Shown here: one piece after another, positions 1 to 64,000 of the stretch | How the letters are laid out: each line of letters opens with the position of its first letter | Position numbering within the stretch: position 1 is the first letter of the stretch | DNA from: an uncultured Bacilli bacterium | GTDB taxonomy: Bacteria; Bacillota_I; Bacilli_A; RF39; UBA660 | Length of the DNA stretch: 64,000 nucleotides | Assembly (NCBI GenBank): GCA_934163035.1 | Contig: CAKPJX010000002.1 | Location: 13,977 to 77,976, forward strand | Direction of reading: 5' to 3' | Position numbers and translations under genes: made by a program | The notes under the pieces: model-generated | Told to the model about the DNA's origin: nothing | Databases searched by the model: none | The model's input: only the letters and a program-made list of their open reading frames with translations

Positions 1-99
1 TTCTGCATACTTAGTAAGCTTATCTTTTTGAGCATGAATACTAAAACCATCATTTGCCTGCTCCTCAGTAGATACTCTACAATAAATAGCTGTATTCAT
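1..99 (-). CDS. serine recombinase (resolvase/invertase family), N-terminal 33 aa only; runs off the window start
   Basis: Minus-strand translation from the ATG at 97-99 gives MNTAIYCRVSTEEQANDGFSIHAQKDKLTKYAE. This is the classic serine-recombinase N-terminus with the catalytic Ser in RVSTEEQ. Not in the ORF track because it is truncated by the window edge. Confidence 0.6.
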   Translation of the reverse strand, partial: MNTAIYCRVSTEEQANDGFSIHAQKDKLTKYAE

Positions 100-285
100 A
101 ACTACAACTCACTTTTTGATTGATCAGAAATTCTTAAAACACTAGTCTTCAAAAAAAACTTCATCATCATAATTGATAACTCTTTTGGTAATTTAATCAT
201 ATAATCTCCTCTAATAATTCATCTAATTATATGAAAAATAAAACTAAATATTAAAAAAACTATAGTAACAAATACTATAGTATAA

Positions 286-2478
286 TTAATGTTTACTTTT
301 TAATTTATAAAAAATTAAACCACTAAGAGAAAGAAACGATATAACTAAACCAATATTTAATCCCTTAGGATAATAAGAAAACACAATCTTATTACTGCCC
401 TTATTACCTTTAACAGCCATAAATCCATTATCAACTTTTTCAATTGGAACTATCTTACCATTTATAGTAGCTCTCCAACCCTCATCATATGGAACAGTAT
501 ATAAAATTAAAGTATCCCCACTCAAATCAATAGATGATTTGAAACCATTATTAATATATTTAAATTTATTACTTTTAATATTTACATCACTATCATAAAG
601 ATTACCATACTTTTTTATTTGCTCATTACTTAAAATAATACTTTCATTAAGACTCTTAGTTTTTAAACCAGTACTATACTCCATAAACTCATTATTACTG
701 ATATATTTATTAAATACAAGACCCATCTCTCTAAAATCAGGATTAGAATATACACCATAGTTCTTAGTATTATAATCCAACTCATATCCAAATTCACTAA
801 GATCAGAATTACCACAAGAAATAATATATTTAACTGATAAAAAATTATTTAAATCTCTATTCTTATAATCAATATAGGTAGAAACAATTCTATTATAATC
901 TATACTCTTATAAAACTCAAAAGCACTACCAGAAATATTTGAATTAAAAGATTTTAAATTACTATTTTTAATTACCAATCCTAAATTAGATAGACATGAA
1001 TCAGTAGCATTACTTCTAACAAGTTCATTAAATTTAAGTTCTTTGTAACTATTTATATAATTATTAAAATATTCATCATAATTAAATTTATTACCTCTAT
1101 ATTTATATATAGTATAATTCCCCCAAAAACTAGAAAATATCATAACTCCTAAAATAATTAAAGAAACTTTATTTTTAGAAAATTTGAATATTAGAAAAAG
1201 CATAACTAAATTAATAACCATAGCACCAATCATCATAAAAATATATCTAATATCATGGATATACTGAATATTAGGATGAATACAACGTAATACAAAGTAA
1301 AATAAAATTACCAAAAACAAACTACTAATAGAAATCAAAAAACCAGATGTTGTTTTAATATTATCCTCTAAACATTTTAAAGATGCTAAAGACATAATTA
1401 ATACAGGCATATAAAACCATCTTGCATAGTATGTTGTTGTAAATAGAAAAAACATACTATTTAGTATTGGTATCATCATAATAAATACACAAGTAATCAT
1501 CAAAATACTAATCCAACTTTTAGGTTTTTTTAATATATATGAAATACCAAGAACAGATCCTACAAATGGTAAATAAAAGTCAACACTACCATAATTTTGA
1601 ATGTTTAAAAAAGCTCTTGGATACATTATTTCAGATGGAAAGAAAAAAGCCCTAAATATTTCAACATAATGTGAAAAATTATTATACTTAAGACTACCAA
1701 GAAGTGTCCAACTATTACTAACTCTAGGATTAGAAACAGTAAATAAAAACGAAGGTATTAAAACAAAACTAGCTAATAAAGTTCCAAGTACACCCTCAAG
1801 AAGAATAGTAAAAAACTGTCTCCAACTAAACTTATAATCTTTTGATAAGACTTTAAACAAATAATATATTATTACAAATGCAACCTGGCCAATAAACATA
1901 AACCAATTAGTAAATGCATTTAACGCAACACATAATGCAAAAGGTAATTTCTTACCATCATACACTAAATTATCAAGAGTATATAAAAGTAGTGGAAATA
2001 AGACTACTGAATCATACATATGAAAAAGTATACTTGTAAATTGAAAACCACAAAAAGAATATAATAAAGATCCTAATACTGCTAGTTTTCCATCTTTAAC
2101 ATATCTCTTTAAAAACAAATATGAAGTAAGTCCAGATACAGAAAATTTAATTATTATTAAAAATGGATTAATTATAGGAATCCAATCTACTGGGAATAAA
2201 TAAGCAATCAGACTAAAAGGACTAAATAAATTATAAAAACTAAATGTTGCGATAAAGTCACTGCCTAAATCATTAAACCAAGTCCATAAATAGCTACCAG
2301 ATTTCAATGAATAATTAGCTATTTTCCCAAATAAAATCTGCTGAGTATTATAATCAGCCACTAAAGAAAATAATCCTTTACCAACAATCATATTAGGAAG
2401 AATAATTAAACAACCTAATATAAATGAAAGAAAAAAAGACATAAACAAATAATTTTTAAAAATGCTTTTTTTCTTCAT
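286..2478 (-). CDS. large polytopic membrane protein, YfhO-like (putative membrane glycosyltransferase)
   Basis: 730 aa with about 12 N-terminal transmembrane segments followed by a C-terminal soluble domain. Length and architecture match the bacterial YfhO family. No catalytic motif is verifiable by eye. Confidence 0.5.
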   Translation of the reverse strand: MKKKSIFKNYLFMSFFLSFILGCLIILPNMIVGKGLFSLVADYNTQQILFGKIANYSLKSGSYLWTWFNDLGSDFIATFSFYNLFSPFSLIAYLFPVDWIPIINPFLIIIKFSVSGLTSYLFLKRYVKDGKLAVLGSLLYSFCGFQFTSILFHMYDSVVLFPLLLYTLDNLVYDGKKLPFALCVALNAFTNWFMFIGQVAFVIIYYLFKVLSKDYKFSWRQFFTILLEGVLGTLLASFVLIPSFLFTVSNPRVSNSWTLLGSLKYNNFSHYVEIFRAFFFPSEIMYPRAFLNIQNYGSVDFYLPFVGSVLGISYILKKPKSWISILMITCVFIMMIPILNSMFFLFTTTYYARWFYMPVLIMSLASLKCLEDNIKTTSGFLISISSLFLVILFYFVLRCIHPNIQYIHDIRYIFMMIGAMVINLVMLFLIFKFSKNKVSLIILGVMIFSSFWGNYTIYKYRGNKFNYDEYFNNYINSYKELKFNELVRSNATDSCLSNLGLVIKNSNLKSFNSNISGSAFEFYKSIDYNRIVSTYIDYKNRDLNNFLSVKYIISCGNSDLSEFGYELDYNTKNYGVYSNPDFREMGLVFNKYISNNEFMEYSTGLKTKSLNESIILSNEQIKKYGNLYDSDVNIKSNKFKYINNGFKSSIDLSGDTLILYTVPYDEGWRATINGKIVPIEKVDNGFMAVKGNKGSNKIVFSYYPKGLNIGLVISFLSLSGLIFYKLKSKH

Positions 2479-2583
2479 AACACTACCTCCAAAAGAAAAG
2501 AATGGTATGAATCCATTCTAAACTAACTACTAGCTTTATCTGTAAATCATACATCTAAAACTATAATATCATAAACAATAATT

Positions 2584-3642
2584 CTAATCAAAATAATTAA
2601 GCATCATTGCTTTTTTTACTTCTTTTAAAGTCTCTCTAGCTTTCTTTCTAGCCTTTTCTGTTCCATCTTTTAAAACTTTATAAACATACTCTGGATTTTT
2701 CTCTAATTCTTCTCTTTTTTCACGTATTGGAGCCAATTCTTCTTGTAATATATTATTTAAGAATTTTTTTATTTTCATATCACCTAAGCCACCACGCCTA
2801 TAATGATCTTTTAATTCATCAAGATTCTTATATTCAGGCAAATACTTTTCAAATGAATCCTCCCTACAGAATACATCAAGATAAGTAAATACAACGTTAC
2901 CTTCCACTTTACCAGGATCATCAACCCTTATATGATTAGGATCAGTATACATACCAAAAACTTTCTTCTTTATTTCTTCAGGACTATCCTTTAGAAAAAT
3001 ACAATTACCTAAAGATTTACTCATTTTAGCATTACCATCAGTACCAACTAATCTCTTTTCATTAGCAGTCTCTGGTAATAGTGCTTCTGGTTCTACCAAA
3101 GTTTCTCCATAAATAGAATTAAACTTTCTAACTATTTCTCTAGCCTGTTCAATCATTGGTAATTGGTCATCACCAACTGGTATAATTGTAGCTTTAAAAG
3201 CTGTAATGTCTGCCGTTTGACTAACTGGATAAGTGAAAAAACCAGCTGGTATACTCTCTTCAAAACCACGTAATTTAATTTCTTCTTTAACTGTTGGATT
3301 ACGATGAAGCCTAGCTACAGTTACTAAATTCATATAATAAAATGTAAGTTCAGTTAACTCTGATACCTCAGATTGAATAAAATAACTGACTTTATTTGGA
3401 TCAATACCACAAGCTAAATTATCTAGTGCTACCTCAAAAATATTATCTCTAACTTTCTTAGGGTTATCAAAGTTATCAGTTAATGCCTGAGCATCAGCAG
3501 CAAATAAATACATCTCATCATAATCACCACTATTTTGAATTTTAACTCTACTTCTTAAAGAGCCAACATAATGACCTATATGTAATGGACCAGTTGGTCT
3601 CTCACCAGTTAATATTATTTTTTTATTTTCCATAAATTTCAT
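2584..3642 (-). CDS. trpS: tryptophan--tRNA ligase
   Basis: Class I aminoacyl-tRNA synthetase signatures [16 protein letters not shown] (HIGH) and KMSKSLGN (KMSKS). The 352-aa length is typical of TrpS. Confidence 0.95.
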
Positions 3643-3649
3643 CTCCTAT

Positions 3650-3940
3650 TTTTTATTTTATATATCAATCAAATTATAAGTAAAACCACCATCGAAAATC
3701 TAACATAACACCACTCCTAAAAAAAATCTTACCCTAATATATAGGATAAGATTTAAATCTTACTAATGCCACCTAACAATAATAAATCATGTACCATCAT
3801 ACATGTTCTTTTAATAACGAAGAGAAACTCCGTACTAGCCTACTATCATTTCGGTAGTCTTTCATCAGCCCACTCAATAACCTATATTACAATTTTCCAC
3901 CAACCAACTGTTCTCTTTTAAATATTAGAATTATCTACTA
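3650..3940 (-). promoter_or_regulatory. T-box riboswitch leader upstream of trpS, with an intrinsic terminator/antiterminator
   Basis: Minus-strand leader shows Stem I arms (AAGAGAAC ... GTTTCTCTTCG), a UGG-containing loop and a T-box-like sequence TTAGGTGGCATTAGTAAGATTT. That sequence can pair with the 5' arm of a terminator hairpin at plus 3726-3752 (ATCTTATCCTA/TAGGGTAAGAT), which is followed by a T-run. UGGC would pair with the tRNA-Trp acceptor end. Confidence 0.6.
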
Positions 3941-4052
3941 CTCTGAATCAACAATTTACAAGATAATTGTAAATTAAATTAAATAGTTTGTCAAACATAA
4001 GTTAAATTTTTGTAGTATAAAATTTAATTTTTTAGTATAATTATCTTAGGAA

Positions 4053-4487
4053 GTGAGTTATATGTCATTTATATGGATGATTAGTTTTATAGTCTTAGTA
4101 TTAATTGAAATATTTACTATAAACCTAGTAACTATATGGTTTGCGATTGGAGCACTAGTATCATTCTTTGTAAGTCTGTGTACAGAAAATATTGGATTAG
4201 AAATTTTAATATTTATAGTCATCAGTCTTATCACACTATTATTTACAAAAAAAGCTGTTAACAAAATTAAAGATAAAGAAATGATCCCAACGAATCTAGA
4301 TAGAGTAATAGGTCAAACTGGTATAGTAACAGAAAAAATAAAACCATTAGAACCTGGTGAGGTAAAAGTTGATGGTAAAAAATGGACTGCTATAGCTGAT
4401 AAAGAAATAGATATTAATGATGAAGTAAAAATTTTATCTATAAATGGTGTAAAACTCAAAGTAGAAAAAATAAGGGAGGAAAATTAA
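4053..4487 (+). CDS. NfeD-like membrane protein (stomatin operon partner)
   Basis: 144 aa with N-terminal transmembrane helices and a C-terminal beta-rich OB-like region. It lies immediately upstream of an SPFH/stomatin gene, with a 1-nt gap. Confidence 0.6.
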   Translation: MSYMSFIWMISFIVLVLIEIFTINLVTIWFAIGALVSFFVSLCTENIGLEILIFIVISLITLLFTKKAVNKIKDKEMIPTNLDRVIGQTGIVTEKIKPLEPGEVKVDGKKWTAIADKEIDINDEVKILSINGVKLKVEKIREEN

Positions 4488-4488
4488 T

Positions 4489-5373
4489 ATGATATGGATT
4501 ATTTTAATAATTATTTTAATAATCATAGTAGCCGGAATTAAAATTATTCCACAATCAAGATCAAAAGTAACAGAAAGATTAGGAAGTTATCATGCAACAC
4601 TTCAAACTGGAGTTCACTATGTAATTCCATTTATTGATAGAGTTGCTAACGACGTTAGTCTAAAAGAAATTGTAAAGGACTTTGCACCACAGCCTGTTAT
4701 AACAAAAGATAATGTTACAATGCAAATAGATACTGTAGTTTATTTTCAAATAACAGATCCAAAACTTTATACATATGGAGTTGAAAACCCTGTAAACGCT
4801 ATTGAAAACTTAACTGCTACTACTCTACGTAATATTATTGGAGAACTTGAACTTGATCAAACACTAACAAGTCGTGATATTATCAATTCAAAAATGCGTG
4901 CTATCCTAGATGAAGCAACAGATCCATGGGGAATCAAAGTAAATAGAGTTGAAGTAAAAAATATAATTCCACCAAGAGATATTCAAGAAGCTATGGAAAA
5001 ACAAATGCGTGCAGAGCGTGAAAGACGTGAAAAGATTCTTCAAGCTGAAGGTGAAAAGAAAGCTGCTATACTAATTGCAGAAGGCGAAAAAGAAAGTGCT
5101 ATTCTAAGAGCAGATGCTAAAAGAGAAACGCATATAAAAGAAGCTGAAGGTGAAGCTCAAGCTATATTAAAATTATCAGAAGCTAAAGCAGATGCCCTAA
5201 AGCTACTAAAATCAGCTGAAGTTGATGAAGCAGTATTAAAGCTTAAAAGTTATGATGCAATGGTACAAGTTGCTAATGGAAATGCTACTAAAATTATTGT
5301 TCCAAGCGAATTACAAAACCTAGCAACTATTGGTACAACAATAAATGAAATGATAGAACGTCCAAAAAAATAA
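4489..5373 (+). CDS. SPFH/band-7 (stomatin/prohibitin-like) membrane protein
   Basis: N-terminal transmembrane segment, then an SPFH core (YFQITDPKLYTYGVENP, NRVEVKNIIPP) and a coiled-coil AEGE-repeat tail. Confidence 0.85.
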   Translation: MIWIILIIILIIIVAGIKIIPQSRSKVTERLGSYHATLQTGVHYVIPFIDRVANDVSLKEIVKDFAPQPVITKDNVTMQIDTVVYFQITDPKLYTYGVENPVNAIENLTATTLRNIIGELELDQTLTSRDIINSKMRAILDEATDPWGIKVNRVEVKNIIPPRDIQEAMEKQMRAERERREKILQAEGEKKAAILIAEGEKESAILRADAKRETHIKEAEGEAQAILKLSEAKADALKLLKSAEVDEAVLKLKSYDAMVQVANGNATKIIVPSELQNLATIGTTINEMIERPKK

Positions 5374-5396
5374 AGAAGCTATGCTTCTTTTTTTTA
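5374..5396 (+). terminator. intrinsic terminator after the stomatin gene
   Basis: AGAAGC-TAT-GCTTCT hairpin followed by T8, directly after the stop codon. Confidence 0.5.
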
Positions 5397-5931
5397 AATT
5401 TATCAACCATTTACATATAGATAAATAATAATTTGAACTATTACAATTATTGGAATAATAATAATAAATTTATTCTTTTTTGTTTTATGGTGAAACATTA
5501 ACATTGAGATTAATTCTCCTGGACCTGCTCCTATTATTGCAAAAATATTAAGCTATTTTCTCTTATTCGCCATTCTTTTTTACAGGCTTTTATTTTATCA
5601 ATAAAGATTAGAAAAAATCCCAAGACATTAATTAAAATAAAATAAATATTCACCATCTTATAACTACACTCCGCTTTCTAAAAGTGCTATATATTTTTTC
5701 AACTATTTGTTTTAGCATAGTCAATAATGTTAAGCCACCAATAGGAATATTTCTCTTATCAAAAAAATGATAATGACAACCTATAAATACAATGCTTATA
5801 CTACTACCAATTAAGATAAAAGAAATTACTATCATAACACAACACACTTCTTAACAATACTGCATCATTTATATCTACTAGCTTGTATAATAATCAATTA
5901 CAAGATCGCTGCACTTACAGCCCTCATTCTA

Positions 5932-6579
5932 CTAATGTCCTTTCACATTTTTTTCAAGCCATTCGTATAAATATTTGTCTTTAAATGCATGTGATGAAAG
6001 ATAATGGTTATCACCTTTAATAATTTTTAATTCAATATTTGCTGCCCCAATATTCTTTAATTTATTGTAAGCAGTTATACTTTGATTTACATCCACAACA
6101 TCATCATTATCTCCATGATAAATTAAAATAGCCTTCTCTTTTATTGGTAATAAAACTCGATCTAGTGGAAGCATTATACCACCTGCTACTGAGATGATAC
6201 CTTTAAATAAATTAGGTCGCTCTATTATATAATTCCATGCTCCATAGGCTCCCATACTTGAACCAAGTACAAAAATATTATTTTTGTCAAACTCAAAATT
6301 TTTATACTCAATCTCTAACACTTTTTCAACATCTCTCAAATGATAATCCCAAAAATTGTTTTCATGACATTGAGGTGCTATTACTATATATGGAATATCA
6401 AACTCATTCAAATATTTGGGCAAGGCATATTTTTCAATATCAGCCAAATTGTTTCCTCGTTCCCCTATTCCATGCAAAAAAACTAATACTGGCATATTCT
6501 TTTTAACAACATTTGGATAATAAACATAATATTTGAACATCTCTTCATTAAAATTTATTTTTTGACTTTGTTTCAACAT
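5932..6579 (-). CDS. alpha/beta-hydrolase fold esterase (phospholipase/carboxylesterase-like)
   Basis: VLVFLHGIGERG oxyanion region and a GSSMG nucleophile elbow (GxSxG). Downstream Asp/His in HGDNDDVV and GDNHY. Confidence 0.6.
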   Translation of the reverse strand: MLKQSQKINFNEEMFKYYVYYPNVVKKNMPVLVFLHGIGERGNNLADIEKYALPKYLNEFDIPYIVIAPQCHENNFWDYHLRDVEKVLEIEYKNFEFDKNNIFVLGSSMGAYGAWNYIIERPNLFKGIISVAGGIMLPLDRVLLPIKEKAILIYHGDNDDVVDVNQSITAYNKLKNIGAANIELKIIKGDNHYLSSHAFKDKYLYEWLEKNVKGH

Positions 6580-6731
6580 TTTAAAACTCCTCTACTTAAA
6601 ATTTTAGATTTATATTATTTTAAATTCCATACTCATCTCTTAGTATTTCCTCTATATAAATATCAAACTAAAAATATTATATCATAACAAGCTTACATTC
6701 ATATACAATGACTACCATTTTTCTAGTAAAT

Positions 6732-7433
6732 TTATAATATTATCCAAATAAAAAGATTAATATTATAGTAAAATTTATACACGACTTTATTTGTATTAAC
6801 TAACCAAAACTTATTTTTAGTATTTTCTCTAAGATAATCTTCATATATTGATGAAAATTCTAATATTTTAGGATGATTAACAACTAACTCTCTAGCAATC
6901 ATTGTCATATCATGAGCAGTTGAATAATGACCATCTTGATCAAGACCAGTACAATTTTTAAATTGTGTATTTTTAAGCCCTAAACTCTTAACTTTTTTAT
7001 TCATTAATTCTACAAATTTCTCTTCACTACCACTAATAACTTCAGCCATTTGAACAGTAGCATCATTACCACTAGCCATTGATATACCCTTCATCAATTC
7101 CTTAATAGTAATCTTTTCACCCTCACTGATATATATTTGTGAGCCACCCATATCAGCAGCATTTTTACTAACTGTTACAACATCATCCAATTTAATTTTA
7201 CCACTTTCAATATTTTCTAGTATTAATATTTGTGCTACCATCTTTGTCATAGATGCTATCGCAACTTTTTCATTAATATTTTTCTCATATAATACTTTAC
7301 CTGTACTGGCCTCTATCAACATCCCACTAACAGCATTAGGTATAGGATCATTAACCTTACTTTCTTCAGCAAATACAAACAAAGGATTAAATATATAAAC
7401 ACCTAAAATAATTAACACTAATATTTTCTTCAT
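6732..7433 (-). pseudogene. D-alanyl-D-alanine carboxypeptidase (peptidase S11, DacA/PBP5-like), C-terminally truncated
   Basis: Signal peptide, SxxK (ASMTKM), SxN (SGND) and a conserved FKNCTGLDQDGHYSTAHDM block are present. The ORF stops about 60 aa early, before the KTG motif, and no downstream frame restores it. Confidence 0.5.
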
Positions 7434-7520
7434 GATAACCTCCTAATTTCTTTTATGACATACACTTAAAAAATATACATAAATTAAATATTTAATACTA
7501 TGATTTAGTAAGGTGATATA

Positions 7521-8354
7521 ATGAATCAAAAACACAAGATAATACTTACTTACATAATATGTATAATTATAATAATGACAAGTCTAATAATAGGTATTAA
7601 AAAAGTAGCTTGCAAAAGAAATTCAAAAAAACAAGAAATAAGTATTAAACAAAAGCCATCATATTACAAAGAAGAATATAAAAAAAGATATACTAATTAT
7701 CAAAAAAAGAATAAAAATTTATCTAAAGATCAAGTAATTATAGATGTAAATATAGGTCTAGATTATAATTATTATGAAAATACAAAACCATCTAAAAATT
7801 TAAATAAAGAAACCATCTTAGTAAATAAATACAACTATTTAAAAGAAAATTATATTCCAAACAATTTAGAAAATATAAATATTAAATATGCTAGAAGTGG
7901 TATGAGTCTAGTCAACTATGCAAAAAAAGCTTTTGAATCACTAGCAGAAGCTGCTAAAAAAGATGGCATGAACATAATAACCATGTCATCATATAGAAGT
8001 TATAAATATCAATACAATTTATATAACAAATATAAAGAACAAGATGGAAAAGAACTTGCTGATACCTATTCAGCAAGACCAGGTTACTCTGAACATCAAA
8101 CAGGCCTTGCTATAGATGTATATAATGGCGAAGAAACATTTACCAATTTTGAAAACACAAAGGAATTTAATTGGATGCAAGAAAATGCATACAAATATGG
8201 TTTTATTTTAAGATTTCCAAAAGATAAAACAAGAGAAACAGGATATAATTATGAATCATGGCACTATAGGTATGTGGGTATTCCTATCGCAACATATATA
8301 CATAAAAATAATATAAGTTTTGAAGAGTACTATATAAAAAAAATTGAAAAATAA
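7521..8354 (+). CDS. D-Ala-D-Ala carboxypeptidase, VanY/peptidase M15B family
   Basis: N-terminal transmembrane segment plus an M15 core: SYRSY ... ARPGYSEHQTGLAIDV ... ESWHYRY (zinc-binding His/Asp/His pattern). Confidence 0.75.
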   Translation: MNQKHKIILTYIICIIIIMTSLIIGIKKVACKRNSKKQEISIKQKPSYYKEEYKKRYTNYQKKNKNLSKDQVIIDVNIGLDYNYYENTKPSKNLNKETILVNKYNYLKENYIPNNLENINIKYARSGMSLVNYAKKAFESLAEAAKKDGMNIITMSSYRSYKYQYNLYNKYKEQDGKELADTYSARPGYSEHQTGLAIDVYNGEETFTNFENTKEFNWMQENAYKYGFILRFPKDKTRETGYNYESWHYRYVGIPIATYIHKNNISFEEYYIKKIEK

Positions 8355-8939
8355 CTACTTTTCAACTCTTTTATCATACCTTTTAAAATATTTATACAAA
8401 TTATAGAAAAATGTAAATAAAAACCACATAACAAATAAAACATTACTAACTTGAACCAACGATAAAATAGAATTATTACTATATAAATCAATAGTACTAG
8501 CTAAATCAATTTTATTATATGAAATGACCGAAATAAATAAAAAGAATAGTAAGTTAAATAATGTAAATACTACATAATTAAATATCTTTTTAAAGTCTGT
8601 TATCTTCTTACTAAAAACAGTAATCATGAGTATAGTAACTACTAAAATCTCCATATAGAAATAAACAACAGTAGATGGAAAATAAATATATTTTAGAATT
8701 AGTTTAAGGACTTTATCTATACAGTAACCAGTATAATCAAGATTAAAAATTATTAGTAAGACTATAAACATTGAAAATATTGCCAATGTGAAATAATTAA
8801 TTACTTTTTCTTTTTGTTTTATATTAAGGATAGATATAACTAAAAAAAAGGTGCATAGTAAGAATAATTCTATTCCAAGAAAAGATGAAAATGTTGTTTT
8901 AAAAACACTAAATATCTTATCTAAAATAGATAAATTCAT
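8355..8939 (-). CDS. hypothetical polytopic membrane protein
   Basis: 194 aa, 5-6 transmembrane helices, no recognisable motif. Lies downstream of the sortase gene. Confidence 0.3.
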   Translation of the reverse strand: MNLSILDKIFSVFKTTFSSFLGIELFLLCTFFLVISILNIKQKEKVINYFTLAIFSMFIVLLIIFNLDYTGYCIDKVLKLILKYIYFPSTVVYFYMEILVVTILMITVFSKKITDFKKIFNYVVFTLFNLLFFLFISVISYNKIDLASTIDLYSNNSILSLVQVSNVLFVMWFLFTFFYNLYKYFKRYDKRVEK

Positions 8940-8965
8940 ACTAACACCTCCACTAACACAGCAAC

Positions 8966-9652
8966 TTATGAAACCAATTCTCCAACAAATACGGTTTGTT
9001 TAGTATCATCAAACTTAGTACAAGTAATAAGCGTTAAAGTGGTTGCATTATAATTTCTAACAATTCTAACAGTTCCAACTTTAGGAACATCATATATATT
9101 GACCAGAACATAGTGATAAGTATTTCCAGCATAAGTAACATACATATCAGTACCAATTGTCATTTTATATAAATTAGAAAAATATGCTGTATAAGCATTA
9201 CCTGAATGACTCATTAAAATTAAATTACCATTAACAACATCAGGCATACTAGATTTAGCTACAACAGCCACATTATAATCAATACTATTATATTTTGAAT
9301 CAGTTCCGTAAAAACCCCTTTTTAACCTTAAACTTGGTATTTCTAAAACCCCAAGATACTTACTATAATCAATTGGTTTATAAGTATTATCACCTGAATT
9401 ATTAGTACCATCACCATCAACATTATTAGCAATAGGTACATTATCAATAATATCCTCTCGAATGTTATTATTAGTATTGTTTGCCAAAGAAATAGCAACC
9501 AACATGTCAGAGAAAACTTCCTTTTTAATCTTTAAAAGATGATTAAAAGACAAAATAGATAAACCAAAAAATACAAGCAAAGAGCCAAATAATAAAATAT
9601 GACTCTTTTTAAATTTACTATTAATTACTTTCTTTAGGTTTAATATTTGCAT
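8966..9652 (-). CDS. sortase (cysteine transpeptidase)
   Basis: N-terminal transmembrane anchor, conserved His (LILMSHSG), the TLITCT active-site Cys motif, and Arg in VRIVRNY. Confidence 0.8.
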   Translation of the reverse strand: MQILNLKKVINSKFKKSHILLFGSLLVFFGLSILSFNHLLKIKKEVFSDMLVAISLANNTNNNIREDIIDNVPIANNVDGDGTNNSGDNTYKPIDYSKYLGVLEIPSLRLKRGFYGTDSKYNSIDYNVAVVAKSSMPDVVNGNLILMSHSGNAYTAYFSNLYKMTIGTDMYVTYAGNTYHYVLVNIYDVPKVGTVRIVRNYNATTLTLITCTKFDDTKQTVFVGELVS

Positions 9653-10928
9653 AAACTATACCAACACCACAAACTAATATAACAAGACCAATGAAATATA
9701 TAATTTGTGAAGTATTCATACCAGTGTTAGGTACTTCAGGGACATAGTCAAATTTAACTGAGAAAGGTATACTCTTAGACATTGAATTAACATCAACACC
9801 AACAATCTTTTGTTTAGCAGCGTCACCTTCTAAAAATTCATTTGCACTTTTATCATAAGCCATATATTCATAACCAACATATTCGTATCCATCAGATAAA
9901 AATTCTAAGTCTACATTAGCACCATTGCTATCAACCGAGTCAACAGGAACTCTTACATAAAATTTAGTATTAAAATCATAATATTTATTCTCATCAATAG
10001 CTTCGCCTTTTTCACCATAAACAATTACTGCACCATCTGGTGAAGTTTTGTCATTTATTTTAACTTTAAACTTTTCAGTACTAGTATTACCAGCAGTAAC
10101 TGTAATAGCAGAAGATTGATAATATTTACCATCTTCAGTTAAAGACACATCTGTACCACCTGAAACATTAAGTTTAGGTGCTGTATCGTCAGAAGTAGCA
10201 TTCATTGCTGCATCAACCAATGGTTTAACATAAGTAGTATAATAATTACAAGATTTTCCATCCCTAAGACACACTTTTTCTTCACTACCAATATTTATTT
10301 TGGTAAAACTCTTTCCAGGTTTACCAGTTGCTAAATATTTTTCTTCATAATCTGAAGAATTAGTTGCTTTAGTTTGATACAAATAATCCCACAAAGCCAA
10401 TTGAGTAATTACAGCTCGTTCTGTAAGACTAACAGTCTTCATGTCCTTATCATTATATAAAGAAGAAGCTTTATCATAATATCCATTTGCTAAAATATAT
10501 AGTACAGAATATGTCTTAGCAGAACCACCTAATTCTGAACTATCTTTTTTCCAATTTTTATAGTTTTTATAAAAAACATTAGTATCTGCTCCAATATTAT
10601 TTTCTAAGCAAAAAACTGAAGTACCATATACCTTATTTACCCAAAACAAACCAACACCAGCCTTAGAACTACCATTTTCAATAGTAACAATAGGATCACC
10701 AGTAATTAAAGTAAATTCATCCCCAAGACCATTTACAGATGGAACAGCAGCCCAAGATGGATTATTAAAGCTTGTTGCTACAAATGCAAACACTGCTACT
10801 ATTGCTATTAAAACAGAAGCAGTAACAATTCCATTTCCTTTTAGGAAACGATTTGTGGTAGACTTTTTATTATTATTATTGTCTTCCATATAAATTTTTT
10901 CCATATTAAACACCTTACCTTTATACAA
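9621..10928 (-). CDS. sortase-anchored surface adhesin with thioester domain (TED) motifs
   Basis: Signal/transmembrane segment. FCLE ([YFL]C-phi-x) and TQLALW (TQxA-phi-W) thioester-domain signatures. C-terminal VPNTG sorting signal plus a hydrophobic segment and a KPKESN tail. Confidence 0.65.
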   Translation of the reverse strand: MYKGKVFNMEKIYMEDNNNNKKSTTNRFLKGNGIVTASVLIAIVAVFAFVATSFNNPSWAAVPSVNGLGDEFTLITGDPIVTIENGSSKAGVGLFWVNKVYGTSVFCLENNIGADTNVFYKNYKNWKKDSSELGGSAKTYSVLYILANGYYDKASSLYNDKDMKTVSLTERAVITQLALWDYLYQTKATNSSDYEEKYLATGKPGKSFTKINIGSEEKVCLRDGKSCNYYTTYVKPLVDAAMNATSDDTAPKLNVSGGTDVSLTEDGKYYQSSAITVTAGNTSTEKFKVKINDKTSPDGAVIVYGEKGEAIDENKYYDFNTKFYVRVPVDSVDSNGANVDLEFLSDGYEYVGYEYMAYDKSANEFLEGDAAKQKIVGVDVNSMSKSIPFSVKFDYVPEVPNTGMNTSQIIYFIGLVILVCGVGIVYANIKPKESN

Positions 10929-10966
10929 TTATTATATCATAAAAGAATAATTTTCAAACATATTTT

Positions 10967-12193
10967 TTAATTTATTGTAAAAATACCATCAAAGTCTCTA
11001 TTAGAATCACTATCTTTTTTATAGATAGTTGCAATAACATCTCCTTTTGCTACTTTATCACCAACTAATTTATTTAAATAAATTCCAACACTATAATCAA
11101 TTTTATCTTCCTTACTCTCTCTACCAGCACCTAAACTAACAGAAAGTTTGCCTAACTTCAAAGCGTCAATATTTTTAACAATCCCATCCCTATCAGCAAA
11201 AATTTCTTGTTTATTATTGCTAACAGAAAGACTATCAATATCTCCACCTTGACATTTAACCATTTCTAAAAATTTATTATAAGCTTTTCCATTATCTATA
11301 TTTTCTATGACTAATTTTTTAGCTTCTTCATATCCTATATTTTTTCCCATACTAACCATTTCACTAGCCAGTTCAATACATAAGTTTGTTAAATTATTAT
11401 TGCCATCTTTATTTTTTAGTACAGATATAGCCTCTAAAACTTCCAAACTATTTCCAATAGCTCTTCCTAAAGGAACATTCATATCACTAATTTTAGTTCT
11501 AACCTCGCGACCATAAAAATTTCCTATTTTTATCATTAGTTCACTTAACTTTTCAGCATCTTTCATTGACTGAAGTAGTGCACCATCACCAACTTTTATA
11601 TCTATTAAGATTTTATCCGCACCAGCTGCTATTTTTTTACTCATAATACTAGATGCAATTAAAGGAATTGATGAAACTGTTGCCGTAACATCTCTTAGCG
11701 CATAAATTACTTTATCTATTGGTACTAAATTAGCTGTTTGACCTGTTACAACAACACCTATATTTCTAACCTGTTCTAATACTTCATAATCACTTAAATC
11801 TATTCTAAATCCTTTAATACTCTCTAATTTATCGATGGTACCACCAGTATATCCCAATCCTCTACCACTCATTTTAACAACAGGTACACCTAAGCTAGCA
11901 ACTATTGGAGCAATAATCAAAGTAGTCTTATCACCTATTCCACCAGTTGAATGCTTGTCAACTTTTATTCCATCAATATTAGAAAAATCCAAAACATCTC
12001 CACTTTCAATGAAAATTTTTGTTAATGCAAATACCTCATCATCATTCATTCCATTTATACAAATAGCCATCAATAAAGATGACATCTGATAATCCTTTAC
12101 ATTACCATTTAAATAACCATTAAATATAAAATAGATCTCATCATAACTAAGTGCTAAGCCTAATCTTTTTTTATTAATAATATCTACAATCAT
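10967..12193 (-). CDS. pdp: pyrimidine-nucleoside (thymidine) phosphorylase
   Basis: KHSTGGIGDKTTL phosphate-binding loop and a glycosyltransferase family-3 fold of about 400 aa. Confidence 0.9.
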   Translation of the reverse strand: MIVDIINKKRLGLALSYDEIYFIFNGYLNGNVKDYQMSSLLMAICINGMNDDEVFALTKIFIESGDVLDFSNIDGIKVDKHSTGGIGDKTTLIIAPIVASLGVPVVKMSGRGLGYTGGTIDKLESIKGFRIDLSDYEVLEQVRNIGVVVTGQTANLVPIDKVIYALRDVTATVSSIPLIASSIMSKKIAAGADKILIDIKVGDGALLQSMKDAEKLSELMIKIGNFYGREVRTKISDMNVPLGRAIGNSLEVLEAISVLKNKDGNNNLTNLCIELASEMVSMGKNIGYEEAKKLVIENIDNGKAYNKFLEMVKCQGGDIDSLSVSNNKQEIFADRDGIVKNIDALKLGKLSVSLGAGRESKEDKIDYSVGIYLNKLVGDKVAKGDVIATIYKKDSDSNRDFDGIFTIN

Positions 12194-12615
12194 ACAAGTT
12201 CCTTTCTAAATATATCAGAATCTCTAATAGTAAATCCCATGTCTTGATATAGTTTTCTTGCTTCATTTCTAAACCAACTAGAAGTAAGTTGAATATACTT
12301 TGCTTCACGAGCTTTAGCAAGATCAATTGCCATATTTAACATTGATTTAGCAATACCATTATTACGGTAATTTTTTAAGACGCATACATAATCAAAAAAA
12401 CAGATAACATCATTGGTTACAAAATCCCTCATAAAAGTAATTAACATATAACCGACAATCATATCATCAGATGTAGTTACTATCTCAATATGATTATCAT
12501 CTGAATTATCTTTTGTCTTTTCTATTGAAAAATTCTCTTTAAGTAACCTATTTACCCCAAATAAATCTTCTTTTCTATAATATCTTATATAATACCTTAT
12601 ATTCATACTCCTCAC
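12190..12615 (-). CDS. GNAT family N-acetyltransferase
   Basis: Acetyl-CoA binding motif NYRNNGIAKSML (R/Q-x-x-G-x-G/A). Confidence 0.7.
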   Translation of the reverse strand: MRSMNIRYYIRYYRKEDLFGVNRLLKENFSIEKTKDNSDDNHIEIVTTSDDMIVGYMLITFMRDFVTNDVICFFDYVCVLKNYRNNGIAKSMLNMAIDLAKAREAKYIQLTSSWFRNEARKLYQDMGFTIRDSDIFRKELV

Positions 12616-12713
12616 CTACTATAAAGTATACCATAAAAAAGAAGACTTTTTCAAAAAAAACAAATTAAATAAAGAAGGTAATTATATTAAATACTTTACC
12701 TTCTAAATAATAA

Positions 12714-13040
12714 TTAATTATCTCTCTTACTAGATAAAAATGTCACCTTCTCTGCTACAATATCCATAACATAACTCTTTTTGTCTTCATTTTCTATAAC
12801 TCTAGATTGAATTCTACCCTTTATTCCTACAATGTCTCCTTTCCCACAATATTGTGCTGTATTAGATGCAACATTTTCGAAAGCTACACAATCAACAAAA
12901 TCTGTATCATATGTTCCATCCATATTTTTAAAACTTCTAGGTATAGCTAATGATATTGTAGCAATCTTTTTTCCAGATTCACCTTTATTAATTTTAATAT
13001 TTCTAGTAAGTCTTCCAACCAAAACCACCTGATTTAACAC
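12714..13040 (-). CDS. ssb: single-stranded DNA-binding protein, short SsbB-like form without an acidic tail
   Basis: OB-fold (VVLVGRLTRN ... FVDCVAF). The likely true start is a GTG at 13038-13040, preceded by a perfect AGGAGGTGA RBS (MLNQVVLVGRL). The ORF-track start at 13091 is probably over-extended. Confidence 0.7.
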   Translation of the reverse strand: MLNQVVLVGRLTRNIKINKGESGKKIATISLAIPRSFKNMDGTYDTDFVDCVAFENVASNTAQYCGKGDIVGIKGRIQSRVIENEDKKSYVMDIVAEKVTFLSSKRDN

Positions 13041-13197
13041 CAAATCACCTCCTCTCGAAAACATAATATTAATAATTATCATTTTTTTCAAATGAAGAAT
13101 TTAACTAATTCAAGTAAAAATTTTGTCAAAAAAAAAGAAATTCCTTCTAAGAAAAATTTCTTTTTATAATCATAATAATCATCATTTAACAACTTTG

Positions 13198-14520
13198 CTA
13201 CAAATTTCTTTTTATTAACTGATTTAACTCAACTGCATATTCCATAGGTAATTCATCTCTAAATTTTTCCAAAAATCCAAGTATTATTAATTCCATTGCT
13301 CTTTCTCTATTTATTCCCCTACTCATTAAGTAAAATAAATTCTCTTCACTTATTTTTGAAACTGTCGCCTCATGTTCAATACTACTACTAACGTTGTAGC
13401 AAGAGTTAACTGGAATAGTATCACTCTTAGATAATTCATCTAAAATAAGAGTATCACATTTAACATCACTAACACTATTTGTAGCTTTTGTATCAATAAG
13501 CACTTTCCCTCTATAAGTAGCATTACCACCATTATTAGAAATACTCTTAGAAATAATATTACTCTTAGTATTTTTACCCAAATGAATCATTCTAGCTCCA
13601 CTATCTTGTTCTTGTCCATTAGAAGCAACAGAAATAGTTATACATGTACCTTTAGAATTATCACCCTTTAATACACAGCAAGGATATTTCATAGTAACCT
13701 TACTACCAATATTACCATCAATCCATTCCATAGTACCGCCATCATCAACCAAAGCTCTTTTAGTAACCAAGTTATAAACATTAGTAGCCCAGTTTTGAAC
13801 AGTTGAATATCTACATTTACTATTTTTACCAACATATATTTCAACAACTGCAGCATGTAAAGAAGATTCGCTATAAGTTGGAGCCGTACATCCCTCAACA
13901 TAATGTAGCTGGCTATTATCATCTACTATTATTAAAGTTCTCTCAAACTGTCCCATATTACGACTATTAATTCTAAAATAACTCTGTAGTGGTCTATCAA
14001 GTGTCGTATTAGGAGGTACATAAATAAAACTACCTCCACTAAAAACAGCCCCATTTAAAGCAGCAAATTTATTCTCACTATTACTTACAATTTTACCAAA
14101 GTATTTTTTAACCAAATCAGGATATTCCTTCATTGCCACTTCAACAGATGTAAAAATAACCTTTTTTTCAGTAAGTTCTTTAAGCATATTATGATAAATT
14201 ACTTCACTCTCATATTGAACTCCCATACCACCAAGATGCTTTTCACTTTCTAGTACTCCCAAAGAATCAAGTTCATCTTTAACAGGCTTTAAAACATTAT
14301 TCCAATCACTTTGAATCTTATCATCCATTTCATTTGATTTATAATAAATTATCTTATTAAAATCTAAATCAATATTAGGTCCAAAACTAGGCATATCAAG
14401 TTTTTCAAACTTACTATAACTATCAAGTCTAAAATCTTTTATCCATTCATCTTCTCTTTTTACTTTAGAAATTTCACAAATATTATTTTTATTTATTCCG
14501 ATAATTTCCACAAATATCAC
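13198..14520 (-). CDS. sufB: Fe-S cluster assembly protein SufB
   Basis: HYVEGCTAPTYSESSLHAAVVEIYV ... conserved SufB core; last gene of the sufCDSUB cluster. Confidence 0.9.
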   Translation of the reverse strand: MIFVEIIGINKNNICEISKVKREDEWIKDFRLDSYSKFEKLDMPSFGPNIDLDFNKIIYYKSNEMDDKIQSDWNNVLKPVKDELDSLGVLESEKHLGGMGVQYESEVIYHNMLKELTEKKVIFTSVEVAMKEYPDLVKKYFGKIVSNSENKFAALNGAVFSGGSFIYVPPNTTLDRPLQSYFRINSRNMGQFERTLIIVDDNSQLHYVEGCTAPTYSESSLHAAVVEIYVGKNSKCRYSTVQNWATNVYNLVTKRALVDDGGTMEWIDGNIGSKVTMKYPCCVLKGDNSKGTCITISVASNGQEQDSGARMIHLGKNTKSNIISKSISNNGGNATYRGKVLIDTKATNSVSDVKCDTLILDELSKSDTIPVNSCYNVSSSIEHEATVSKISEENLFYLMSRGINRERAMELIILGFLEKFRDELPMEYAVELNQLIKRNL

Positions 14521-14531
14521 CAGTTTCTAAT

Positions 14532-14963
14532 TTATTCTTTATTTTCTAATTTATCTATTAAACTTAAAATTGCTCTACTTGGTAGTAATACACAATTCTT
14601 TCTATTAGGTTGCTTTCCAACTTCATCGTAAACAACTAAATCTTTTAATATATCAGCATCATACTCATCTTCATTAATCATATTTTGATAATTTTTAAGT
14701 ATATTTATAGCTTCTTCTGTAGTTTTCCCTATTAATAGATTAATCATAATAGAAGCAGCTGAAGTACTAATAGCACAAGCTTCTCCATCAAATCTAATAT
14801 CTTTTATAATATTATCTTCTACTTTCATCATAAAATCCAAATTATCTATACAGCTTTCACTACTAGTATTTACTGATAAATAGCTATTATCATTAACTAA
14901 CCCCTTATTATAAGGATCTTGATAATTATCTAATATAATTTGTCTTTTTAATTCACTATCCAT
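14532..14963 (-). CDS. sufU: Fe-S cluster assembly scaffold SufU (NifU-like)
   Basis: 143 aa with conserved Cys (GEACAISTSAAS, CVLL); sits between sufS and sufB. Confidence 0.8.
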   Translation of the reverse strand: MDSELKRQIILDNYQDPYNKGLVNDNSYLSVNTSSESCIDNLDFMMKVEDNIIKDIRFDGEACAISTSAASIMINLLIGKTTEEAINILKNYQNMINEDEYDADILKDLVVYDEVGKQPNRKNCVLLPSRAILSLIDKLENKE

Positions 14964-14971
14964 AAATTCTC

Positions 14972-16177
14972 CTAAATAATAATTTTAAATATATCCTTGC
15001 TCTGTTTTAATGCTTTTACAAGTTTATCTACATCATCATGATTATTATATAAATACATACTCACTCTTACAGTATTTTTAGTATTAATTTCATCTTTTAA
15101 CATTTTAGCACAATGATTACCTGCTCTTACAAATATCTTATAATGATTTAGATAGATTGAGCTTTCTTGAGCAAAAACCCCATCTATATTAAATGCTAAT
15201 ATTCCACTATCACTATTTTTATTATATATAACTATATTGTCTATTTTTTCTAGTTGTGAAACTAGATATTTTTTCAATTCTACTTCATGTTCATGAATCT
15301 TATTAATTCCTATATTCATAATATACTTAATAGCTTCACTAAGTCCTATAACTTCCGCTATTGGTGGTGTACCAGCTTCAAATTTAATAGGTGTATCTTT
15401 CAATTCATAGCTATCATCAGACTCAAAAGATCTATTCATTCCTCCACCATACATTAAAGGATCCATTTTATCTAGTAATTCCTCTTTACCAACTAAAACA
15501 CCAACACCAGTTGGACCTAACATTTTATGCCCAGAAAAGCTTAAGAAATCAATATTGCACTTTCTAAAATCAACTTTCATATGTGGAACACTTTGAGCAC
15601 CATCTACACAGAAATAAATTCCCTTATCCTTACATATCATTCCAATATTATAAATATCTCTTACATCACCAATAACATTAGTAACATGAGCAATTGAAAT
15701 AACCTTAGTCTTAGGAGTAATACTCTTTAACACACTGTCAACAGTAAGAGAATAATTACTATCAAGTTCCATGTATTTAATTACTACCCCAATCTCTTCC
15801 TCTAGTCTTATCCATGGTAATACATTAGAAGCATGTTCAGATCTAGTAAGTAAAATTTCATCCCCTGGTTTTAAATATTTCTTCATAAAACCAAATACAA
15901 CCATATTTATAGACATTGTAGTACCACTAGTAAAAACAACTTCCTTACTACTTCTACAATTAATAAAATCTCTAACTACATCTCTTGCCCCATCATAAAG
16001 CTTATTAGTAATAACCGCTGCATCATAGTCACCCCTATGAATATTAGAAGTATGTTGTGTATAATATTTATCAATACTATCAACAACACATTTAGGTTTT
16101 AAAGTTGTAGCACCATTGTCAAAATAAACAATATCATTATCAAGCATTGAAAAATCTTCTCTATGCACACAAATCAC
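14972..16177 (-). CDS. sufS: cysteine desulfurase SufS
   Basis: Class V aminotransferase. PLP-lysine in FSGHKMLGPTGVG and catalytic Cys in RAGNHCA. Confidence 0.9.
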   Translation of the reverse strand: MICVHREDFSMLDNDIVYFDNGATTLKPKCVVDSIDKYYTQHTSNIHRGDYDAAVITNKLYDGARDVVRDFINCRSSKEVVFTSGTTMSINMVVFGFMKKYLKPGDEILLTRSEHASNVLPWIRLEEEIGVVIKYMELDSNYSLTVDSVLKSITPKTKVISIAHVTNVIGDVRDIYNIGMICKDKGIYFCVDGAQSVPHMKVDFRKCNIDFLSFSGHKMLGPTGVGVLVGKEELLDKMDPLMYGGGMNRSFESDDSYELKDTPIKFEAGTPPIAEVIGLSEAIKYIMNIGINKIHEHEVELKKYLVSQLEKIDNIVIYNKNSDSGILAFNIDGVFAQESSIYLNHYKIFVRAGNHCAKMLKDEINTKNTVRVSMYLYNNHDDVDKLVKALKQSKDIFKIII

Positions 16178-16180
16178 CTC

Positions 16181-16774
16181 CTATATTTTTTCAATTTCAT
16201 CAATAAAATCTTTTATTTTATTTTTATCAATATCCAAACTATTAATTAAAAATCCATTAAGTAAAAGTCTATATCCTTGACTCCTAGATATTCCTCTACT
16301 CATAAGATAAAATAAAATCTCATCCTTAAACTTACCAATATAAGCAGCATGATTACTATCAACATCATAATTATCAATTAATAGTTTAGGAAGTATTGTA
16401 CTCTTACCATCTACTAAATTGATAATTTGATTATCTTGATTACAAATACATTTACTACTACTAGAAATAACTTTTCCACAAACATCATAATCTAATTTAT
16501 TATCATACACATTAACACCATGATTATATAATTCACTATGTGTATTACTAGCCAAATGATTTACACTTATCTTAAAACTATTATTATCATAATTAATATT
16601 ATTATAATAATAGTCTAATCTAGCACCTTCCTTAACTAAATTAATTTCTACATCACTACTACTATTAATAGAAAAATGATAAATTATAGTATCTTGATCT
16701 ATATCATATTTATAATTACTCACTTTATTATTATCTATTATATATAATATTCTACTCATTAGTATCATTTCCAA
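16181..16774 (-). CDS. sufD: short SufD-like Fe-S assembly protein (SufBD family C-terminal domain)
   Basis: Position in the operon and a C-terminal SufBD-like segment (AAYIGKFKDEILFYLMSRGISRSQ). At 197 aa it is about half the usual SufD length. Confidence 0.5.
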   Translation of the reverse strand: MEMILMSRILYIIDNNKVSNYKYDIDQDTIIYHFSINSSSDVEINLVKEGARLDYYYNNINYDNNSFKISVNHLASNTHSELYNHGVNVYDNKLDYDVCGKVISSSSKCICNQDNQIINLVDGKSTILPKLLIDNYDVDSNHAAYIGKFKDEILFYLMSRGISRSQGYRLLLNGFLINSLDIDKNKIKDFIDEIEKI

Positions 16775-17540
16775 TCATAACATTAACCCCATAGCCACTC
16801 TTATCAATTTCAAAAGCTAATTTCATATCACCAGTCTTTTGAATAACTCCATCATTCATAATATGAACAAAATCAGGTTTTATATATTCTAATATCCTAG
16901 GGTAATGAGTAATTATTAAAACAGATGTATTTACTGACTCAGATAAGTAATTATTAATATTTTTACAAATAATTCTCAAGCTATCTACATCTAATCCTGA
17001 ATCTAACTCATCTAAAATAATTAGCTTAGGTTTTAAAAATAACATCTGCAAAATCTCATTTTTCTTTTTTTCACCACCACTAAATCCTGAATTTAATGAT
17101 CGATGCATCATACTTTTATCTAGTCCAACTGCTTCCATGTTTTTTTCCATATCTTTTACAAAACTAAAAAGATTAACTTTTTCACCAGTAATTTCATTCT
17201 TAGCAGTTCGAATAAATTCACTATTTGAAACGCCTTCAATAATCATAGGATCCTGCATACATAAAAAGATACCTAGCTTAGCTCTTTCATCAACTTCCAA
17301 ATCATTTATATTAACACCATTAAATAAAATCTCTCCAGAATTTATCTTATACTTATAATTTCCCATTATAGTCTTAGAAAGTGTACTTTTACCTGTACCA
17401 TTAGGTCCCATAATAGCATGAACTTCACCAGGTTTTATATTAAGAGATACGCCCTTTAAAATTTCATCTTCACTATCATTACAGTCATCAATAACACTAA
17501 CATGTAAATCTTTAATTTCTAACATAAGATCACCTTCCAT
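16752..17540 (-). CDS. sufC: Fe-S cluster assembly ATPase SufC
   Basis: ABC ATPase with Walker A GPNGTGKST, LSGGEKKK signature and LILDELDSGLD. The true start is probably the internal ATG at 17525 (MLEIKDLHV), which has a GGAAGGTGA RBS. Confidence 0.9.
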   Translation of the reverse strand: MEGDLMLEIKDLHVSVIDDCNDSEDEILKGVSLNIKPGEVHAIMGPNGTGKSTLSKTIMGNYKYKINSGEILFNGVNINDLEVDERAKLGIFLCMQDPMIIEGVSNSEFIRTAKNEITGEKVNLFSFVKDMEKNMEAVGLDKSMMHRSLNSGFSGGEKKKNEILQMLFLKPKLIILDELDSGLDVDSLRIICKNINNYLSESVNTSVLIITHYPRILEYIKPDFVHIMNDGVIQKTGDMKLAFEIDKSGYGVNVMIGNDTNE

Positions 17541-17672
17541 TCATATATTATACCAAATCTATTAGGATTGTTGCACATAAACCGAACTTATTTTACCACA
17601 AATAACTACAATCACCAAATAAAATAAAATGAAAAAGATGTCAGCAACAACCAACATCTTAACAAAATTATC

Positions 17673-19214
17673 TTACATAGTTTTAATTTTAGAATACCCT
17701 CTATCATAATCATCATCTAACAATGATTGAGCTTTACTAAGTAATTTAACAAGTTCATTTTTACCAGCAACTTGTGATCTCAAAGATTTAATTTCTTCTC
17801 GTTGCTTTTCAATCATATTCTGCATCTTACTAACTTCATCTTCCATACTTTTATATTCTCTAAATAAACTCTCATACCTAGTAACCAATTTCTTATTTTC
17901 TTCAAAAGCCTTACGTCTAAAATCAGTAAGTTTTTTTAATTTTTCTTCATAATCCGCCATTGTATGTCTTTGTTCTTCTATTTGACTAATCATCTTATTC
18001 ATAACAACAGCTGTATCTTCAAAAACCGTATCACGACTATCATCACTATAATCATCATCTAAAGAAAAATCTCTTTTCTTTTCAATAGGTCTTTTATCAT
18101 TAAGTATATCAGCAAAATTAAAATTATCTGAATCCTTAGCTTCCTCTTCAAATATATTTTTAGGATTATTATCTATATCATAGGTATAATCGCTTTTATT
18201 ATCATCTATACTTCTAAAAGAATCATCATTATTATTATTAATCTCATCATTAACAGCAGTAAATTCATCAAGACTACCATCATTAGTAGCTATTTTATCA
18301 AAAGAAACAGGAGCAATCTCCCTCTCATCAATATCATCATCTTCAACTGTTTTTTCCTCAATTGATGGATTACTAATAGTGTTATCAGTTACAGTATTTT
18401 TTTCTTCAACAGGAGAACTATCAACACTAGAAACATCTGGAACAATAGCCTCACTATTTGCATTATTTTCATCACCAAGTTCCTTAACTTCACTTGAAAC
18501 ATTTTGTACTGGTGTAAATATATTTTGAGCAGACTCATTATCCATAGCTTCATCAATCATCTTTTTTTCTACTTTAAAATCTCTAACATCCAAATCATTA
18601 TCATCTGTTTTAATATTTTCATTTACTTCTTTAACTAAAGGATATTCAATAATTTCAGATTCAACTGTATTACCAGATAAGAAAATAGACTTATCATTAA
18701 TACCAACAAAACTGAAAAATTTATCATCACATAAATTATTACCATTTAAATCAGCTAGCTTAACTTCTGAAAACTGATCATTAAAAACGAACTTACCTTT
18801 AGGCCCCATTTTACTATACATTTTTTCTTTAATGGCTGCCGATGTAGAAACCAATTTTGTTGCTGCTAAAGGATCCTTTCTCATCGCAATAGTATCAAGA
18901 ACACTCTTAGTAATAGGATTTGAATTTTCAATTAATAAGAATTTATCATTAACTGGTTTAATAGATTTGTTTACAAAGGGCACAATAACATTACCATCAA
19001 TATCAATAACACCAATAGATAAAGCCACTACTAAAGGATCTATAGCCTCCACTAAAGCCGTAGATGCTACAATGTAACCATTACTTAATTTTTCTCCATC
19101 TAAAAAGTAATATGTTTTTCCATCTTCAGTAGTTCCATATGTACATAAGATATCACTACGATCCTTATATTTTACTAGTCCCTTTTGAACTCGCATCATT
19201 CTAACACCACCCAT
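17673..19214 (-). CDS. hypothetical protein: N-terminal globular domain, long acidic disordered linker, C-terminal coiled coil
   Basis: 513 aa. Residues about 230-400 are D/E/N/S-rich low complexity. The last about 100 aa have heptad-like KLKKLTDFRRKAFEEN ... IKSLRSQV. No family recognised. Confidence 0.4.
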   Translation of the reverse strand: MGGVRMMRVQKGLVKYKDRSDILCTYGTTEDGKTYYFLDGEKLSNGYIVASTALVEAIDPLVVALSIGVIDIDGNVIVPFVNKSIKPVNDKFLLIENSNPITKSVLDTIAMRKDPLAATKLVSTSAAIKEKMYSKMGPKGKFVFNDQFSEVKLADLNGNNLCDDKFFSFVGINDKSIFLSGNTVESEIIEYPLVKEVNENIKTDDNDLDVRDFKVEKKMIDEAMDNESAQNIFTPVQNVSSEVKELGDENNANSEAIVPDVSSVDSSPVEEKNTVTDNTISNPSIEEKTVEDDDIDEREIAPVSFDKIATNDGSLDEFTAVNDEINNNNDDSFRSIDDNKSDYTYDIDNNPKNIFEEEAKDSDNFNFADILNDKRPIEKKRDFSLDDDYSDDSRDTVFEDTAVVMNKMISQIEEQRHTMADYEEKLKKLTDFRRKAFEENKKLVTRYESLFREYKSMEDEVSKMQNMIEKQREEIKSLRSQVAGKNELVKLLSKAQSLLDDDYDRGYSKIKTM

Positions 19215-19317
19215 TATTCTCTATCATAAATATGATAACACAAAAGAAAATGCAAAACAACTGTTTTTAAAAGTTTTTTGTGCTATAATAAAGAAAATAA
19301 TTAAAAAGGAGAATAAT

Positions 19318-19716
19318 ATGAAAGATTGTATTTTTTGTAAAATAATTAATGATGAACTACCATCAAAAACAGTATATGAAGACGACTTAATAAAGGTAAT
19401 TATGAATATTAACCCCCAAACAAATGGTCATCTACTTGTCCTACCTAAAGAACATTATGTTAATCTTTTAGATATAGATCAAAAAATAATTACTCATAGT
19501 CTTAATATAGTAAAAGAAAAACTATATCCATTATTAAAAGAAAAATTAAACTGCCAAGGATTGACACTTGCTCAAAATAATGAATATGGTCAAGAAATAA
19601 AACATTATCATCTTCATTTAATTCCAAGATACGAAAATGATAATGCTGAATTTAAATATGATAAAGATGTTCTAGAAAATATAGATAATGTCTTCTCTAA
19701 ACTAGAATCAAAGTAA
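19318..19716 (+). CDS. HIT family hydrolase
   Basis: Histidine triad HYHLHLIP (HxHxHxx) and a CIFCKI N-terminus. Confidence 0.85.
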   Translation: MKDCIFCKIINDELPSKTVYEDDLIKVIMNINPQTNGHLLVLPKEHYVNLLDIDQKIITHSLNIVKEKLYPLLKEKLNCQGLTLAQNNEYGQEIKHYHLHLIPRYENDNAEFKYDKDVLENIDNVFSKLESK

Positions 19717-20224
19717 CAATAACATCTATAATAAATAGAAATACCAATAAAATACTAAACCATTTTGGTATTTTTTTTATTACTAATTCTATAAAAGGCC
19801 CTATAAAATATATAAATAATAGTGTAAATAATCCCCATACAGCACTAATTTCTAGTGCAATATAATGACCTATATTAAATTTTAAATCACTATAATCCCA
19901 AAATACTTTATGAAATATCTTTTCAATTAATATTCCACCAAAAAGCTCCAACAGAGTAAGTAAAACAATAGAAGTAAAAACACAAGCAATTGTTTTTATA
20001 AATTTATTCCACTTAAATTTCTTAAAAATGTATTTACATACAATAAGAATGACCACTCCTCCAAACCCATATACCGGTATCCAAGGTCCAAATAAAATAC
20101 CATTATTCATTGAATGAAAGAAAAAAGTCTTTAAAATAGTCTCTTGTATATATCCTAGAAAAGAACAAACAAAGAAAAAGTTAATATAGTAAAACATAGA
20201 AATCACCATTATTAATATAACCAA
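19697..20224 (-). CDS. small polytopic membrane protein (DUF1113 / putative ABC-transporter type-IV-like)
   Basis: 175 aa, 5 transmembrane helices, and a GPWIPVYGFGG motif shared with the paralog at 36736-37404. Confidence 0.4.
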   Translation of the reverse strand: MVILIMVISMFYYINFFFVCSFLGYIQETILKTFFFHSMNNGILFGPWIPVYGFGGVVILIVCKYIFKKFKWNKFIKTIACVFTSIVLLTLLELFGGILIEKIFHKVFWDYSDLKFNIGHYIALEISAVWGLFTLLFIYFIGPFIELVIKKIPKWFSILLVFLFIIDVIVTLILV

Positions 20225-20275
20225 AATTTAAAAAACAATTAAAAAGATAAGAATATTAATTCTTACCCTATAAAA

Positions 20276-20389
20276 TTAATAAGCAATTACGCCGCCTAAG
20301 ATAATAGCAAGTAAAATATATAAAATTATAATTATTACGTAGCCACTTCTTCTAGGAGTAGCAACTGGTTTATTTTCTGGACAAGACAT
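20276..20389 (-). CDS. tiny transmembrane protein, YjcZ-like (37 aa)
   Basis: MSCPENKPVATPRRSGYVIIIILYILLAIILGGVIAY, with a perfect AAGGAGG RBS 8 nt upstream of the ATG. Resembles the Bacillus tiny-TM sporulation protein family (consensus FALIVVLFILLIIVG). Below the ORF-track size cut-off. Confidence 0.55.
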   Translation of the reverse strand: MSCPENKPVATPRRSGYVIIIILYILLAIILGGVIAY

Positions 20390-20402
20390 TTAAAACACCT
20401 CC

Positions 20403-20483
20403 TTAAATATAAGCACCTAGAATTATAATTAAAAGAATAAATAGTACTAAAATGATAGCTGATGATGATACAGAATTACACAT
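20403..20483 (-). CDS. tiny transmembrane protein, YjcZ-like (26 aa), tandem paralog
   Basis: MCNSVSSSAIILVLFILLIIILGAYI, with an AAGGAGG RBS 7 nt upstream. Immediately upstream of the 37-aa paralog. Confidence 0.55.
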   Translation of the reverse strand: MCNSVSSSAIILVLFILLIIILGAYI

Positions 20484-20614
20484 AGTCTTTCCTCCTTTTT
20501 TTATGCTTTCATCTTATTTTATGGTAAAAGACAAATTTGGTGATTATATATGGCATATTTTATTGCACTAAAGTTAAATTTTTGTTATTATAATTAAGTA
20601 TACAAGGAGGAAAT

Positions 20615-21628
20615 ATGAAAAATAAAAAAATGTATGTAGTCATACTATTAGTAGTAGCTCTAACATTAACAGTAACTGGTTGTGGAAAGAAAGCTAAACT
20701 TAAAAATGCCGATGAAATAGCTGTAACTACAAAAAATGGTAATATAACAGCTGAGGGCTACTATAATGATATTAAAGAAAAAAATATCACAGAACTAATA
20801 GATATGATAGATCATAATATCTTGGATAAAAAGTATAAAAAGGATAAAGAAGAAAACGAAGCTGTTGAAAAGCAAATAAGTCAAATGAAAAGTAACTATG
20901 GTAATGATGAAGATAAATTCAAATCATTATTACAACAATACTTTGGTGTATCAACAGAAAAAGAACTTGAGGAAATGTTAAGACTAGAGTATAAAAGAAA
21001 TAAAGCTGTAAAAGAATATATTTCTAATCACTTAACAGATAAAGAAATTAAAAATTATTATGATGAAAATATTACAGGCGAAATAAAAGCTAGCCATATC
21101 TTAATAACTACAGATGTAAAAGATGATGCAACAGACGAAGAAAAAGAAAAAGCTGAAAACACTGCTAAAAAAACAGCCGAAAAAGTTATTAAAGAATTAG
21201 AAAAAGGCAAAAAGTTTGAAGATCTAGCAAAAAAATATTCAAAAGATACCGCAACAGCTGAAAATGGTGGTAATCTTGACTATTTTGATCCAAGTGATAT
21301 GGTTGAAGAATTTGCTAATGCTGTAAAAGAATTAAAAAATGGTGAATATACAAAAGAACCAGTCAAAACAAAATATGGTTATCATGTAATTCTAAGAGTA
21401 GATCAAAAAGATAAAAAAGCCTTAAAAGAAGTAAAAGATTCAATAAAAGAAAAATTAACTTCTCAAAAAATAAGTGAAGATAACAGTGCTTATTATGAAA
21501 GTTTAGTTAAATTTAGAGAAGAACAAAATGTAAAATTTAAAGATAGTACACTAAAAAAAGCATATAATGATTATATGAATAAACTAATAGAAAATGCTAA
21601 AAAGTCTACTACTACATCAAATAAATAA
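20615..21628 (+). CDS. prsA: foldase lipoprotein PrsA (parvulin-type peptidyl-prolyl isomerase)
   Basis: Lipobox LTVTGC, SurA-N-like region and a parvulin domain (ASHILITT ... ENGGNLDYF ... KYGYHVI). Confidence 0.8.
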   Translation: MKNKKMYVVILLVVALTLTVTGCGKKAKLKNADEIAVTTKNGNITAEGYYNDIKEKNITELIDMIDHNILDKKYKKDKEENEAVEKQISQMKSNYGNDEDKFKSLLQQYFGVSTEKELEEMLRLEYKRNKAVKEYISNHLTDKEIKNYYDENITGEIKASHILITTDVKDDATDEEKEKAENTAKKTAEKVIKELEKGKKFEDLAKKYSKDTATAENGGNLDYFDPSDMVEEFANAVKELKNGEYTKEPVKTKYGYHVILRVDQKDKKALKEVKDSIKEKLTSQKISEDNSAYYESLVKFREEQNVKFKDSTLKKAYNDYMNKLIENAKKSTTTSNK

Positions 21629-21640
21629 ATCTTAAAATTC

Positions 21641-21671
21641 AAAAAGTAAGTCTCATAACTTACTTTTTTTA
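21641..21671. terminator. intrinsic terminator between prsA (+) and the HIT pseudogene (-)
   Basis: AAGTAAG-loop-CTTACTT hairpin followed by T7. Confidence 0.5.
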
Positions 21672-21733
21672 TTTTTCTAAATTCAACCAAATAAAAAAGG
21701 CAAATATTATTGCCCATATATACATTACATAAA

Positions 21734-22107
21734 TTAGTAAATTTTCTTATTCGCAATAACTCCTCTAACACCACCTTGTGGATTTTCAACATCACCATTA
21801 TATCGAGGTATCAAATGCATATGCATATGCATCACACTTTGACCAGCATCTTTTCCACAGTTTGTACCTACATTATAACCGTTAGTAAAAACTCTTTATC
21901 TAAATATTTTCTACACTTATTCAATAAATCTACTATTGCAATTTGCTCTTTCATAGTAATATCAAAAAATGTAGCAGCATGCCTCTTAGTAATTATTAAC
22001 ATATGACCTTCACTAACCGGAAACTCATCAAAATAAGCAGCTGAAAGCTCATTTTCAAATAAAGCATCTTTCTTAGAAAGAAACTCATCACAAAAAGCAC
22101 AACCCAT
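21734..22107 (-). pseudogene. second HIT family gene disrupted by a frameshift in a T5 homopolymer
   Basis: The N-terminal 79-aa ORF (MGCAFCDEF ... KYLDKEF) continues in another frame as NGYNVGTNCGKDAGQSVMHMHMHLIPRY ... (HxHxHxx triad). The frame change occurs at GAGTTTTTACTAACGG around 21875-21890. Confidence 0.5.
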
Positions 22108-22161
22108 AAATTAATCATTCCTCACTTACAATAAAAGTTTTCACATAAATTTATTTATATA

Positions 22162-23592
22162 CTAATTTACATTCAAATCCTTATAAAGGATCACATCTTT
22201 TTTAGAAAAAATCTTTTCAAATCTCTTATCATGTTCTAAGTAATATGAAAGCCTAGTATCATTAGGAACTAAATAATAATCAAATTTATACTTATTAATT
22301 AACTTCACATAGTTACCATTTAAGTTACATATATCATAATAATCTCTTATATTATTTTTAGAATATAAATCAAATCTACCATCAACAAAAACATCAATAT
22401 CATTATAAATTAAATATCCACCATAATCATAATAATTATATAGTCTCTTAGGATTTTCTAATTTAATAGTATCAATTACCTTAGAAGTAACTATAGAGTC
22501 ACTATCTTTAGGAAGAATACCATTCTTAAAAGCTAAAATTACAAAAAGGAAAGATGCTATTAAAAAACAAAGAGATGTTCCTTTATCATATTTTCTACCT
22601 GAAATATAATAAAATACAAAATAGGAACAAATTATATAAGTATATGGCCAAAATCTAATACTCTTAAGTCCCAAATATGCTACAAAACAGAAAAGTATTA
22701 AATCAATAAATCTAATCTTCTTTTTACTAAAAATAAATATAAAAGCAATAAGTACCAAAAGACCTAAATACGGAAAATGAGAACCGTCAGAAAAATTAGT
22801 AGGATGCCACTCAGAAATAAAACTCATCATAAAACTATCAGCCATATTCATGTAAGGATACAAAATCATCTTAATACCATGAGGATTAATCATTAAACAT
22901 AACACATTTAAAACCAATACAACTAGATACTTACGAATCTGTTTTTTACTAAGTCTAATAGCCTCTATTTTAGAAAATTTAAATTTAAACATTCCACAAA
23001 ATAAGAATATCAAAATTAATATATATATTAAACTACTAGAACCTCCGTGAACATTAGCCCAAATAATAGAAATTAAAGGCAACAAATATATCTTTTTTGA
23101 ATTTTCATTATAAAAAAGATCAAGTAATATATAAATTGTAAGACATAAAAGTACATTACTAAAAATATGTGGTCTAGCTGATAAAAACCCTAAAAATATT
23201 AAAGATAATACTATCCAAAATAAACTAAAAGGTATATTTTTTAAATAATCTTTTTTATTAGTAATAAAAATTATTAATTGTAATAAAGCTATAAATACAA
23301 AAACATATACAAAAACATGACTCCCAGGAAAAACAGTTGAAAGCAAATATAATAATATTTCAAACAACCATTCATGTGAAAACCAATATGTACCACGTAA
23401 ATACCATGAAAATCTATCACTTAATAATATAGTTTTATTATTAAACATATATTTTCCAGCTTTAATATGCCAATAATAGTCTGACTCAAAAAAACAAAAT
23501 GAAGCCATAAGTAGACTAAAAGTTAAAATAAAAAGTAAAAATAACAATACCCATTTATTCTTTTTAACAAACTGCTTAATCTTCATACACAA
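22162..23592 (-). CDS. large polytopic membrane protein, possibly a polysaccharide polymerase or glycosyltransferase type
   Basis: 476 aa, at least 10 transmembrane helices, C-terminal extracytoplasmic domain. No diagnostic motif seen. Confidence 0.35.
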   Translation of the reverse strand: MCMKIKQFVKKNKWVLLFLLFILTFSLLMASFCFFESDYYWHIKAGKYMFNNKTILLSDRFSWYLRGTYWFSHEWLFEILLYLLSTVFPGSHVFVYVFVFIALLQLIIFITNKKDYLKNIPFSLFWIVLSLIFLGFLSARPHIFSNVLLCLTIYILLDLFYNENSKKIYLLPLISIIWANVHGGSSSLIYILILIFLFCGMFKFKFSKIEAIRLSKKQIRKYLVVLVLNVLCLMINPHGIKMILYPYMNMADSFMMSFISEWHPTNFSDGSHFPYLGLLVLIAFIFIFSKKKIRFIDLILFCFVAYLGLKSIRFWPYTYIICSYFVFYYISGRKYDKGTSLCFLIASFLFVILAFKNGILPKDSDSIVTSKVIDTIKLENPKRLYNYYDYGGYLIYNDIDVFVDGRFDLYSKNNIRDYYDICNLNGNYVKLINKYKFDYYLVPNDTRLSYYLEHDKRFEKIFSKKDVILYKDLNVN

Positions 23593-24331
23593 GCCCCTTC
23601 TGATATAATTTTTGCTTAATTTTATATTCTAATTCACTACCAGAATATTTCTTACTATATTTTCTATATAATTTATCATACTCTTTCTTTATCAAATCTT
23701 TAGAAACGCTAAATTCTCTTTTATCAACAATTTCCACAATAATATCTCTACTATATCCAAGTTTAAGTAAATCATTTATAATCTTCATTTTTAATACTTT
23801 TCCACTTTTATTTCTATTTGATTTAATAAGCTTATCTACTTGTTTACTTATTTTGTTACTCTCCAAATCACAGTCAAATTCAATTATTGTTTTATCTATA
23901 ATATCCTGAGAAACACCTTTTCCTAACAAATCGTTAATAATTCTTCTTGGTCCCCTATTAGTAGTTAATATTTGATTATTTATATAACTCTTACTAAAAG
24001 TTAAATCATTTACATATCCTTGTTTTTCCAACTTATCTAAAGCATCACATATATCATCATTAGAATACTCTTTCTTTACTAATAAATCAAACAGCTCCTC
24101 TCTACTTCTAAATCTAGATTTCAAAAGTTTCAAACCAACATAATAAACTTCCCATTTTTTATTTAAAGAATTAATTTCTAAAAGCATCTCATCACTAACA
24201 TTTTTCTTTAACAATAATTCATATTCCAAAATGACTTCTTGATACAAAGATATTTCACTATTATCATTAAGTCTAACTTTATACATACCATTCTTAAGAC
24301 GTTTAAAATTAACTATATTCACGTATATCAC
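23576..24331 (-). CDS. recX: recombination regulator RecX
   Basis: Repeated three-helix modules (LLKSRFRSREELFDLL ... RGPRRIINDLLGKGVSQDII ... LKLGYSRDII) typical of Firmicutes RecX. Confidence 0.7.
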   Translation of the reverse strand: MIYVNIVNFKRLKNGMYKVRLNDNSEISLYQEVILEYELLLKKNVSDEMLLEINSLNKKWEVYYVGLKLLKSRFRSREELFDLLVKKEYSNDDICDALDKLEKQGYVNDLTFSKSYINNQILTTNRGPRRIINDLLGKGVSQDIIDKTIIEFDCDLESNKISKQVDKLIKSNRNKSGKVLKMKIINDLLKLGYSRDIIVEIVDKREFSVSKDLIKKEYDKLYRKYSKKYSGSELEYKIKQKLYQKGLVYED

Positions 24332-24378
24332 CTAAGAAAATTATATCAAAAAAAAAAGAAAGAAACCATCCATAAATA

Positions 24379-24597
24379 CTATAGATTTTCTTTCTTTTTT
24401 ACTTCAATTAGACCTGCTGATAATTCTTCAAGCGCTCTACCTATATTCTTAGCACTCTTATATTCGCAACTAGGCATTTGCAAATACCCATCCCTAGATA
24501 TTTGTTTACTTCTTCTGGCAACTATATGAACTAATTCATACTTAGAACCAACCAAGTTAAGTAGTTTGTCAATAGATGGATAAATCATTAATATCAC
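24379..24597 (-). CDS. rpoZ: DNA-directed RNA polymerase subunit omega
   Basis: 72 aa. IYPSIDKLLNLVGSKYELVHIVARRSKQI ... IGRALEELSAGLIEV closely matches the Bacillus RpoZ/YloH consensus. Confidence 0.8.
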   Translation of the reverse strand: MILMIYPSIDKLLNLVGSKYELVHIVARRSKQISRDGYLQMPSCEYKSAKNIGRALEELSAGLIEVKKKENL

Positions 24598-24671
24598 ACT
24601 CCCTACTATTAGGATAAACTAGCCAGATAAATTAATCAAGGAATGTGATAAAATTAGACATAATTTTTACA

Positions 24672-24851
24672 TTATCTAAATTGACAGCAAGAGCCACATT
24701 GAACATTACTTACAGTATTTTCTTCACTGCAAGAATATTGTGGTCTATAAGTATGTTTATAAACATGATGATTTATTATTCTGGTATGTATTGGACATAC
24801 ATGCCCTTGCCCTTTCTTGATAGATATTTCATCTTTTTTAATTATTTTCTT
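24672..24851 (-). other. start-less coding segment: putative 3' segment of a split CotD-like His/Cys-rich spore coat gene
   Basis: Open frame after a TAG, with no ATG/GTG/TTG start or RBS. Encodes KKIIKKDEISIKKGQGHVCPIHTRIINHHVYKHTYRPQYSCSEENTVSNVQCGSCCQFR. GC content is locally elevated. The N/H/H-x-x-H-x-Y-x-P and terminal CC motifs recall the inner coat protein CotD (memory-based). Confidence 0.3.
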
Positions 24852-25288
24852 CTATTTCTTTTTCTACATCCTCTGGCGCAGTAGTATTAATAACATTAAC
24901 TACACCTATTATATTAGGAACAACTTTAAATCCACCAACATTATATCTAGGATTTTCTTCATCACTAGTATTTCTTTTTAATATCTTATTCATTTCAATT
25001 ATCATATCTTTAGTTAATAAATTATCAATATTATCTAACATATAGTCAAATAACTTAAAATGATTTTTAGATTCAATTAAATCATCTAACTTTATTAAAA
25101 CATCACTTTCAGGAATAAAAGAAGATGTATCAAATATTGCTTCAGTTTGTTCATTAGTTAATCTACTACCTTCTATCTTATTTGAATTATAAGCAAAATT
25201 AACTTGCGAATAATGATATATATTACCTTTAAATTTAGATCCCTTTTGTTTAATTAATTCATTTTTAATTTTATTTATATCAATAAAT
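24838..25288 (-). pseudogene. Fic/Doc family gene, N-terminal part only (truncated before the HPFx[DE]GNGR motif)
   Basis: Fic_N-like NSNKIEGSRLTNEQTEAIFD, then FKLFDYMLDN ... NKILKRNT ... NVGGFKVVPNIIG. The frame lacks an ATG start (strong GAAAGGAG RBS, then ATT) and ends before the Fic catalytic motif. Confidence 0.5.
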
Positions 25289-25319
25289 TAATCTCCTTTC
25301 AAATTATAATACATATTTG

Positions 25320-26030
25320 ACTTAATGGACATTCTTCACAATTCTTTTTATTACAAAAGGAATTAACTAATTGCCATAAATATTTATCTATACCACTTGG
25401 ATTGATATTCAACTCTCTCCAACATTAACATAAGTATCAGACAATTTTACAATATCATTATTTGAAAGATTAGTTGTATCAATTATATTTGTTAAATAAC
25501 TAATTTCAATATCATGTCTATCTATTGGGATAGAATTTACATTCTCCTTAAAATTACAGATATTAGAGCCACATTATTAATAAACCACCCGTTTTTTTGT
25601 CCATAACCTTTAATTACTTTTATAAACTGATTTAATTCATTAATATCTTTCATTGTTTTTAAATAACTTAAAATATTATCATATTTAAGTAATTCATTAG
25701 ATATATTAATCCATTTTTTAGTCGCAACATTAGGATATCTTGGATGAATATTTTTCACAATAATACTATGTAATTCCGCCTCTTTCATTTGACTAACATA
25801 TTTAGGACAAAATATACTAGGATATTTTTCATAGGTATTAATTAAATTATTGTGATAAATTTTAGAACGCATTCCATAATCTAGTAGACAAGAATAAAAC
25901 ATGTATAAACAATATTCATTAGTACCATAAGGTATACTTCTTGGAAAATTAACACTTGCTAATTCTCGTTCATTAACAAAATGCCTTTAGTTTGTATCTA
26001 TTTTTCTTAAAGTTTTTAGCCCACCATAAA
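25320..26030 (-). pseudogene. decayed gene remnants spread over three frames, including the 121-aa ORF at 25537-25902
   Basis: Consecutive open segments in different frames (... NEYCLYMFYSCLLDYG ... KGYGQKNGWFINN / SIPIDRHDIEISYLTN ... / IDKYLWQLVNSFCNKKNCEECPLSQIC). None has a proper start and stops occur in all frames upstream. Origin unknown. Confidence 0.35.
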
Positions 26031-26137
26031 TGTCTCCCTATTTTTGATAGAATAAGATTTAAAAATTGATTTATCTTCCAACTTTCTTATTTATTAAAAA
26101 AGAACGTTCTAATAATATATAACATTACATCATTATT

Positions 26138-27697
26138 TTAATTAACTATATCAAAATTAACTATAACATTTATAGACTTATCATCAAATATTTCAATCCT
26201 ATCAATTAAACAAACTATTAACTCTCTACTAAAATCTCTCATAAATAAAAAATCATTAACATATTTTATCATTATTTTGTCCCTAAATTTATCATTATAA
26301 ATAATATTATTTAGTTCATTATATTTTCTTTTTATAGTATCAAGTTCACCTTCTAATCTTATTTTTATTCTTTCATATTGTTCCAAAGTAATTTTTTTAT
26401 TTAATTTATCTAAATAAACAGTATCTAGATTATCATTAATTTGCTCTATCCTAGTATTAATCAACTCTAATTCTCTTTTACCATTATTTTGATTACTTTT
26501 ATTCAAATTATTTAAAACAGTACTCCTAATTTTATCTCTATCAATATATTTAATAAATCTATCAACTAAAGAACTAATAATTACTTTTTCCATTTCATCA
26601 TAATTATTCGAATGAGTTGTACATAATTTTTGCCTCATATAAGTCCTATAATAATTACAAATAGTATAACACCTATTATCCGTCTTTCTTCTAGAAGTTA
26701 TTGAAATTTTATGACCACAATCACCACAATACAAAAGTCCATCCAATAAATGGTTTTCTTTTTTCTCACTTCTTCCTACATTTTTAGGTATCCTTTTTTG
26801 CACCTCATAAAATATTTCTTTATCAATAATAGCTTCATGAGTATTTTCTACAATTATATAATCTTTAGGATTATTTCTAACAACTTTTTTAACTTTATAA
26901 TTTATTTTACTTCTTCTATTCTGCACCATATCTCCAATATACATCCTGTTAGTTAATATATCTCTTACTGTTTTAGAATGCCACAGTCCATATTTTAAGT
27001 TATAATTACTTTTCCATTCAAAACTATAATATTGTGCTGGTGTTTTTATGCCTTCATTAGTTAACTTTTTTGCTATTTTGAAAAATGACAATCCATCTAA
27101 ACACATATCATAGATTGTTTTAACAATTATGGCTTGTTCTTCATTAATAACTAAGTGATTTTTATCATTAGTATCCTGGTCATACCCAAATGGAGTTCTA
27201 CCTCCCACCCATTTACCTTCTTTTTGCTTTGCTTTCAAACTAGCTCTTATCTTTTTAGAAATATCCTTTGCATACATATCATTCATTATTGCTTTAAATG
27301 GCGCTATGTCATTATTTGAATTATCTAAGAATGTATCAATATTATCAGTCACCGCAATATACCTAACATTATGTTTAGGAAAATATTTTTCAATTAAACT
27401 ACCAGTGCCAATATAATCCCTACCTAATCTTGACATATCTTTAGTAATAACCATATTAACTCTTCCTAATTCTATATCACCTAGTAATCTATTAAAAGCT
27501 GGTCTATCAAAACTAGTACCAGAATATCCGTCATCAATATAAATATCATATATATCTAAATTATTTTCATCTACATACTGAAGTAATAAACTCTTTTGGT
27601 TAGTAATACTCTCACTTTCATAAACTTTATCATCATCCTCACGAGATAATCTTATATAAAGACCAACACTATATTTTTCCAAGAGACTTATCACCAT
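26138..27697 (-). CDS. large serine recombinase (SpoIVCA/phage serine-integrase type)
   Basis: N-terminal resolvase catalytic domain (VGLYIRLSREDDDK ... SITNQKSLL ... YIDDGYSGTSFDRPAFNRLL ... SRLGRD), recombinase domain, Cys-rich zinc-ribbon (CGDCGHK ... C ... C) and a C-terminal coiled coil; 519 aa. Confidence 0.9.
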   Translation of the reverse strand: MVISLLEKYSVGLYIRLSREDDDKVYESESITNQKSLLLQYVDENNLDIYDIYIDDGYSGTSFDRPAFNRLLGDIELGRVNMVITKDMSRLGRDYIGTGSLIEKYFPKHNVRYIAVTDNIDTFLDNSNNDIAPFKAIMNDMYAKDISKKIRASLKAKQKEGKWVGGRTPFGYDQDTNDKNHLVINEEQAIIVKTIYDMCLDGLSFFKIAKKLTNEGIKTPAQYYSFEWKSNYNLKYGLWHSKTVRDILTNRMYIGDMVQNRRSKINYKVKKVVRNNPKDYIIVENTHEAIIDKEIFYEVQKRIPKNVGRSEKKENHLLDGLLYCGDCGHKISITSRRKTDNRCYTICNYYRTYMRQKLCTTHSNNYDEMEKVIISSLVDRFIKYIDRDKIRSTVLNNLNKSNQNNGKRELELINTRIEQINDNLDTVYLDKLNKKITLEQYERIKIRLEGELDTIKRKYNELNNIIYNDKFRDKIMIKYVNDFLFMRDFSRELIVCLIDRIEIFDDKSINVIVNFDIVN

Positions 27698-27902
27698 CTG
27701 AAAATAAAGAAGAAGTGATTCTAAAATTTCTTTTTAATTTTCTACTCAAAAAATCAATCAATATATCATTGATATCTTTTTTTTGATTAGAAATATAATT
27801 AATTTTATATTTATCCATAATAAGCACCTCACTTAAATGTATGGATAAAAAAACAAATTTAGTAACAAATAATAAAAACACTCTAAAAAATAGAATGTTC
27901 AT
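27669..27902 (-). CDS. small ORF between the methyltransferase and the recombinase (possible accessory or regulatory protein)
   Basis: 77 aa, co-oriented, overlaps the recombinase start by 29 nt. No homology recognisable. Confidence 0.25.
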   Translation of the reverse strand: MNILFFRVFLLFVTKFVFLSIHLSEVLIMDKYKINYISNQKKDINDILIDFLSRKLKRNFRITSSLFSDGDKSLGKI

Positions 27903-27919
27903 AAATAAAAAGTCAATAT

Positions 27920-28768
27920 CTAAAATGTATCTTTATTTTTAAAATTAGTAATTATTACTTCTTCTACATTACCTCTTTTACTGCCATTAGCATTTATATT
28001 TCTTTTTGCCTCTATTAAATGAATATTATACCCTTTATACAATTCATTAATAAGTATAGTATTATGATTTGAAAGCATTACATAAACACCTCTAGCATCC
28101 AATTCTTTAAATACTTTAGCTAGTCTTCTTTGTTCATCTTTATTAAATCCCTCTTCAGTATAACTATTAAATGTATTAGTATCAGAATCATATGGAGGAT
28201 CAAAATAAACAAAGTCTCCCTTTTTAGCAGTACTAACAGCTTCTTCAAAATCAACACTTAAAATCTTAATATCATTCATAGTTAAATAATTACTAACTGT
28301 TATTAAATTACTACCTTCATAAGTATTAATTTTAAGTTTCTTCCCAAAAGGTACATTAAATTCATTCTTACTATTAACTCTATAAAGTCCATTAAAACAT
28401 GCCTTATTTAAATAAATAGTACGAGCCGCTCTAGTATAATCAGATAATCTATTATAAGAAGCCTTATTTCTATCCTTATTTCTAATCTCATAGTAAAATT
28501 CTTCTGAGTGTTGAGTCTCATAATGATTTAAAACACTACACATCTTTTTAAATTTATTCAAATCACATAAGCATCTATATACATTCATAAGCTCCATATT
28601 GGAATCATTAATAACAGCTTTCTTAGGAGATAATTCAAATAATAATGCTCCTCCACCAACAAAAGGTTCATAATATGTATCAAATTCATCCGGAACATAT
28701 TTTTTTAATTTATCTATAATTTGTCTTTTTCCACCAGCCCATTTAACAAATGGTTTTCCTTTAAACAT
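27920..28768 (-). CDS. DNA adenine methyltransferase, Dam family (alpha-class N6-adenine methyltransferase)
   Basis: N-terminal KWAGGKRQ ... YYEPFVGGGALLF (motif X/I) and C-terminal YFDPPYDSD (DPPY motif IV). Order and length (282 aa) are typical of GATC-type Dam enzymes. No adjacent intact restriction enzyme. Confidence 0.9.
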   Translation of the reverse strand: MFKGKPFVKWAGGKRQIIDKLKKYVPDEFDTYYEPFVGGGALLFELSPKKAVINDSNMELMNVYRCLCDLNKFKKMCSVLNHYETQHSEEFYYEIRNKDRNKASYNRLSDYTRAARTIYLNKACFNGLYRVNSKNEFNVPFGKKLKINTYEGSNLITVSNYLTMNDIKILSVDFEEAVSTAKKGDFVYFDPPYDSDTNTFNSYTEEGFNKDEQRRLAKVFKELDARGVYVMLSNHNTILINELYKGYNIHLIEAKRNINANGSKRGNVEEVIITNFKNKDTF

Positions 28769-28889
28769 TCAACTACCTCCATCATAAGTACTTAGTACTA
28801 AAAATCATATATATAGTATATCATATAAAAAACATAAAGAACTAACTAAATTAATCACAATAAAGACATAATAGATCTATCATAAATTA

Positions 28890-29111
28890 TCATACTTGTG
28901 GTACTTCATGAACGATAGTTCTATGAACGCATTTTTCTTGCACTGCCTCACTTATAGGTGAAGAGTATCCAGCATTTTGAACAGACTGATTTTCAGCATA
29001 GTTCATCATATTAATATCAACATCCATATTATTATCAACAACATTATTGTTACCAACAACAGAAGAATCAAAATCGAAATTTGGCATATTAGTCATACCT
29101 TGATCAAACAT
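28890..29111 (-). CDS. small protein, putative 5' segment of the split CotD-like gene (73 aa from the ATG at 29109-29111)
   Basis: GGAGG RBS 11 nt upstream of ATG MFDQGMTNMPNF ... The N/D/S-rich region ends ... EKCVHRTIVHEVPQV, directly followed by TGA TAA at the edge of the recombinase block. The ORF-track start at 29189 is probably over-extended. Confidence 0.4.
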   Translation of the reverse strand: MFDQGMTNMPNFDFDSSVVGNNNVVDNNMDVDINMMNYAENQSVQNAGYSSPISEAVQEKCVHRTIVHEVPQV

Positions 29112-29213
29112 ATTATAAATACCTCCTCTATTGTATAGTATGTCAGAAGAATTTATTAGCCACGATAAAAACCCAAAAAAATACAACAATCATAAAGACA
29201 GTTGTATCTGTAA

Positions 29214-30530
29214 TTAAAAAGGCATCTTCATCTTACCATTAGACATCATCTTCATCATTTTCTTCATTTGTTCAAATTGCTGTAGTAACTTATTAACTTC
29301 TTGAACTGAAGTTCCACTACCTTTAGCAATCCTAGTTTTTCTACTTGCCTTTATTATATCAGGATTTCTTCTTTCCTTAACAGTCATAGATAAAACAATT
29401 GCTTCTATGTGAGCCATCTGTTTAGGATCAATCTTTACATTAGTAAGTCCCATCTTTTTAGCACCAGGAATTAATTTAATTAAATTCTCTAAAGGACCTA
29501 ATTTCTTCATCTGCTTCATTGTCGCTAAAAAGTCTTCTAAATCAAACTTTCCCTGTTGCATTTTCTTAGCTGTTTTATAAGCCTCTTTTTCATCAATAGC
29601 CTCAGTTGCCTTTTCAACTAAAGAAACTATATCACCCATTCCCAAAATTCTTCCTGCCATTCTCTCCGGATCAAAACTATCAAGACCATCTAACTTTTCA
29701 GAAACACCAATAAACTTAATAGGAACATTAGTTAAATGTCTAACAGATAAAGCTACACCGCCTCTAGTATCGCCATCTAGCTTAGTTAAAATAACTCCTG
29801 TTAATGGCAATTTATCATTAAAACCAGTAATAACATTAATTGCATCTTGCCCCATCATTGAGTCAATTACTAATAATACTTCTTGTGGATTAACTGTATC
29901 TTTTATATTGATAAGTTCATCCATAAGCTCTAAGTCTATATGAAGTCGACCAGCTGTATCAATTAAAACATAATCATAATTATTCTCTTTTGCATAAATA
30001 ATCGCATTTTTAGAAATTAAAACAGGATCAGCCTTACCTTCATCATAAACCTCAATACCCAATTGTTTTCCTAATTGCTTCAATTGATCTATAGCTGCCG
30101 GTCTATAAACATCACAAGCTACTAATAATGGCTTTTTTGCCTCTTTTTTTCTTAAATAATTAGCAAGTTTAGCAGCTGTAGTTGTCTTACCAGAACCCTG
30201 TAATCCAACGAGCATCAAAATAGCCGGATTGCCTTTAGTATTTAAAGGAGCACTCTCTCCTCCAAGAAGAGATGTAAGTTCATCTTTTACAATTTTAACA
30301 AATAAATCACCAGGATTTATACTACTAGCAACCTCTTCACCTAATGCTTTCTCCTTAACAGAATTAGTAAATTCTTTAACAACTTTATAGTTAACATCTG
30401 CCTCTAATAAAGCAAGACGTACTTCTCTCATCATTTCAGAAATATTATCCTCAGTTATTTTTCCATAACCTTTTATTTTATGTACGATAGACTGTAATCT
30501 ATCACCTAAACTCTCAAACATTATAATCAC
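29214..30530 (-). CDS. ffh: signal recognition particle protein Ffh
   Basis: N domain, G domain (GLQGSGKTTTAAKLA, DTAGR, TKLDGD) and a Met-rich M domain. Confidence 0.95.
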   Translation of the reverse strand: MIIMFESLGDRLQSIVHKIKGYGKITEDNISEMMREVRLALLEADVNYKVVKEFTNSVKEKALGEEVASSINPGDLFVKIVKDELTSLLGGESAPLNTKGNPAILMLVGLQGSGKTTTAAKLANYLRKKEAKKPLLVACDVYRPAAIDQLKQLGKQLGIEVYDEGKADPVLISKNAIIYAKENNYDYVLIDTAGRLHIDLELMDELINIKDTVNPQEVLLVIDSMMGQDAINVITGFNDKLPLTGVILTKLDGDTRGGVALSVRHLTNVPIKFIGVSEKLDGLDSFDPERMAGRILGMGDIVSLVEKATEAIDEKEAYKTAKKMQQGKFDLEDFLATMKQMKKLGPLENLIKLIPGAKKMGLTNVKIDPKQMAHIEAIVLSMTVKERRNPDIIKASRKTRIAKGSGTSVQEVNKLLQQFEQMKKMMKMMSNGKMKMPF

Positions 30531-30571
30531 CTACTAAATATTATAAATAAATAAGTAAAATAAGTAAAGAA

Positions 30572-30598
30572 AAGAAAAAAAAACTGCAAAAGCAGTTT
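30572..30598 (-). terminator. intrinsic terminator after the HerA-like gene
   Basis: Minus strand: AAACTGCTTTTGCAGTTT hairpin followed by T9. Confidence 0.55.
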
Positions 30599-32765
30599 AT
30601 TCAGAAAGACTAACCAAAGGAACTCCAGTATCCGTTTGTGGCATTGACGAACCGAAATCATTAACAGGTGTATTATTAATAATACTTGGTGTAGAAAAAG
30701 ATGCATTACCAACACTAGGACTAGAATCATTCATAACAAAATAATCATTGTTAGAAGAATTTAATGATGAAACTTCAGGCATAGCACCTTGAGGTATAGT
30801 ATTAACAGGACTAATATTGGCAATTTGACTTGAAGCCATATTACTGTCGGTATCAAGTTGACCAATACTAGGAGTGCTTTCAAAATTATTGTTTATAGAA
30901 TGATTATAATCAAAAATAGGAGAACTATCACTAATAGTACTATTATTTACGGAATTATTATATCCAGAATTATTCTCCTGTTCATATGTAACATTTGCAG
31001 TATTAGTATTAGGATTACCATTCCATATTGTAACAACATCACAGTTACCACTCCATGGAGCAGGATTAGGCATCTCCATCTTAACAATCAATGGTATTCT
31101 AAAAGCCATACCAAAGCCCAAACAAGTACCAGCTTGTAATGTTTTCTGTTTTTGAACAATTTCATCACTAATATTTGGAACCATTTTTCTAATATAATCA
31201 ACATCAACAGGGTGGTTCATTTTAAATATCAAGAAATTTGAACACTGTGAAATAACAGTATCAGAAAGTTCAACTGGTCTTTGTGAAATAAGTCCCAAAA
31301 TAACACCGTACTTACGGCCCTCTTTAGCAATACGTTCAAATATATTATAACCAATCAAAAATCTATCAGTATCATTTTGAATGTATCTATGAGCTTCTTC
31401 AACAATAATATGAAAAGGTATACTAGCTCTTTGCTTCAATCCCTTAGCAAACTCAAATACAAGTCTTGAATAAATCTTTGTAATAACCTTAGCAAAGTCA
31501 TCATCAACATCATCTAAATTAATATTTATAATTTGAAACTTTCTACCATTATCAAGTATCATTGAAGATAAATAAGTTTCAAGTGACACATAATTAGGAT
31601 AATCAAAATACTTAGCATTATCACCAACAATTAATTCATGTAATCTAACTTTAATAGTTACAGCATCACCATAAGTATTCTCATTTCTAAGCCATCCTTC
31701 ACTAATTAAAGTAAAGTTTAAAGCCTTCTCCAAAGTATCCAAAGTATAGTAAACATCTTTCTTTGGTTCATATGAATCAAGCTCTTCTTTTATAAATGAA
31801 GATACATACTCAGTAAGTAAAACACTCTCTGTAAATTGACCTTGTTTATCAATTAAAAAACACTCTCTAAATTTTCTCGTATATCCAATTCCTTGAACAA
31901 CAGCCTCTAAATTAAATTGTTCTGTAGAACAACTAGCTAATATAGAAAAGATTTCATTCCTTTTATTAGGAGAAGTTTCATTAGTATATAAAATAGTCAT
32001 AATAGCTTTAGCAATAAGATGATTTTTATAACTATTAGCATCCATATCTTCCTGTGAAAAAACCAAAGCTAACTTTAACATTCTCTCTATTATTGGAAGT
32101 TGTGAATGATTAGTAGCTTGAAGAAGCAATGCAAGATCTGTATGGTTAAGTAAAAATATTGGTAATCTTAATTTTTCCCCAGCACTATCAACTTCATTTG
32201 TACTATATAATCTATAATTATAACTTGAATTAATACTATTTAAATTATTAAAAGCATTATAATATTCGCCTGATGAATCAAATAATAAAATATTAGCTTT
32301 ATATGGAAAAAGTCTATTATCATGAAACATATTTTGGAAAAGTCTAGAAATACCACAACTCTTACCAGATCCACTGTTACCAAATATAGCAAAATGATTA
32401 CTAAAGAAATTGTTAACATCTAAAAATACAGGATAATCATTATAAAAGGGACTAACTCCAAGTTTCATATACCCATTAGTATCTCTACCTACAATCATAG
32501 GTATTTCAGACTGTTCTATTACCCTAATTTTAGCATCCAAAGACGGTTTTCTAATTGTTCCACCTAACAACTTACCATTAACAATCTCACCTAAAAATCT
32601 AGCTTTAACAAGGTTGCCATCTAAATCATCAACCTCTCCAAGAATTTTTTTCTTATCATCCTCAAAAATAATATGCAAGTTCATTAAATTCTGAGTTAAA
32701 GCCACTCCCTCTTTTAATTTTATATTTGCTCCATGATCACTAATATAGACAATTCTATCAAACAT
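30597..32765 (-). CDS. HerA/FtsK-superfamily (DUF87-like) P-loop ATPase with a long C-terminal disordered tail
   Basis: N-terminal beta-barrel-like region. Walker A AIFGNSGSGKS, Walker B HIIVEEAHRY, then GRKYGVILGLISQRPVELSDTVISQCSNFLIFKMNHPVD, the typical HerA sensor/arginine-finger block. The last about 170 aa are N/S/T-rich low complexity. It has its own AGGGG RBS. Confidence 0.7.
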   Translation of the reverse strand: MFDRIVYISDHGANIKLKEGVALTQNLMNLHIIFEDDKKKILGEVDDLDGNLVKARFLGEIVNGKLLGGTIRKPSLDAKIRVIEQSEIPMIVGRDTNGYMKLGVSPFYNDYPVFLDVNNFFSNHFAIFGNSGSGKSCGISRLFQNMFHDNRLFPYKANILLFDSSGEYYNAFNNLNSINSSYNYRLYSTNEVDSAGEKLRLPIFLLNHTDLALLLQATNHSQLPIIERMLKLALVFSQEDMDANSYKNHLIAKAIMTILYTNETSPNKRNEIFSILASCSTEQFNLEAVVQGIGYTRKFRECFLIDKQGQFTESVLLTEYVSSFIKEELDSYEPKKDVYYTLDTLEKALNFTLISEGWLRNENTYGDAVTIKVRLHELIVGDNAKYFDYPNYVSLETYLSSMILDNGRKFQIININLDDVDDDFAKVITKIYSRLVFEFAKGLKQRASIPFHIIVEEAHRYIQNDTDRFLIGYNIFERIAKEGRKYGVILGLISQRPVELSDTVISQCSNFLIFKMNHPVDVDYIRKMVPNISDEIVQKQKTLQAGTCLGFGMAFRIPLIVKMEMPNPAPWSGNCDVVTIWNGNPNTNTANVTYEQENNSGYNNSVNNSTISDSSPIFDYNHSINNNFESTPSIGQLDTDSNMASSQIANISPVNTIPQGAMPEVSSLNSSNNDYFVMNDSSPSVGNASFSTPSIINNTPVNDFGSSMPQTDTGVPLVSLSE

Positions 32766-32802
32766 AATTTAACCCCTTTCAAACCGCCCCTATCATATAA
32801 TG

Positions 32803-32831
32803 ATTATACAAATTATTTGTCATTTTTACAA
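32803..32831 (-). promoter_or_regulatory. sigma-A-type promoter for the HerA-like gene, inside the ylxM-herA spacer
   Basis: Minus strand: TTGTAA - 17 bp - TATAAT (-35 at plus 32826-32831, -10 at plus 32803-32808), about 35 nt upstream of the ATG. Confidence 0.45.
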
Positions 32832-32867
32832 GAACAAATTGAAAAATAAAAAGAGGAAAAAATACCC

Positions 32868-33170
32868 TTAAAACAAACTATCAAATTTAACTTTAATATC
32901 TTTATCACTAGACTTCGAAACAATTTCATCAAACTTCTTTATTTTTTCCCAAAAACCAAGCTTCTCTTCAAATTCTAACAACTTTGAAACTGTAATTTTT
33001 AGTTGTTTAAAAATAGCATTTCTACTAACATTATAGTTAATTGCCATTTCCCCTAAACTTAAATTATTAAAATAATAATCTTCATAATAAGCTTTCTGTT
33101 TATCAGTCAATAAATTTGCATATATATCATATAGTTCATTATAATAAAACATATCATCCATATAGATCAC
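32868..33170 (-). CDS. ylxM: YlxM/UPF0122 putative DNA-binding protein of the SRP operon
   Basis: About 100 aa with a sigma-70 region-4-like HTH (LSLGEMAINYNVSRNAIFKQLK). The position between ftsY and ffh matches Bacillus. Confidence 0.8.
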   Translation of the reverse strand: MIYMDDMFYYNELYDIYANLLTDKQKAYYEDYYFNNLSLGEMAINYNVSRNAIFKQLKITVSKLLEFEEKLGFWEKIKKFDEIVSKSSDKDIKVKFDSLF

Positions 33171-34172
33171 CTACATCATATCTTTAAATAAACCATAAAT
33201 ATACTTTTCTATATCAAAAGCTTCTAAATCATCTTGTCCTTCTCCTAGTCCAATATATTTAACTGGTAAACCTATAATTTCTTTTATAGCCAAAACAATT
33301 CCACCTTTAGCTGTACCGTCCAATTTAGTTAACACAATTCCAGTAATATCAGTTATTTCTTTAAATGCTTTAGCTTGACTTATACCATTTTGTCCCGTAG
33401 TAGCATCAATTACTAATAAAGTTTCACTAGTACCACCATCAATTAAGCTTCCTATTACTTTATTTATCTTTTCAAGTTCATGCATTAAATTAACTTTATT
33501 TTGTAATCTACCAGCTGTATCAACTAAAACAACATCGTAATTATCATTTATCGCTTTACTAACACCATCATAAACAACACTAGCCGGATCACTACCCTCA
33601 CTTTTACTATAAAAGGCCACATCTACACGCTTACTCCATTCCTCCAGTTGTTCAATAGCACCAGCTCTAAACGTATCAGCACCAACAAGTAAAATCTTTT
33701 TACCATCTTTTTTTAATACATTCGCAATCTTACCAATAGTAGTAGTTTTACCAACACCATTTACTCCAACAAACAAAATAACAGTAGGACCATTAGGATT
33801 AAAGTTTATTTTACTTGATAAAACCTGATCACCTACATATATAATAAATAACTCATCAACAATTATCTCTTTTAATAATTCAGGATTATCAATCTTCTCT
33901 TTTCTAACACGATCTCTTAATCTATCAATAAAATCCATAACAGTATTAACACCAATATCTGCCATAATTAAAATTTCTTCTAACTCATCAAAATATTCAT
34001 CTGTTACTTTTTTATATTTATTAGATAAATTAACAAGCTTTGATACAAAACCCTCTCTCGATTTAGAAAGACCTTTTTCATAAGTCTTAACACTACTATC
34101 ACTATTTATATTTTTTTCATCTGAATTATTATTACCTTTAAAAATATTCTTAATTTTATTAAAAAATCCCAT
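33171..34172 (-). CDS. ftsY: signal recognition particle receptor FtsY
   Basis: NG domain GVNGVGKTTTIGKIA, DTAGR, TKLDGTAKGG; no long acidic A-domain (short Firmicutes type). Confidence 0.95.
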   Translation of the reverse strand: MGFFNKIKNIFKGNNNSDEKNINSDSSVKTYEKGLSKSREGFVSKLVNLSNKYKKVTDEYFDELEEILIMADIGVNTVMDFIDRLRDRVRKEKIDNPELLKEIIVDELFIIYVGDQVLSSKINFNPNGPTVILFVGVNGVGKTTTIGKIANVLKKDGKKILLVGADTFRAGAIEQLEEWSKRVDVAFYSKSEGSDPASVVYDGVSKAINDNYDVVLVDTAGRLQNKVNLMHELEKINKVIGSLIDGGTSETLLVIDATTGQNGISQAKAFKEITDITGIVLTKLDGTAKGGIVLAIKEIIGLPVKYIGLGEGQDDLEAFDIEKYIYGLFKDMM

Positions 34173-34391
34173 ATAATCACCACTTAAATTGTATCACTTA
34201 TATAATAAGTTGTAAATAAAGGTTCTAATTCTTATTGTGATCTCATCACTGCAATATTAAAAAGAATTTGATCACTTAGCTTGACAGATAATATGTAAAT
34301 AAATGAAAAAATAATAATTAAGAACCAAAACAGTGGTAATTATAGATATGAATATTTTATCATATACTTGTCGTTAAAGAGAGGAAAATTT

Positions 34392-35458
34392 ATGTCACAA
34401 AGAGAAATAAAAATAATGCGAAAGGAATATACATATAAATATATTTTAGAAAATAATATTCCTATAAATTATGGTATTAAATCATTAATATTTTCAAAAA
34501 ACGATTTAGATGCTGATATGTCTTTATTGAAAAACATAACATCTATAAAACCTGCTCCTGTGCTTAAATTTTTAGACTTTGAATCTGTAGCATTTGTTGA
34601 TAGACAATTAAAGGAAAAAATTAGTAATAATTGTGTTTTAGTAGATGATTCATTACGTATAAATAGAGAATATATAGATCTAACTAAAATTAAAAATATA
34701 GACCTAACAATCCCTCTAGATTACTTGGTATGGGGAGTAAAATTTAATGATAAGGTTAATACTTATTGTTTTAAATATTGTGGAAGACCATATGGCACTT
34801 ATCGTTATTTAAGTATTAACGGAAATACATCCTTATCATTAACTGATTTAAAAAAATTAGGAAAACTATAGAAGAATTAGGAAATAGCAGTATAAAAAAT
34901 GATATAGAAAAAGTATATTATATTTCCGACTTTTTACAAAGTAGAACACAATTCATATATGGGAGGGAATCAGAAAGTAATGGCAGAATATTTGTAACCC
35001 CTAATTTCCCACAACATGAAAAATATAGTCCCCAGTTTGTACATGATACTGTAGAAAATGTATTAAATAATAATAATGGAATTTGTATGTCCATTGCAAA
35101 TTTATCAACTTTACTTTTAAACAACCCTGTATTTGATGTAGAAACTGAAACAGTAATTGGAGCAGAACATGTATGGAATAAAGTATTAATAGATGGTAAA
35201 TACTATTATTTTGATAATACCTGGGCAATTACTAGAAGTGAGTACGGTCATCCAGATGGATTAATCACCTTAAAATTTTCAAAAAAATATTTGCTATTTG
35301 GAAATGAAACAGCTCTTGAAATTCCAGCACATAGAAAAGAAAGTGAATTTATATATAAAAACGCCGGATTATCTTCAAGTGACTATGGTAATTATGATTA
35401 TAATCAAAAATTTACATATCAAAAAAAACCAATATATCATTCATATAGAAAACAATAA
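34392..35458 (+). pseudogene. transglutaminase-like cysteine protease gene split by a -1 frameshift at an A7 run
   Basis: N-terminal 160-aa ORF (ATG 34392, AGAGAGG RBS) ends at TAG 34869-34871. The -1 frame is open from 34847 and encodes the complete catalytic core GICMSIA (Cys), EHVWNKVLIDGKYYYFDNTW (His, Asp). The first in-frame ATG falls only at the catalytic Cys (35087). The shift maps to TTTAAAAAAATTAGG at 34847-34861. Confidence 0.55.
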
Positions 35459-35510
35459 GATTAAATGTTTTCTTTTTTTAAACACGTTTTTTGACTTATT
35501 ATTTAACGTT

Positions 35511-36734
35511 TTAATTCTTATTATGATCTATCCTATCCCAACTAACATCTTTTACTACTAATGCTTTTACAGCACATGGAATATAACTAAAAAGATAAAT
35601 GGGATTAAATAAAATAGCCTTAATGCTAATAGAAGTATTTAAATCTAATTTACCACGTTCTTTTATTATAATTATTAAAGTTATTAAAGAAAGCATAATA
35701 TAAAGTTCAAACAAAAGAAAAAGTAGAAATAAGATAATTATATAGTTACAACTAAAAATCATTAGAATTAAATCCGAAAGCAAAAATAGTAAAATTCCAA
35801 TAATCGACATAATAAAAGGTTTAACACCAGCTATTTCTGACACAATAGAACCATAATTGGTAGCATGCAGAGATCTTTTTTCTCTAAGCTTTGCAATATA
35901 TTTTTTTCTAGAATCAAAGTATCCCCTAATCCATCTAACTCTCTGTTTTGTAGTAACACTATATTTTGTAGGCTGCTCATCATAAAAAATAGCTTTTTCA
36001 TTGTAAAAAGTACTTAATCCATTTAGTGTAGCATATAAAGTAAGTTCATAATCTTCAGTCAAACTATTAAAAGGATATCCGCCCCATTTATCTATTAAAT
36101 AGCCAGCTACATAAAAACCTGTACCACTTATCGTTAATGTATTATGATTTTTCATCTTACGCATATTAGATATAGTATTAACCATAGAAAAAGTAAGTGC
36201 TGAACAAGCTGAAATAACATTGTCATTACCATTTTTACAATTACGATAACCAATGCCAATATCATATCCACAAATATAAGTGTCTAACATATTTTTAAAA
36301 TAGTCCTTATCAAGTACATTATCAGCATCAAAAATAAAATATGCATCATAACTACGTTTCTTAATAATTTCTTTTACTCCTTCATCAAGGGCATATCCTT
36401 TACGCTTCAAATTTAAATTTTTCCTTATAATAATATTAGCCCCATACTTAGAAGCAATTAAATTTGTTTTATCACTCTTACTTTCAACAATTATATAAAC
36501 ATCAGAAAAAGGGATTTTATAACTTTGTTTTGCAATACTAATTAAAAGAGCTTCTATTACTTTCGACTCATCTCTAGCAGGAATAAGAACACAAAATTTA
36601 TATTTCTTTTTATCACATCTTTTTAAAGACAGCTTATTATACCTAGAACAAATAAGTACATATAAATAATAAATTAAACCAAAAATAATTAAAAATAATG
36701 AAATTATTCTTAAAAACAACACAATCTTTTCCAT
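35511..36734 (-). CDS. processive family-2 glycosyltransferase (IcaA/PgaC/HasA-like membrane synthase)
   Basis: N-terminal transmembrane segment, GT2 domain with CVLIPARDE, DAD (IFDADNV), the QRVRW (QxxRW) processivity motif, and a C-terminal transmembrane bundle. Confidence 0.75.
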   Translation of the reverse strand: MEKIVLFLRIISLFLIIFGLIYYLYVLICSRYNKLSLKRCDKKKYKFCVLIPARDESKVIEALLISIAKQSYKIPFSDVYIIVESKSDKTNLIASKYGANIIIRKNLNLKRKGYALDEGVKEIIKKRSYDAYFIFDADNVLDKDYFKNMLDTYICGYDIGIGYRNCKNGNDNVISACSALTFSMVNTISNMRKMKNHNTLTISGTGFYVAGYLIDKWGGYPFNSLTEDYELTLYATLNGLSTFYNEKAIFYDEQPTKYSVTTKQRVRWIRGYFDSRKKYIAKLREKRSLHATNYGSIVSEIAGVKPFIMSIIGILLFLLSDLILMIFSCNYIIILFLLFLLFELYIMLSLITLIIIIKERGKLDLNTSISIKAILFNPIYLFSYIPCAVKALVVKDVSWDRIDHNKN

Positions 36735-36735
36735 A

Positions 36736-37404
36736 TTATTTTCTAACCATATTAGGATATACTTTTTTTAAATAGTCATCCGTATAAACTTTATCATAAA
36801 ATTCTCCGACTAAAGTAAATGGTTTTACTCCCTTCCTTCGTAAATTTTGTCTAAATAAAGCTGTCCAAGAAATAGTCATATCAAAAATCAAAAAGACTAG
36901 CAAAAAAATGCTTAACAAATGTCCAATCTTATTAGGGATTTTTTCTATATAATTAGATAGAAAAGGATAAATAATTTTAATAAAGATAAGACCAAGAAAT
37001 CCCCAAAACATCATAATAGGTATGGTAGTTCTACCATTAATATTTAAAAATTTATTACTATAATTCCATGAACTAGTACCTATAAAAACTTCTAATAAAA
37101 AACTAATTACATATTCAAAAAATCCTCCAATAAAACCACCTTTTAAAAATACCAATAAGTTATTATTTTTATTACTATTAAGAAAAATTAAAAATAATAC
37201 AGTCCCAAATCCATATATCATATTAAATTGACCATATATTACAGCTGTCCGTGATGGCCATAAAATAGAACCATCTCTAAAATAATGAACAATAAAATAT
37301 TGTATTTTCTCAAATAAAGATCCAAAAATAGAAAACAAAATAAAGATCCAAAATAATTTATAAAAACATATACCTTCAGCAAATTTATTACTACTATCAC
37401 TCAT
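36736..37404 (-). CDS. small polytopic membrane protein (DUF1113-like), paralog of 19697-20224
   Basis: 222 aa. ILWPSRTAVIYGQFNMIYGFG resembles the GPWIPVYGFGG motif of the paralog. Translationally coupled (1-nt gap) to the downstream GT2 synthase. Confidence 0.4.
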   Translation of the reverse strand: MSDSSNKFAEGICFYKLFWIFILFSIFGSLFEKIQYFIVHYFRDGSILWPSRTAVIYGQFNMIYGFGTVLFLIFLNSNKNNNLLVFLKGGFIGGFFEYVISFLLEVFIGTSSWNYSNKFLNINGRTTIPIMMFWGFLGLIFIKIIYPFLSNYIEKIPNKIGHLLSIFLLVFLIFDMTISWTALFRQNLRRKGVKPFTLVGEFYDKVYTDDYLKKVYPNMVRK

Positions 37405-37545
37405 AATACTACCCTTTTTTAACTATTCAACTATATAATAGCATAAATCTTCAGAAAGACGCAACACCAGAAAAATATAGACAAAATTGAATTTATATAG
37501 TATAATTTCTAAGTTAGTTATTCACACAAAAAGAAAGGAGTTTTT

Positions 37546-39243
37546 ATGAATAAACAAGAAAACAACGGAACGAAGATAGTTGTTTTGGGTGGTTTAGGAG
37601 AAGTCGGAAAAAATATGTATTGTGTAATGCATAAAGACGCAATTGTTATTATTGATGCCGGTGTAAGTTTCCCAGAAAGCGAATTAATGGGAGTTGATTA
37701 CGTTTTACCAGATTTTACATTTTTAAAGGAAAATGAAGATAAAATTAAAGCTTTATTAATAACGCATGGTCATGAAGATCATATTGGAGGTATTCCTTTT
37801 TTACTACAAAGTATTAACATACCTGCAATCTATGCACCAAACCATGCTAAAGAATTAATTGCTGTCAAATTGCAAGATAAAAACATTAGATACGATAACT
37901 TATATGTATATACCGAAAATACTAAACTTAAATTTAAAGAAATTGAAGTTGAATTCTTCAGAACAACACACTCTATACCAGATTCACATGGTATAAGTAT
38001 TAAAACACCTGATGGTAGAATTGTCACAACTGGTGATTATAAATTTGACCTAACGCCAATAGGACCAATGGCCGATTTATACAAAATGGCATGCCTTGGT
38101 GAGAAAGGTGTTGATGTCCTAATTGGAGATTCAACAAATGCCTTAAATGAAGGATTTTCAAGTAGTGAATCAGCCGTTGATGAAACATTATCTGAAATGT
38201 TTGATAAATGTAAAACAAATAGAATTATAATTGCAACATTTGCATCAAACATTTATAGAGTTAAACATATATTTGAAACTTGCTATAAACATAATAGAAA
38301 AATCTGTATATTTGGTCGTAGTATGGAAAATAATATCAATATTTCTCTAAATGGAGGTTATATTGATCATAAAGAATTATTAATTTCACCAGAAGAAGCA
38401 AACAATTTAAAACCTGGTGAAGTAACAATTTTATGTACTGGTAGTCAAGGAGAACCACTAGCAGCATTATCAAGAATATCTAATGGTACTCACAAACAAA
38501 TAAAATTGCGTCCAGATGATGTTGTAATATTCTCATCAAGTGCTATTCCAGGTAATGCCCTAAGTATTTCAAAAACAATAAATAAACTATATTTAAAAGG
38601 TGTTAAAGTATATACTAATAGTGTCTTAACAGACTTACATACTTCTGGACATGCAAATGAAGAAGAAATTAAATTAATGATCAGATTACTTAAGCCAAAA
38701 TATTTAATGCCATTCCATGGTGATTATCGTATGCTTAAAAAACAAGCTGATATTGGAATAAGCTGTGGAATACCAAAAGAAAATACTTTCATTCTTAAAA
38801 ATGGTGATACATTAACTTTAAAAGATCACGTAATAACCAGAGGAGAAAGTATGAGTGGTGCCGATGTATATGTTGATGGTAACAGAATCGGGCAAATAGG
38901 AAGTGCCGTTATAAAAGATCGTAAAATAATGGCAAATGACGGAATACTAGTTGTAATTATAAATGTAGATATGAAAAAAAGAGAATTACTAATAAAACCA
39001 AATATTACAACAAGAGGATTTATTCTAGTAAATGAAAATGAAGAATTGATAAAGAAAATAGAGAATAAAGCTGAAGCAATAATAAAAAATGACTTACAAA
39101 ACCCAAAAACAACATTCGCAATACTAAAAAGTAATGTAACAGAACAATTATATCCATTTATCAATGAATTAACTGGCAGAAGACCAATAATTCTACCGGT
39201 AATATTAGATATAAAAAGGGAATCTGTTGAAAAAAGTGCTTAA
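37546..39243 (+). CDS. rnjA: ribonuclease J
   Basis: Metallo-beta-lactamase HGHEDHIGG, beta-CASP and C-terminal domains; 565 aa. Confidence 0.9.
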   Translation: MNKQENNGTKIVVLGGLGEVGKNMYCVMHKDAIVIIDAGVSFPESELMGVDYVLPDFTFLKENEDKIKALLITHGHEDHIGGIPFLLQSINIPAIYAPNHAKELIAVKLQDKNIRYDNLYVYTENTKLKFKEIEVEFFRTTHSIPDSHGISIKTPDGRIVTTGDYKFDLTPIGPMADLYKMACLGEKGVDVLIGDSTNALNEGFSSSESAVDETLSEMFDKCKTNRIIIATFASNIYRVKHIFETCYKHNRKICIFGRSMENNINISLNGGYIDHKELLISPEEANNLKPGEVTILCTGSQGEPLAALSRISNGTHKQIKLRPDDVVIFSSSAIPGNALSISKTINKLYLKGVKVYTNSVLTDLHTSGHANEEEIKLMIRLLKPKYLMPFHGDYRMLKKQADIGISCGIPKENTFILKNGDTLTLKDHVITRGESMSGADVYVDGNRIGQIGSAVIKDRKIMANDGILVVIINVDMKKRELLIKPNITTRGFILVNENEELIKKIENKAEAIIKNDLQNPKTTFAILKSNVTEQLYPFINELTGRRPIILPVILDIKRESVEKSA

Positions 39244-39270
39244 TTAAAGCACTTTTTAATTTTATATAAA
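39242..39270. terminator. bidirectional intrinsic terminator after rnjA
   Basis: AAAAGTGCTT-AATTA-AAGCACTTTT hairpin flanked by A- and T-runs, overlapping the rnjA stop. Confidence 0.55.
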
Positions 39271-39657
39271 GCTATAGACGTCATTATCTATTATTGTTCT
39301 TAAATCAAGTACACTACTTCGACAAAATAGTGCCACCTCAAAATAGAAATAACGTTTAGAAAAATCACTAATCCTAAATAATTCAATATAATGATTCCAC
39401 GTAAGTTCATTAAGTCTTGAAAAAAAAATAGGAAAAGTACAATAAAATATCTGCATCATTTTAATATTGAAAATGGAAAAACTATTACTACTACCAAAAC
39501 GATAAGAACAAAAAGTAGAATATTTATAAATTGAACTAGAATAAATATTCTTAGTATTATAAACTTTTCTACCAATCATCCAGAATAAAAACAATTTATT
39601 AATATTAATCACCTATTATATTATTCGAAAAAAAAAGACCATTTTCCATAGTCTTTT

Positions 39658-41214
39658 TTATTTTGCCTCTTCCTGGGCACGAGTCTCACGAATAACTGTG
39701 ATTTTAATCGTACCTGGATATTTCATATTAGCTTCAATTTTCTCTTTTACTTCCCTTGCTATTTTATGAGCTTCTAAATCATCAACTTCTTCAGGTTTAA
39801 CAATAACACGTAGTTCTCTACCAGCTTGTACAGCAAATGTTTTTTCAACACCACTAATATTATTTCCAACTTCCTCAAGTTGTGTTAATCTCTTAATATA
39901 ATTTTCTAATGAATCATTTCTAGCACCAGGTCTAGAAGCAGACAAAGCATCAGCAATAGCTACAATAGTAGATATTACACTAGTAGCATTAGTATCACCG
40001 TGATGTGATGCTATAGCATTAACAACAATATCATTTTCATTATATTTTTTAGCTAAATCAGCACCAATATCAACATGGCTTCCTTCGATTTCATGATCAA
40101 TTGCTTTACCTATATCATGTAGTAATCCAGCTCTTTTAGCTAAAGTAACATTTTCACCAAGTTCAGCAGCTAATAAGCCGGATAGTTGAGCAACTTCTAT
40201 TGAATGTTGCAAAGCATTTTGACCATAACTTGTCCTAAAATGAAGCTTACCAATTGTTTCAATAAGTGCTGGATCAAACTTAGTAAGTCCTAATTCAAAT
40301 GTTGCTTCCTGACCATACTCAATGATTTTTTTGTGCATGTCCTTACATACTTTATCATACAACTCTTCAATTCTAGTAGGATGAATTCTACCATCCTTAA
40401 TCAAAGTCTCTAAAGTAACTCTAGCTATCTCCCTTCTTAAAGGATCAAAACTAGATAATACTACAGCTTCAGGTGTATCATCAATAATTAAATCAACACC
40501 AGTTATAGCCTCAATAGTACGAATATTTCTACCCTCGCGACCAATGATTCTTCCTTTCATTTCATCAGTCGGTAAATCAACAACAGTAACAGTTTGATCA
40601 CTTGCTATATCAGAAGCATAACGTTGCATAGAACTAACAATAAGTTCACGAGCTGTTTTATCAGCAGAAAGTTTAGCCTCATTTTCCATTTCTTTAATGT
40701 ACTCAGCTATTTCTTTACTCATATTTTCTCGTACCGTACTCATTATTAAATCCTTAGCTTTTTCCTTGCTAAAGCCAGAAATTTTTTCTAACAGTTCCAA
40801 CTGTTCTCTTTTAATTTCTTCCACTTTACTCTTATCATTCTGGATTTCCATTTGACGTTCAGAAAGCTTATCCTCACGTTCATCTAAAGATGCTTCCCTT
40901 TTTTGATAAAGTTCATCACGCTTGTCTATACTGGCTTCACGTTGAAGTAAACGCTTCTCAGATTCTTTTAGTTCATCCTTTTTTTCGCGAATCTCCCTAT
41001 CTAAGTCCATTTTAATTTTATGCGCCTCTTCTTTTTGTTCAATTGCAGCATCTCTTTTTAGCTTTTCAACTTCTTTTTTAGCCTGAGAAATCATATCATC
41101 AGCTTTTTTAGAAGCTCTATTAACTCTTAAATTATTTATAACTAACGTTAAAACAAAACCAACCAATAATCCAACAGCTACAAGTAAAATGGAGAATAAA
41201 ATATTACTATCCAT
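39658..41214 (-). CDS. rny: ribonuclease Y
   Basis: N-terminal transmembrane segment, coiled coil, KH domain ([21 protein letters not shown]) and HD domain (LLHDIGK). Confidence 0.9.
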
Positions 41215-41254
41215 ATTTCCTCCATCTAGATTAAGCTAAGCATAATCTAATTAT

Positions 41255-41283
41255 ATTGTAGATTTATTTTAAGACCTTGTCAA
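41255..41283 (-). promoter_or_regulatory. sigma-A promoter of rny
   Basis: Minus strand: TTGACA - 17 bp - TACAAT (plus 41278-41283 and 41255-41260), about 35 nt upstream of the rny ATG. Confidence 0.5.
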
Positions 41284-41309
41284 GAAAAAGAAAAAAAGCA
41301 AAATTGCTT

Positions 41310-42707
41310 TTATTCAAAATAACTCTTAATAACATCATAATCACAATAAGGTAATTTTTTATCTTCAATGGCCATATAATTATCTCTTCCTTTACCAAGT
41401 ATCAAAACAACATCACCAGACTTAGCCATATCAAAAGACCTATATATCGCACTTTTTCTATCAACTATGGTTTCATAATTAGTAGACTTATTTTCACCGA
41501 TCATTTGAGAAACTATATCTTCTACCTTCTCATAACGTGGATCATCCATAGTAAAAATAACATAATCAGCTCTAGATAATATCAAGGTCCCAATTTTAGA
41601 ACGTTTTTCTTTTTCTCTACCACCTGCTGCACCAGTAACTAAAATAACCCTATGAACATTATTAAAACAATCCAATACACTCTTAATACCATTATAAGTA
41701 TGAGCATAATCAAGGATTATAGTATAATCTTGCCCAAAATTTAATTTTTCCATTCTACCATCAATAGGCTTGAAATGTTTAATTCTATCAAGCAAAACAT
41801 CTTCTGCTATATTCTTGATAAGACCAACAATTAAAACCAACGCAGCATTATATATATTAAATTTACCAATCAGTGGACTTTCCACTGTATAAGTAAACTC
41901 TTTACAATCAAGATCAAACTTTACAAAATTAGACATATATTGTACATTTCTTATTACATAATAGTTGTCACTAGAAAAACCATACGTTCTTTTTCTAGAA
42001 TCAGTAATTGCTTTACAGTTATCATCATCACCATTAACTAATATAATACCATCTTCTTTAACTAAATCACATAATTTAAGTTTTGAATTTATATAGTTTT
42101 CAATGGTTTTATGAATATTAAGATGATCCTCAGTAATATTTGTGTAAATCGCAATATCATACTTTATAGAGTTAACTCTCCCATGTAAAAGAGCTTCACT
42201 TGACGCTTCCATTACAATATCTTTACAGTTACTCTTTTTAATTATAGAAAACAAAGAATAGAGTTCACAAACACATGGAGTGGTATTGCTAGTAGAATAT
42301 TTTTTCCCAGCAACACTCATACCATTTGTGCCAATATAAGCTATTGGTCTAGAATCATCCAAAAGTTGCTTTATCAAAGATGCAACTGTAGTTTTCCCAT
42401 CAGTTCCAGTTATTCCAATAAAATTAAATTCACTTGTTTTTACATCATAGAAATTTTCACAAGCATCTATTAATGCTTGATTAATATCAGAAACAACGAT
42501 GGTAGGAACTGAAAAATGAGCTTCTCTATCACAAACAATCGCAACCGCCCCTTTAGAAATAGCATCAGCAGCAAAATCAAAATGATCAACATTAAACCCC
42601 TTAGTCGTAACAAACAAGTAACCAGGTTTAACATTTCTAGAATCTTCACTTATACCAGTTATATCAACATCAACATCACAATCTAAAATTTTGTTTAATT
42701 TCATCAT
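41310..42707 (-). CDS. murE: Mur ligase family protein, MurE-like (UDP-MurNAc-tripeptide synthetase)
   Basis: P-loop GITGTDGKTTVASLI, Mur ligase middle and C-terminal domains. The specificity region is FTMDDPRYE (DDPR rather than DNPR). A minus-strand terminator follows the stop. Confidence 0.65.
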   Translation of the reverse strand: MMKLNKILDCDVDVDITGISEDSRNVKPGYLFVTTKGFNVDHFDFAADAISKGAVAIVCDREAHFSVPTIVVSDINQALIDACENFYDVKTSEFNFIGITGTDGKTTVASLIKQLLDDSRPIAYIGTNGMSVAGKKYSTSNTTPCVCELYSLFSIIKKSNCKDIVMEASSEALLHGRVNSIKYDIAIYTNITEDHLNIHKTIENYINSKLKLCDLVKEDGIILVNGDDDNCKAITDSRKRTYGFSSDNYYVIRNVQYMSNFVKFDLDCKEFTYTVESPLIGKFNIYNAALVLIVGLIKNIAEDVLLDRIKHFKPIDGRMEKLNFGQDYTIILDYAHTYNGIKSVLDCFNNVHRVILVTGAAGGREKEKRSKIGTLILSRADYVIFTMDDPRYEKVEDIVSQMIGENKSTNYETIVDRKSAIYRSFDMAKSGDVVLILGKGRDNYMAIEDKKLPYCDYDVIKSYFE

Positions 42708-42751
42708 TTACCTCCCTAGAAGATTATATATTAAATAGTAAAATTAAATTC

Positions 42752-43786
42752 TTAATTAGTCTTCTTTTTAATATCACTTTCTAAATTTATATCATAATAC
42801 TCCCTAACTTTTTTCTCTATTTCATCTCTTAATTCAGTATGGTCTTTAAGAAGTAATTTAACATTTTCTTTTCCTTGACCAAGTTTTTCACCCTGATATG
42901 AATACCAAGCACCTGTTTTTTCAACAATTCCAGCTTCCGCCGCTAAATCAATAATTTCGCCTTCCTTAGAAACACCTTCACCATACATAATATCAACAAC
43001 AGCTGTTTTAAATGGAGGGGCAACTTTGTTTTTAACAACTTTAATAGTTGTTTTATTTCCTACAACTCCATCACCCATTTTTAACTGTTCATTACGTCTA
43101 ATATCTAAACGAATAGATGAATAAAACTTAAGTGCTCTACCTCCTGGTGTTGTTTCCGGATTTCCAAACATAACTCCAACTTTTTCACGTAATTGATTTA
43201 TAAAAATACAAGTTGTTTTTGTTTTACTAATAGTACCAGAAAGCTTACGCAATGCCTGAGACATAAGTCTTGCCTGTAAACCAACATGAGAATCTCCCAT
43301 TTCACCATCAATCTCTGCTTGTGGTACAAGTGCTGCAACTGAGTCAATAACTATTATACTTATAGCTTCACTATGAACTAAAGCATCACAAATTTCTAAA
43401 GCCTGCTCACCTGTATCAGGTTGAGATAATAATAATTCATCTATATCAACACCTAACTTTTTAGCATAAACAGGATCTAAAGCATGCTCAGCATCTATAA
43501 AAGCAGCTCTTCCTCCAGCCTTCTGCTGTGCTGCTATTGCTTGTAAGGCAAAAGTAGTTTTACCACTAGATTCTGGTCCATATATTTCAATAATTCTACC
43601 TCTAGGATATCCACCAACACCCAAGGCAATATCAAGAGATAAACATCCACTAGAGCAAACATCAACCTTCATATGCTTGCTATCACCAAGTTTCATAATA
43701 GAGCCCTTACCAAATTGTTTTTCAATATCATTTAATACTTGTTCTAAAGCTTTATCTTTAGAATTTTCCTTATTTACCGATTTCAT
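42752..43786 (-). CDS. recA: recombinase RecA
   Basis: GPESSGKTT Walker A, L1/L2 loops and the full conserved RecA core; 344 aa. Confidence 0.97.
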
Positions 43787-43815
43787 AATTCCTCCTCGTA
43801 ATAACCTACAAACTA

Positions 43816-43867
43816 ATTGTATAATACAAAAAAAGAAAAATCAAGTACTTTTTCGAACAATTGTTTT
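43816..43867 (-). promoter_or_regulatory. recA promoter with an upstream Cheo-box-like (LexA/DinR) palindrome
   Basis: Minus strand: TTGATT - 17 bp - TACAAT (plus 43839-43844 and 43816-43821). Just upstream lies CGAACAATTGTTTT (43854-43867), which resembles the Firmicutes SOS box CGAAC-N4-GTTCG. Confidence 0.4.
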
Positions 43868-43951
43868 AATTAATTAAAAATAATTTTATAGTAAAAAATA
43901 AAAATCCCTATATAGAAAAGAGATTTTTATAATACTACTTTGAACGAATCC

Positions 43952-44554
43952 TTATTTTTCTTCACCAAAAATTATTTTTTTATTTAAGTTAAAATACTGA
44001 ATCAATGACACAATGGACATAATAGATGCAAAATATAACAATATTTCGCTGACTCTAATTCCTATAAATTCAAATGGTAAATTATAAAACAAAGCTAATA
44101 CTACTCCAATCATTAAAGAAGCTGTTTTAATCTTACCAGAACCAATAGCAGCAACAACATAGCCTTTACTTGCCGCTTCCATTTTTATAGCATTGACTAT
44201 AATGTCTCTAAAGACAATAATTACTGGAACAATGGGATTAATAAATCCACTACTCGCAAGTATAATAAGTGTTGTATTAACAAGAGCCTTATCAGCAATT
44301 GCATCTAACATCTTACCAGTATTTGTAATTTGATTATATTTTCTAGCCAAATATCCATCTAAAAAATCTGTAAGACTAGCAATTATAAATATAACTCCAG
44401 CAATAATATATTTAAGGTCTATCTGTGAAGAAATTCCAGAAATATTATAAATAGGAAACTGTATTCCAATCGTATAGAATGGAAATAATAACAAAATAAT
44501 AATCACTAGTGATAATATTAATCTAAAAACAGTAAGTTTATTAGGCAAATTCAT
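43952..44554 (-). CDS. pgsA: CDP-diacylglycerol--glycerol-3-phosphate 3-phosphatidyltransferase
   Basis: CDP-alcohol phosphatidyltransferase motif DFLDGYLARK ... G ... D ... D. The likely start is ATG 44552-44554 (MNLPNKLT), with a GGAGG RBS. The ORF-track start at 44617 is over-extended. Confidence 0.85.
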   Translation of the reverse strand: MNLPNKLTVFRLILSLVIIILLLFPFYTIGIQFPIYNISGISSQIDLKYIIAGVIFIIASLTDFLDGYLARKYNQITNTGKMLDAIADKALVNTTLIILASSGFINPIVPVIIVFRDIIVNAIKMEAASKGYVVAAIGSGKIKTASLMIGVVLALFYNLPFEFIGIRVSEILLYFASIMSIVSLIQYFNLNKKIIFGEEK

Positions 44555-45023
44555 AAATCTTCTCTCCTCCATACAACTCATCACCCCTAGCCGGCGTCGT
44601 TTTACTAGCATTAACAAGTATAAAGCAAATTAAAACAATGACAAATAAAATTAAAAAACCAATTATAAATGGCCAAATATTAACTTTTTCTTTATAAATT
44701 TTTGTATAAGGAGATTGAATCTTTTTCTCCGCACTTTCCATCTTTTTTTGAGCAGCTCTTATATCTTCTAAAGAAATTTTAGATGTATGTTCAAACAAAA
44801 AACCATTAAATTCATCAATAACTTTTTCACAATCAAGGCCTAAATATTTAGCATATTGTCTAACATACTGTTTTAGGCTATATACATCTTTAAAAGCTCT
44901 TACATTACCACTTTCAATATTTTCAAGTTCAGATAAAGAAAGTTCCAAATCCTCAGCAGCTTCGGTCAAACTTACACCATTGCTAATTCTAGTTGATTTT
45001 AAATACTCTCCCAATTCCTTCAC
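44541..45023 (-). CDS. RodZ/YmfM-like XRE-HTH membrane protein (short form)
   Basis: N-terminal HTH (LKSTRISNGVSLTEAAEDLELSLSELENIESG), a basic linker and one transmembrane helix. Its position upstream of pgsA-recA matches B. subtilis ymfM. Confidence 0.5.
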   Translation of the reverse strand: MKELGEYLKSTRISNGVSLTEAAEDLELSLSELENIESGNVRAFKDVYSLKQYVRQYAKYLGLDCEKVIDEFNGFLFEHTSKISLEDIRAAQKKMESAEKKIQSPYTKIYKEKVNIWPFIIGFLILFVIVLICFILVNASKTTPARGDELYGGEKIYEFA

Positions 45024-45045
45024 GATAACACCTCACAATAACAAT

Positions 45046-45392
45046 AAATATAAATAAGCCATGTTCTGTTCCTATATAAATAGGCGACAAACATTTATCT
45101 ACCGGACTAGCCGGTCCCTAAATCAGTTTAATTCCTGCTTTAGGACTCCCCTACCAAAATTTGGGTTTCTCGCTCATGGGGTTTACCTCGTTTCACTTCT
45201 TCGTTTCCAAAGACATCGTCACTGTGGCACTTTATGAACTGAATCATATCACAAGGACTTAGATTCATAATTCGCCGTTAGTAATACTACTCAAGGTTAT
45301 TTATTCCCAAGACATGAACACTACAATCATCTCAGACTGTGCGAGCATGGACTTTCCTCAAGGATCTTTAAGACCCCAGCGTTTGTCTATAT
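45046..45392 (-). ncRNA. rnpB: RNase P RNA, type B (Bacillus type)
   Basis: GC-rich island. Minus strand contains GAGGAAAGTCCATGCTCGCACAG, AAGTGCCACAGTGACGA, GGTAAACCCCATGAGCGAGAAACCCAAATTTTGGTAGGGGA and ACAGAACATGGCTTA. These match conserved P4/P10-12/P15-18 blocks of B. subtilis rnpB nearly base for base. Confidence 0.85.
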
Positions 45393-45393
45393 A

Positions 45394-45741
45394 TTAATTG
45401 TCACTATTATTATCTTTATTTAAGCCACTATATACCATCTTTTCAAGTTGAGATAGCCTTCTCATAATATCAACATTTGTAACTTCCGGAACATCATTAT
45501 TACGTGCTACTTCCATGCTAAGCTTAGAATTTCTAAGTTCCTGCTTTAAAGACATAATTTCTGCTAACAAATCGGCTTTTTCCTTTTCTAAATCATTAAT
45601 TATGTTAAAGAATTGCTCATAGTCACCTATAATAATATCCAAAAATTGATCAACTTCTTTTAAACGATATCCACGAGTATCTATTTTAAACTCTTTTTCT
45701 AAAATATCTTGTGGCATAAGCGTAATCTTATTTTGATACAT
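45394..45741 (-). CDS. gpsB: cell cycle protein GpsB (DivIVA-domain)
   Basis: N-terminal DivIVA domain (ILEKEFKIDTRGYRLKEVDQFLD) and a C-terminal short coiled coil. Its position directly upstream of rnpB matches B. subtilis. Confidence 0.8.
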   Translation of the reverse strand: MYQNKITLMPQDILEKEFKIDTRGYRLKEVDQFLDIIIGDYEQFFNIINDLEKEKADLLAEIMSLKQELRNSKLSMEVARNNDVPEVTNVDIMRRLSQLEKMVYSGLNKDNNSDN

Positions 45742-46087
45742 TATATCACCAATCCCTTACAGTAATATTATGTCATCAATACTAGCATTTGTCAATTATT
45801 AACATCCACATAAAGTCTACTTATTAAGTTTTTCAACAGCTAACGTCACAAGTGTCCTTCTTTTTATATCACAAGTATTAGAAAACATTCTATCCAATAT
45901 TCTAATAATTTCAAAATTATTCAAAGTATCACCTCACACCATATAATAGTATAAAATTAATAATAAATCATAAATTCGACAATACTAGATAAAATTATTA
46001 AAAAGCAAAGATAATAATAATCAAAAATTTAATTCAAAATATAGAAAAAATTAACACAATATAGTATAATAAAAAGCAGGTGATGAA

Positions 46088-46657
46088 ATGAATTATCCTA
46101 CAGGAACTAAAAAGGGGACACAAAAACAAACAATTACATATAACAATAGAGGAATGCTTCTAGAAAGTGAAATAAATATATCTAATGAATATTATAGAGA
46201 AAAAGATAAAGCATATATTTATAAAAAACCAACACCAATAAAAATAACAAAAGTAGATTATCCATCAAGAGAAAAAGCAATAATAAAAGAAGCATTTTTT
46301 ACTGTACCATCAACTACTGATTATAATGGCATTTATAAAGGAAAGTATATAGACTTTGAAGCAAAAGAAACAAAAAGTGATACAGCTTTTGCTTTAGCAA
46401 ACATTCATCCCCATCAAATAGAACATTTAAAAAACATTAATAATCATCAAGGAATTGCTTTTCTAATCATAAGATTTACTAACTTAAATAAAACATATTT
46501 ATTAACTGTAGAAAAACTAATAGATTTTTTAAATAATGAAAAAAGAAAGTCAATACCTATAAAGTATTTTGAAAACAATGCCTATTTGATTAAAGAGGGA
46601 TACATCCCAAGAATTGATTATCTAAATATAGTCGATAAAATTATTGGAGGTAACTAA
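46088..46657 (+). CDS. recU: Holliday junction resolvase RecU
   Basis: RecU/PrfA core (YIDFEAKET ... FLIIRF ...); upstream of, and overlapping, ponA as in Bacillus. Confidence 0.9.
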   Translation: MNYPTGTKKGTQKQTITYNNRGMLLESEINISNEYYREKDKAYIYKKPTPIKITKVDYPSREKAIIKEAFFTVPSTTDYNGIYKGKYIDFEAKETKSDTAFALANIHPHQIEHLKNINNHQGIAFLIIRFTNLNKTYLLTVEKLIDFLNNEKRKSIPIKYFENNAYLIKEGYIPRIDYLNIVDKIIGGN

Positions 46658-49496
46658 TATGGAAAAGAGAAAAATAAAGAAAAGAACGGCAAAAAGTCCA
46701 TCAGGACGAAATAATAATAAAAATGTAAAATCTAAAGTAAATGTAAGTAAAACAGCAAAAGATAATAGCACATTAAAAATGATAATGGCAATAATCTTTA
46801 TAATGCTAATTCTATTCTGCTATTTCGCATTAAATTTAACATTTGCCATAATAGTAGCATTAGGAATCGGAATCATTATAGGAGTTGCAGAGCTACTAAA
46901 AAAATTAGGAAATAAAAGAAAGCTTATAAAAGTATTACTAATAATAATACTTGGCTGTGGAATATTAGGATTATCAGCATTTGCTGGATTCTTAGTTTAC
47001 ATCAAAGTTAAAGCTGATCCAATGTTTGTAAGTTCAAAGCTTGAAACTCCAGAAAATACCACTCTGCTTGATATTGATGGTAAAGAATATGCAAAATTAG
47101 GATCAGAAATGAGAGAAAAAGTCAAATACAATGAATTACCTGAGGTATTAGTTGACGCCATAGTTGCAACAGAAGATTCAAGATTCTTCCAACATAATGG
47201 TTTTGACGCTCCACGTTTTATAAAAGCCGCTATAGGTCAAGCACTTGGAAAATCAGATGCTGGAGGGGCTTCAACACTATCAATGCAAGTTGTTAAAAAT
47301 AGCTTAACAGATGCCAGTGCTACAAAAGGTGCCGAAGGTATAATCCGTAAATTTAAAGATATTTATTTAGCTGTTTTCAAGTTAGAAAAAAAATATACCA
47401 AAGAAGAAATCATTGAATATTATGTAAATAACCACTACTTAGGAGGTAATGTATATGGTGTTCAAGAAGCTGCAGAGGCCTACTTCGGCAAAACAGTAAG
47501 TGAATTAAATTTAAGTGAAGCTGCTATTTTAGCAGGAATGTTTAAGTCCCCAATTGCATATAGACCAACAGATCATGCAGAAAACGCTACAAAAAGAAGA
47601 AATACAGTACTATATTTAATGAGAAAACATGGCTATATAACTGAAGAAGAAGAAAAAATAGCTAAGTCAATATCAGTAGAATCGCTTGTAACAAACAATA
47701 CATCAGCTGTAAATAGTCAATACCAAGGTTATATAGATACCGTAGTAAAAGAAATTGAAAAGAAATATAAAGTAAATGCTTATACTACACCTTTACTTGT
47801 ATATACAAATCTAGATCGTGGAAAACAAGATGCCGTAACTAGAACTATTAATGGAGAAACATTCACATGGATTAATGATAAAATTCAATCTGGTATATCA
47901 GTTCTTGATTCACAAACGGGAAAAATACTTGCCATAGGAAATGGGCGAAATATAGGTAGCCGTTCAGCAAGCGGAATAAAACAATTTAACTATGCCACAG
48001 ATATAAAAAGACAACCAGGATCAACTGCAAAACCATTATTCGATTATGGTCCAGGTATTGAATATAACAACTGGTCTACTTACACATTATTTGATGACTC
48101 ACCTTATACATATTCAAGTGGCCAACAATTAAACAACTGGGATGGTGGCTACTTTGGTACTATAACCTTGAGAAGGGCATTATCAACATCACGTAACGTA
48201 CCGGCACTAAAAGCTTTCCAACAAATTGATAACAAAAAAATAATTGAATTTGTAACAAATTTAGGAATTAAACCTGAAATAGAAAATGGAAAAATTCATG
48301 AAGCTCATGCCATAGGAGCATTTACTGGAACAAATCCGTTACAAATGAGTGCTGCTTATGCTGCATTCTCAAATGGTGGATATTATAATGAACCATACAG
48401 TGTTAGTAAAATAGTTTTCAAATCAACTAACGAAGTCAGAGAACATAAATCTGAAAAGAAACAAGTTATGTCTGAGGCTACAGCCTTCATGATATCAAGT
48501 GTATTACAAGATGTTTCACTATCAGGAGGAGCAAACCTAGAAAATATAGCCCGTAAAACTGGTACTACAAACTATGACGCAAAAACTGCAACTGAAAAAA
48601 ATCTACCATGGGACGCAGTTAGAGATTCGTGGCTAATAGGATATTCAACCAAAACAGTAATAGGATTATGGTATGGATACGATTTTGTTGACAGAGAATA
48701 CTGTCTACATAACATTCCAGCAACAGTTCAAAAAGATAAATTATTTAGAGCCCTAGTAAATGCCGGAGCCATGGAATCAAATAGAGAACCATTCACTCAA
48801 CCAGACAGTGTTGTAAAGGTTGGCGTTGAAATGGGAAGCAACCCAGCTAAAATAGCAAGCCCAGGATCTTCAAATGTAGTTTATGAGTACTTTAAAAAGG
48901 ATTATGCTCCAGAAGAAACATATGTAGAACAAAAAATAGCTAAACCAGATAAACTTAAAGTATCATATGATGAGTCAACAAAGAAAGTAAGTATGAGTTG
49001 GAATGCCGTTACAAAACCAACTATCGATGAAAAAAATCCTGGAACATTTGGCTATAATATATACTTAGATAATACGCTGATAGCCTTTACGGATAAAACA
49101 AGCTATACATTCACGCCGAAATCATCACCGTATGGAACATATAAAGTCATTGCAACATTCAAAGGATATAGTGGCATCCAAAGTGAACCGGCAACATATA
49201 CTCTAAGTAATAATACAGCAGAAAATAACTTTGATATAACAAAATACAAATTAGTATATAATGGTAAAACAACTATTGCAGCAAACTCTACACTAATGAT
49301 AAATATAAATAATTTTGAAGTTAAAAATTCAACAGAAACATTAAATGTCAAATTTAAAAATTGTAGTCTAACCCAGGTTAATACAGCTGGTAAGTATCCA
49401 ATAACATGTACATTTGAATACAATAAAAAAGAATACAGTCTTTCAACAACTATTGAAGTAACAGAAGATACCGAAGGACCTGAAACTACAGAATAA
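46644..49496 (+). CDS. ponA: penicillin-binding protein 1A (bifunctional glycosyltransferase/transpeptidase) with a C-terminal fibronectin-III-like extension
   Basis: Signal anchor, GT51 motifs (EDSRFFQHNGFD, GGASTLSMQ), transpeptidase STAKP (SxxK), SxN and KTG, and a long C-terminal beta-rich extension. Confidence 0.9.
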   Translation: MEVTNMEKRKIKKRTAKSPSGRNNNKNVKSKVNVSKTAKDNSTLKMIMAIIFIMLILFCYFALNLTFAIIVALGIGIIIGVAELLKKLGNKRKLIKVLLIIILGCGILGLSAFAGFLVYIKVKADPMFVSSKLETPENTTLLDIDGKEYAKLGSEMREKVKYNELPEVLVDAIVATEDSRFFQHNGFDAPRFIKAAIGQALGKSDAGGASTLSMQVVKNSLTDASATKGAEGIIRKFKDIYLAVFKLEKKYTKEEIIEYYVNNHYLGGNVYGVQEAAEAYFGKTVSELNLSEAAILAGMFKSPIAYRPTDHAENATKRRNTVLYLMRKHGYITEEEEKIAKSISVESLVTNNTSAVNSQYQGYIDTVVKEIEKKYKVNAYTTPLLVYTNLDRGKQDAVTRTINGETFTWINDKIQSGISVLDSQTGKILAIGNGRNIGSRSASGIKQFNYATDIKRQPGSTAKPLFDYGPGIEYNNWSTYTLFDDSPYTYSSGQQLNNWDGGYFGTITLRRALSTSRNVPALKAFQQIDNKKIIEFVTNLGIKPEIENGKIHEAHAIGAFTGTNPLQMSAAYAAFSNGGYYNEPYSVSKIVFKSTNEVREHKSEKKQVMSEATAFMISSVLQDVSLSGGANLENIARKTGTTNYDAKTATEKNLPWDAVRDSWLIGYSTKTVIGLWYGYDFVDREYCLHNIPATVQKDKLFRALVNAGAMESNREPFTQPDSVVKVGVEMGSNPAKIASPGSSNVVYEYFKKDYAPEETYVEQKIAKPDKLKVSYDESTKKVSMSWNAVTKPTIDEKNPGTFGYNIYLDNTLIAFTDKTSYTFTPKSSPYGTYKVIATFKGYSGIQSEPATYTLSNNTAENNFDITKYKLVYNGKTTIAANSTLMININNFEVKNSTETLNVKFKNCSLTQVNTAGKYPITCTFEYNKKEYSLSTTIEVTEDTEGPETTE

Positions 49497-49500
49497 AAAT

Positions 49501-49538
49501 AAACTCCGTTTCTTAATAACATAGGAAACGGAGTTTTT
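49501..49538. terminator. bidirectional intrinsic terminator between ponA and nth
   Basis: 12-bp GC-containing hairpin AAACTCCGTTTC ... GAAACGGAGTTT followed by a T-run. Confidence 0.7.
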
Positions 49539-49606
49539 ATATTATAAAAAAGATGCCACTCTAAAGGTAACATCTTCCCATTAAAATATTAAACATTTAT
49601 ATATAT

Positions 49607-50242
49607 CTATTTCTTATACATACAGATATCTTTAATTAAACATTTCTCACATAACGGTTTTACAGCCTTACACTTATAGCGACCAAACAATACTAGCTGT
49701 AAATGTCTCCTAGCCCAAGTTTTTTTGGGAAAATAATTCATTAACTTTTTCTCAACAATCAAAACATTATCATTAATATCAGCTAAACCAAGTCTTTTAG
49801 AAACTCTTTCAACATGAGTATCAACAGCAATAGCCGGATAATTATAAAACTCACTTAAAAAAACATTAGCTGTCTTTCTACCAACACCAGTTAACTTTAT
49901 TAATTCATCAAATGACCTAGGAACAACACCATTATACTTATCATCCAATATACCAGCAATTTTCAACACATATAGGCTCTTTTTCCTGTAAGAACCTATT
50001 GGTCTAATAAGTTGCTCTAAATCATTAATAGGAGCCTTTTTAAGCTCCTTTAATGTCTTATATCTACTAAATAAAATAGGAGTTACACTATTAACTCTTT
50101 TATCAGTAGACTGAGCACTAAGCACAATAGCTATCAATAATTCATAATCTTTATTATACAGGAGTTCACATTTAGGATTGGGAAATAATTCATCAAGATA
50201 CTCATCAATTCTCTTATTCATCATCAAACCAATTCCAATCAA
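49607..50242 (-). CDS. nth: endonuclease III
   Basis: HhH-GPD fold (LTGVGRKTANV) and a C-terminal 4Fe-4S Cys cluster (CKAVKPLCEKCLIKDIC). Confidence 0.9.
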   Translation of the reverse strand: MIGIGLMMNKRIDEYLDELFPNPKCELLYNKDYELLIAIVLSAQSTDKRVNSVTPILFSRYKTLKELKKAPINDLEQLIRPIGSYRKKSLYVLKIAGILDDKYNGVVPRSFDELIKLTGVGRKTANVFLSEFYNYPAIAVDTHVERVSKRLGLADINDNVLIVEKKLMNYFPKKTWARRHLQLVLFGRYKCKAVKPLCEKCLIKDICMYKK

Positions 50243-50882
50243 CTATATCCATATCTAAATCTTTTTGATCATCCCTTGACTTATTACGTTTTTTACGATT
50301 ATTTTCAACATCACTAGGTGTTTTAATACCACTTTTTCCCCATTCATACAATATTTTATCTATATATCTTAAGTTAGAAACACCATTAAACGTAGCCTCT
50401 TTGATTGCCTCCTTAATAAGATCCTCACTAATCCCATTATCAAGCCATGCCTTAATAATTTCATATTCCATAGGACTAAGCGTACGTCCAAACTCTCTTT
50501 CAACTAATTCAAAAACATTAGTATTTATCTCTTTTTCAACAGCATTAGCATTATCCATCATAATAAATGATAATTTATTATAAAAATCATCTAGTAATAA
50601 GACCTCTTCCATTAATCCCTTATCATTTTTCACAACCTCAACATTAATAAGATGTTTATCTGTCAATATACTAATATATTCCATGACATCTTTAAGTTCT
50701 ATATTTAAATCATTACTAAACTTTGAAGGATTAAATAATGACTTATTACCAAGACTATATAAATACATCAAAAACACAAATGAACTCATATTTAAATCCA
50801 ACTTCTTTATTTCTCGTAATATATAAAGTGGTATAACTACATTCGCACTACTGAATATATCAATAAACTTTGAACTTTTCAT
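50214..50882 (-). CDS. dnaD: DnaD-domain replication initiation protein
   Basis: N-terminal winged-helix region and a C-terminal DnaD-like domain (ILYEWGKSGIKTP). The dnaD-nth adjacency matches Bacillus. Confidence 0.7.
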   Translation of the reverse strand: MKSSKFIDIFSSANVVIPLYILREIKKLDLNMSSFVFLMYLYSLGNKSLFNPSKFSNDLNIELKDVMEYISILTDKHLINVEVVKNDKGLMEEVLLLDDFYNKLSFIMMDNANAVEKEINTNVFELVEREFGRTLSPMEYEIIKAWLDNGISEDLIKEAIKEATFNGVSNLRYIDKILYEWGKSGIKTPSDVENNRKKRNKSRDDQKDLDMDIVDWNWFDDE

Positions 50883-50929
50883 TATCTCCCTCCTTCACCA
50901 TATAATAACATATATAAAAACAAATTAAA

Positions 50930-52024
50930 CTACTTTTTATAATTATGCATAATATATTTGACTAACTTACTTTTATCATTTTCTAAACCATCATATAATA
51001 TGGCATGTTCCAAGTCCTTATAAATATCATTTAAATACTCTCCTGGCTCCCTATTTAAAATACGAACTATCTCATCACCAGTTATATCAATATCACTTCG
51101 TTTATGAATAGCTAAAGAGTTATAAATAGATGTAATACTTTTTCGATCAATCCCCTTTATATCACCAGCTACACTATTAACATATAATCCATATTTATAT
51201 AAAGACATAGGATCTAAATTATCACACTCTAAAGCCTTATTAACATTAGTTATTAGACTCTTTTCAGTACTACTGAATGGATATATATCAACAACATTTA
51301 AAACACTCCAAATACCAATTAAATCACTAATATCTAAAGCATCTTTCAAATTAGGAATCTCAAGTATTTCATCAAGACCAAATTCCAGTAATAGCTTCAT
51401 TCCTCTTTTACGATTAGAAGAACTAAATATCTTTGATAACTCTTGCTTCTTACGATAGTATGATAAATTCTTAAGTAAATCTTTTTTACACTTAATTGCA
51501 AAAATAATAGAATCGTCTAACTGAAAATCTAAAACAGTCGCAAATCTAATTGCTCTAAGTATTCTTAAAGAATCTTCCTCAAATCTAATCTTAGGATCAC
51601 CAATACTAATAATCTTTTTATCCTTTAAATCACGAATACCATTAAGTAAATCAATAATCTTACCATCTTTATCCATACAAATAGAATTAATAGTAAAATC
51701 TCTTCTAAGTAGATCATCCTCTATTTTGTCAATATATTTTATCTCACTAGGCTTTCTATTATTAATATAACTAATCTCTCTCCTAAAAGTAGTAATTTCA
51801 AATCTTTGCCCATCTTTTAAAACAATAACCGATCCATAATCATCATTTGGTAAAGAAGAGTCTTTAAATATACTTTTAATAGCTTTAGGAGTAGCGTTAG
51901 TAGCAATATCAATATCCATAGATTTAATTCCTAAAATATAATCTCTAACAAAACCACCAACTATATATGCTTCATATGAATAACTATTAATTTCTTTTAA
52001 AATTTTCAATGCTGATTCTAACAT
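50930..52024 (-). CDS. cca: CCA-adding tRNA nucleotidyltransferase
   Basis: Pol-beta nucleotidyltransferase head GGFVRDYILG ... DIDIAT and an RRD motif (LRRDFTINS). Confidence 0.85.
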   Translation of the reverse strand: MLESALKILKEINSYSYEAYIVGGFVRDYILGIKSMDIDIATNATPKAIKSIFKDSSLPNDDYGSVIVLKDGQRFEITTFRREISYINNRKPSEIKYIDKIEDDLLRRDFTINSICMDKDGKIIDLLNGIRDLKDKKIISIGDPKIRFEEDSLRILRAIRFATVLDFQLDDSIIFAIKCKKDLLKNLSYYRKKQELSKIFSSSNRKRGMKLLLEFGLDEILEIPNLKDALDISDLIGIWSVLNVVDIYPFSSTEKSLITNVNKALECDNLDPMSLYKYGLYVNSVAGDIKGIDRKSITSIYNSLAIHKRSDIDITGDEIVRILNREPGEYLNDIYKDLEHAILYDGLENDKSKLVKYIMHNYKK

Positions 52025-52106
52025 TATCTATTAATCACTCCTATAATAGTATATCAAATTGAATTAATAAACACAATAAAAGAGCTATTAGTATAGCTCC
52101 AAAGTA

Positions 52107-52382
52107 TTATTCATTAACAGCGTCTTTTAAAGCAGTACCAGCTTTGAATGTAACAGCATTTCTAGCTTCAATTCTTACTACTTCACCAGTTCTAGGATTA
52201 CGTCCATCACGAGCTTCTCTCTTAGATACACCAAATGTACCAAAACCAACTAATGAAAGCTTGTCTCCTTTAGCTAAAACTTCAGTAATAGTAGTGAAAA
52301 CTGCATCGATTGCTTTAGCAGAATCAACTTTAGTTAATCCAGTCTTTTCAGCAACAGCATCTACAAATTCAACTTTTTTCAT
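52107..52382 (-). CDS. hup: DNA-binding protein HU
   Basis: 91 aa with the full HU signature, including the GFGTF ... RNPRTGE arm. Confidence 0.95.
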   Translation of the reverse strand: MKKVEFVDAVAEKTGLTKVDSAKAIDAVFTTITEVLAKGDKLSLVGFGTFGVSKREARDGRNPRTGEVVRIEARNAVTFKAGTALKDAVNE

Positions 52383-52487
52383 ATTAATTATAATACCTCC
52401 CTATTATTAATTAAGCATTACCATGCTTACATATCAAACTTATCATGTTTTATACTAAATTGCAAGGAATATCACCAAAATTTACAA

Positions 52488-52823
52488 TTATTTACTCATA
52501 TTTTTATTAATTGAACTAAGTAACCCTATAATATGTCCAATTTCAAAAAATAACATACAAACAAATAAACTAACAAACCAAACACCAATCATTAAAAATG
52601 AGTTAAATTCAAAAGATACACAAGTATTATCATAAACAGCAACACTACTACCACAAGATGGGAATAAATTACCAAGTATAATACCAAATATAATACACAA
52701 AACATATGTTACAATCGCAAATTTTTGATATCCATTAAATTTAAGTTGCCTAAATTTTTTCTTTATAGATTTAACATTAGGTAAATCCTTCTTTTCTTTT
52801 TCAATCTGCTCAAACATATCCAT
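52488..52823 (-). CDS. hypothetical small membrane protein
   Basis: 111 aa, two or three transmembrane helices, no motif. Confidence 0.3.
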   Translation of the reverse strand: MDMFEQIEKEKKDLPNVKSIKKKFRQLKFNGYQKFAIVTYVLCIIFGIILGNLFPSCGSSVAVYDNTCVSFEFNSFLMIGVWFVSLFVCMLFFEIGHIIGLLSSINKNMSK

Positions 52824-52825
52824 AA

Positions 52826-53656
52826 CTATTCATCCCCTTTCTTTTTATTACTATTCTTATCTTTCTTAGAAGATTCATCTTTATTTTCTTTTGCACTATC
52901 TAAAGAAGAATCACTACTTCCTCCAGTAATAACGCCAATAGCATCACCTATCTTCTCAGATATATTATTGTCTTCACAAAATTCCTGTACTTTTCTTACA
53001 CCCATATCAACAGTATCTTTAAATGAATTTATAACACCATCTCTATTATTAATAAATTCTCCATATAAATATATATATCTAGCAAACAAAATAGTATATA
53101 AACAATCAAGTAAAGATAAAACAATACCATCAAAATTACTAATAGTAATAAAGTTAACAGTAACTAAAACAACGTCAACTACAACAATAGCATAAAAATA
53201 CCAACTATTAGAAAAATCATTAAAAAATGATTTTTCTAATTTGAATTCTTTCCAAATAACTGTCTTCCTCAAAAAAGTATGAAACAAATATACAAATACT
53301 AAAAGTTGTACAATAAAAACTAAAAGACTAGTAAGAGAAAAAGACTGAATCACCGTCAATAATGATGCAACACCTTGAATAAAACATAATGCCATCAAAG
53401 CTAAATTAATATAGTTAAAATATGTTTTTCCAACCTTAAATCTTAAAACTACAAAGTAAGCTAAAATAAACATATAAGAAATACTATGATTTAAAACATT
53501 ACTAAATAAAGTAAATCCACTTACTTCACCATTTATCGCAAAAGACTGACTAAGTATAATAATTAAAGCTATTAACCCAACAATTAGTGTAGATATAATA
53601 GAAGGATTATTATACCATTCTTTTTCTATAGTTTTCTTTTCCATATAAATCACCAT
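52826..53656 (-). CDS. hypothetical polytopic membrane protein with a charged S/D/K-rich tail
   Basis: 276 aa, 6 transmembrane helices, C-terminal low-complexity tail; no motif. Confidence 0.3.
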   Translation of the reverse strand: MVIYMEKKTIEKEWYNNPSIISTLIVGLIALIIILSQSFAINGEVSGFTLFSNVLNHSISYMFILAYFVVLRFKVGKTYFNYINLALMALCFIQGVASLLTVIQSFSLTSLLVFIVQLLVFVYLFHTFLRKTVIWKEFKLEKSFFNDFSNSWYFYAIVVVDVVLVTVNFITISNFDGIVLSLLDCLYTILFARYIYLYGEFINNRDGVINSFKDTVDMGVRKVQEFCEDNNISEKIGDAIGVITGGSSDSSLDSAKENKDESSKKDKNSNKKKGDE

Positions 53657-53766
53657 CCTCTATAAAAATTATAGCACAATAACTAATGATATACTCTAAT
53701 TTAATATATTTTTATTTTAAACTTTACAATTGTATGATATAATACATCTGAATTGGAGGGGATAGT

Positions 53767-55077
53767 ATGTCATTACCTGTAGTAGCCCTAGTAGGTAGAC
53801 CAAATGTAGGAAAATCAACACTATTCAATAAAATAGTAGGAAAAAAAATATCAATTATTGAAGATATACCAGGTGTTACAAGAGATCGTATATATCAAGA
53901 AGTAGTCTACAACAAGAAAAAGTTTTATTTAATTGACACCGGTGGAATTGATACAAGTAAAATTAGTTTTAATGAAGAAATAAAAATGCAGGCTGAAATA
54001 GCTATTGATGAAGCCGATATAGTAGTTTTTATAGTAGATGGAAAAGATGGATTAACTTCAAATGACTTAATCGTAAGAGACATTTTAAGGAAAAGTAATA
54101 AAAAAATAATCGTCGCAATAAATAAAATAGATGTTAAAGAAGCTAAAGACAATTTATATGACTTCTATGAATTAGGATTTGAAAAACTAATACCAATAAG
54201 TAGTATTCATAATAATGGATATATAGATTTAATGGAAGCCATCACTAAAAATTTTAATGAACATGAAGAAAAAGAAGATTCTAGATTAAAACTTTCAATA
54301 ATAGGAAGACCAAACGTTGGTAAAAGTAGTCTTATGAATGCTCTATTAAATGAAGAAAGAGTTGTAGTATCAGATATAGCTGGAACAACAAGAGACTCCA
54401 TAGATTCTGTTTTAAAATATCATAATGAAGAATATATCTTAATTGACACAGCCGGTATGAGAAAAAAAGGTAAAATATTTGAAAGTATTGAAAAATATAG
54501 TCTTATGAGATCATTAAAAGCAATCGATAGATCAGATATCTCTCTAGTTGTTATAAATGCTGAAGAAGGTATAACAGAACACGATAAACATATTGCTGGA
54601 TATGCCATTGAAAAAGGTAAAGGTTTAATATTTGTAGTTAATAAATGGGATACCGTTAAAGATACAACAATCAATGAATTTGAAAAGAAAATGCGAGCTG
54701 AATTTCAGTTTGCTACATACGCCCCAATTGTCTATCTTTCAGCATTAACTAAAAAAAGAATTCATACCCTTATGCCAGAAGTAATAAAAACTGCTGAGAA
54801 CACTAAAAAAGAAATAAAAACAAGTATTTTAAATGATGTAATATTAGATGCATATCAATTAAACTTACCCCCTTCATATAAAGGTAAAAGATTGAAAATT
54901 TATTTTACATCACAAACAGGAACAAAACCACCTAAATTTACATTTAGAGTTAACAATAAAGGATTAGTACATTTTTCATATGAAAGATATCTAGAAAATA
55001 AAATTAGGGAAAACTTTGATTTTTCAGGTACGCCAATAGTTTTACAATTTAAAAATAGAAAGGATGATGACCAATGA
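53767..55077 (+). CDS. der: ribosome-biogenesis GTPase Der (EngA)
   Basis: Two tandem GTPase domains (GRPNVGKST twice, DTGG/DTAG, NKID/NKWD) and a KH-like C-terminus. Confidence 0.95.
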   Translation: MSLPVVALVGRPNVGKSTLFNKIVGKKISIIEDIPGVTRDRIYQEVVYNKKKFYLIDTGGIDTSKISFNEEIKMQAEIAIDEADIVVFIVDGKDGLTSNDLIVRDILRKSNKKIIVAINKIDVKEAKDNLYDFYELGFEKLIPISSIHNNGYIDLMEAITKNFNEHEEKEDSRLKLSIIGRPNVGKSSLMNALLNEERVVVSDIAGTTRDSIDSVLKYHNEEYILIDTAGMRKKGKIFESIEKYSLMRSLKAIDRSDISLVVINAEEGITEHDKHIAGYAIEKGKGLIFVVNKWDTVKDTTINEFEKKMRAEFQFATYAPIVYLSALTKKRIHTLMPEVIKTAENTKKEIKTSILNDVILDAYQLNLPPSYKGKRLKIYFTSQTGTKPPKFTFRVNNKGLVHFSYERYLENKIRENFDFSGTPIVLQFKNRKDDDQ

Positions 55078-55337
55078 TAATAGGAAACAACAACAGCTTT
55101 AGTAAAAATCCATTTTTAAATAATAAACAACATAATACTAATAATAACGTAAAAGACATAAGTACATTAACTGAGGATATATCACAATTCAAATATACAA
55201 ATCCAAAAGATAGAGATGCTATGTGTGACAAAAGCCTAGCTATGATAAGAGATAGATATGAAAAAAAACTAATAACACTAGATGAGTTTAAAAGGCAAAG
55301 TGATAAAATAAGAAAATTTAGAGAAAAAAATTATTAA
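55074..55337 (+). CDS. hypothetical small protein
   Basis: 87 aa, overlaps the der stop (ATGA); no motif. Confidence 0.3.
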   Translation: MIIGNNNSFSKNPFLNNKQHNTNNNVKDISTLTEDISQFKYTNPKDRDAMCDKSLAMIRDRYEKKLITLDEFKRQSDKIRKFREKNY

Positions 55338-55378
55338 CCAAAAAAGACCTTCTACATATAATTAAATAGGAGGTCTTT

Positions 55379-55618
55379 ATGTTTGGAGATAGCTTTTTTA
55401 AAAAAGTAGAAAAAAAGACAAATGTTAATAAAGAAACTATATTATCATTAGCCCAAAAACTACAAAACTCTAATATGAAAGATGAAAATACGATCAGAGA
55501 AATAATAAGTGATATAAGTAATATGACAGGAAAAGAAGTATCAAAAGAGAAAGAAGATAAAATAATTAATGCCATTATGAAAGACAAAGTACCAACAAAT
55601 ATAGATAAAATGTTTTAA
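55379..55618 (+). CDS. small protein resembling stage VI sporulation protein F (SpoVIF)
   Basis: 79 aa. FFKKVEKKTNVNKETILSLAQKL ... GKEVSKEKEDKIINAI resembles the SpoVIF family (memory-based). It has an RBS and a terminator downstream. Confidence 0.35.
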   Translation: MFGDSFFKKVEKKTNVNKETILSLAQKLQNSNMKDENTIREIISDISNMTGKEVSKEKEDKIINAIMKDKVPTNIDKMF

Positions 55619-55639
55619 AATTTATTAATTAAATAATAC

Positions 55640-55666
55640 GAAGCAAAGTAATATGCTTCTTTTTTG
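55640..55666 (+). terminator. intrinsic terminator after the SpoVIF-like gene
   Basis: GAAGCA-loop-TGCTTC hairpin followed by T6. Confidence 0.5.
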
Positions 55667-55687
55667 TGCCTATAAAAAGTTTTGAAC

Positions 55688-55725
55688 ATAAAAAGCTTTC
55701 CATAATAGGTATGGAAAGCTTTTTA
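55688..55725 (-). terminator. intrinsic terminator of the cadherin-like surface protein gene
   Basis: 14-bp hairpin AAAAGCTTTCCATA ... TATGGAAAGCTTTT overlapping the stop codon, followed by a T-run on the minus strand. Confidence 0.6.
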
Positions 55726-57339
55726 AATTGTTTCTAATTGTTCTTCTTTATTATTATCATTATTCTTCTTAGCTAGTACAAATAATACTACTGATATTAA
55801 AACTAAAACAATAAATATTATATATGGTAATATTCCGATACTACTCTTTTTCTCAACAGTTATTTTATACGTCTTAGTTGTTCCATCTTCTGCTGTTACT
55901 ATTATAGATATAACACTTCCATCTTTTAGATTACTGTTACCATCTATTTCATAACTTGCTTTACTATCACTACACTTAGCTTTTATATTAAGTTTATCTT
56001 CTTTTATCTTTACTTTATAATTATATGTATTAATATTAAATTCTAACTTATATCCATCAATAGTTAATTCCCTTAACTTATTATTTGAAGATAACTTAAC
56101 ATTTTTTTCTTGTCTAATTACAGTTAATCTATAACTCTTAACATCACCATTTTCTGCTGTTACTAATATCTCAAATAAATTCTCTCCTACTTTTAATTTC
56201 TTATCCCCTTTTATTTCTGTCTTTGCCCTAGAATTATTTAAGATTGCATCTATTGTTATATTCTCATTCTCATATGGTACTTTTATTTCATATGCAGTTT
56301 TATCATTTGAAACGCTTACTACACCAGTTGATAATTTAATTTCTTTTAAGGTATTATCCTTACTTCTATCATCTTTTCTTGTCACCTTAATAACATAAGT
56401 TCTTACATTTCCATTTTCAGCTTGAACACTTATTTTTATAGTATTTAAACCATAAGCCAGACTAACATTCATCGATTTACTTCCAGCAGTGTATTTTGAT
56501 TTAGCATCTGTTAAGTTAGAAGTAACTTTAATACTACTAACATTTGAATCTACATCTAAACTATACTCATTTTTACCTGGAGTAAAATTAATCTTACCAG
56601 GACTTAACGTTAAACTAGACAAAGTATTAACTGAACTTCTATTATCCGGTCTATTAACCTTTATTGTATAAACACTCCTATTACCTGCTTCTGCTACTAC
56701 AGCTATATAAAATGTATTCATTCCATAATTAAGGTTTTTAACCCCTAAACCATCTACTCTACCAACTGCTGTTCCAGATATAGTAATACTTTGAGAATTA
56801 GTAGTAACCGAATATACTGTTGTTGAAGGATTAAAACTAGGACTCAATGTTCCACCACTTACTGATAAAGAACTTAAATTAGAATCAGTTGATTTAGCCG
56901 CTATAGATCTAGAAACATCACTCTGAGATCTTTCTACATAATTTTCATCACCTAAACTAATACCAGTGATATTAACACTGCCACCACTAAACCCATTTCC
57001 AGCCTTTACTGTAAAACTTCCTATTGCTACATTACCAGTAAAAAGATTTTCTCCATAAAGTATAAACATACCGCCATTCTGTTTATCACCTTGCCATCCA
57101 GAAGCAATATTATAATTACTTATTTCTAAATTACTACCAACAACCTGACCAGTAAACGAAACAAGAGCACCACTAGATACAGGAACACTAATGCTACAAG
57201 TAGTTGATTCACCAGGAGCCAGCTTTGAAGCACCACAATTTAAGTTTACACTAGCACTTAAAGCATCAGCACTAAAAGGCATTAAAAACACTAAACCTAA
57301 AATAAACAATATCTTTTTTTTCATAATTACCTCTCTCAA
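55723..57339 (-). CDS. membrane-anchored cell-surface protein with about 4 cadherin-like beta-sandwich repeats
   Basis: Signal peptide; repeated LSSLSVSGGTLSPSFNPSTTVYSV ... VYTIKVNR-type modules (cadherin-like beta-sandwich domain); C-terminal transmembrane anchor and charged tail. Confidence 0.6.
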   Translation of the reverse strand: MREVIMKKKILFILGLVFLMPFSADALSASVNLNCGASKLAPGESTTCSISVPVSSGALVSFTGQVVGSNLEISNYNIASGWQGDKQNGGMFILYGENLFTGNVAIGSFTVKAGNGFSGGSVNITGISLGDENYVERSQSDVSRSIAAKSTDSNLSSLSVSGGTLSPSFNPSTTVYSVTTNSQSITISGTAVGRVDGLGVKNLNYGMNTFYIAVVAEAGNRSVYTIKVNRPDNRSSVNTLSSLTLSPGKINFTPGKNEYSLDVDSNVSSIKVTSNLTDAKSKYTAGSKSMNVSLAYGLNTIKISVQAENGNVRTYVIKVTRKDDRSKDNTLKEIKLSTGVVSVSNDKTAYEIKVPYENENITIDAILNNSRAKTEIKGDKKLKVGENLFEILVTAENGDVKSYRLTVIRQEKNVKLSSNNKLRELTIDGYKLEFNINTYNYKVKIKEDKLNIKAKCSDSKASYEIDGNSNLKDGSVISIIVTAEDGTTKTYKITVEKKSSIGILPYIIFIVLVLISVVLFVLAKKNNDNNKEEQLETI

Positions 57340-60300
57340 TCTAATGAATCAATTCTCTTTTTAACAAAACTATACATCTTAGATACATCAACAGCAGATA
57401 TTTTTCCATCACCAGTAACATCACTAGCTAACAAATAATAGTCTTCACTAATGTTTATCCTCTTCCTAATGTGACTATATACCTTAGATACATCAGCAGC
57501 AGTTACTTTTCCATCTCCATTAACATCGCCCATAATAATATTCTTTATCTCTAATACAACATCACTATTCTTCATTATTTTAGTAATACTACCTGTAAAC
57601 ACTAAATCATCTTCTCCAAGCAATTTATTTTCTAAATCATATACTGCTATACTATAATCTTTTCCAATATCAAATTTAGTTAAATATTCTTTTAATTTAG
57701 TATTAGGCTTAATATTTCTTAGATAATTATTACTATCAAGTACATAATCTTTTATTTCATAGTCAATATCAAGTTTCCAAATAGCATACAATATAATATT
57801 TTCATCATTGGAAGTAATATTATTAATTATTTGTTGATCTTTATATGATTTACCAGTTCCATCTGCCTTTGTGTTCCACTCCTTAAAGTAATAACCCTCC
57901 ATAACAAATGCATTTTTATTCAATGCAGCTTCTGTATCATAAATAAACTCTTGACTATCCATTGTACCAGAAGCCCCATTTGGCATAAATGCAATAGTAT
58001 AGTGAATAGGTACATACTGTGCATACAAGGTAATTACATCACCATCAGTAGCAGATAAATTAATAAGCTCTTTACTTACAGAATAGCTACTACCAGTTCC
58101 ATCTGCCTTTGTATTCCAAGAATTCAAAATATATCCCTTTTTAACAAATTTATCCATTGATACTTTTTTTGATTCATCATATTTAAGAGTAATATCAGAA
58201 AGTTCACCAGAAGTTCCATTATTATCAAATTTTACAGTATAACTAATAGGTGACCATATAGCATACAAAACTATTGTTCCATCACTATCAGCTAAGTTAT
58301 ATATTTCAGCCTTATCTTTATAACTATCACCGGTTCCATCTGCTTTTAAGTTCCATTCAACAAATGAGTATCCCACTTTAGTATAAGTATTTTCATTTAA
58401 GTTAACAATATCATCATAATTTAAAATCTGGTTAGGCATTTCACCTTCGCCACCATTACTATTAAATTGAACAGTGTATTGAATTGGCACCCATTGTGCA
58501 TATAAATAAATTATACTGCCATCTTTATCTGTTAAGTTAAAAATATCATCACCATCATTATATACAGAACCAGATCCATCAAGCATCGTATTCCAACCTA
58601 TAAATTTATATCCTTCTTTTGTATAAGCATTAGCTACTAAACTAGATTTAACATCGTATTTAAATATTTGATTAGGCATCTCACCAACAACATCATTACC
58701 AACAAATTTTATCTCATAGCTTATAGGAACCCATTGAGCATATAAAGTTATTGTTTCATTCTTATCTGTTAAATTTGTAACTATCCCTTTATTAGAATAG
58801 TTCTCTCCAGTACCATCAGCCTTTGTATTCCAACTTGTAAACTTATATCCTAATTTAGTATAGGTATTAGTATATAGCTGTTTAGCAATATCAAACTCAA
58901 AAATTTGATTAAACATCTCGCCTTCGCCACCATTAGGATTAAAAGTCACTTCATACCCAGCTATCATCCATTGAGCATATAGAGTAATATCTCCATCAGC
59001 ATCTAAAATATTCAAAACTTCAGCTTCATCATCATATGAAGTTCCACTTCCATCAATCATTGTGTTCCAACCTATAAATGTATAGCCATTATTTGTAAAT
59101 TTATTTTTTTCTAAATGATCAACTTTATCATAAGTAAGATGCTGATTTAACATTTGTCCATCTCCACCATTAGCATCAAATCTAACTTCATATTCAATAG
59201 CTTCCCATTGAGCATATAGGACAAGTGTTGCATTCTTATCAAGTAAATTAGATACTTCGCTATTATCATTATAATAGTAGCCCGTTCCATCGGCCTTTGT
59301 ATTCCAATTAACAAAATTATAACCATATTTAGTAAACTTATTAAAAGACAAATTATACAGATGACCATATTCAAAAACATCATCAGACATTTCGCCTTCG
59401 CCACCATTACTATTAAATTGAACAGTGTATTGAATTGGCACCCATTGTGCATACAAAGTAATACTAGACTCTCCATAATAATTTATATCCTCTAAATTAG
59501 CATTATCAGAATAGATATCACCATTACCATCGGCATTAGTACACCAAGAGGAAAAAGTATATCCTACCCTTTCAAACGAGTTACTATATAATTTTGAAAG
59601 ATTTTCATAAGTAAACGATTGATCTGGCATTTGGCCATAACCACCATTACCTTCATATCTAACAACATAATTAATAACTTTCCACTGTGCATATAAAACA
59701 ATAACAGAACCATCAACATCAGTTAATTCTCTAACATATTGTTTATCATCGAAAGCATCGCCAGTACCATCACTTTTTGTATTCCAACCAACAAATCTAT
59801 ATCCCCTTTTCTCATAAAGATTGCTGCTCAAATAAGCATCATCATTATACGCTAAAACCACATCATCCATAGTACCTAGTCCACCATTACTATTATATCT
59901 AATAGTATAAGTAATAATTGTCCATTGAGCATATAGAGTAACAGTTTCATTAGTAGTCAAATTTTTAACAGTAGCTTTGTCATTGTAACTAGTACCAGTA
60001 CCATCACTTTCTGTATTCCAACCTGTAAACTTATATCCCTTCCTAACAAAAGTGTTATCTGGTAATAAAAATTCTTGATCATAATATACTTTAAAGTCGC
60101 CAATTGAACCACTTCCAGCATTATTATCATAAATAACAGTATATTCAATAGCTTCCCATTGAGCATACAAAACAATAGTCTCACCAGCTAAAGCAATATT
60201 TTCAATTTCAGCATTACCTGCATAAGAATCACCACTTCCATCTTGAGCAGTATTCCAACCAACAAATTTGTAACCACCCTTACTGAAAATATTAGACTTC

Positions 60301-63300
60301 GTTTTAATAATCATATCAACAGGAACAGTTTCAGAAATAACATCACCTGTGCCATTATTTGAGTCATAATTGATAGTATAATTTTCACTACCTAAAACAG
60401 TCAAATCAACATCTCTTTCATAACCATCATAATTGCTAACAACATGAATAGTTGTTTTTCCAACATCAAGAGCTGTAATATTACCATCTTTATCTATACT
60501 GGCAATCGAATTATCTGCCATTTCAAAACTAATATTTTTAGCAAATAAACTATTAGGAGTAATAGCAGTAAATAAATTATAATTATCACCCTTATTCAAA
60601 GTAATATCGGAAACATTTGTATACTCAAAATTGACAAAATTAAGAATTGGTATACGGCTAATTCCATTTATATTATCTGACTTCCAATATTTGCTAAATG
60701 AAGCCCAAACTAAATATAAATTAACATCATTTAAATTAGTAATATTAGTCTTATTAACAGTAGAATCAACAATTCCATCCTCTAGAGTTTTGTTAGTAGT
60801 ATCATATATTGAAAAAGTTCCAGTACCACTAGTATAATATCCATTTTCCAAAGTAACATTATCAACAACATCAGAATAAACACGCCCTATAATTGAATTA
60901 TAATCTGAATAATCTGAGCTAGCATTATCAGATGCAATTACAAAATTATTAAGTGTAAGTCCAGCACCAACATTATCAATAAGTAAACCTTGTCTATATG
61001 ATTTTTCAGAAATATTAAATTTACCTAAAACCTCAATATTACTAATTGAAAGAGCAGTACCACTAGAACCATCAATAGAATTAATAAGCCAAGGATAATT
61101 AGAATGATTTATAGTAGAAGAAAATATACCATTAATCAACAATTTATTTTTATATCTTAGTGATATATCACCAATAAAGCTTCCATTCTTTATATTAATA
61201 TTATCACCCATTATAGCGATATTTTCAATTAATACACCATAATCAGATGTAGAAAGATTATAGTCAATATAATCAATAACCTCCTTAGAAAAAGCTCCCT
61301 TATCACTAGTTGTAAAATCTTTAAGAGTAAAATTTCTTATAATCGTAGGAGCATTTTTATTTGCACTCACTGTACTAAATAAACTATCATCAAGTCCAGA
61401 AATAATATAACCAGAACCATCAAAGTTTCCATAAAATTCAACTGGACTCCAAGAATAACCATCCACTGAACTTATATCATTACCTAATTTAAAATAGGCA
61501 TCTGGTTGATCACCTAAAGTTTCTAGTTCAACAACACTTGTAATAATATAAGGAGAATTTTCAACACCATCTCCAACAATTTCTTTTATTGGATATAAAG
61601 TAATTTTAGATTCAACATCAAGTTCTCCATATAATGTATGCAATGTATAAACACCTACAGGTACACTATTATCAATTGTAAAAAATGCATTAACAAAATT
61701 AGCTGAAACAACATTATTAGTAACTGACAACTTACTAGAAATATCAACACCATCAGAATCATATAACTTATAGTTTAAAATTTCTCCACTATTTATATTT
61801 TTAGTATTTGTTGAAACACTAAATTCATAATTATCAGAATTCTTTGTAGATAATGTACTTCTAAAGTAAGAATCCTTAGTATTAATTTCTTGTTTTGAAT
61901 CAACTGTTTTAGTAAATACTTGTGCACCATCAACAAGAAGACCACCATTAGAACCAAGAATCTTAATCGAAAAACTCTCATCCGCTAAAACAATATCATC
62001 ATTAGAAAAATCAACAGTATATAATCCAGGATTATCACCATCTAAAGTCTTAACTTTATTATTATTAACATAAACAGTATAAGATGCATCAGATGAAGTT
62101 GTAATAAATTTTACTTTCATAAGTTTTTCAGAAGATACAGATGCTCTCTTATAATCTATATGTAAATTAGATGTTATATAATAATAAGGCTTTTTAAGAA
62201 AGTTCGTTGAATAATAACCATTCCAATTCTTATCACTAGCACTACTAAGCTCAGTAACTAATCCAATATCACTATCTAATGAATCATAAGCTAAATACAC
62301 ATATGGATACCTATTTGCTCCCCAAGAATTCTTCAAGATCCAAGCACCTTTACCAGTTACGGTATCATCAGAGGAACATGAAGATGTATATTTAGAGTGA
62401 GAGTTAGAGTCATGACAATATTTATATTCATAATCATCATCCCAACCAACTATTTGCATTGCATGACTACTATTTTGTACACAATAATTATCAACCCTTA
62501 TTACAGCCGAATCATCTGTTAGAATAGAGCAACTAGATTGTGGACTCTCAGTCCCAACATATGCTCCACCATTCTTAATTACATTATTCTTAATTAAACT
62601 TAAATAACTATCTCTTTTTTTAATATCATCACTATTTGTCAAATCCAAATCAACAATATTAAGAACTGGTACTTTAATAGCACTATTAACTTCATATAAT
62701 GAGTTTTTATCATTTAAAACCTTTGAGTATTCTAATTGTTCTAAAGAAGAACTATATCCCATTAAACTATCATCAACCATAGTAAGACCAGAGGCCATAG
62801 CATAAGAACTAATAGTAAAGTTTCCTCCAGAGCCAAGGGCTCTAAAACCCATTTTATTATCATAATTTTTAATTCCATTATTTGAAGTAGCATAGTCTAT
62901 TTGTCTCTCAGAAAAAAGTTGAGATGAAGAATCATATGACTTATTACTAGAAATTAACAACTTACTCTCAATCTGCCCATAAGAGGCAAATGACCAGCAA
63001 ATCCCAAGATTACCTTGATCCTTAACTTCTGAAATGAAGTTTTTACCATCAACATTACCCAAATTATATTTGGAAGGTAAACCATCAGTAATATCACCAG
63101 TAGAAGTATAATCAAATATATAAGTTTCCGGTATTAAAGATGAAGCATTTTTCTCATCATCACTTAAAGTTAAATAATCTACAAATTCAGGATTTAAATA
63201 AGCAACACCATCTTTTTTATTTTTCTCAGTCAAAACAACATCACCAGTTTTTTCATACGCCTCAATAATAAAATTCTTAGCTTCAACTGGTAAATAACTA

Positions 63301-63443
63301 TAACTACTGCTTTCTAAAACTTTATTAATATCAATGTCTTTATCTTTAGATAATTTAAAATAAATAAAACCACCAAAAATTATTGCTATTAAAACAACAA
63401 AAGTTAATAAAAATTTCTTTTTTAATCTAAAAACCCTTTTCAT
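57336..63443 (-). CDS. giant secreted multidomain protein: papain-like (C1) cysteine protease + about 12 Listeria-Bacteroides (flg_new) repeats + Ig-like domain + C-terminal dockerin
   Basis: N-terminal signal anchor. C1 protease motifs QGNLGICWSFASYG (Cys), SHAMQIVGWDD (His) and ILKNSWGANRYPYVYLAYD (Asn). One Big_2-like domain. Twelve YTVTFDxNGG ... GYTFxGWNT ... DGSG ... TLYAQW repeats. Terminal DVNGDGKVTAADVSKVY ... DVTGDGKISAVDVSKMY dockerin duplicate. Confidence 0.8.
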   Translation of the reverse strand: MKRVFRLKKKFLLTFVVLIAIIFGGFIYFKLSKDKDIDINKVLESSSYSYLPVEAKNFIIEAYEKTGDVVLTEKNKKDGVAYLNPEFVDYLTLSDDEKNASSLIPETYIFDYTSTGDITDGLPSKYNLGNVDGKNFISEVKDQGNLGICWSFASYGQIESKLLISSNKSYDSSSQLFSERQIDYATSNNGIKNYDNKMGFRALGSGGNFTISSYAMASGLTMVDDSLMGYSSSLEQLEYSKVLNDKNSLYEVNSAIKVPVLNIVDLDLTNSDDIKKRDSYLSLIKNNVIKNGGAYVGTESPQSSCSILTDDSAVIRVDNYCVQNSSHAMQIVGWDDDYEYKYCHDSNSHSKYTSSCSSDDTVTGKGAWILKNSWGANRYPYVYLAYDSLDSDIGLVTELSSASDKNWNGYYSTNFLKKPYYYITSNLHIDYKRASVSSEKLMKVKFITTSSDASYTVYVNNNKVKTLDGDNPGLYTVDFSNDDIVLADESFSIKILGSNGGLLVDGAQVFTKTVDSKQEINTKDSYFRSTLSTKNSDNYEFSVSTNTKNINSGEILNYKLYDSDGVDISSKLSVTNNVVSANFVNAFFTIDNSVPVGVYTLHTLYGELDVESKITLYPIKEIVGDGVENSPYIITSVVELETLGDQPDAYFKLGNDISSVDGYSWSPVEFYGNFDGSGYIISGLDDSLFSTVSANKNAPTIIRNFTLKDFTTSDKGAFSKEVIDYIDYNLSTSDYGVLIENIAIMGDNINIKNGSFIGDISLRYKNKLLINGIFSSTINHSNYPWLINSIDGSSGTALSISNIEVLGKFNISEKSYRQGLLIDNVGAGLTLNNFVIASDNASSDYSDYNSIIGRVYSDVVDNVTLENGYYTSGTGTFSIYDTTNKTLEDGIVDSTVNKTNITNLNDVNLYLVWASFSKYWKSDNINGISRIPILNFVNFEYTNVSDITLNKGDNYNLFTAITPNSLFAKNISFEMADNSIASIDKDGNITALDVGKTTIHVVSNYDGYERDVDLTVLGSENYTINYDSNNGTGDVISETVPVDMIIKTKSNIFSKGGYKFVGWNTAQDGSGDSYAGNAEIENIALAGETIVLYAQWEAIEYTVIYDNNAGSGSIGDFKVYYDQEFLLPDNTFVRKGYKFTGWNTESDGTGTSYNDKATVKNLTTNETVTLYAQWTIITYTIRYNSNGGLGTMDDVVLAYNDDAYLSSNLYEKRGYRFVGWNTKSDGTGDAFDDKQYVRELTDVDGSVIVLYAQWKVINYVVRYEGNGGYGQMPDQSFTYENLSKLYSNSFERVGYTFSSWCTNADGNGDIYSDNANLEDINYYGESSITLYAQWVPIQYTVQFNSNGGEGEMSDDVFEYGHLYNLSFNKFTKYGYNFVNWNTKADGTGYYYNDNSEVSNLLDKNATLVLYAQWEAIEYEVRFDANGGDGQMLNQHLTYDKVDHLEKNKFTNNGYTFIGWNTMIDGSGTSYDDEAEVLNILDADGDITLYAQWMIAGYEVTFNPNGGEGEMFNQIFEFDIAKQLYTNTYTKLGYKFTSWNTKADGTGENYSNKGIVTNLTDKNETITLYAQWVPISYEIKFVGNDVVGEMPNQIFKYDVKSSLVANAYTKEGYKFIGWNTMLDGSGSVYNDGDDIFNLTDKDGSIIYLYAQWVPIQYTVQFNSNGGEGEMPNQILNYDDIVNLNENTYTKVGYSFVEWNLKADGTGDSYKDKAEIYNLADSDGTIVLYAIWSPISYTVKFDNNGTSGELSDITLKYDESKKVSMDKFVKKGYILNSWNTKADGTGSSYSVSKELINLSATDGDVITLYAQYVPIHYTIAFMPNGASGTMDSQEFIYDTEAALNKNAFVMEGYYFKEWNTKADGTGKSYKDQQIINNITSNDENIILYAIWKLDIDYEIKDYVLDSNNYLRNIKPNTKLKEYLTKFDIGKDYSIAVYDLENKLLGEDDLVFTGSITKIMKNSDVVLEIKNIIMGDVNGDGKVTAADVSKVYSHIRKRINISEDYYLLASDVTGDGKISAVDVSKMYSFVKKRIDSLD
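57840..60310. repeat. tandem coding repeats of about 235 bp (11-12 copies) inside the giant gene
   Basis: The block CC(A/G)GTTCCATC ... TTCCAAC ... TATATCC recurs about every 235 bp at roughly 57845, 58097, 58329, 58565, 58810, 59045, 59281, 59521, 59762, 59995 and 60230. Confidence 0.7.
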
Positions 63444-63612
63444 AAAGACACACTCCTAACTATACTATCCTATACTAGCCTAATAGTACCACATAATTAA
63501 AAAAAATACAATAAACGACAAATTATTTATTTGAATAATCTAGATAAAAAACAAAAATGTTCTAATTACTATTAAATACACATAAATATTACTGTATAAG
63601 GAGAATGTGTAT

Positions 63613-64000
63613 ATGGATAAACAAGAAATTATTAAGAATATTGCGAAAAGAAGCGGTGGAGACATTTATCTAGGAGTAGTAGGTGCAGTAAGAACAGGAA
63701 AATCAACTTTTATAAAGAAAATGGTTGAAACTTTAATCGTCCCTAATATTGAAGATGAATATGAAAGAAAAAGAGCTCTAGATGAAATTCCTCAAAGTGC
63801 CGCTGGAAAAACCATTATGACAACAGAACCAAAGTTTGTACCAAACAATGCTGCTAACATTAAGATTGATGATTTTTCATGTAACATAAGATTAATAGAT
63901 TGTGTTGGATATATGATTGATAAAGCCCAAGGTGCCAGTGATGAGAATGGTCCAAGAATGGTAAAAACACCATGGTACAATGAAGAAATACCATTTACCG
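63613..64000 (+). CDS. spoIVA: stage IV sporulation protein A (spore coat morphogenetic ATPase), N-terminal 129 aa; runs off the window end
   Basis: AAGGAG RBS, then MDKQEIIKNIAKRSGGDIYLGVVGAVRTGKSTFIKKMVETL ... IPQSAAGKTIMTTEPKFVPNNA ... IRLIDCVGY ... ENGPRMVKTPWY. This is near-identical in pattern to B. subtilis SpoIVA (Walker A GAVRTGKST). Confidence 0.85.
   Translation, partial: MDKQEIIKNIAKRSGGDIYLGVVGAVRTGKSTFIKKMVETLIVPNIEDEYERKRALDEIPQSAAGKTIMTTEPKFVPNNAANIKIDDFSCNIRLIDCVGYMIDKAQGASDENGPRMVKTPWYNEEIPFT

Follow-up and report, generated by a model that had tools for sequence, protein, structure and literature searches.

Two genes that overlap on the minus strand of a gut bacterial genome raise the question of whether a candidate thioester-domain (TED) surface protein and the sortase encoded behind it form a dedicated system for placing a covalently reactive protein on the cell wall. 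In the window, by which we mean the whole 64-kb stretch of DNA that was analysed, the two open reading frames lie at 9621-10928 (435 aa from a TTG codon) and 8966-9652 (228 aa). A sequence-only reading had paired them as substrate and sortase, and its description of the layout was accurate: both frames are on the minus strand and overlap by 32 nt; the motifs that it named are all present (in 435-aa numbering, FCLE at 106-109, TQLALW at 175-180 and VPNTG at 399-403); a hydrophobic segment and then the tail KPKESN come after VPNTG; and TLITCT lies in the second frame. Evidence from family, fold, synteny and the single substrate agrees with its central proposal of a TED surface protein whose gene overlaps that of a dedicated sortase. 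This TED-sortase pair is real; a thioester, sortase activity and adhesion are predicted for it.

A three-gene operon with its own promoter-like element

We found that the pair belongs to a three-gene operon, which in this RF39-like, uncultured gut bacterium with a small genome consists of the genes for the TED protein, its own sortase and a membrane protein. The earlier account thus named the TED and sortase genes correctly but not the complete unit, which has three genes and a promoter of its own.

10931..10957, minus strand: promoter-like element of the operon, read from the sequence, with a putative promoter function; TTGAAA at 10957-10952, a spacer of 15 nt and an extended -10 box, TGaTATAAT, at 10939-10931
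9621..10904, minus strand: gene for the TED surface protein of 427 aa, counted through the stop codon (Pfam TED, 29.6 bits)
8966..9652, minus strand: sortase gene, 228 aa (Pfam Sortase and structural model)
8355..8939, minus strand: third gene, encoding a 194-aa membrane protein, 26 nt past the sortase stop and with its own GGAGGTG ribosome-binding site

We consider it probable that this operon, in the order promoter, TED protein, sortase and membrane protein, makes and installs the cell's sole sortase-dependent surface protein. The gene order is common to all 80 species-level genomes compared (gut MAGs of RF39-like Bacilli), a sortase is present in every one, and the membrane-protein gene lies directly downstream of it in 78 of the 80. 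Across these gut MAGs, whose hosts are human, chicken, rabbit, goat, sheep and deer, the trio occupies an identical housekeeping neighbourhood, and the operon, present in one copy, counts as a syntenic core feature amid wall-maintenance genes. No further sorting signals or sortases were found within the 64-kb window. The wall-related genes of the window encode a class A PBP, an S11 carboxypeptidase and VanY, and together these indicate that a cell wall is present, as does published work in which RF39 members mostly have a predicted m-DAP wall and retain sortase (PMC10868615).

The TTGAAA...TGnTATAAT element, followed by a AAGGTAGGGTG-type ribosome-binding site, stands upstream of the TED gene in 79 aligned loci. 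Its position bears on where the TED gene begins. The TTG at 10928 is just 3 nt past the conserved TGaTATAAT box, which would place it at the very start of the transcript or before it, and we rejected it as the start codon. The true start is almost certainly the ATG at 10904 (MEKIYMED..., 427 aa): a public copy of the protein (P0001) begins there, and a Shine-Dalgarno-like AAGGTAAGGTG lies 6 nt upstream. The substrate length of 435 aa given earlier must accordingly be corrected to 427 aa, and this shorter numbering is used below unless stated otherwise. Scans of the surrounding DNA gave little else: an Rfam scan of 6000-13500 matched zero RNA families, and a terminator scan returned no convincing terminator 3' of the third gene. 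A hairpin that the latter scan returned at 10831-10851, within the TED coding region, was regarded as a chance occurrence.

The corrected protein opens with a long signal peptide.

10749..10904, minus strand: long signal peptide, aa 1-52, assigned from conservation, with putative cleavage
10884-10904, minus strand: conserved N-terminus MEKIYME

The signal peptide has a hydrophobic core at aa 25-45, modelled as a helix over the same residues, and a signal-peptidase-I-type site, SWA|A. A word-indexed search returned 326 homologues of the TED protein, and the conservation counts given here for its family are from 298 non-identical homologues. About 260 of the 298 begin with MEKIY[M/I/E][E/D/N], and the codons of this stretch vary synonymously, which indicates selection on the peptide. 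We found no further MEKIY N-termini, and no pilin motif, in the window and the loci.

The predicted thioester joins Cys99 to Gln365

The ectodomain contains the elements expected of a thioester domain, although the residue pair that would form the bond differs from the one first proposed.

9741..10727, minus strand: class II-like thioester domain, aa 60-388 (AlphaFold2 model and Foldseek)
10602..10613, minus strand: FCLE, a [YFL]CΦζ motif with the predicted thioester cysteine, Cys99 (10608-10610)
10389..10406, minus strand: TQLALW, a TQxxΦW helix motif with Gln168 and Trp172
9801..9815, minus strand: KQKIV, a ΦQζΦΦ-type motif with the predicted thioester glutamine, Gln365 (9810-9812)

By sequence, Pfam TED (PF08341) matched residues 105-192 of the 435-aa frame at 29.6 bits against a cut-off of 22, well beyond what chance would give (E 9.5e-7), the NCBIfam model TQXA_dom scored 17.2, below its cut-off of 30.4, and a single-sequence search against PDB sequences returned nothing relevant. 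A profile of the family reached solved TEDs weakly (E about 0.01) and over the TQ helix only, so the bond-forming glutamine cannot be placed from the profile. The AlphaFold2 model has a mean pLDDT of 81.7, with most of the ectodomain at 85-96, and shows a head of beta-barrel and helices with an inserted beta-sandwich. When the PDB was searched with this model using Foldseek, the only matches at E <= 0.001 were EfmTIE86-TED (6FWY, 7.6e-13) and BaTIE (6FWV, 5.4e-11); no class I TED was among the 50 matches listed, which extended to an E of 0.2. Class II TEDs are distinguished by the absence of an alpha-0 helix and by a beta-sandwich insertion before the glutamine strand (PMC6194298). In the model, the alpha-0 helix is likewise absent between strand D and helix 1, and the sandwich follows helix 3 and precedes the Gln strand. 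The modelled fold thus matches class II TEDs.

Cys99 sits at the end of a modelled strand (96-99) in a motif that follows the published [YFL]CΦζ definition (PMC4450167), and it is kept in 295 of the 298 homologues. The sequence-only reading had taken FCLE and TQLALW as the two halves of the thioester signature. The cysteine half of that proposal stands; the glutamine half does not. The TQ motif, in a modelled helix (160-177), is indeed conserved (Gln in 297/298, Trp in 296/298), and with Cys99 and the sorting threonine (298/298) it answers the earlier concern that the motifs might be absent from homologues. The Gln and Trp of TQxxΦW, however, adjoin the thioester bond in characterised TEDs yet are dispensable, and the bond-forming glutamine lies further downstream, in a weak ΦQζΦΦ strand motif (PMC4450167, PMC6194298). 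We rejected Gln168 as bond partner on this published role. Because the TQxxΦW glutamine adjoins the bond, the structural check suggested with the earlier proposal, juxtaposition of Cys and Gln, would pass for the wrong glutamine.

The better candidate is Gln365. It follows the sandwich at the start of a modelled strand (367-385), as in class II TEDs, and is kept in 296/298 homologues, mostly as xQ[KT][IV][VIST]. The sole losses (Q to D in P0464, Q to P in P0493) both fall among the three sequences that lack the cysteine (Fisher p = 6.8e-5). From the fold, the motifs and this co-loss, we predict a thioester between Cys99 and Gln365 (Cys107 and Gln373 in 435-aa numbering). A class I reading would instead assign the bond to Gln263 (KYYQS), and its distance from helix 3 fits that class. 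We nevertheless rejected this residue: it is kept in just 249/298 homologues, is replaced in 49/298 members that retain the cysteine, does not significantly track loss of the cysteine (p = 0.07), and belongs to a fold that matches class II only.

In the model, the domain's final strand stops at aa 385 and the sorting motif begins at aa 391, leaving no stalk domain, and no CnaB or other stalk-domain Pfam match was found in the protein; as modelled, the ectodomain is essentially one TED. The head evolves fast, at 28-35% identity compared with about 70% for the neighbouring gene pdp. The two lineages without both Cys and Gln still keep the protein and its sorting signal, and a thioester-independent role is therefore possible.

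A sorting signal that also encodes the sortase start

The C-terminus has the tripartite layout of a sortase substrate: a pentapeptide, a hydrophobic segment and a positively charged tail.

9720..9734, minus strand: sorting motif VPNTG, aa 391-395, 6 residues past the last strand of the domain
9645-9707, minus strand: C-terminal membrane segment QIIYFIGLVILVCGVGIVYAN, almost invariant in the TED family
9624-9644, minus strand: C-terminal tail IKPKESN, almost invariant in the TED family
9621..9652, minus strand: 32-nt overlap of the TED and sortase genes

That the signal departs from LPxTG, as had been noted for VPNTG, holds for the whole family: the consensus is xP[D/N]T[G/S], and Leu is never present in the 298 homologues. 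Thr is found in 298/298 and Pro in nearly all; position X is Asp in 258 and Asn in 28, and the last position is Gly in 216 and Ser in 74. The anchor model TIGR01167 scored 15.3, slightly under its cut-off of 15.9. A peptide with the sorting motif, YVPEVPNTGMNT, is a candidate substrate for the sortase.

The membrane helix and tail are conserved far above ordinary sorting signals. Tyr403, Phe404 and Gly406 are kept in 298/298 homologues, and Gly413, Gly415, Tyr418, Asn420, Lys422 and Pro423 in 287-297 of them. A phmmer search with the 44-aa tail against 1.84 billion representatives gave 225 matches; those listed are 39-458 aa long, and nearly all that were checked are members, or fragments, of the same family as the window protein. 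A C-terminal signal almost confined to that family argues for a system of one enzyme and one substrate.

Part of this conservation has a second explanation in the DNA. Within the TED gene, the codons for Tyr418-Ala419 supply the sortase ATG (9652-9650), and those for Gly413-Val414-Gly415 supply the sortase ribosome-binding sequence, GGTGTTGG. The two genes overlap by 26-38 nt in 81/81 loci, with the ATG always within YAN codons. This arrangement suggests translational coupling of the TED protein and the sortase, and dual coding with the sortase start, rather than recognition, can account for part of the conservation of the helix. The overlap is a clean case of dual coding: the DNA for a membrane helix doubles as ribosome-binding site and start codon of the next gene. 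It partly explains a sorting signal that otherwise looks 'over-conserved'.

A sortase with glutamine at the arginine position

The second gene encodes a protein with an N-terminal membrane helix, a disordered linker and a catalytic domain at aa ~95-228.

9542-9604, minus strand: sortase N-terminal membrane helix, aa 17-37
9206..9208, minus strand: His149, immediately past strand beta4, which the model places at 143-148
9020..9034, minus strand: TLITC signature with Cys211, at the end of strand beta7
8996..8998, minus strand: Gln219, at the start of strand beta8, where other sortases have their catalytic Arg

Its assignment as a sortase is clear: Pfam Sortase (PF04203) scored 52.8 bits against a cut-off of 26.6 (E 4.3e-14), the model shows a sortase barrel, though at the moderate confidence of a mean pLDDT of 68, and Foldseek matched this model to 138 sortase-type PDB entries at E <= 0.001 (best 2.6e-9). 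His149, Cys211 and 39 further positions are invariant in 83 homologues that are 54-82% identical to the window protein, which at such identities indicates strong purifying selection on the enzyme; Arg112, Lys191 and Arg199 are invariant residues specific to this family. We found, however, that the sortase is not canonical: His149 and Cys211 occupy their usual places, and the Arg is replaced. In a HMMER alignment to B. anthracis SrtA, Gln219 stands opposite the Arg, and a MAFFT alignment with S. aureus and B. anthracis SrtA likewise places no Arg there; in the model, strand 218-226 opens with K218-Q219. Gln219 is invariant in the 83 homologues, with no Arg or conserved Lys at the position, and among the loci a Gln lies 7-8 residues past the Cys in 81/81 and an Arg in 0/81. 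The Arg is described as indispensable and the His-Cys-Arg triad as common to all sortases (PMC13257024, PMC8225981); normal transpeptidase activity can thus not be assumed for this enzyme. A search of the available literature on sortases without Arg, and on TEDs in RF39 or Tenericutes, found nothing, which is absence of evidence only.

If the substitution impairs the enzyme, the protein may be a catalytically weakened or inactive relative that retains its partner, helps to fold it or acts simply as an endopeptidase, and the TED protein would then be held in the membrane by its highly conserved C-terminal helix, or released, instead of being linked to the wall. The Gln present in every member speaks for this, as do the substrate helix and tail, conserved well above the level of ordinary sorting signals, and the TIGR01167 score slightly below cut-off. 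Yet the overlapping sortase start accounts for part of that helix conservation, and His149, Cys211 and TLITC are invariant. Moreover, the enzyme is ~55% identical across genomes while its substrate has drifted to ~30%, and a dead enzyme would not be expected to hold the scissile-site Thr in all 298 substrates, the Pro in nearly all, and its own nucleophile so tightly. We regard a weakened or inactive sortase as improbable.

The class of the enzyme is less easily stated. Every NCBIfam class model with a match fell below its cut-off (scores and cut-offs: class C, 52.5 and 160; SrtD, 33.7 and 140; class D, 30 and 165; class E, 24.6 and 160), the remaining class-specific models had no match at E <= 0.1, and only the generic TIGR01076 passed (43.6 against 39.35). 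By structure, class C, class D and streptococcal class A sortases score alike: matches to classes C, D and A appeared at E about 3e-9, with target-normalised TM-scores of 0.56-0.80.

Another reading makes the sortase a pilus-type polymerase: TED proteins would be joined to one another or to another protein through a Lys, giving a short fibre instead of, or before, anchoring to the wall. Substrate and sortase do share one operon, as in pilus loci, class C gives the best NCBIfam score, and several of the leading matches by profile and by structure belong to that class; the family's VPDTG is also the signal of pneumococcal RrgC, and V-P-x-T-G occurs in group A streptococcal pili. But the class C model reaches only 52 bits of the 160 required, and class A and class D structures match equally well. 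The enzyme ends right after strand beta8 in the model, without the C-terminal hydrophobic segment; the single substrate gene lacks a YPK pilin motif and an E-box (ET.AP); and the window holds no second, housekeeping sortase. A polymerase is, in our judgement, very improbable.

A conserved membrane protein encoded by the third gene

The product of the third gene has five helices predicted by a hydropathy scan. It is 35-51% identical across genomes, with a closest relative at 80%, and conserves the motifs FSSFLSIE, NYIYFPST and LVQVSN. Searches of Pfam and NCBIfam with the single sequence, and of Pfam with 35 members, gave no consistent family, and its public names are only 'hypothetical protein'. 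Speculatively, it may assist in presenting either the acceptor or the conserved helix of the substrate. This conserved, co-encoded five-helix protein and the invariant Gln at the Arg position of the sortase are the two non-standard features of the system.

A proposed route to the wall and the target of the thioester

Returning to an active, wall-anchoring sortase, we propose the following sequence of events. The Sec system would export the TED protein by means of its long signal peptide, which would then be cleaved. The class II-like TED would fold, and Cys99 and Gln365 would spontaneously form the internal thioester, as predicted from fold, motifs and co-loss. The C-terminal helix would keep the protein in the membrane beside the sortase, whose start codon lies within the last codons of the substrate, so that the two are probably produced together. 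Cys211, with His149, would cleave after Thr394 of VPNTG and transfer the protein to an amine of a wall precursor; judged by how sortases work and by the wall type predicted for RF39, the acceptor is probably lipid II, at its m-DAP side chain. With no stalk, the reactive head would remain near the wall surface. Finally, by analogy with characterised TEDs, an amine on a molecule of the host or of a partner cell may attack the thioester, giving covalent attachment; the TED protein is in this sense a putative adhesin. Against the proposal, a stalk-less head on a 6-residue linker might not reach beyond a normal Gram-positive wall.

The lack of a stalk, which keeps the head near the wall, also bears on what the thioester would react with. 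Its target may not be an animal host but an amine on another bacterium, on a dietary particle or on the cell's own envelope, with cell-cell attachment, syntrophy or envelope cross-linking as the outcome for a dependent organism with a reduced genome. A single-copy, syntenic core operon found in 80 genomes from many hosts is unlike typical accessory, host-specific adhesins, and a class II TED mediates contact between bacteria in pLS20 conjugation (PMC8092201); thioesters react with small polyamines too. Against this, the fast evolution of the head is what would be expected of a protein that tracks variable external ligands. We think a target other than the animal host somewhat unlikely.

A broader form of the wall-anchoring proposal would make the enzyme part of an order-wide lineage of His-Cys-Gln sortases, co-evolved with a single substrate bearing xPDT[G/S] and a near-invariant helix and with a five-helix partner, that plants a stalk-less covalent 'harpoon' on a thin RF39 wall. 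This is possible, and we offer it tentatively.

Comparison with known systems

The closest relatives by structure are the class II TIE proteins, of which B. anthracis BaTIE (6FWV), E. faecium EfmTIE86 (6FWY) and S. aureus SaTIE (6FX6) were compared. These proteins, which include the best and only strong structural matches, share with the RF39-like TED the [YFL]CΦζ cysteine motif, the TQxxΦW helix, a Gln strand after a beta-sandwich insertion, the lack of an alpha-0 helix and a sortase-type C-terminal signal. Sequence identity, in contrast, is just 13-15%, and the RF39-like sandwich is the larger one, with ~130 residues separating helix 3 from the Gln, where the TIE insertion is ~75. The RF39-like protein has a 6-residue linker to its sorting motif in place of isopeptide or ester stalk domains, and its signal is VPNTG/xPDT[G/S], not LPxTG. 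Whereas the TIE proteins are encoded by accessory genes and served by the housekeeping sortase, the RF39-like protein is encoded by a syntenic core gene with its own sortase.

TIEpLS20, of pLS20 conjugation, likewise uses a class II TED for attachment, and indicates that a bacterial rather than a host surface can be targeted (PMC8092201). Unlike the RF39-like protein, it is encoded on a plasmid, carries Cna-type stalk domains and reportedly is not linked to the wall by a sortase.

In gene arrangement the locus resembles that of S. pyogenes Cpa (FCT locus), where a TED protein lies beside a dedicated pilus sortase and V-P-x-T-G-type signals are used (PMC7900414). Cpa, however, carries class I TEDs and caps the tip of a polymerised pilus whose shaft and base are made of separate pilins, whereas the RF39-like locus encodes a single substrate that lacks a pilin motif and has a class II-like TED, alongside an Arg-less sortase. 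The signal of S. pneumoniae RrgC, VPDTG, is identical to the RF39-like family consensus (PMC5640630, PMC7899983), although RrgC forms the pilus base and has no TED, and the SrtC sortases of that species are canonical His-Cys-Arg class C enzymes with a lid and a C-terminal anchor. As V-P-x-T-G signals are already known from group A streptococcal pilus subunits and from RrgC, the motif alone is not new.

For the sortase itself, the best profile-to-PDB matches were C. perfringens SrtD (4D70, E 8e-11) and S. agalactiae SrtC1 (4D7W, E 3e-9). Such class D and class C enzymes share the barrel fold, the placing of His and Cys, TLxTC and the N-terminal membrane anchor; the profile alignments end at or just past TLxTC, before beta8, and the Arg of those enzymes is Gln here.

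Implications for RF39 and for sortases

The gut lineage RF39 is widespread and uncultured; its genomes measure ~1.4 Mb, and many dependencies are predicted for it (PMC8035907, PMC10868615). That it keeps one surface-anchoring system, always with the same thioester protein, points to a molecule by which these cells may attach, and to a concrete bait for enrichment, imaging and target capture. The sortase family, with more than 80 species-level members that have Gln in place of Arg and conserve the Cys, the His and the cleavage-site Thr, is a natural test of whether the Arg is indispensable. If the enzyme proves to be ordinary, with a compensating Arg elsewhere, the locus would amount to no more than a new subfamily of TEDs and sortases from a new lineage, useful but unsurprising. 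If it is active as it stands, it would be a candidate ligation tool with xPDT[G/S] specificity, orthogonal to LPXTG sortases. And if the covalent harpoon is true, this protein could be the main physical link between the unculturable RF39 cells and their host or partner cells.

Gene layout and start codons

In DNA of about 27% G+C, we found both of the overlapping open reading frames that the sequence-only reading had described as a thioester-domain (TED) substrate and its sortase, together with the motifs that it had named. The TED ORF has FCLE and TQLALW and, at its C-terminus, VPNTG, then a hydrophobic stretch and a short tail with charged residues; it scores 29.6 bits against Pfam TED PF08341 (cut-off 22); the sortase ORF contains TLITC and scores 52.8 bits against Pfam Sortase PF04203 (cut-off 26.6). 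From these ORFs, motifs and scores above cut-off, we conclude that the TED-sortase observation is real and no chance pattern.

Open reading frames of the operon
9621-10928, minus strand: TED ORF, 435 aa counted from TTG, 427 aa from ATG 10904
8966-9652, minus strand: sortase ORF, 228 aa, overlapping the TED ORF
8355-8939, minus strand: third ORF, 194 aa, starting 26 nt past the sortase stop, with its own GGAGGTG

The length first assigned, 435 aa, assumed a start at TTG 10928. We rejected this start as an ORF-calling artefact and replaced it with ATG 10904, at which the public copy of the protein begins (MEKIYMED..., 427 aa). AAGGTAAGGTG stands 6 nt upstream of this ATG, and a TGaTATAAT box lies only 3 nt before the TTG. 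Residues are numbered on the 427-aa protein; the earlier numbering is +8.

In 79 aligned loci from other genomes, TTGAAA-N15-TGnTATAAT, a purine-rich ribosome-binding site and ATG GAR AAR ATH TAT... recur upstream of the gene, indicating that the TED gene has its own promoter-like element, which sits immediately behind the stop codon of the preceding gene, for pyrimidine-nucleoside phosphorylase. The operon region yielded no Rfam family and no convincing terminator. A terminator-like hairpin with a weak T-tail (10831-10851, minus strand) falls in the 5' TED coding region, in codons for NRFLKGNG, probably by chance.

The sortase start codon, ATG (9652-9650), is embedded in the TED gene: the codons for Tyr418-Ala419 (TAT GCA) supply it, and upstream of it GGTGTTGG is formed by the codons for Gly413-Val414-Gly415. 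This embedded start was present in 81 of 81 loci, namely the window (at 9621-9652) and the 80 related loci fetched from other genomes (L001-L080), with overlaps of 26-38 nt; the same dual coding, in which TAT GCx yields ATG and GGN GTN GGN yields a Shine-Dalgarno (SD)-like run, recurs in all 81 genomes. From the gene overlap we infer that translation of the sortase may be coupled to that of its substrate. This dual coding is probably one reason why GVGIxYANxKP in the substrate and MQMLN at the sortase N-terminus vary so little.

The third ORF ends back-to-back with a convergent VanY gene. Its product has five predicted membrane helices and the conserved motifs FSSFLSIE, NYIYFPST, FSKKxxxFKKIFNY and LVQVSN; it matched no Pfam or NCBIfam family, and public records name it merely "hypothetical protein". 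The gene directly follows the sortase in 78 of 80 genomes, and its membership of the operon is well supported.

A predicted class II-like thioester domain

We modelled the TED protein with AlphaFold2 on 80 homologues, obtaining a mean pLDDT of 81.7 and a pTM of 0.71, with residues 61-390 mostly at 85-96.

Elements of the TED model (residues)
25-45: helix, signal-peptide core
63-117: beta-rich region; Cys99 ends strand 96-99
131-234: helices; TQLALW within helix 160-177
245 to 385: about eleven strands
398-420: C-terminal helix

Foldseek against the PDB gave four matches at E <= 0.001, all class II thioester domains of EfmTIE86-TED (6FWY, E 7.6e-13) and BaTIE (6FWV, E 5.4e-11); class I TEDs were absent among the 50 PDB matches listed. 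According to the paper that defined class II, strand C carries the Cys within a [YFL]CΦζ motif and strand Q carries the bond-forming Gln within a weak ΦQζΦΦ motif; in class II, strand Q follows a beta-sandwich inserted behind helix 3 (PMC6194298). In the helical TQxxΦW motif, Gln and Trp lie beside the thioester and are dispensable for the bond (PMC6194298, PMC4450167). Given this published role, the TQLALW motif, originally read as the Gln half of the thioester, supplies the wrong Gln.

Two candidates lie downstream, Gln263 in KYYQS and Gln365 in KQKIV. Across 298 aligned, non-identical TED-family members, the motifs expected to persist in homologues did so: Cys99 is kept in 295, Gln168 in 297 and the sorting-signal Thr in all 298. 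Gln365 is kept in 296 members versus just 249 for Gln263, which was rejected as bond partner. Gln365 is lost only in the database homologues P0464 (Q to D) and P0493 (Q to P), both of which also carry a C to N change (Fisher p = 6.8e-5) and are two of the three Cys-less members. In the model, strand D and helix 1 are not separated by an alpha-0 helix, Gln365 comes after the sandwich, and the loop immediately before this residue has a pLDDT of 92-96. The conservation of Gln365, its loss together with the Cys, and the class II traits thus lead us to predict a class II-like TED with an enlarged sandwich and a Cys99-Gln365 thioester.

The protein would work like the class II TIE adhesins, and it is a TED by sequence and modelled fold. 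It differs from TIE proteins in lacking their stalk architecture: in the model, the final strand stops at residue 385 and the sorting motif starts at 391.

In P0464 and P0493, two independent family members, the predicted thioester Cys and Gln365 are both lost, and the TQ motif is retained along with the sandwich and a complete sorting signal. This double loss suggests that the protein may serve a role without the thioester.

Signal peptide and sorting signal

At 52 aa the signal peptide is long, and it closes with a signal-peptidase-type site, SWA↓A. The MEKIYM[E/D] N-terminus (10884-10904) is kept in about 260 of the 298 members and, because its codons vary synonymously, selection acts on the peptide. 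Neither the window nor the fetched loci encode another protein with this N-terminus. Its position is one that we take to recall the YSIRK-type motifs of other sortase substrates, and it is possibly a secretion-targeting motif.

The family sorting motif is xP[D/N]T[G/S], which bears out the claim of a non-LPxTG signal: across 298 members, it opens with Val, Ala, Ser or Thr and never with Leu. At the X position, 258 members have Asp and 28 have Asn; at the last position, 216 have Gly and 74 have Ser. The helix and tail that come next, Q-x-x-Y-F-I-G-L-x-x-L-L-C-G-V-G-I-x-Y-A-N-x-K-P, hardly vary, which is unusual among sorting signals. GVGIxYAN..KP is conserved partly because the ribosome-binding site, start and first codons of the sortase are embedded there; conservation of the upstream half of the helix is not accounted for by the embedded start.

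Used as query in a full HMMER scan, the last 44 residues gave 225 matches among 1.84 billion representative proteins, the best 150 of which span 39-458 aa. Seven of the nine matches examined were TED-family members or fragments. This search, blind to substrates with a different helix, lends support to a probable one-enzyme, one-substrate-family system. The other two, P0376 and P0421, have the family sandwich and C-terminal signal with unrelated N-terminal halves in place of the TED head, and may be chimeric contigs or rare head/domain swaps.

A sortase without the catalytic arginine

The sortase model (mean pLDDT 68; catalytic domain about 70-88) consists of an N-terminal membrane helix, a disordered linker and a barrel.

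Elements of the sortase model (residues)
143-148: beta4, then His149
205-211: beta7, ending in Cys211
218-226: beta8

Foldseek matched it to 138 sortase-type structures at E <= 0.001, with class C, class D and streptococcal class A structures scoring alike (~3e-9). No NCBIfam class model came near its cut-off, the best being class C (52.5 versus 160). Streptococcal pili already provide examples of V-P-x-T-G signals and of a TED substrate whose gene lies next to that of its own sortase. We consider it very improbable that the present sortase carries out pilus-like polymerisation, and favour transfer of the substrate to the wall.

Gln219 stands where beta8 begins, at the position of the catalytic Arg in other sortases (Arg197 in S. 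aureus SrtA). HMMER pairs Gln219 with the Arg of B. anthracis SrtA, MAFFT alignment with S. aureus and B. anthracis SrtA places no Arg at the catalytic position of the window sortase, and profile alignments to solved sortases end at or just past TLxTC, short of beta8. The pattern TC-[TN]-[KRN]-x4/5-Q-[TS]-[VIF]-[YF] occurs in 81 of 81 genomic copies, with Arg at that position in none, and Gln219 is invariant across 83 sortase homologues. Reviews and a 2026 study hold that His-Cys-Arg is present in every sortase and that the enzyme cannot do without the Arg (PMC8225981, PMC13257024); our literature search, limited in scope, found no description of an Arg-less sortase family. The fold, the Cys and the His make the enzyme a sortase; it lacks one defining feature, the Arg, and stands outside every curated class.

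Family-specific invariant residues among the 83 homologues are Arg112, Lys191 and Arg199. Arg199 aligns to the beta6/beta7 loop, which lines the signal-binding groove in S. aureus SrtA; we speculate that Arg199 might form a pair with the motif's conserved Asp or substitute for the missing Arg. A sortase that is inactive or non-transferring, leaving its substrate permanently membrane-anchored, strikes us as unlikely. The sortase is under strong purifying selection; it is ~55% identical across genomes in which the substrate is ~30% identical.

Distribution and envelope context

A one-genome-per-species scan found 124 relatives, and the best 80 of the 124 loci were fetched. All 80 come from metagenome-assembled genomes of animal or human gut, labelled uncultured Bacilli, Tenericutes, Mollicutes or Mycoplasmatota and including Candidatus Faecimonas (GTDB order RF39, family CAG-611, ~1.4 Mb genome, 28% G+C; PMC8035907). 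Every locus has its genes in the order GNAT, pdp, TED, sortase, membrane protein, VanY (reverse) and S11 carboxypeptidase, with SSB and SufB often upstream; the S11 and VanY genes are syntenic with the operon in most genomes. Identity to the window is 28-35% for the TED protein (67% in the closest of the fetched genomes), ~55% for the sortase, ~70% for pdp and ~84% for SufB. Together, the shared synteny and identity pattern indicate that the operon is a core feature, inherited vertically, whose exposed domain evolves fast, and not an accessory island.

Wall-related genes in the window
6732-7433, minus strand: S11 D-Ala-D-Ala carboxypeptidase, short, 233 aa
7521-8354, plus strand: VanY-type carboxypeptidase
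46644-49496, plus strand: class A PBP

The class A PBP indicates that the organism makes peptidoglycan, and the wall-maintenance genes beside the operon hint at a functional neighbourhood for envelope processing. In an independent genomic study, m-DAP walls are predicted for most RF39, and RF39, in contrast to its sister orders, has retained sortase genes (PMC10868615). Among the papers that our limited literature search covered, none links thioester domains to the RF39-like lineage.

The window also encodes large proteins, surface-located or secreted, that have no sortase signal: a 2035-aa protein (57336-63443, minus strand) with a papain-like C1 peptidase, 11 Listeria-Bacteroides repeats, Big_2 and a C-terminal type I dockerin, and, from the next gene (55723-57339, minus strand), a protein with three cadherin-like domains. 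A dockerin in an RF39-like genome would imply a cohesin partner somewhere.

Proposed mechanism

We propose that one promoter, marked by the conserved element, would drive co-transcription of the three genes, and that the observed overlap would couple translation of substrate and sortase. The TED protein would be exported by Sec, its signal peptide cleaved, and the predicted Cys99-Gln365 thioester would form spontaneously, with the C-terminal helix retaining the protein. By the chemistry of the family, Cys211 would then attack the Thr394-Gly395 bond and transfer the protein to a wall-precursor amine, a step made less certain by the missing Arg. Finally, the thioester would covalently capture an amine-bearing ligand, as in characterised TEDs. 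We regard this overall picture, from promoter to ligand capture, as quite likely. A non-host target of the thioester, such as another bacterium or the cell's own envelope, is a possibility that we hold doubtful; it would be a functional variant compatible with the main mechanism.

We consider the RF39-like lineage, the order-wide single-copy synteny and the His-Cys-Gln centre to be new, as well as the extra membrane protein, the conserved N-terminal peptide and the dual-coded overlap. Should the Arg-less sortase prove active, the TED-sortase finding would gain interest.

Follow-up and report, generated by a model that had tools for sequence, protein, structure and literature searches.

In the window (the whole stretch of 64,000 nucleotides that was analysed), an intervening element of 4,095 bp and 24% G+C (24802..28896, minus strand) is inserted at codon 72 of a small CotD-like gene, and all the genes of the element lie on the strand of this host gene. 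The 5′ fragment of the gene (28890..29111, minus strand) is a 73-aa ORF that has the RBS AGAGGAGG and the C-terminus ...EKCVHRTIVHEVPQV, and is followed by TGA TAA. Its host-derived part stops at a CA dinucleotide (28898-28897), the third base of Q72, V73 and the stop codon being derived from the element, and truncated ORFs of this 73-aa type are present on 18 or more independent contigs. The 3′ fragment (24672..24803, minus strand), which has neither a start codon nor an RBS of its own, comprises codons 72-114, (H)VCPIHTRIINHHVYKHTYRPQYSCSEENTVSNVQCGSCCQFR, and the stop codon; the start-less minus-strand frame to which it belongs (24851-24672) translates as KKIIKKDEISIKKGQGHVCPIHTRIINHHVYKHTYRPQYSCSEENTVSNVQCGSCCQFR*. 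Both the RBS-equipped ORF (29111-28890) with its TGA TAA and the frame lacking start codon and RBS had been described in the original prediction, and both are present at these positions.

The same prediction proposed that the two pieces belong to one split gene and that joining them at candidate crossover dinucleotides should yield a single continuous ORF. In fact, when the fragments are joined at the CA that they have in common, 4,095 bp are removed and an in-frame ORF of 114 aa is obtained. A search with the joined product returned 678 homologues, the best of which are uninterrupted proteins of 105-116 aa, with 60-82% identity, 100% query coverage and E = 1e-60, and the alignment with these orthologues is gap-free across the junction. 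This match to intact orthologues is far beyond chance. Additionally, the joined protein is colinear with hundreds of intact orthologues of RF39-type gut Bacilli, the genes of which always lie between ffh and rpoZ, and the order ffh - gene - rpoZ - recX is kept in 80 loci. The in-frame join, the contiguous orthologues in related genomes and the common position between ffh and rpoZ consequently establish that the 73-aa ORF and the start-less frame are the two halves of one gene.

To define the sites of recombination, the junctions of 16 elements were compared. The attL of the window (28875..28930, minus strand) is formed by a host half-site (...CATGAAGTACCA), the CA at 28898-28897, the 14-nt spacer AGTATGATAATTTA and the arm TGATAGAT (28882-28875), while attR (24770..24825, minus strand) is formed by the arm ATCTATCA (24825-24818), the 14-nt spacer AGAAAGGGCAAGGG, the CA at 24803-24802 and a host half-site (TGTATGTCCAATACATAC...). 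The two arms are the flanking inverted repeats that had been anticipated, and in the window both of these outer 8-bp arms and both 14-nt spacings are perfect. Across the elements, the common core of attL and attR is CA, with arms of 8-9 bp located 14 nt to each side. The rebuilt attP is therefore a dyad, AGTCTATCA-N14-CA-N14-TGATAGACT (TCTATCA-N14-CA-N14-TGATAGA), and attP and attB are about 48 bp long with a CA core. For the window, the junctions predicted after excision are GAAGTACCACATGTATGTCC for attB and GGGCAAGGGCAAGTATGATAA for attP, the half-sites of the latter differing slightly from the family consensus. An intact natural attP sits between the two tandem units of another locus (L064).

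From these comparisons, the most likely crossover is the CA at 28898-28897 and 24803-24802, and the rebuilt protein would therefore read ...EVPHVCPIHT (His72), not ...EVPQV-CPIHT. The first join that was tried, inside a shared GTATG three bases downstream of the CA, was dropped for several reasons: all intact orthologues have His at the junction, not Gln; attP is symmetric about CA; a same-species empty site carries T where attL has A; and public data contain His-junction products for 7/15 loci and no Gln- or Glu-junction product. The last comparison was made in a collection of 15 billion proteins, in which the predicted rejoined proteins are found verbatim for seven of the 15 split loci, and none of five products of alternative joins downstream of the CA is present. 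Removal in silico of the DNA between the two CAs yields an intact ORF in all 15 complete split loci and, in the window, restores the exact orthologous frame (...HEVPHVCPIHT...). A 2-bp crossover at CA and a dyad-symmetric attP, as deduced here from the junctions, are what is expected of a serine integrase.

The block between the fragments holds what had been described for it, that is, a Dam methylase, a small ORF, a large serine recombinase and decayed genes. The methylase (27920..28768, minus strand) is an orphan N6-adenine DNA methyltransferase of the Dam family (PF02086, 2.4e-60; TIGR00571, 8e-83) that may be regarded as cargo, and its homologues in other species lie outside the CotD-like gene. 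Motifs resembling the left half of attP were also noticed in L002, L004 and L005, three loci that combine a Dam gene with an uninterrupted CotD-like gene; these were rejected as chance matches inside coding sequence. Downstream of the recombinase lies a degenerate remnant of an internal attP (26018..26051, minus strand), with the structure TCTATCAAAAATAGGGAGA-CA-(about 10 bp missing)-TTTATGGTGGGCT, followed by the decayed, recombinase-less cargo of a second unit (24838..25902, minus strand). This cargo includes orf121 (25902-25537, minus strand), which has a weak DUF7208 match, a 37-aa fragment (25412-25299, minus strand) and a truncated Fic gene (about 25283-24838, minus strand), whose start ATG is changed to ATT and whose coding sequence is cut before the HPFxDGNGR motif. 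The attP remnant marks the element of the window as a fossil tandem of two units, of which the first carries the small ORF (F1) and the intact large serine recombinase besides the orphan methylase, and the second decayed cargo.

The recombinase (519 aa; 26138..27697, minus strand) has the architecture Resolvase + Recombinase + Zn_ribbon_recom, with PF00239, PF07508 and PF13408 all above threshold and a C-terminal coiled-coil region that was judged from the sequence. Across the 16 recombinase copies there is no variation at R16/S18 (S18 within the motif YIRLS), at D87/R90/R93 or at the cysteines of the zinc ribbon, and the pN/pS values of these genes range from 0.16 to 0.49. Regarding its affiliation, TndX is 33.7% identical to it over 97% of the length, the nearest solved structures are the catalytic domain of TnpX (E = 2.7e-26) and SPbeta SprA, the latter being the closest full-length one, and no NCBIfam model scores beyond its cut-off. 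The protein had been called a SpoIVCA-type large serine recombinase; it is indeed a large serine recombinase, but the SpoIVCA label is too specific, as the nearest annotated relatives are TndX, TnpX and SprA.

F1 (MDKYKINYISNQKKDINDILIDF...; 27669..27818, minus strand) is a 49-aa ORF that overlaps the recombinase start and is predicted as a gene of this length by independent gene callers. It lies directly 5′ of the recombinase in 16/16 units, with lengths from 33 to 65 aa, and also beside relatives of the recombinase with 52-73% identity in other genomic contexts. No match was found in Pfam, nor any detectable sequence similarity to known directionality factors, and its length is close to the 53 and 72 aa quoted for such factors. 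F1 is a candidate recombination directionality factor. If it were always co-translated with the recombinase, integration would be hard to explain. The F1-recombinase pair is preceded by a promoter-like block (27825..27866, minus strand), TTACTAAA-N-TTTATC-CATACATTT (the last element at 27843-27835), and then by the RBS AAGTGAGGTG. This block is kept in about 10 of 14 aligned units, with a recombinase identity of only about 70-90%, and its −10 box resembles those of sigma-E/K promoters, which suggests a putative promoter.

As for the host gene, its predicted product is a His/Cys-rich, CotD-like protein of 114 aa that is not a CotD at the Pfam threshold. The rebuilt protein of the window scores 18.3 bits (E = 0.0034) against PF11122 (Spore-coat_CotD), below the gathering threshold of 22 bits. 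Sub-threshold matches were also obtained for 39/44 orthologues scanned, none of the 44 having an E-value < 5e-4, and 17 of 41 more distant full-length relatives match the family, the best with 7.5e-8. A family-profile search returned only 151 cluster representatives among 1.84 billion. The proposed resemblance to CotD is thus clear for some distant relatives of the family and weak for the window product itself; because the score of the latter is under the threshold, we use the name CotD-like.

Recombinase-bearing inserts are found at the same codon in 16 of the 80 ffh-rpoZ loci, in addition to the window, and these loci represent 16 other species-level genomes. These inserts measure 2.7-9 kb, and they have in common only the large serine recombinase, F1 and the conserved ends; one of them (L064) is a tandem with two recombinases. 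The cargo of the family comprises MazEF, Fic, NERD, RhuM, Bro-N and Dam. Within a sister species, when the occupied locus L024 is compared with the empty loci L113-L115, the 6-kb flanks on either side show 99.6-99.85% identity, and their alignments overlap by exactly 2 nt, CA. The identity between recombinases does not correlate with that between their hosts (Spearman -0.13). A single ancient insertion inherited vertically was considered and rejected, because split loci occur at scattered places in the host tree, with which the recombinase tree is not congruent. Consequently, the element family moves horizontally and leaves precise empty sites.

These observations also bear on the nature of the block. 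The decayed genes in it are the sole support for reading it as the decayed remains of a prophage with an independent small gene on each side, or as an assembly artefact, and we consider either reading extremely improbable. A single conserved protein accounts for both pieces, as its N- and C-terminal parts, and the same structure recurs in many independent assemblies. The scenario of two independent genes is, in fact, refuted by the colinear orthologues, by the restoration of the frame at 15/15 loci and by the empty sites overlapping by CA. Domain searches found no phage genes in the element of the window, and a phage origin was discarded on these grounds and because no match in the phage collection exceeds 36% identity to the recombinase; the element end motif is absent from the viral contigs searched.

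Horizontal mobility might also suggest an ordinary integrative element, with no developmental programme, for which the coat gene would be just an attachment site, the coat protein would be dispensable and excision would be sporadic (e.g., accompanying transfer). The lack of correlation between recombinase and host identities is expected under such a model, and so is a cargo typical of selfish or defence modules. Additionally, strains of one species may differ in having the site occupied or empty, and among the samples listed none contains both forms; the empty sites seen are thus polymorphisms between strains and not necessarily products of developmental excision. A scan with a degenerate attP pattern gave 0 matches in viral contigs and 0 in metagenome contigs, a result that should be taken as uninformative, not as negative, since a rare circle would escape assembly. 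We nevertheless regard this alternative as rather unlikely. The window and L024 carry the same element architecture, and yet their split genes differ by 6 synonymous changes and only 1 non-synonymous change (pN/pS 0.04); for another pair (L068/L070) the value is 0.22. Both halves, the promoter and the RBS are intact in the 15 split genes, and the start-less C-terminal fragment is equally constrained in split and intact loci (pN/pS 0.20 and 0.18, respectively). Purifying selection acts on both halves of the gene and also on the recombinase and F1. Moreover, all tested serine-recombinase elements in mother-cell genes are excised in sporulation (PMC5595907, PMC6957869, PMC10747680).

The region upstream of the split gene leads in the same direction. 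Its putative promoter (29134..29181, minus strand) has a −10 box, CATACTATA (29142-29134), that matches the sigma-K-type CATAnnnTA; 16 nt before this box lies the conserved block GTGGCTAA and, farther upstream, a GGGT/GGGC box. The block, including CATAnnnTA, is kept in nearly all of the approximately 80 related loci, and CATAnnnTA is the sigma-K-type consensus in C. difficile and B. subtilis (PMC3789822). The CotD-like gene therefore probably carries a sigma-K-type mother-cell promoter, an assignment made from short motifs in DNA of 27% G+C. A scan for sigma-70 promoters and terminators gave no enrichment over shuffled sequence and is, for this reason, uninformative in such AT-rich DNA. The sporulation genes that had been reported in the window are present, with spoIVA from 63616 to the window end (PF09547, 1.4e-60) and spoVIF at 55379-55618 (PF14069, 4e-24). 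One of the relatives (L005) is Mycoplasma sp. CAG:877, a name shared with the GTDB genus CAG-877 of the order RF39 and family UBA660, and RF39 has been predicted to sporulate (PMC10868615).

In our opinion, to which we assign a probability of about two in three, this is an intervening element of the same kind as skin, SPbeta and gin, and it is excised in the mother cell of sporulating cells to rebuild the coat gene. We infer mother-cell excision from the purifying selection, the sigma-K-type promoter, the intact recombination machinery and the precise empty sites of a sister species. In this model, the mother cell would express F1 and the recombinase, either from the conserved CATA-type promoter before F1 or by read-through from the coat-gene promoter, which is possible because there is no intervening terminator. 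As a directionality factor, F1 would steer the recombinase towards excision, and recombination of attL with attR would free a 4.1-kb circle and rebuild the coat gene, which would then be expressed late in spore-coat assembly. The forespore is proposed to retain the element, which would therefore be inherited.

It could also be argued that the element of the window is fixed and dead, with recombination lost and the coat gene permanently disrupted in this genome. No empty-site allele is on record for the species of the window, and the decayed tandem, the degenerate internal attP, the dead cargo and the slight departure of the attP half-sites from the family consensus would agree with such a fate. 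Against it, the full-length recombinase keeps all its catalytic residues, F1 is intact, the outer arms and spacings are perfect and the two parts of the gene share 99% protein identity with those of the L024 species, where the site is demonstrably active or polymorphic, so that we find a dead element improbable.

A split coat gene under purifying selection argues for a working sporulation in RF39, which has so far been predicted from gene content alone. The target would be new, as a structural coat-type gene, and so would the host, an uncultured, genome-reduced lineage of the human and animal gut. More tentatively, and with somewhat less than even confidence, we suggest that these are the smallest self-contained mobile cassettes known to be excised from the soma, made up of attP, F1 as a directionality factor of a new type and a serine integrase, and measuring down to 2.7 kb. 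A late coat gene would offer them a safe harbour, excision in the mother cell would be hard-wired through a sigma-E/K-type promoter or read-through, and defence, toxin-antitoxin and methylase cargo would be ferried between species through the germ line. Under this reading, the maintenance of the cassettes would be the first functional evidence of sporulation in RF39. The family offers very small serine-integrase units whose attP and attB are defined, together with a candidate for a new directionality factor, and it illustrates clearly how cargo can be exchanged and units arrayed in tandem; a natural recombination system this compact may be of interest for engineering genomes.

Sporulation genes known to be interrupted include sigK, spsM, spoVFB, spoVR, gerE, yabG, kamA and spoVK. 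In the literature searched we found no report of a cotD-type interruption, in agreement with the original prediction that the element and the split coat gene were unreported. Outside sporulation, the fdxN element of Anabaena heterocysts is a comparable case, as the serine recombinase XisF removes it from the gene that it interrupts when the cell differentiates terminally; it differs in phylum, cell type and accessory factors (XisH/XisI), and the XisF NCBIfam model matches the window recombinase weakly (96 bits, far under the cut-off of 375). The nearest annotated sequence relatives of the recombinase, TndX and TnpX (Tn5397 and Tn4451), also use a 2-bp crossover, but the transposons to which they belong are conjugative or mobilisable, choose their targets less strictly and have no developmental link.

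Closer parallels are found among sporulation elements. The attL-rdf-int-attR units of SPbeta and phi3T in spsM and kamA (PMC5499854, PMC6957869) represent the same module of att sites, small rdf (here, a candidate) and large serine integrase, which is portable between elements as in the present family. However, these units belong to active phages of about 130 kb, and the phi3T integrase is constitutive, only its rdf being induced by sporulation or SOS; in the present family, the candidate rdf and the start of the integrase overlap and, therefore, both are probably co-expressed. In skin, which interrupts sigK (SpoIVCA/Skr in B. subtilis, CD1231/CD1234 in C. difficile; PMC5025042), a large serine recombinase and a small directionality factor likewise act in mother-cell excision and the germ line retains the element, as is proposed here. 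By contrast, skin derives from a prophage, measures 14.6-48 kb and lies in the gene of a sigma factor on which all of the late programme depends, whereas the present element targets a structural protein of the coat type and encodes a recombinase that has only a distant relationship to the skin enzymes. Finally, gin, in gerE of Bacillus cereus ATCC 10987 (GirC + GirX; PMC5595907), is larger (28.6 kb, against 2.7-9 kb), has three recombinase genes instead of one (two in L064) and a 9-bp instead of a 2-bp core, and its excision has been demonstrated in a cultured Bacillus, while that of the present family, with another target in an uncultured RF39-type host, is inferred. Nonetheless, neither is a phage, each interrupts a very small gene of the mother cell (probably so for the CotD-like gene) and each combines a serine recombinase and a small accessory factor (here, the candidate F1) with a short core and flanking inverted repeats, and in both precise excision rebuilds the gene, as predicted here from the sequence.

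In the window, which has a G+C content of 27.6%, the coat-like gene is split into two pieces. The N-terminal piece is an ORF on the minus strand (29111-28890) that carries a strong RBS (AGAGGAGG) and ends in ...EKCVHRTIVHEVPQV, followed by TGA TAA. The C-terminal piece (...KGQGHVCPIHTRIINHHVYKHTYRPQYSCSEENTVSNVQCGSCCQFR) is an open frame with neither a start codon nor an RBS, which ends at 24672, about 4.1 kb further on the same strand. Between them lie a Dam methyltransferase gene (28768-27920), a gene for a large serine recombinase of 519 aa (27697-26138), in which the Resolvase, Recombinase and Zn_ribbon_recom domains are all above threshold, a small ORF and decayed genes. The original prediction had described all these components accurately and had read them as a split coat-like gene with an intervening element. 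That reading is supported, as the two pieces, when joined in silico, encode an in-frame protein of 114 aa, for which uninterrupted orthologues exist in related genomes. Among 5.8 billion protein clusters, the joined protein has 678 homologues; the best are uninterrupted, 105-116 aa long and 60-82% identical over 100% of the query, and the orthologue alignment crosses the junction without a break (...HEVPHVCPIHTRIINHH...).

Against the Pfam model Spore-coat_CotD, the rebuilt protein reaches 18.3 bits where the threshold is 22, and similar sub-threshold matches are observed in 39 of 44 orthologues, while 17 of 41 more distant relatives match the model (best 7.5e-8). As the distant relatives match and the orthologues remain sub-threshold, the name "CotD-like" seems justified in the sense of a distant kinship. 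The rebuilt protein presumably functions in the spore coat, and its conserved core is PI.E....RC..R...HEVPH(V/I)CP.HT.IINHH.Y.H.Y.P.YTCSEEN...N...G.CC.F. A scan with one genome per species yielded 80 related loci, all from uncultured gut MAGs of the "Bacilli / Tenericutes / Mycoplasma sp. CAG:877" type, and in all of them the gene lies between ffh and rpoZ-recX. One relative (L005) is Mycoplasma sp. CAG:877 itself; the same-named genus CAG-877 is placed in the GTDB order RF39, family UBA660 (supplement, PMC10868615), and RF39 are predicted spore formers (PMC10868615). The window also contains spoVIF (55379-55618, 4e-24) and, from 63616 up to its end, the start of spoIVA (1.4e-60). Between these two genes (55723-63443, minus strand) are a 2,035-aa ORF and a protein of 538 aa that has four cadherin-like domains. 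Directly upstream of ffh there is a 722-aa HerA/DUF87-type ATPase with a long Asn/Ser-rich C-terminal tail (30597-32765, minus strand), which is far under the cut-offs of the NCBIfam anti-phage HerA models. A 37-aa ORF (MSCPENKPVATPRRSGYVIIIILYILLAIILGGVIAY; 20276-20389, minus strand), which has no Pfam match, may be the gene that the original prediction called YjcZ-like.

When the junctions are aligned, the element ends read ...CATGAAGTNCCN-CA-AGTGTGATAATTTA-TGATAGAC for attL and GTCTATCA-AAAAAGGGCAAGGA-CA-TGTNTGTCC... for attR. Consequently, the rebuilt element site, attP, is a near-perfect dyad, whose arms of 8-9 bp are each 14 nt away from a central CA. The predicted junctions are ...CATGAAGTACCACATGTATGTCCAATAC... 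for the host site, attB, and ...AAAGGGCAAGGGCAAGTATGATAATTTATG... for attP, and the exact attP sequence AGTCTATCAAAAAAGGGCAAGGA-CA-AGTGTGATAATTTATGACAGACT is found between the two tandem units of another locus (L064). In the window, the arms are ATCTATCA (24825-24818) and TGATAGAT (28882-28875), and the CA dinucleotides are at 24803-24802 and 28898-28897. Crossover at CA would rebuild codon 72 as CAT (His), as in every intact orthologue, and would make the terminal Gln and Val of the truncated ORF element-encoded. This crossover is supported by two independent lines of evidence. First, in an exact-sequence look-up among 15 billion proteins, the predicted His-junction proteins were found verbatim for 7 of the 15 split species, and none of five alternative joins was found.

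The second line comes from precise empty sites, which occur naturally. A sister species with about 92% nucleotide identity to the window carries the occupied site (L024), and three contigs with the empty site (L113-L115) match it at 99.6-99.85% identity along 6 kb of either flank. The two flank alignments share exactly two bases, CA, and the empty site lacks 3,910 bp, a pattern that is, judging from these alignments, the footprint of a serine-recombinase reaction. Symmetry favours CA as the crossover dinucleotide, the overlapping AC being also compatible with sequence identity.

The gene is split at this same codon in 16 of the 80 loci, by inserts whose recombinases are 54-89% identical to that of the window, and at one further locus (L077) the contig edge falls exactly there. 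The inserts make up one family of small elements with serine recombinases, all of which target a single CA of the coat-like gene. In the 15 complete cases, the window included, inserts range from 2,728 to 8,986 bp and every insert gene is co-oriented with the host gene. All that they have in common is the recombinase, the element ends and a small ORF directly upstream of the recombinase, F1 (27669-27818, minus strand, in the window; consensus MDKYKINYIYNE.NDINDIFIKVLNKELKKY), which encodes 33-65 aa, abuts or overlaps the recombinase start and is a putative recombination directionality factor. The cargo is variable: Dam, Fic, a MazE/MazF pair, NERD with a zinc ribbon, Bro-N, RhuM, an MA-type peptidase and a protein of 874 aa, which we take, judging by its sequence, for a P-type ATPase. 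Among 1.84 billion cluster representatives, a profile search picked out only 151 members of the coat-like family. Many are N-fragments ending in HEVPQV*, HEVPQE* or HEVPHV*, and others are C-fragments starting with element-derived residues (..KGQGHVCPI..); therefore, split alleles are common and taxonomically broad. Additionally, scanning metagenomes for the element end motif revealed further attL sites, also in a more distant ffh-linked gene variant. The occupied site is well represented in metagenomes such as ERZ4560050 (contig NODE_88, about 60x), ERZ28615073 and the sample of OIYS01000664, and contigs of the window's species reach 0.2-0.5 Mb (for instance ERZ15609724 NODE_3). Six independent short Logan contigs (L134-L139), with an N-fragment like that of locus L073, all stop about 91 nt past that ORF, which suggests an assembly-graph branch just inside the element, from either co-existing element variants or heterogeneous occupancy.

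In a tree of ffh and RecX, split loci are scattered among intact ones, and recombinase identity shows no correlation with that of the hosts (Spearman -0.13). For instance, the recombinases of two loci (L066 and L072) are 87% identical, and their hosts 70%. The elements therefore move between species, always into the same site. The split gene shows no decay: an intact ORF is rebuilt in 15 of 15 complete loci, and pN/pS of the C-fragment, for which independent expression is impossible, is 0.20 among split loci versus 0.18 among intact ones. The window and L024 have the same element architecture, and their split genes differ by six synonymous changes and one non-synonymous change (pN/pS 0.04). 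Being physically split and nevertheless under selection, the gene would have to be rebuilt regularly, and we consider this selection the strongest argument, though an indirect one, for a programmed excision. The recombinases look functional, as far as their sequences tell: their pN/pS is 0.16-0.49, and all 16 copies compared have kept R16, S18, D87, R90, R93 and the cysteines of the zinc ribbon unchanged. The orphan Dam gene (82-88% identity) behaves like a roaming cassette. It lies inside the element in the window (27920-28768, minus strand) and in L024, downstream of the intact gene in L002 (10433-11278), L004 (12390-13226), L005 (11275-12111) and L006, upstream of the coat-like gene in L065 (5281-6108) and downstream of the split gene in L069 (11065-11901). 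Dam-carrying elements have a GATC within the right attP arm (TGATAGATCT).

Directly past the recombinase stop codon, the window has a degenerate attP (26051-26018). It retains a recognisable left half and the CA, has lost about 10 bp of its right half, and still has the sequence usually found after the right arm. Only dead genes lie downstream, among them a Fic gene whose start codon has changed from ATG to ATT and whose reading frame breaks off ahead of its HPFxDGNGR motif. The 4,095 bp would thus comprise an active unit (Dam, F1 and recombinase) and the remnant of a second one; by this layout, the element is a fossil tandem. As the internal site is ruined, the whole block would have to excise as one piece. 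In L064 (10207-19193), two different units with recombinases 82% identical stand in tandem with an intact attP between them (junction near 14319), the second having integrated beside the first although no attB remains there.

Nearly all loci carry, upstream of the coat-like gene, the motif GGGC...GT(A/G)GCTAA-N-CATAnnnTA-N-AGAGGAGG, whose -10 box is CATACTATA in the window (29142-29134). This -10 motif is common to sigma-E and sigma-K promoters, which differ in their -35 elements (ATA versus AC; PMC3789822). Upstream of F1, about 10 of 14 units carry TTACTAAA-N-TTTATC-CATAnnTTT directly before the RBS. In the window, the candidate promoter regions are 29181-29112 for the coat-like gene and 27866-27819 for F1. 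Dependence on these sigma factors is suggested at the level of motifs, in very AT-rich DNA. As no intrinsic terminator was predicted from the coat-gene promoter to the recombinase, read-through from the host promoter is a second possible route. F1 and the recombinase would accordingly be expressed in the mother cell, from their own promoter or by read-through, and excision would probably take place there. A GGGC/GGGT box some 40 nt ahead of the sigma-K-like -10 box (29163-29181, minus strand, in the window) is conserved at the same place in about 80 loci; a regulator of the GerE or SpoIIID type might bind there.

No characterised recombinase is closely related to that of the window: TndX (33.7% identity), the TnpX catalytic domain and SPbeta SprA (E = 5e-21) match best, and no NCBIfam model passes its cut-off. 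In IMG/VR contigs, F1-recombinase pairs (52-73% identity) are found next to other flanks as well, from which it follows that the module of two genes predates the coat-gene target site and extends beyond it. A contig labelled viral (L097, 7825-10760) has F1 and a recombinase 73% identical to that of the window, with the usual left attP half and CA, beyond which the flank is unrelated; either the target site is another one or the end has decayed. Its cargo includes two Fic genes, a Bro-N gene and, as we read the translated ORF, a retron-type reverse transcriptase. Other IMG/VR contigs (L102, L103, L107, L108 and L110-L112) contain runs of four to six large serine recombinase genes, one after another within 5-10 kb; these genes diverge from each other and are 26-41% identical to that of the window.

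We found no report of an element in a cotD-type gene or in RF39 in the literature searched. By its sequence, the element would work like the elements that interrupt sporulation genes, namely skin (sigK), SPbeta (spsM), phi3T (kamA), vfbin (spoVFB), gin (gerE) and yin (yabG). The family is set apart by the small size of its elements, by cargo that can be swapped, by its occurrence across species and by the lineage of its hosts. Closest in spirit are gin, which is not a phage and has a tiny target gene, and the "attL-rdf-int-attR" recombination unit of SPbeta-type phages.

Follow-up and report, generated by a model that had tools for sequence, protein, structure and literature searches.

Why does a HerA-type ATPase gene lie between ylxM and ffh in an RF39-like gut bacterium, and is it an intruder in this SRP gene cluster or a long-standing member? 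RF39 is an uncultured order, common in animal guts and with reduced genomes (PMC6784871). The window, that is the whole 64-kb stretch of DNA analysed here, carries the gene in the order ftsY-ylxM-herA-ffh (Table 1), and the initial annotation took it for an autonomous cassette inserted in this lineage, with a possible defence or DNA-translocation function. A literature search on HerA together with RF39, ylxM or FtsK returned nothing relevant.

Table 1. The herA gene, its parts and its neighbours, with coordinates in the 64-kb window
Feature	Coordinates	Strand	Basis
HerA-family ATPase gene (ATG start; 722 aa + stop)	30597..32765	minus	ORF call, profile matches
Walker A GNSGSGKS, residues 129-136	32358..32381	minus	read from translation; alignment with 8xau
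Walker B / catalytic HIIVEEAH, residues 452-459	31389..31412	minus	read from translation
R484/K485, predicted trans-acting arginine-finger pair	31311..31316	minus	alignment with 8xau HerA
Predicted N-terminal beta-barrel (HAS-barrel type), residues 1-116	32418..32765	minus	AF2 model, Foldseek alignments
Predicted helical insertion domain, Walker A to Walker B, about residues 206-405	31551..32150	minus	AF2 model
Disordered N/S/T-rich C-terminal tail, residues 580-722	30600..31028	minus	pLDDT, composition
C-terminal short motif GVPLVSLSE	30600..30626	minus	variants at ends of ortholog tails
Ribosome-binding site GAAAGGGG, 7 nt 5' of ATG	32773..32780	minus	read from sequence
Sigma-70-type promoter TTGTAA-17-TATAAT with TG extension	32803..32831	minus	scan and conservation in relatives
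Intrinsic terminator AAACTGC-TTTT-GCAGTTT, then T-run	30572..30598	minus	hairpin (30598..30581) and T-run
ftsY	33171..34172	minus	Pfam SRP54
ylxM	32868..33170	minus	Pfam UPF0122, 1.7e-21
ffh	29214..30530	minus	Pfam SRP54, SRP_SPB, SRP54_N

Family and predicted fold of the protein

The 722-aa reading frame described in the initial annotation is present with every motif quoted there, Walker A at residue 129, Walker B at 452, GRKYGVILGLISQRPVEL at 483 and SQCSNFLIFKMNHP at 506, and its classification as a P-loop ATPase of HerA type is upheld by Pfam, PADLOC and structural matches. Pfam DUF87 ('Helicase HerA central domain', PF01935) matches at 2.4e-19 (70.8 bits against a cut-off of 23.2). The top PADLOC HerA model, PDLC04102, scores 367 bits in a continuous alignment over residues 96-590, and positions 1-148 of the PADLOC HerA profile have no match in the protein. 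Every Pfam, PADLOC and NCBIfam match is to HerA. The best NCBIfam match, 'anti-phage-associated helicase HerA', reaches 164.6 bits against a cut-off of 850 and another reaches 143.3 against 800, while the HerA double-strand-break repair equivalogs score 110.3 against 800 and 90.4 against 970. FtsK and VirB4, for which a profile search had also been proposed, were not found: no Pfam match to the FtsK_SpoIIIE, VirB4 or TraG families appeared at an E of 0.01 or better, DUF87 alone being reported, and a conjugation/T4SS or FtsK identity was dropped for want of profile support.

A sequence search of the PDB returned HerA proteins of DUF4297-HerA, SIR2-HerA and NurA-HerA systems, the best being 9c1m at 1.8e-43, followed by 8xau at 9e-37 (both DUF4297-HerA), with 4d2i at 1.7e-28. 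When the AF2 model was compared with the PDB by Foldseek, HerA accounted for all 50 of the top 50 structural matches, with alignments to HerA chains covering about 600-650 columns. Structure prediction, proposed in the initial annotation for the N-terminal region and the tail, gave a model that is confident over residues 1-579, including an all-beta N-terminus (residues 1-116, pLDDT about 85-90) and helices at residues 208-403, between Walker A and Walker B (pLDDT about 90); the tail falls below a pLDDT of 50. Compared with SIR2-linked HerA, some 50 residues are missing from the N-terminal barrel region. Walker A aligns with the GSTGSGKS stretch of the 8xau chain, in which the Walker A lysine is K157 (PMC11291478), and R484/K485 are matched in the alignment by the RK of EGRKYG of the same HerA, whose R455/K456 contact ATP in trans (PMC11291478). 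The marks of the HerA family, a P-loop core, a HAS-type barrel, a helical insertion domain and an arginine finger, are all present in the sequence or the model, the barrel being judged on a predicted model and not on a solved structure. Sequence and predicted fold together assign residues 1-579 to the HerA family.

Position, inheritance and transcription of the gene

Is the gene an insertion? The initial annotation proposed comparing the ylxM-ffh site in related genomes, and this comparison finds the gene there across the clade. Group A comprises 52 species-level genomes of the RF39-like gut Bacilli clade, with loci at 56% identity or above and enough upstream DNA. Here the ortholog lies downstream of ftsY-ylxM, with a single exception at a locus cut by a contig end; ftsY stands upstream in 51 of the 52 loci and ylxM in 50, and ffh follows herA directly in 19 of the genomes. 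Within the clade at 56-61% identity only about 16 nt, with no promoter, separate herA from ylxM, and for that reason the gene is an operon member there. In the sister group B (31 species) the housekeeping surroundings are different (gatCAB ... rarA, xerD): herA comes after gatCAB, the upstream genes vary, and no ftsY, ylxM or ffh occurs within 6 kb of it; the gene names in this group are a reading of the sequences and not profile tests. Across the 83 related loci no conserved unknown neighbour was found beyond ftsY/ylxM in group A and gatCAB, tcdA-like, rarA and xerD genes in group B. More distant solo relatives adjoin eno/prsA/plsC/ltaS, or a ParA-like gene, HIT and CotE. The ancestral position is best explained as directly after ftsY-ylxM.

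Composition and divergence point the same way. The GC and GC3 of herA match those of the neighbouring genes, with no compositional anomaly found, and HerA divergence tracks FtsY divergence; between the window and one relative (L003) identity is 89% for the HerA core, 88% for Ffh, 91% for RNase J and 87% for RNase Y. Plasmid records hold no HerA copy above 32% identity, their matches reaching 31% at most, and plasmid-borne copies were rejected on this basis. Phage records hold no comparable gene, their matches being limited to a short fragment at 21% and to a partial, distant similarity with a terminase large subunit, and phage origin was rejected in turn. No tRNA that could mark an insertion site was found in the window, and its sole Rfam element is RNase P class B at 45050..45395, with none near herA. 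The earlier view of a lineage-specific insertion gives way before a gene that holds the same place across the family, in ftsY-ylxM-herA order in 52 species-level genomes, with native GC and a divergence that follows FtsY. By these comparisons the gene has long resided in the ftsY-ylxM cluster of a whole clade of uncultured gut Bacilli, in which it is inherited vertically.

The proposal that herA forms its own transcription unit looks right for this genome, its promoter and the position of its terminator being conserved in relatives. A promoter scan by itself performs at chance level in such AT-rich DNA (37 sites against 37.6 expected); the -35 and extended -10 (TGTATAAT) are conserved in relatives (L003, L006) while the surrounding DNA diverges, and in the closest subclade 20 loci carry a promoter of the TTGTAA-17-TATAAT form. 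The terminator keeps its position in relatives, with stem sequences that differ between genomes. A terminator-like site at 31318..31305 is inside the coding region and was treated as chance. The gene's own promoter, its terminator and a long tail are confined to the close subclade of the window, whereas elsewhere the gene abuts ylxM; this subclade would have gained all three, the tail as a fast-evolving disordered extension. In the intergenic alignment of relatives ffh has its own conserved TATAAT and ribosome-binding site; its start is probably the ATG at 30521, and its product is called as 435 aa.

Conservation of the ATPase core and the C-terminal tail

Conservation was counted over 80 species-level orthologs at 50% identity or above. 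Invariant among them are G129, N130, G132, G134 and K135 of Walker A, E457, H459 and R460 (with E456 at least 95% conserved), R484/K485 and the QRP stretch, the barrel residues E44, G59, G69, K73, P74, R81 and E87, and many residues of the insertion domain, including Q222, A252, K268, G292, Y295 and R297. Mean column identity peaks in the ATPase core, at 0.8-0.86 over residues 451-510. Outside this set stands the fast-evolving ortholog P0124 (locus L100), an intact 943-aa ORF that keeps the ylxM-herA-ffh synteny. Its HerA core is 44% identical to the window protein (tblastn), next to an Ffh that is 85% identical to that of the window; its Walker B is degenerate (LIDNAH), with loss of the catalytic Glu, and its Walker A is altered (GNDGFGKS). 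Since this protein is without the catalytic Glu, ATP hydrolysis is dispensable in at least one lineage, a reason for caution before motor activity is taken to be necessary. Walker B is also degenerate in the distant relatives P0133 and P0143.

The tail was rightly described at the outset as N/S/T-rich and disordered, although its length is 143 residues (580-722) instead of the estimated 170 or so. It is 45% N/S/T, lacks K and R, and has a pLDDT of 26-37 in the AF2 model. Orthologs have tails of anything from 1 to 423 residues, and even within the subclade at 72% identity or above the tail is long in most loci and 2-26 residues in a few. Most tails end in variants of GVPLVSLSE although their middles are unalignable; the variants take forms such as G[VI]PL[IV][NS]L.., PLITLTD, PLVALSDE and PLIDLTLDDDD.., and some tails contain as many as about five copies of the motif. 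Among the proteins of the window the herA tail is the sole match to this pattern. Hydrophobic-acidic and conserved, the end motif is probably a tether between the ring and another protein.

Candidate roles and comparison with known HerA systems

What might such a protein do on its own? Characterised HerAs each work with a partner that is encoded next door and binds the barrel face (PMC11472057, PMC5448004), and a solo HerA motor would for that reason be unprecedented; a partner encoded elsewhere in the genome may exist. Stand-alone HerA has low ATPase activity (PMC11472057; PMC5448004), and by itself showed no helicase activity in the SIR2-HerA study (PMC11472057). The initial annotation saw no adjacent effector, and rightly so: Pfam and PADLOC scans of nearly all ORFs of at least 100 aa found no SIR2, NurA or DUF4297 in the window, and no SIR2 occurs in any ortholog locus, where herA is preceded by ylxM or by a variable membrane ORF. 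The whole window consists of housekeeping genes. The six nearest examined outgroup loci (four plasmid loci, P0136 and P0153) are SIR2-HerA defence pairs, and a neighbour-joining tree (midpoint-rooted, without bootstrap) places the solo proteins in one clade, sister to Firmicute SIR2-linked HerAs. On the best reading, defence-type HerA is either the ancestor or the sister of this clade.

Based on these observations, we propose, with slightly better than even confidence, that the gene encodes a housekeeping HerA ATPase of a distinct partnerless clade, inherited vertically in RF39-like gut Bacilli and not serving phage defence. By analogy with solved HerA complexes, the protein would assemble into a hexameric ring, each subunit having an N-terminal beta-barrel and a RecA-like core that is interrupted by a large helical domain and supplies an R/K finger in trans. 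The ring would act on DNA in a housekeeping role for the chromosome, for example in recombinational repair, in the processing of forks or ends, or in segregation. A bolder form of this proposal, which is possible but rather unlikely, is that a defence-type HerA was exapted as a core, partner-free chromosome motor that replaced a possibly lost FtsK/SftA, AddAB or SMC, or that adopted YlxM as a new barrel-face partner, the tail being a recent recruitment device. In that case a HerA would for the first time have been shown to function with no effector encoded in cis, and a defence component would have turned to housekeeping.

Of the other explanations, a recently inserted mobile cassette or a VirB4/TraG-like conjugation/T4SS ATPase is scarcely credible. 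The gene's own promoter and terminator would suit a cassette, as would a serine recombinase and low-GC patch 3-5 kb downstream of ffh, but that patch is a separate feature, missing in relatives that have herA, and the clade-wide position and native composition of the gene contradict recent arrival. Membership of a T4SS/conjugation family, which the initial annotation had raised as the contrary outcome, is contradicted by the lack of any profile match and by the absence of T4SS genes from the window; the T4SS ATPase domain of VirB4/VirD4 conjugation ATPases is missing from the protein, and their T4SS and relaxase neighbours from the window ORFs. The evidence in hand already contradicts this explanation in both its forms. 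A defence role is easier to entertain, yet we consider it improbable. The gene could be an orphan defence HerA, its effector in a SIR2-HerA-like system being encoded elsewhere, or a single-gene defence, and the closest relatives outside the clade are indeed SIR2-HerA pairs, while among profiles a PADLOC HerA model matches best and the best NCBIfam match carries an anti-phage name. However, that NCBIfam score (165 bits against 850) is far below its cut-off, and the SIR2-binding region of the barrel is reduced in length and finds no match. No defence island surrounds herA, the sole nearby PADLOC match being a Dam-type methyltransferase, and the composition is native. A fixed chromosomal place in housekeeping surroundings, vertically inherited in at least 80 species and in two such contexts, does not accord with the defence cassette first suggested.

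Two further explanations are a little less probable still, and about equally so. The tight operon linkage to ftsY-ylxM could reflect a non-DNA role, with the protein working alongside the SRP-cluster genes, either with YlxM as its barrel-face partner or as an ATPase in membrane targeting or secretion. The ftsY-ylxM-herA order in 52 species and the narrow gaps of the 56-61% identity clade favour such a link, as does the position of ylxM, the gene of a small helix-turn-helix protein, just upstream in group A, in the place where characterised systems have the partner gene. Against it stand the 31 species of group B, with herA after gatCAB and away from the SRP genes, and the separate promoter and terminator of the window's subclade; no HerA-clade member is known to move proteins. 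Alternatively, the protein might be a ring scaffold in which ATP hydrolysis is minor, retained because its barrel face and motif-bearing tail serve assembly or tethering, or slowly decaying. P0124, intact and syntenic despite its lost catalytic Glu and altered Walker A, fits a scaffold, as do the degenerate Walker B of P0133 and P0143 and the tails with repeated short motifs. The invariance of the catalytic residues in 80 species-level orthologs, and a conservation that is highest in the ATPase core, argue against it.

What are the implications of the housekeeping reading? HerA biology has to date been two-component, with NurA for end resection and with SIR2 or DUF4297 for phage defence, and in all of these systems a partner encoded next door stimulates the HerA ATPase. 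A monophyletic clade without a cis partner, with intact catalytic residues in at least 80 species and a fixed place inside a housekeeping operon, suggests that HerA has a bacterial role not yet described, and provides a natural comparison for the divergence between defence components and housekeeping enzymes. Defence-finder profiles will flag such genes, as PADLOC does here at 367 bits, though their context argues against defence.

Among known systems, FtsK, SpoIIIE and SftA are likewise ring ATPases of the FtsK-HerA superfamily and, as Bacillota chromosome motors, possible functional analogues. FtsK/SpoIIIE have an N-terminal membrane domain (absent in the soluble SftA), for which the window model, folded from residue 1, leaves no room, and a folded gamma domain at the C-terminus, which is disordered in the model of the window protein; the latter has no PF01580 match, and its barrel and insertion are HerA-type architecture. 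HerA-NurA of archaea, Deinococcus and Thermus (HepA) is closer in setting, being also chromosomal, vertical and engaged in a housekeeping DNA role. In Thermus, HepA is encoded on the chromosome throughout the genus, amid an unrelated metabolic gene cluster, and takes part in both DNA repair and DNA transfer (PMC5448004). The folds of 4d2i and 9x1m match the window model, but sequence similarity is lower and the NCBIfam scores fall well short of the cut-offs, and the NurA gene that is always immediately upstream in such modules (PMC5448004) has no counterpart in the window. Outside the clade, the closest sequence relatives come from SIR2-HerA (Nezha), with identities of 27-33% across about 90% of the core. 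This system shares with the window protein the full-length fold, Walker A, Walker B and the R/K finger (8wiv, 8wld, 8sub, 8j4u). Its SIR2 gene overlaps the herA 5' end in six of six outgroup loci, where the window gene has ylxM, and it resides on a mobile element or island, whereas the window gene is core chromosomal; the barrel region also differs, and the window protein lies far below the equivalog cut-offs. DUF4297-HerA gives the best PDB sequence matches, and its R-finger pair and Walker A lysine align with those of the window protein. Its DUF4297 (PD-(D/E)xK) gene is absent next to the window herA and from the window as a whole, and its insertion-domain DNA contacts R284/K287 are not placeable by sequence in the window protein; its DNA-bound spiral-staircase structures constitute the best mechanistic template for how a HerA of this clade might work.

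Position of the HerA gene in the SRP cluster

The initial annotation regarded the ATPase gene between ylxM and ffh (herA hereafter) as an autonomous cassette inserted into the SRP operon. Our comparison of relatives supports neither an insertion nor a lineage-specific gene, since relatives throughout the family have the same gene at this place. Copies identical or nearly identical to that of the window occur on contigs of 139-144 kb and keep its gene order; relatives at 77-89% identity (contigs up to 1.1 Mb) also have the order ftsY-ylxM-herA-ffh, with the same small ORF next. A homolog scan that sampled one genome per GTDB species gave 80 species-level loci at 50-85% identity to the query, nearly all from uncultured gut Bacilli or 'Tenericutes' MAGs with a few other record titles, and including Ca. 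Onthousia, Ca. Onthocola, Ca. Coprovivens, CAG:605 and CAG:460. Ca. Coprovivens has been placed in GTDB order RF39 (PMC8035907), for which reduced genomes are known (PMC6784871).

Mapping window proteins onto these loci and clustering all flanking ORFs defined two groups. Group A comprises 52 species, 51 at at least 56% identity plus one locus (L058) at 53%. Here ftsY and ylxM lie immediately upstream of herA wherever the contig extends far enough, and ffh follows directly in 19 loci and 1-4 kb on in 7; in the others it falls beyond the flank that was retrieved. The 31 species of group B, at 50-54% identity, share a different yet conserved context, whose genes, named from a reading of their sequences, are aspS-like, gatC, gatA, gatB, a variable membrane ORF, herA, a ThiF/TcdA-like gene, gpsA and rarA on the opposite strand, and xerD. 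As group B is nested within group A in a neighbour-joining tree without support values, the SRP-cluster position looks ancestral. The GC content of herA (29.3%; GC3 15.5%) matches that of ftsY, ffh, rnj and rny, and its core is as conserved as its essential neighbours: at the related locus L003 the identities to the window are 89% for HerA, 88% for Ffh, 91% for RNase J, 87% for RNase Y and 76% for FtsY.

Some variation was observed within the cluster. One species (locus L040) carries two tandem HerA-like genes between ylxM and ffh, at 6001-7851 (616 aa) and 7867-9621 (584 aa), each product about 59% identical to the query. In 30 related genomes a membrane ORF of ~100 aa separates ftsY and ylxM (for example L013, 4040-4342); the window does not have it, and the two genes abut.

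The sequences previously read as the promoter and terminator of herA are present. The surrounding DNA is 28% GC and a promoter consensus scan returned 37 sites versus 37.6 expected, which is chance level, so sites were judged by conservation instead. The -35 and extended -10 elements (TGTATAAT) are kept in two relatives in which the rest of the intergenic DNA has diverged, and the terminator hairpin keeps its position among relatives with differing stem sequences; this retention indicates that the signals are probably real. The same intergenic comparison shows that ffh retains its own TATAAT and ribosome-binding site. In the subclade at at least 72% identity, 20 loci carry the herA promoter; the 56-61% identity clade lacks it, and the ylxM-herA gap there is about 16 nt.

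Features of the window (all on the minus strand)
Feature	Position	Basis or remark
Short SSB-family protein, 125 aa	12714..13091	OB domain only, no room for C-terminal tail
ORF, 513 aa	17673..19214	no Pfam or PADLOC match
ORF, 476 aa	22162..23592	no Pfam or PADLOC match; abuts recX
Recombinase patch	about 24800..27900	GC 0.19-0.21
Large serine recombinase (Resolvase, Recombinase, Zn_ribbon_recom)	26138..27697	profile matches
Dam-type methyltransferase	27920..28768	profile match
Small N-rich ORF	28890..29189	no Pfam or PADLOC match
ffh	29214..30530	ORF + Pfam
Hairpin + T-run directly 3' of HerA stop codon	30598..30581	sequence scan
HerA-type ORF, 722 aa	30597..32765	ORF + Pfam
Promoter-like TTGTAA-17-TATAAT of herA	32831..32803	sequence scan
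ylxM	32868..33170	ORF + Pfam
ftsY	33171..34172	ORF + Pfam
ORF, 116 aa	39262..39612	matches DUF1016 N-terminal part only
RNase P RNA, class B	45050..45395	Rfam, 281 bits
Protein with cadherin-like domains, 538 aa	55723..57339	Pfam/PADLOC scan; after 2035-aa protein
Predicted surface protein, 2035 aa	57336..63443	Pfam/PADLOC scan

A complete HerA core with a variable tail

The protein is a HerA-type P-loop ATPase, as initially proposed, and the four motifs quoted for it all occur, at residues 129, 452, 483 and 506. All profile libraries used agree: Pfam DUF87 'Helicase HerA central domain' (2.4e-19), PADLOC HerA PDLC04102 (367 bits, residues 96-590) and the NCBIfam HerA models, which match far under their equivalog cut-offs (165 bits versus 850). 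Sequence searches of the PDB matched DUF4297-HerA chains (9c1m, 1.8e-43; 8xau), SIR2-HerA chains (8wiv, 8j4u) and Sulfolobus HerA (4d2i). An AlphaFold2 model from a family alignment of 15 sequences is confident over residues 1-579 (pTM 0.71), with a beta-barrel at 1-116 and a RecA-like core that bears a helical insertion (about 206-405), and HerA accounts for 50/50 top Foldseek matches of this model in the PDB. The architecture is shown to be complete, and every catalytic residue is invariant in 80 species (G129, N130, G132, G134, K135, E457, H459, R460, R484, K485, Q495-R496-P497), as are positions in the barrel and insertion domain. R484/K485 correspond in the alignment to an RK pair of the DUF4297-HerA structure, where these residues act on ATP in trans.

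The predicted disordered tail, put earlier at about 170 residues, measures 143, judging from low confidence (pLDDT <50) and composition (45% N/S/T, zero lysine or arginine) over residues 580-722. A long tail is usual but not universal at at least 72% identity, ranging there from 2 to 423 residues, and most orthologs outside that subclade stop 1-5 residues past a conserved tryptophan, so the tail must lie outside the core function. Tail middles are unalignable, and most tails share a related motif at their end (G[VI]PL[IV][NS]L[SV][EG], PLITLTD, PLVALSDE or PLIDLTLDDDDD...FD), repeated in some orthologs and without another occurrence across the window. Bacterial SSB exemplifies a flexible tail with an acidic-hydrophobic tip, and by analogy the HerA tail may be read as a tether.

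Genomic surroundings and the question of defence

Pfam and PADLOC scans, taking in nearly all window ORFs of at least 100 aa, indicated that this is an ordinary stretch of core chromosome (suf genes, ssb, recU-ponA, dnaD-nth, cca, der, pgsA, recA, murC, rny, rnj, rpoZ, recX) with no SIR2, NurA or DUF4297 gene, which bears out the reported lack of a partner next to herA. The sole defence-library match is the Dam-type methyltransferase, carried by relatives too. The companion suggestion of a single-gene defence function is not supported, given conservation across the family and these surroundings. Among outgroup HerA relatives (27-33% identity), a SIR2 gene overlaps the herA 5' end in 6/6 contexts examined, four on plasmids plus metagenomic representatives P0136 and P0153, in mobile or island settings; relatives at 35-45% identity are solo in housekeeping contexts. 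In a neighbour-joining tree without support values the solo proteins group together as a single clade, whose sister is the Firmicute SIR2-linked HerAs. At the 50% identity level, about 15 clusters can be aligned to the query along essentially its full length.

The window has other features as well. Between the methyltransferase and rpoZ, the serine recombinase and small unknown ORFs occupy a patch where relatives carry other genes; it is probably an insert of variable or mobile nature, with no connection to herA. The N-rich ORF after ffh is conserved (L003 9861-10199; L006 9969-10310), these versions having 112-113 aa and a His/Cys-rich end (...CIHRTIVHEVPHVCPIHTRIINHHVYKHTYRPAYSCSEE...SCCQFR); the copy in the window ends prematurely after ...HEVPQV. 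We presume a resemblance to CotD-type spore-coat proteins; a CotE gene lies near one distant HerA relative. The DUF1016-part ORF is kept between rny and rnj in relatives (115-119 aa), and the large predicted surface protein has a papain-family C1 peptidase domain together with ten Listeria-Bacteroides repeats, Big_2 and a C-terminal dockerin. The RNase P RNA is the window's only Rfam match and its class fits Bacillota; the 64 kb hold zero tRNA genes.

Cellular role and known HerA systems

What role might a solitary HerA fulfil? Its context leads us to infer a housekeeping function, not defence. The solved DUF4297-HerA complex is a hexamer with dsDNA in its pore that steps by sequential hydrolysis (PMC11291478). 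By analogy, the window protein may form a hexamer, bind double-stranded DNA in its pore and step along it via sequential ATP hydrolysis. Stand-alone HerAs have weak ATPase activity, and HerA alone exhibited no helicase activity in a SIR2-HerA study (PMC11472057). P0124 (L100 406-3237), a homolog with the same ylxM-herA-ffh synteny and an 85% identical Ffh, is a fast-evolving ortholog: tblastn puts its core at only 44% identity to the window protein (41% in another search), Walker A reads GNDGFGKS and the tail spans 360 aa. Its Walker B, LIDNAH, indicates that hydrolysis is not indispensable in every lineage.

What remains is a clade of partnerless core HerAs in gut Bacilli, passed on by vertical inheritance; it would gain in interest were the gene shown to take over from a canonical chromosome motor or to act together with YlxM. 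In the six outgroup loci examined the SIR2 gene overlaps the herA 5' end, whereas the window gene stands without SIR2. Thermus HepA, unlike the window gene, always has NurA upstream; as a genus-wide chromosomal HerA that sits inside an unrelated operon and takes part in repair and DNA transfer (PMC5448004), it provides a precedent for this arrangement.
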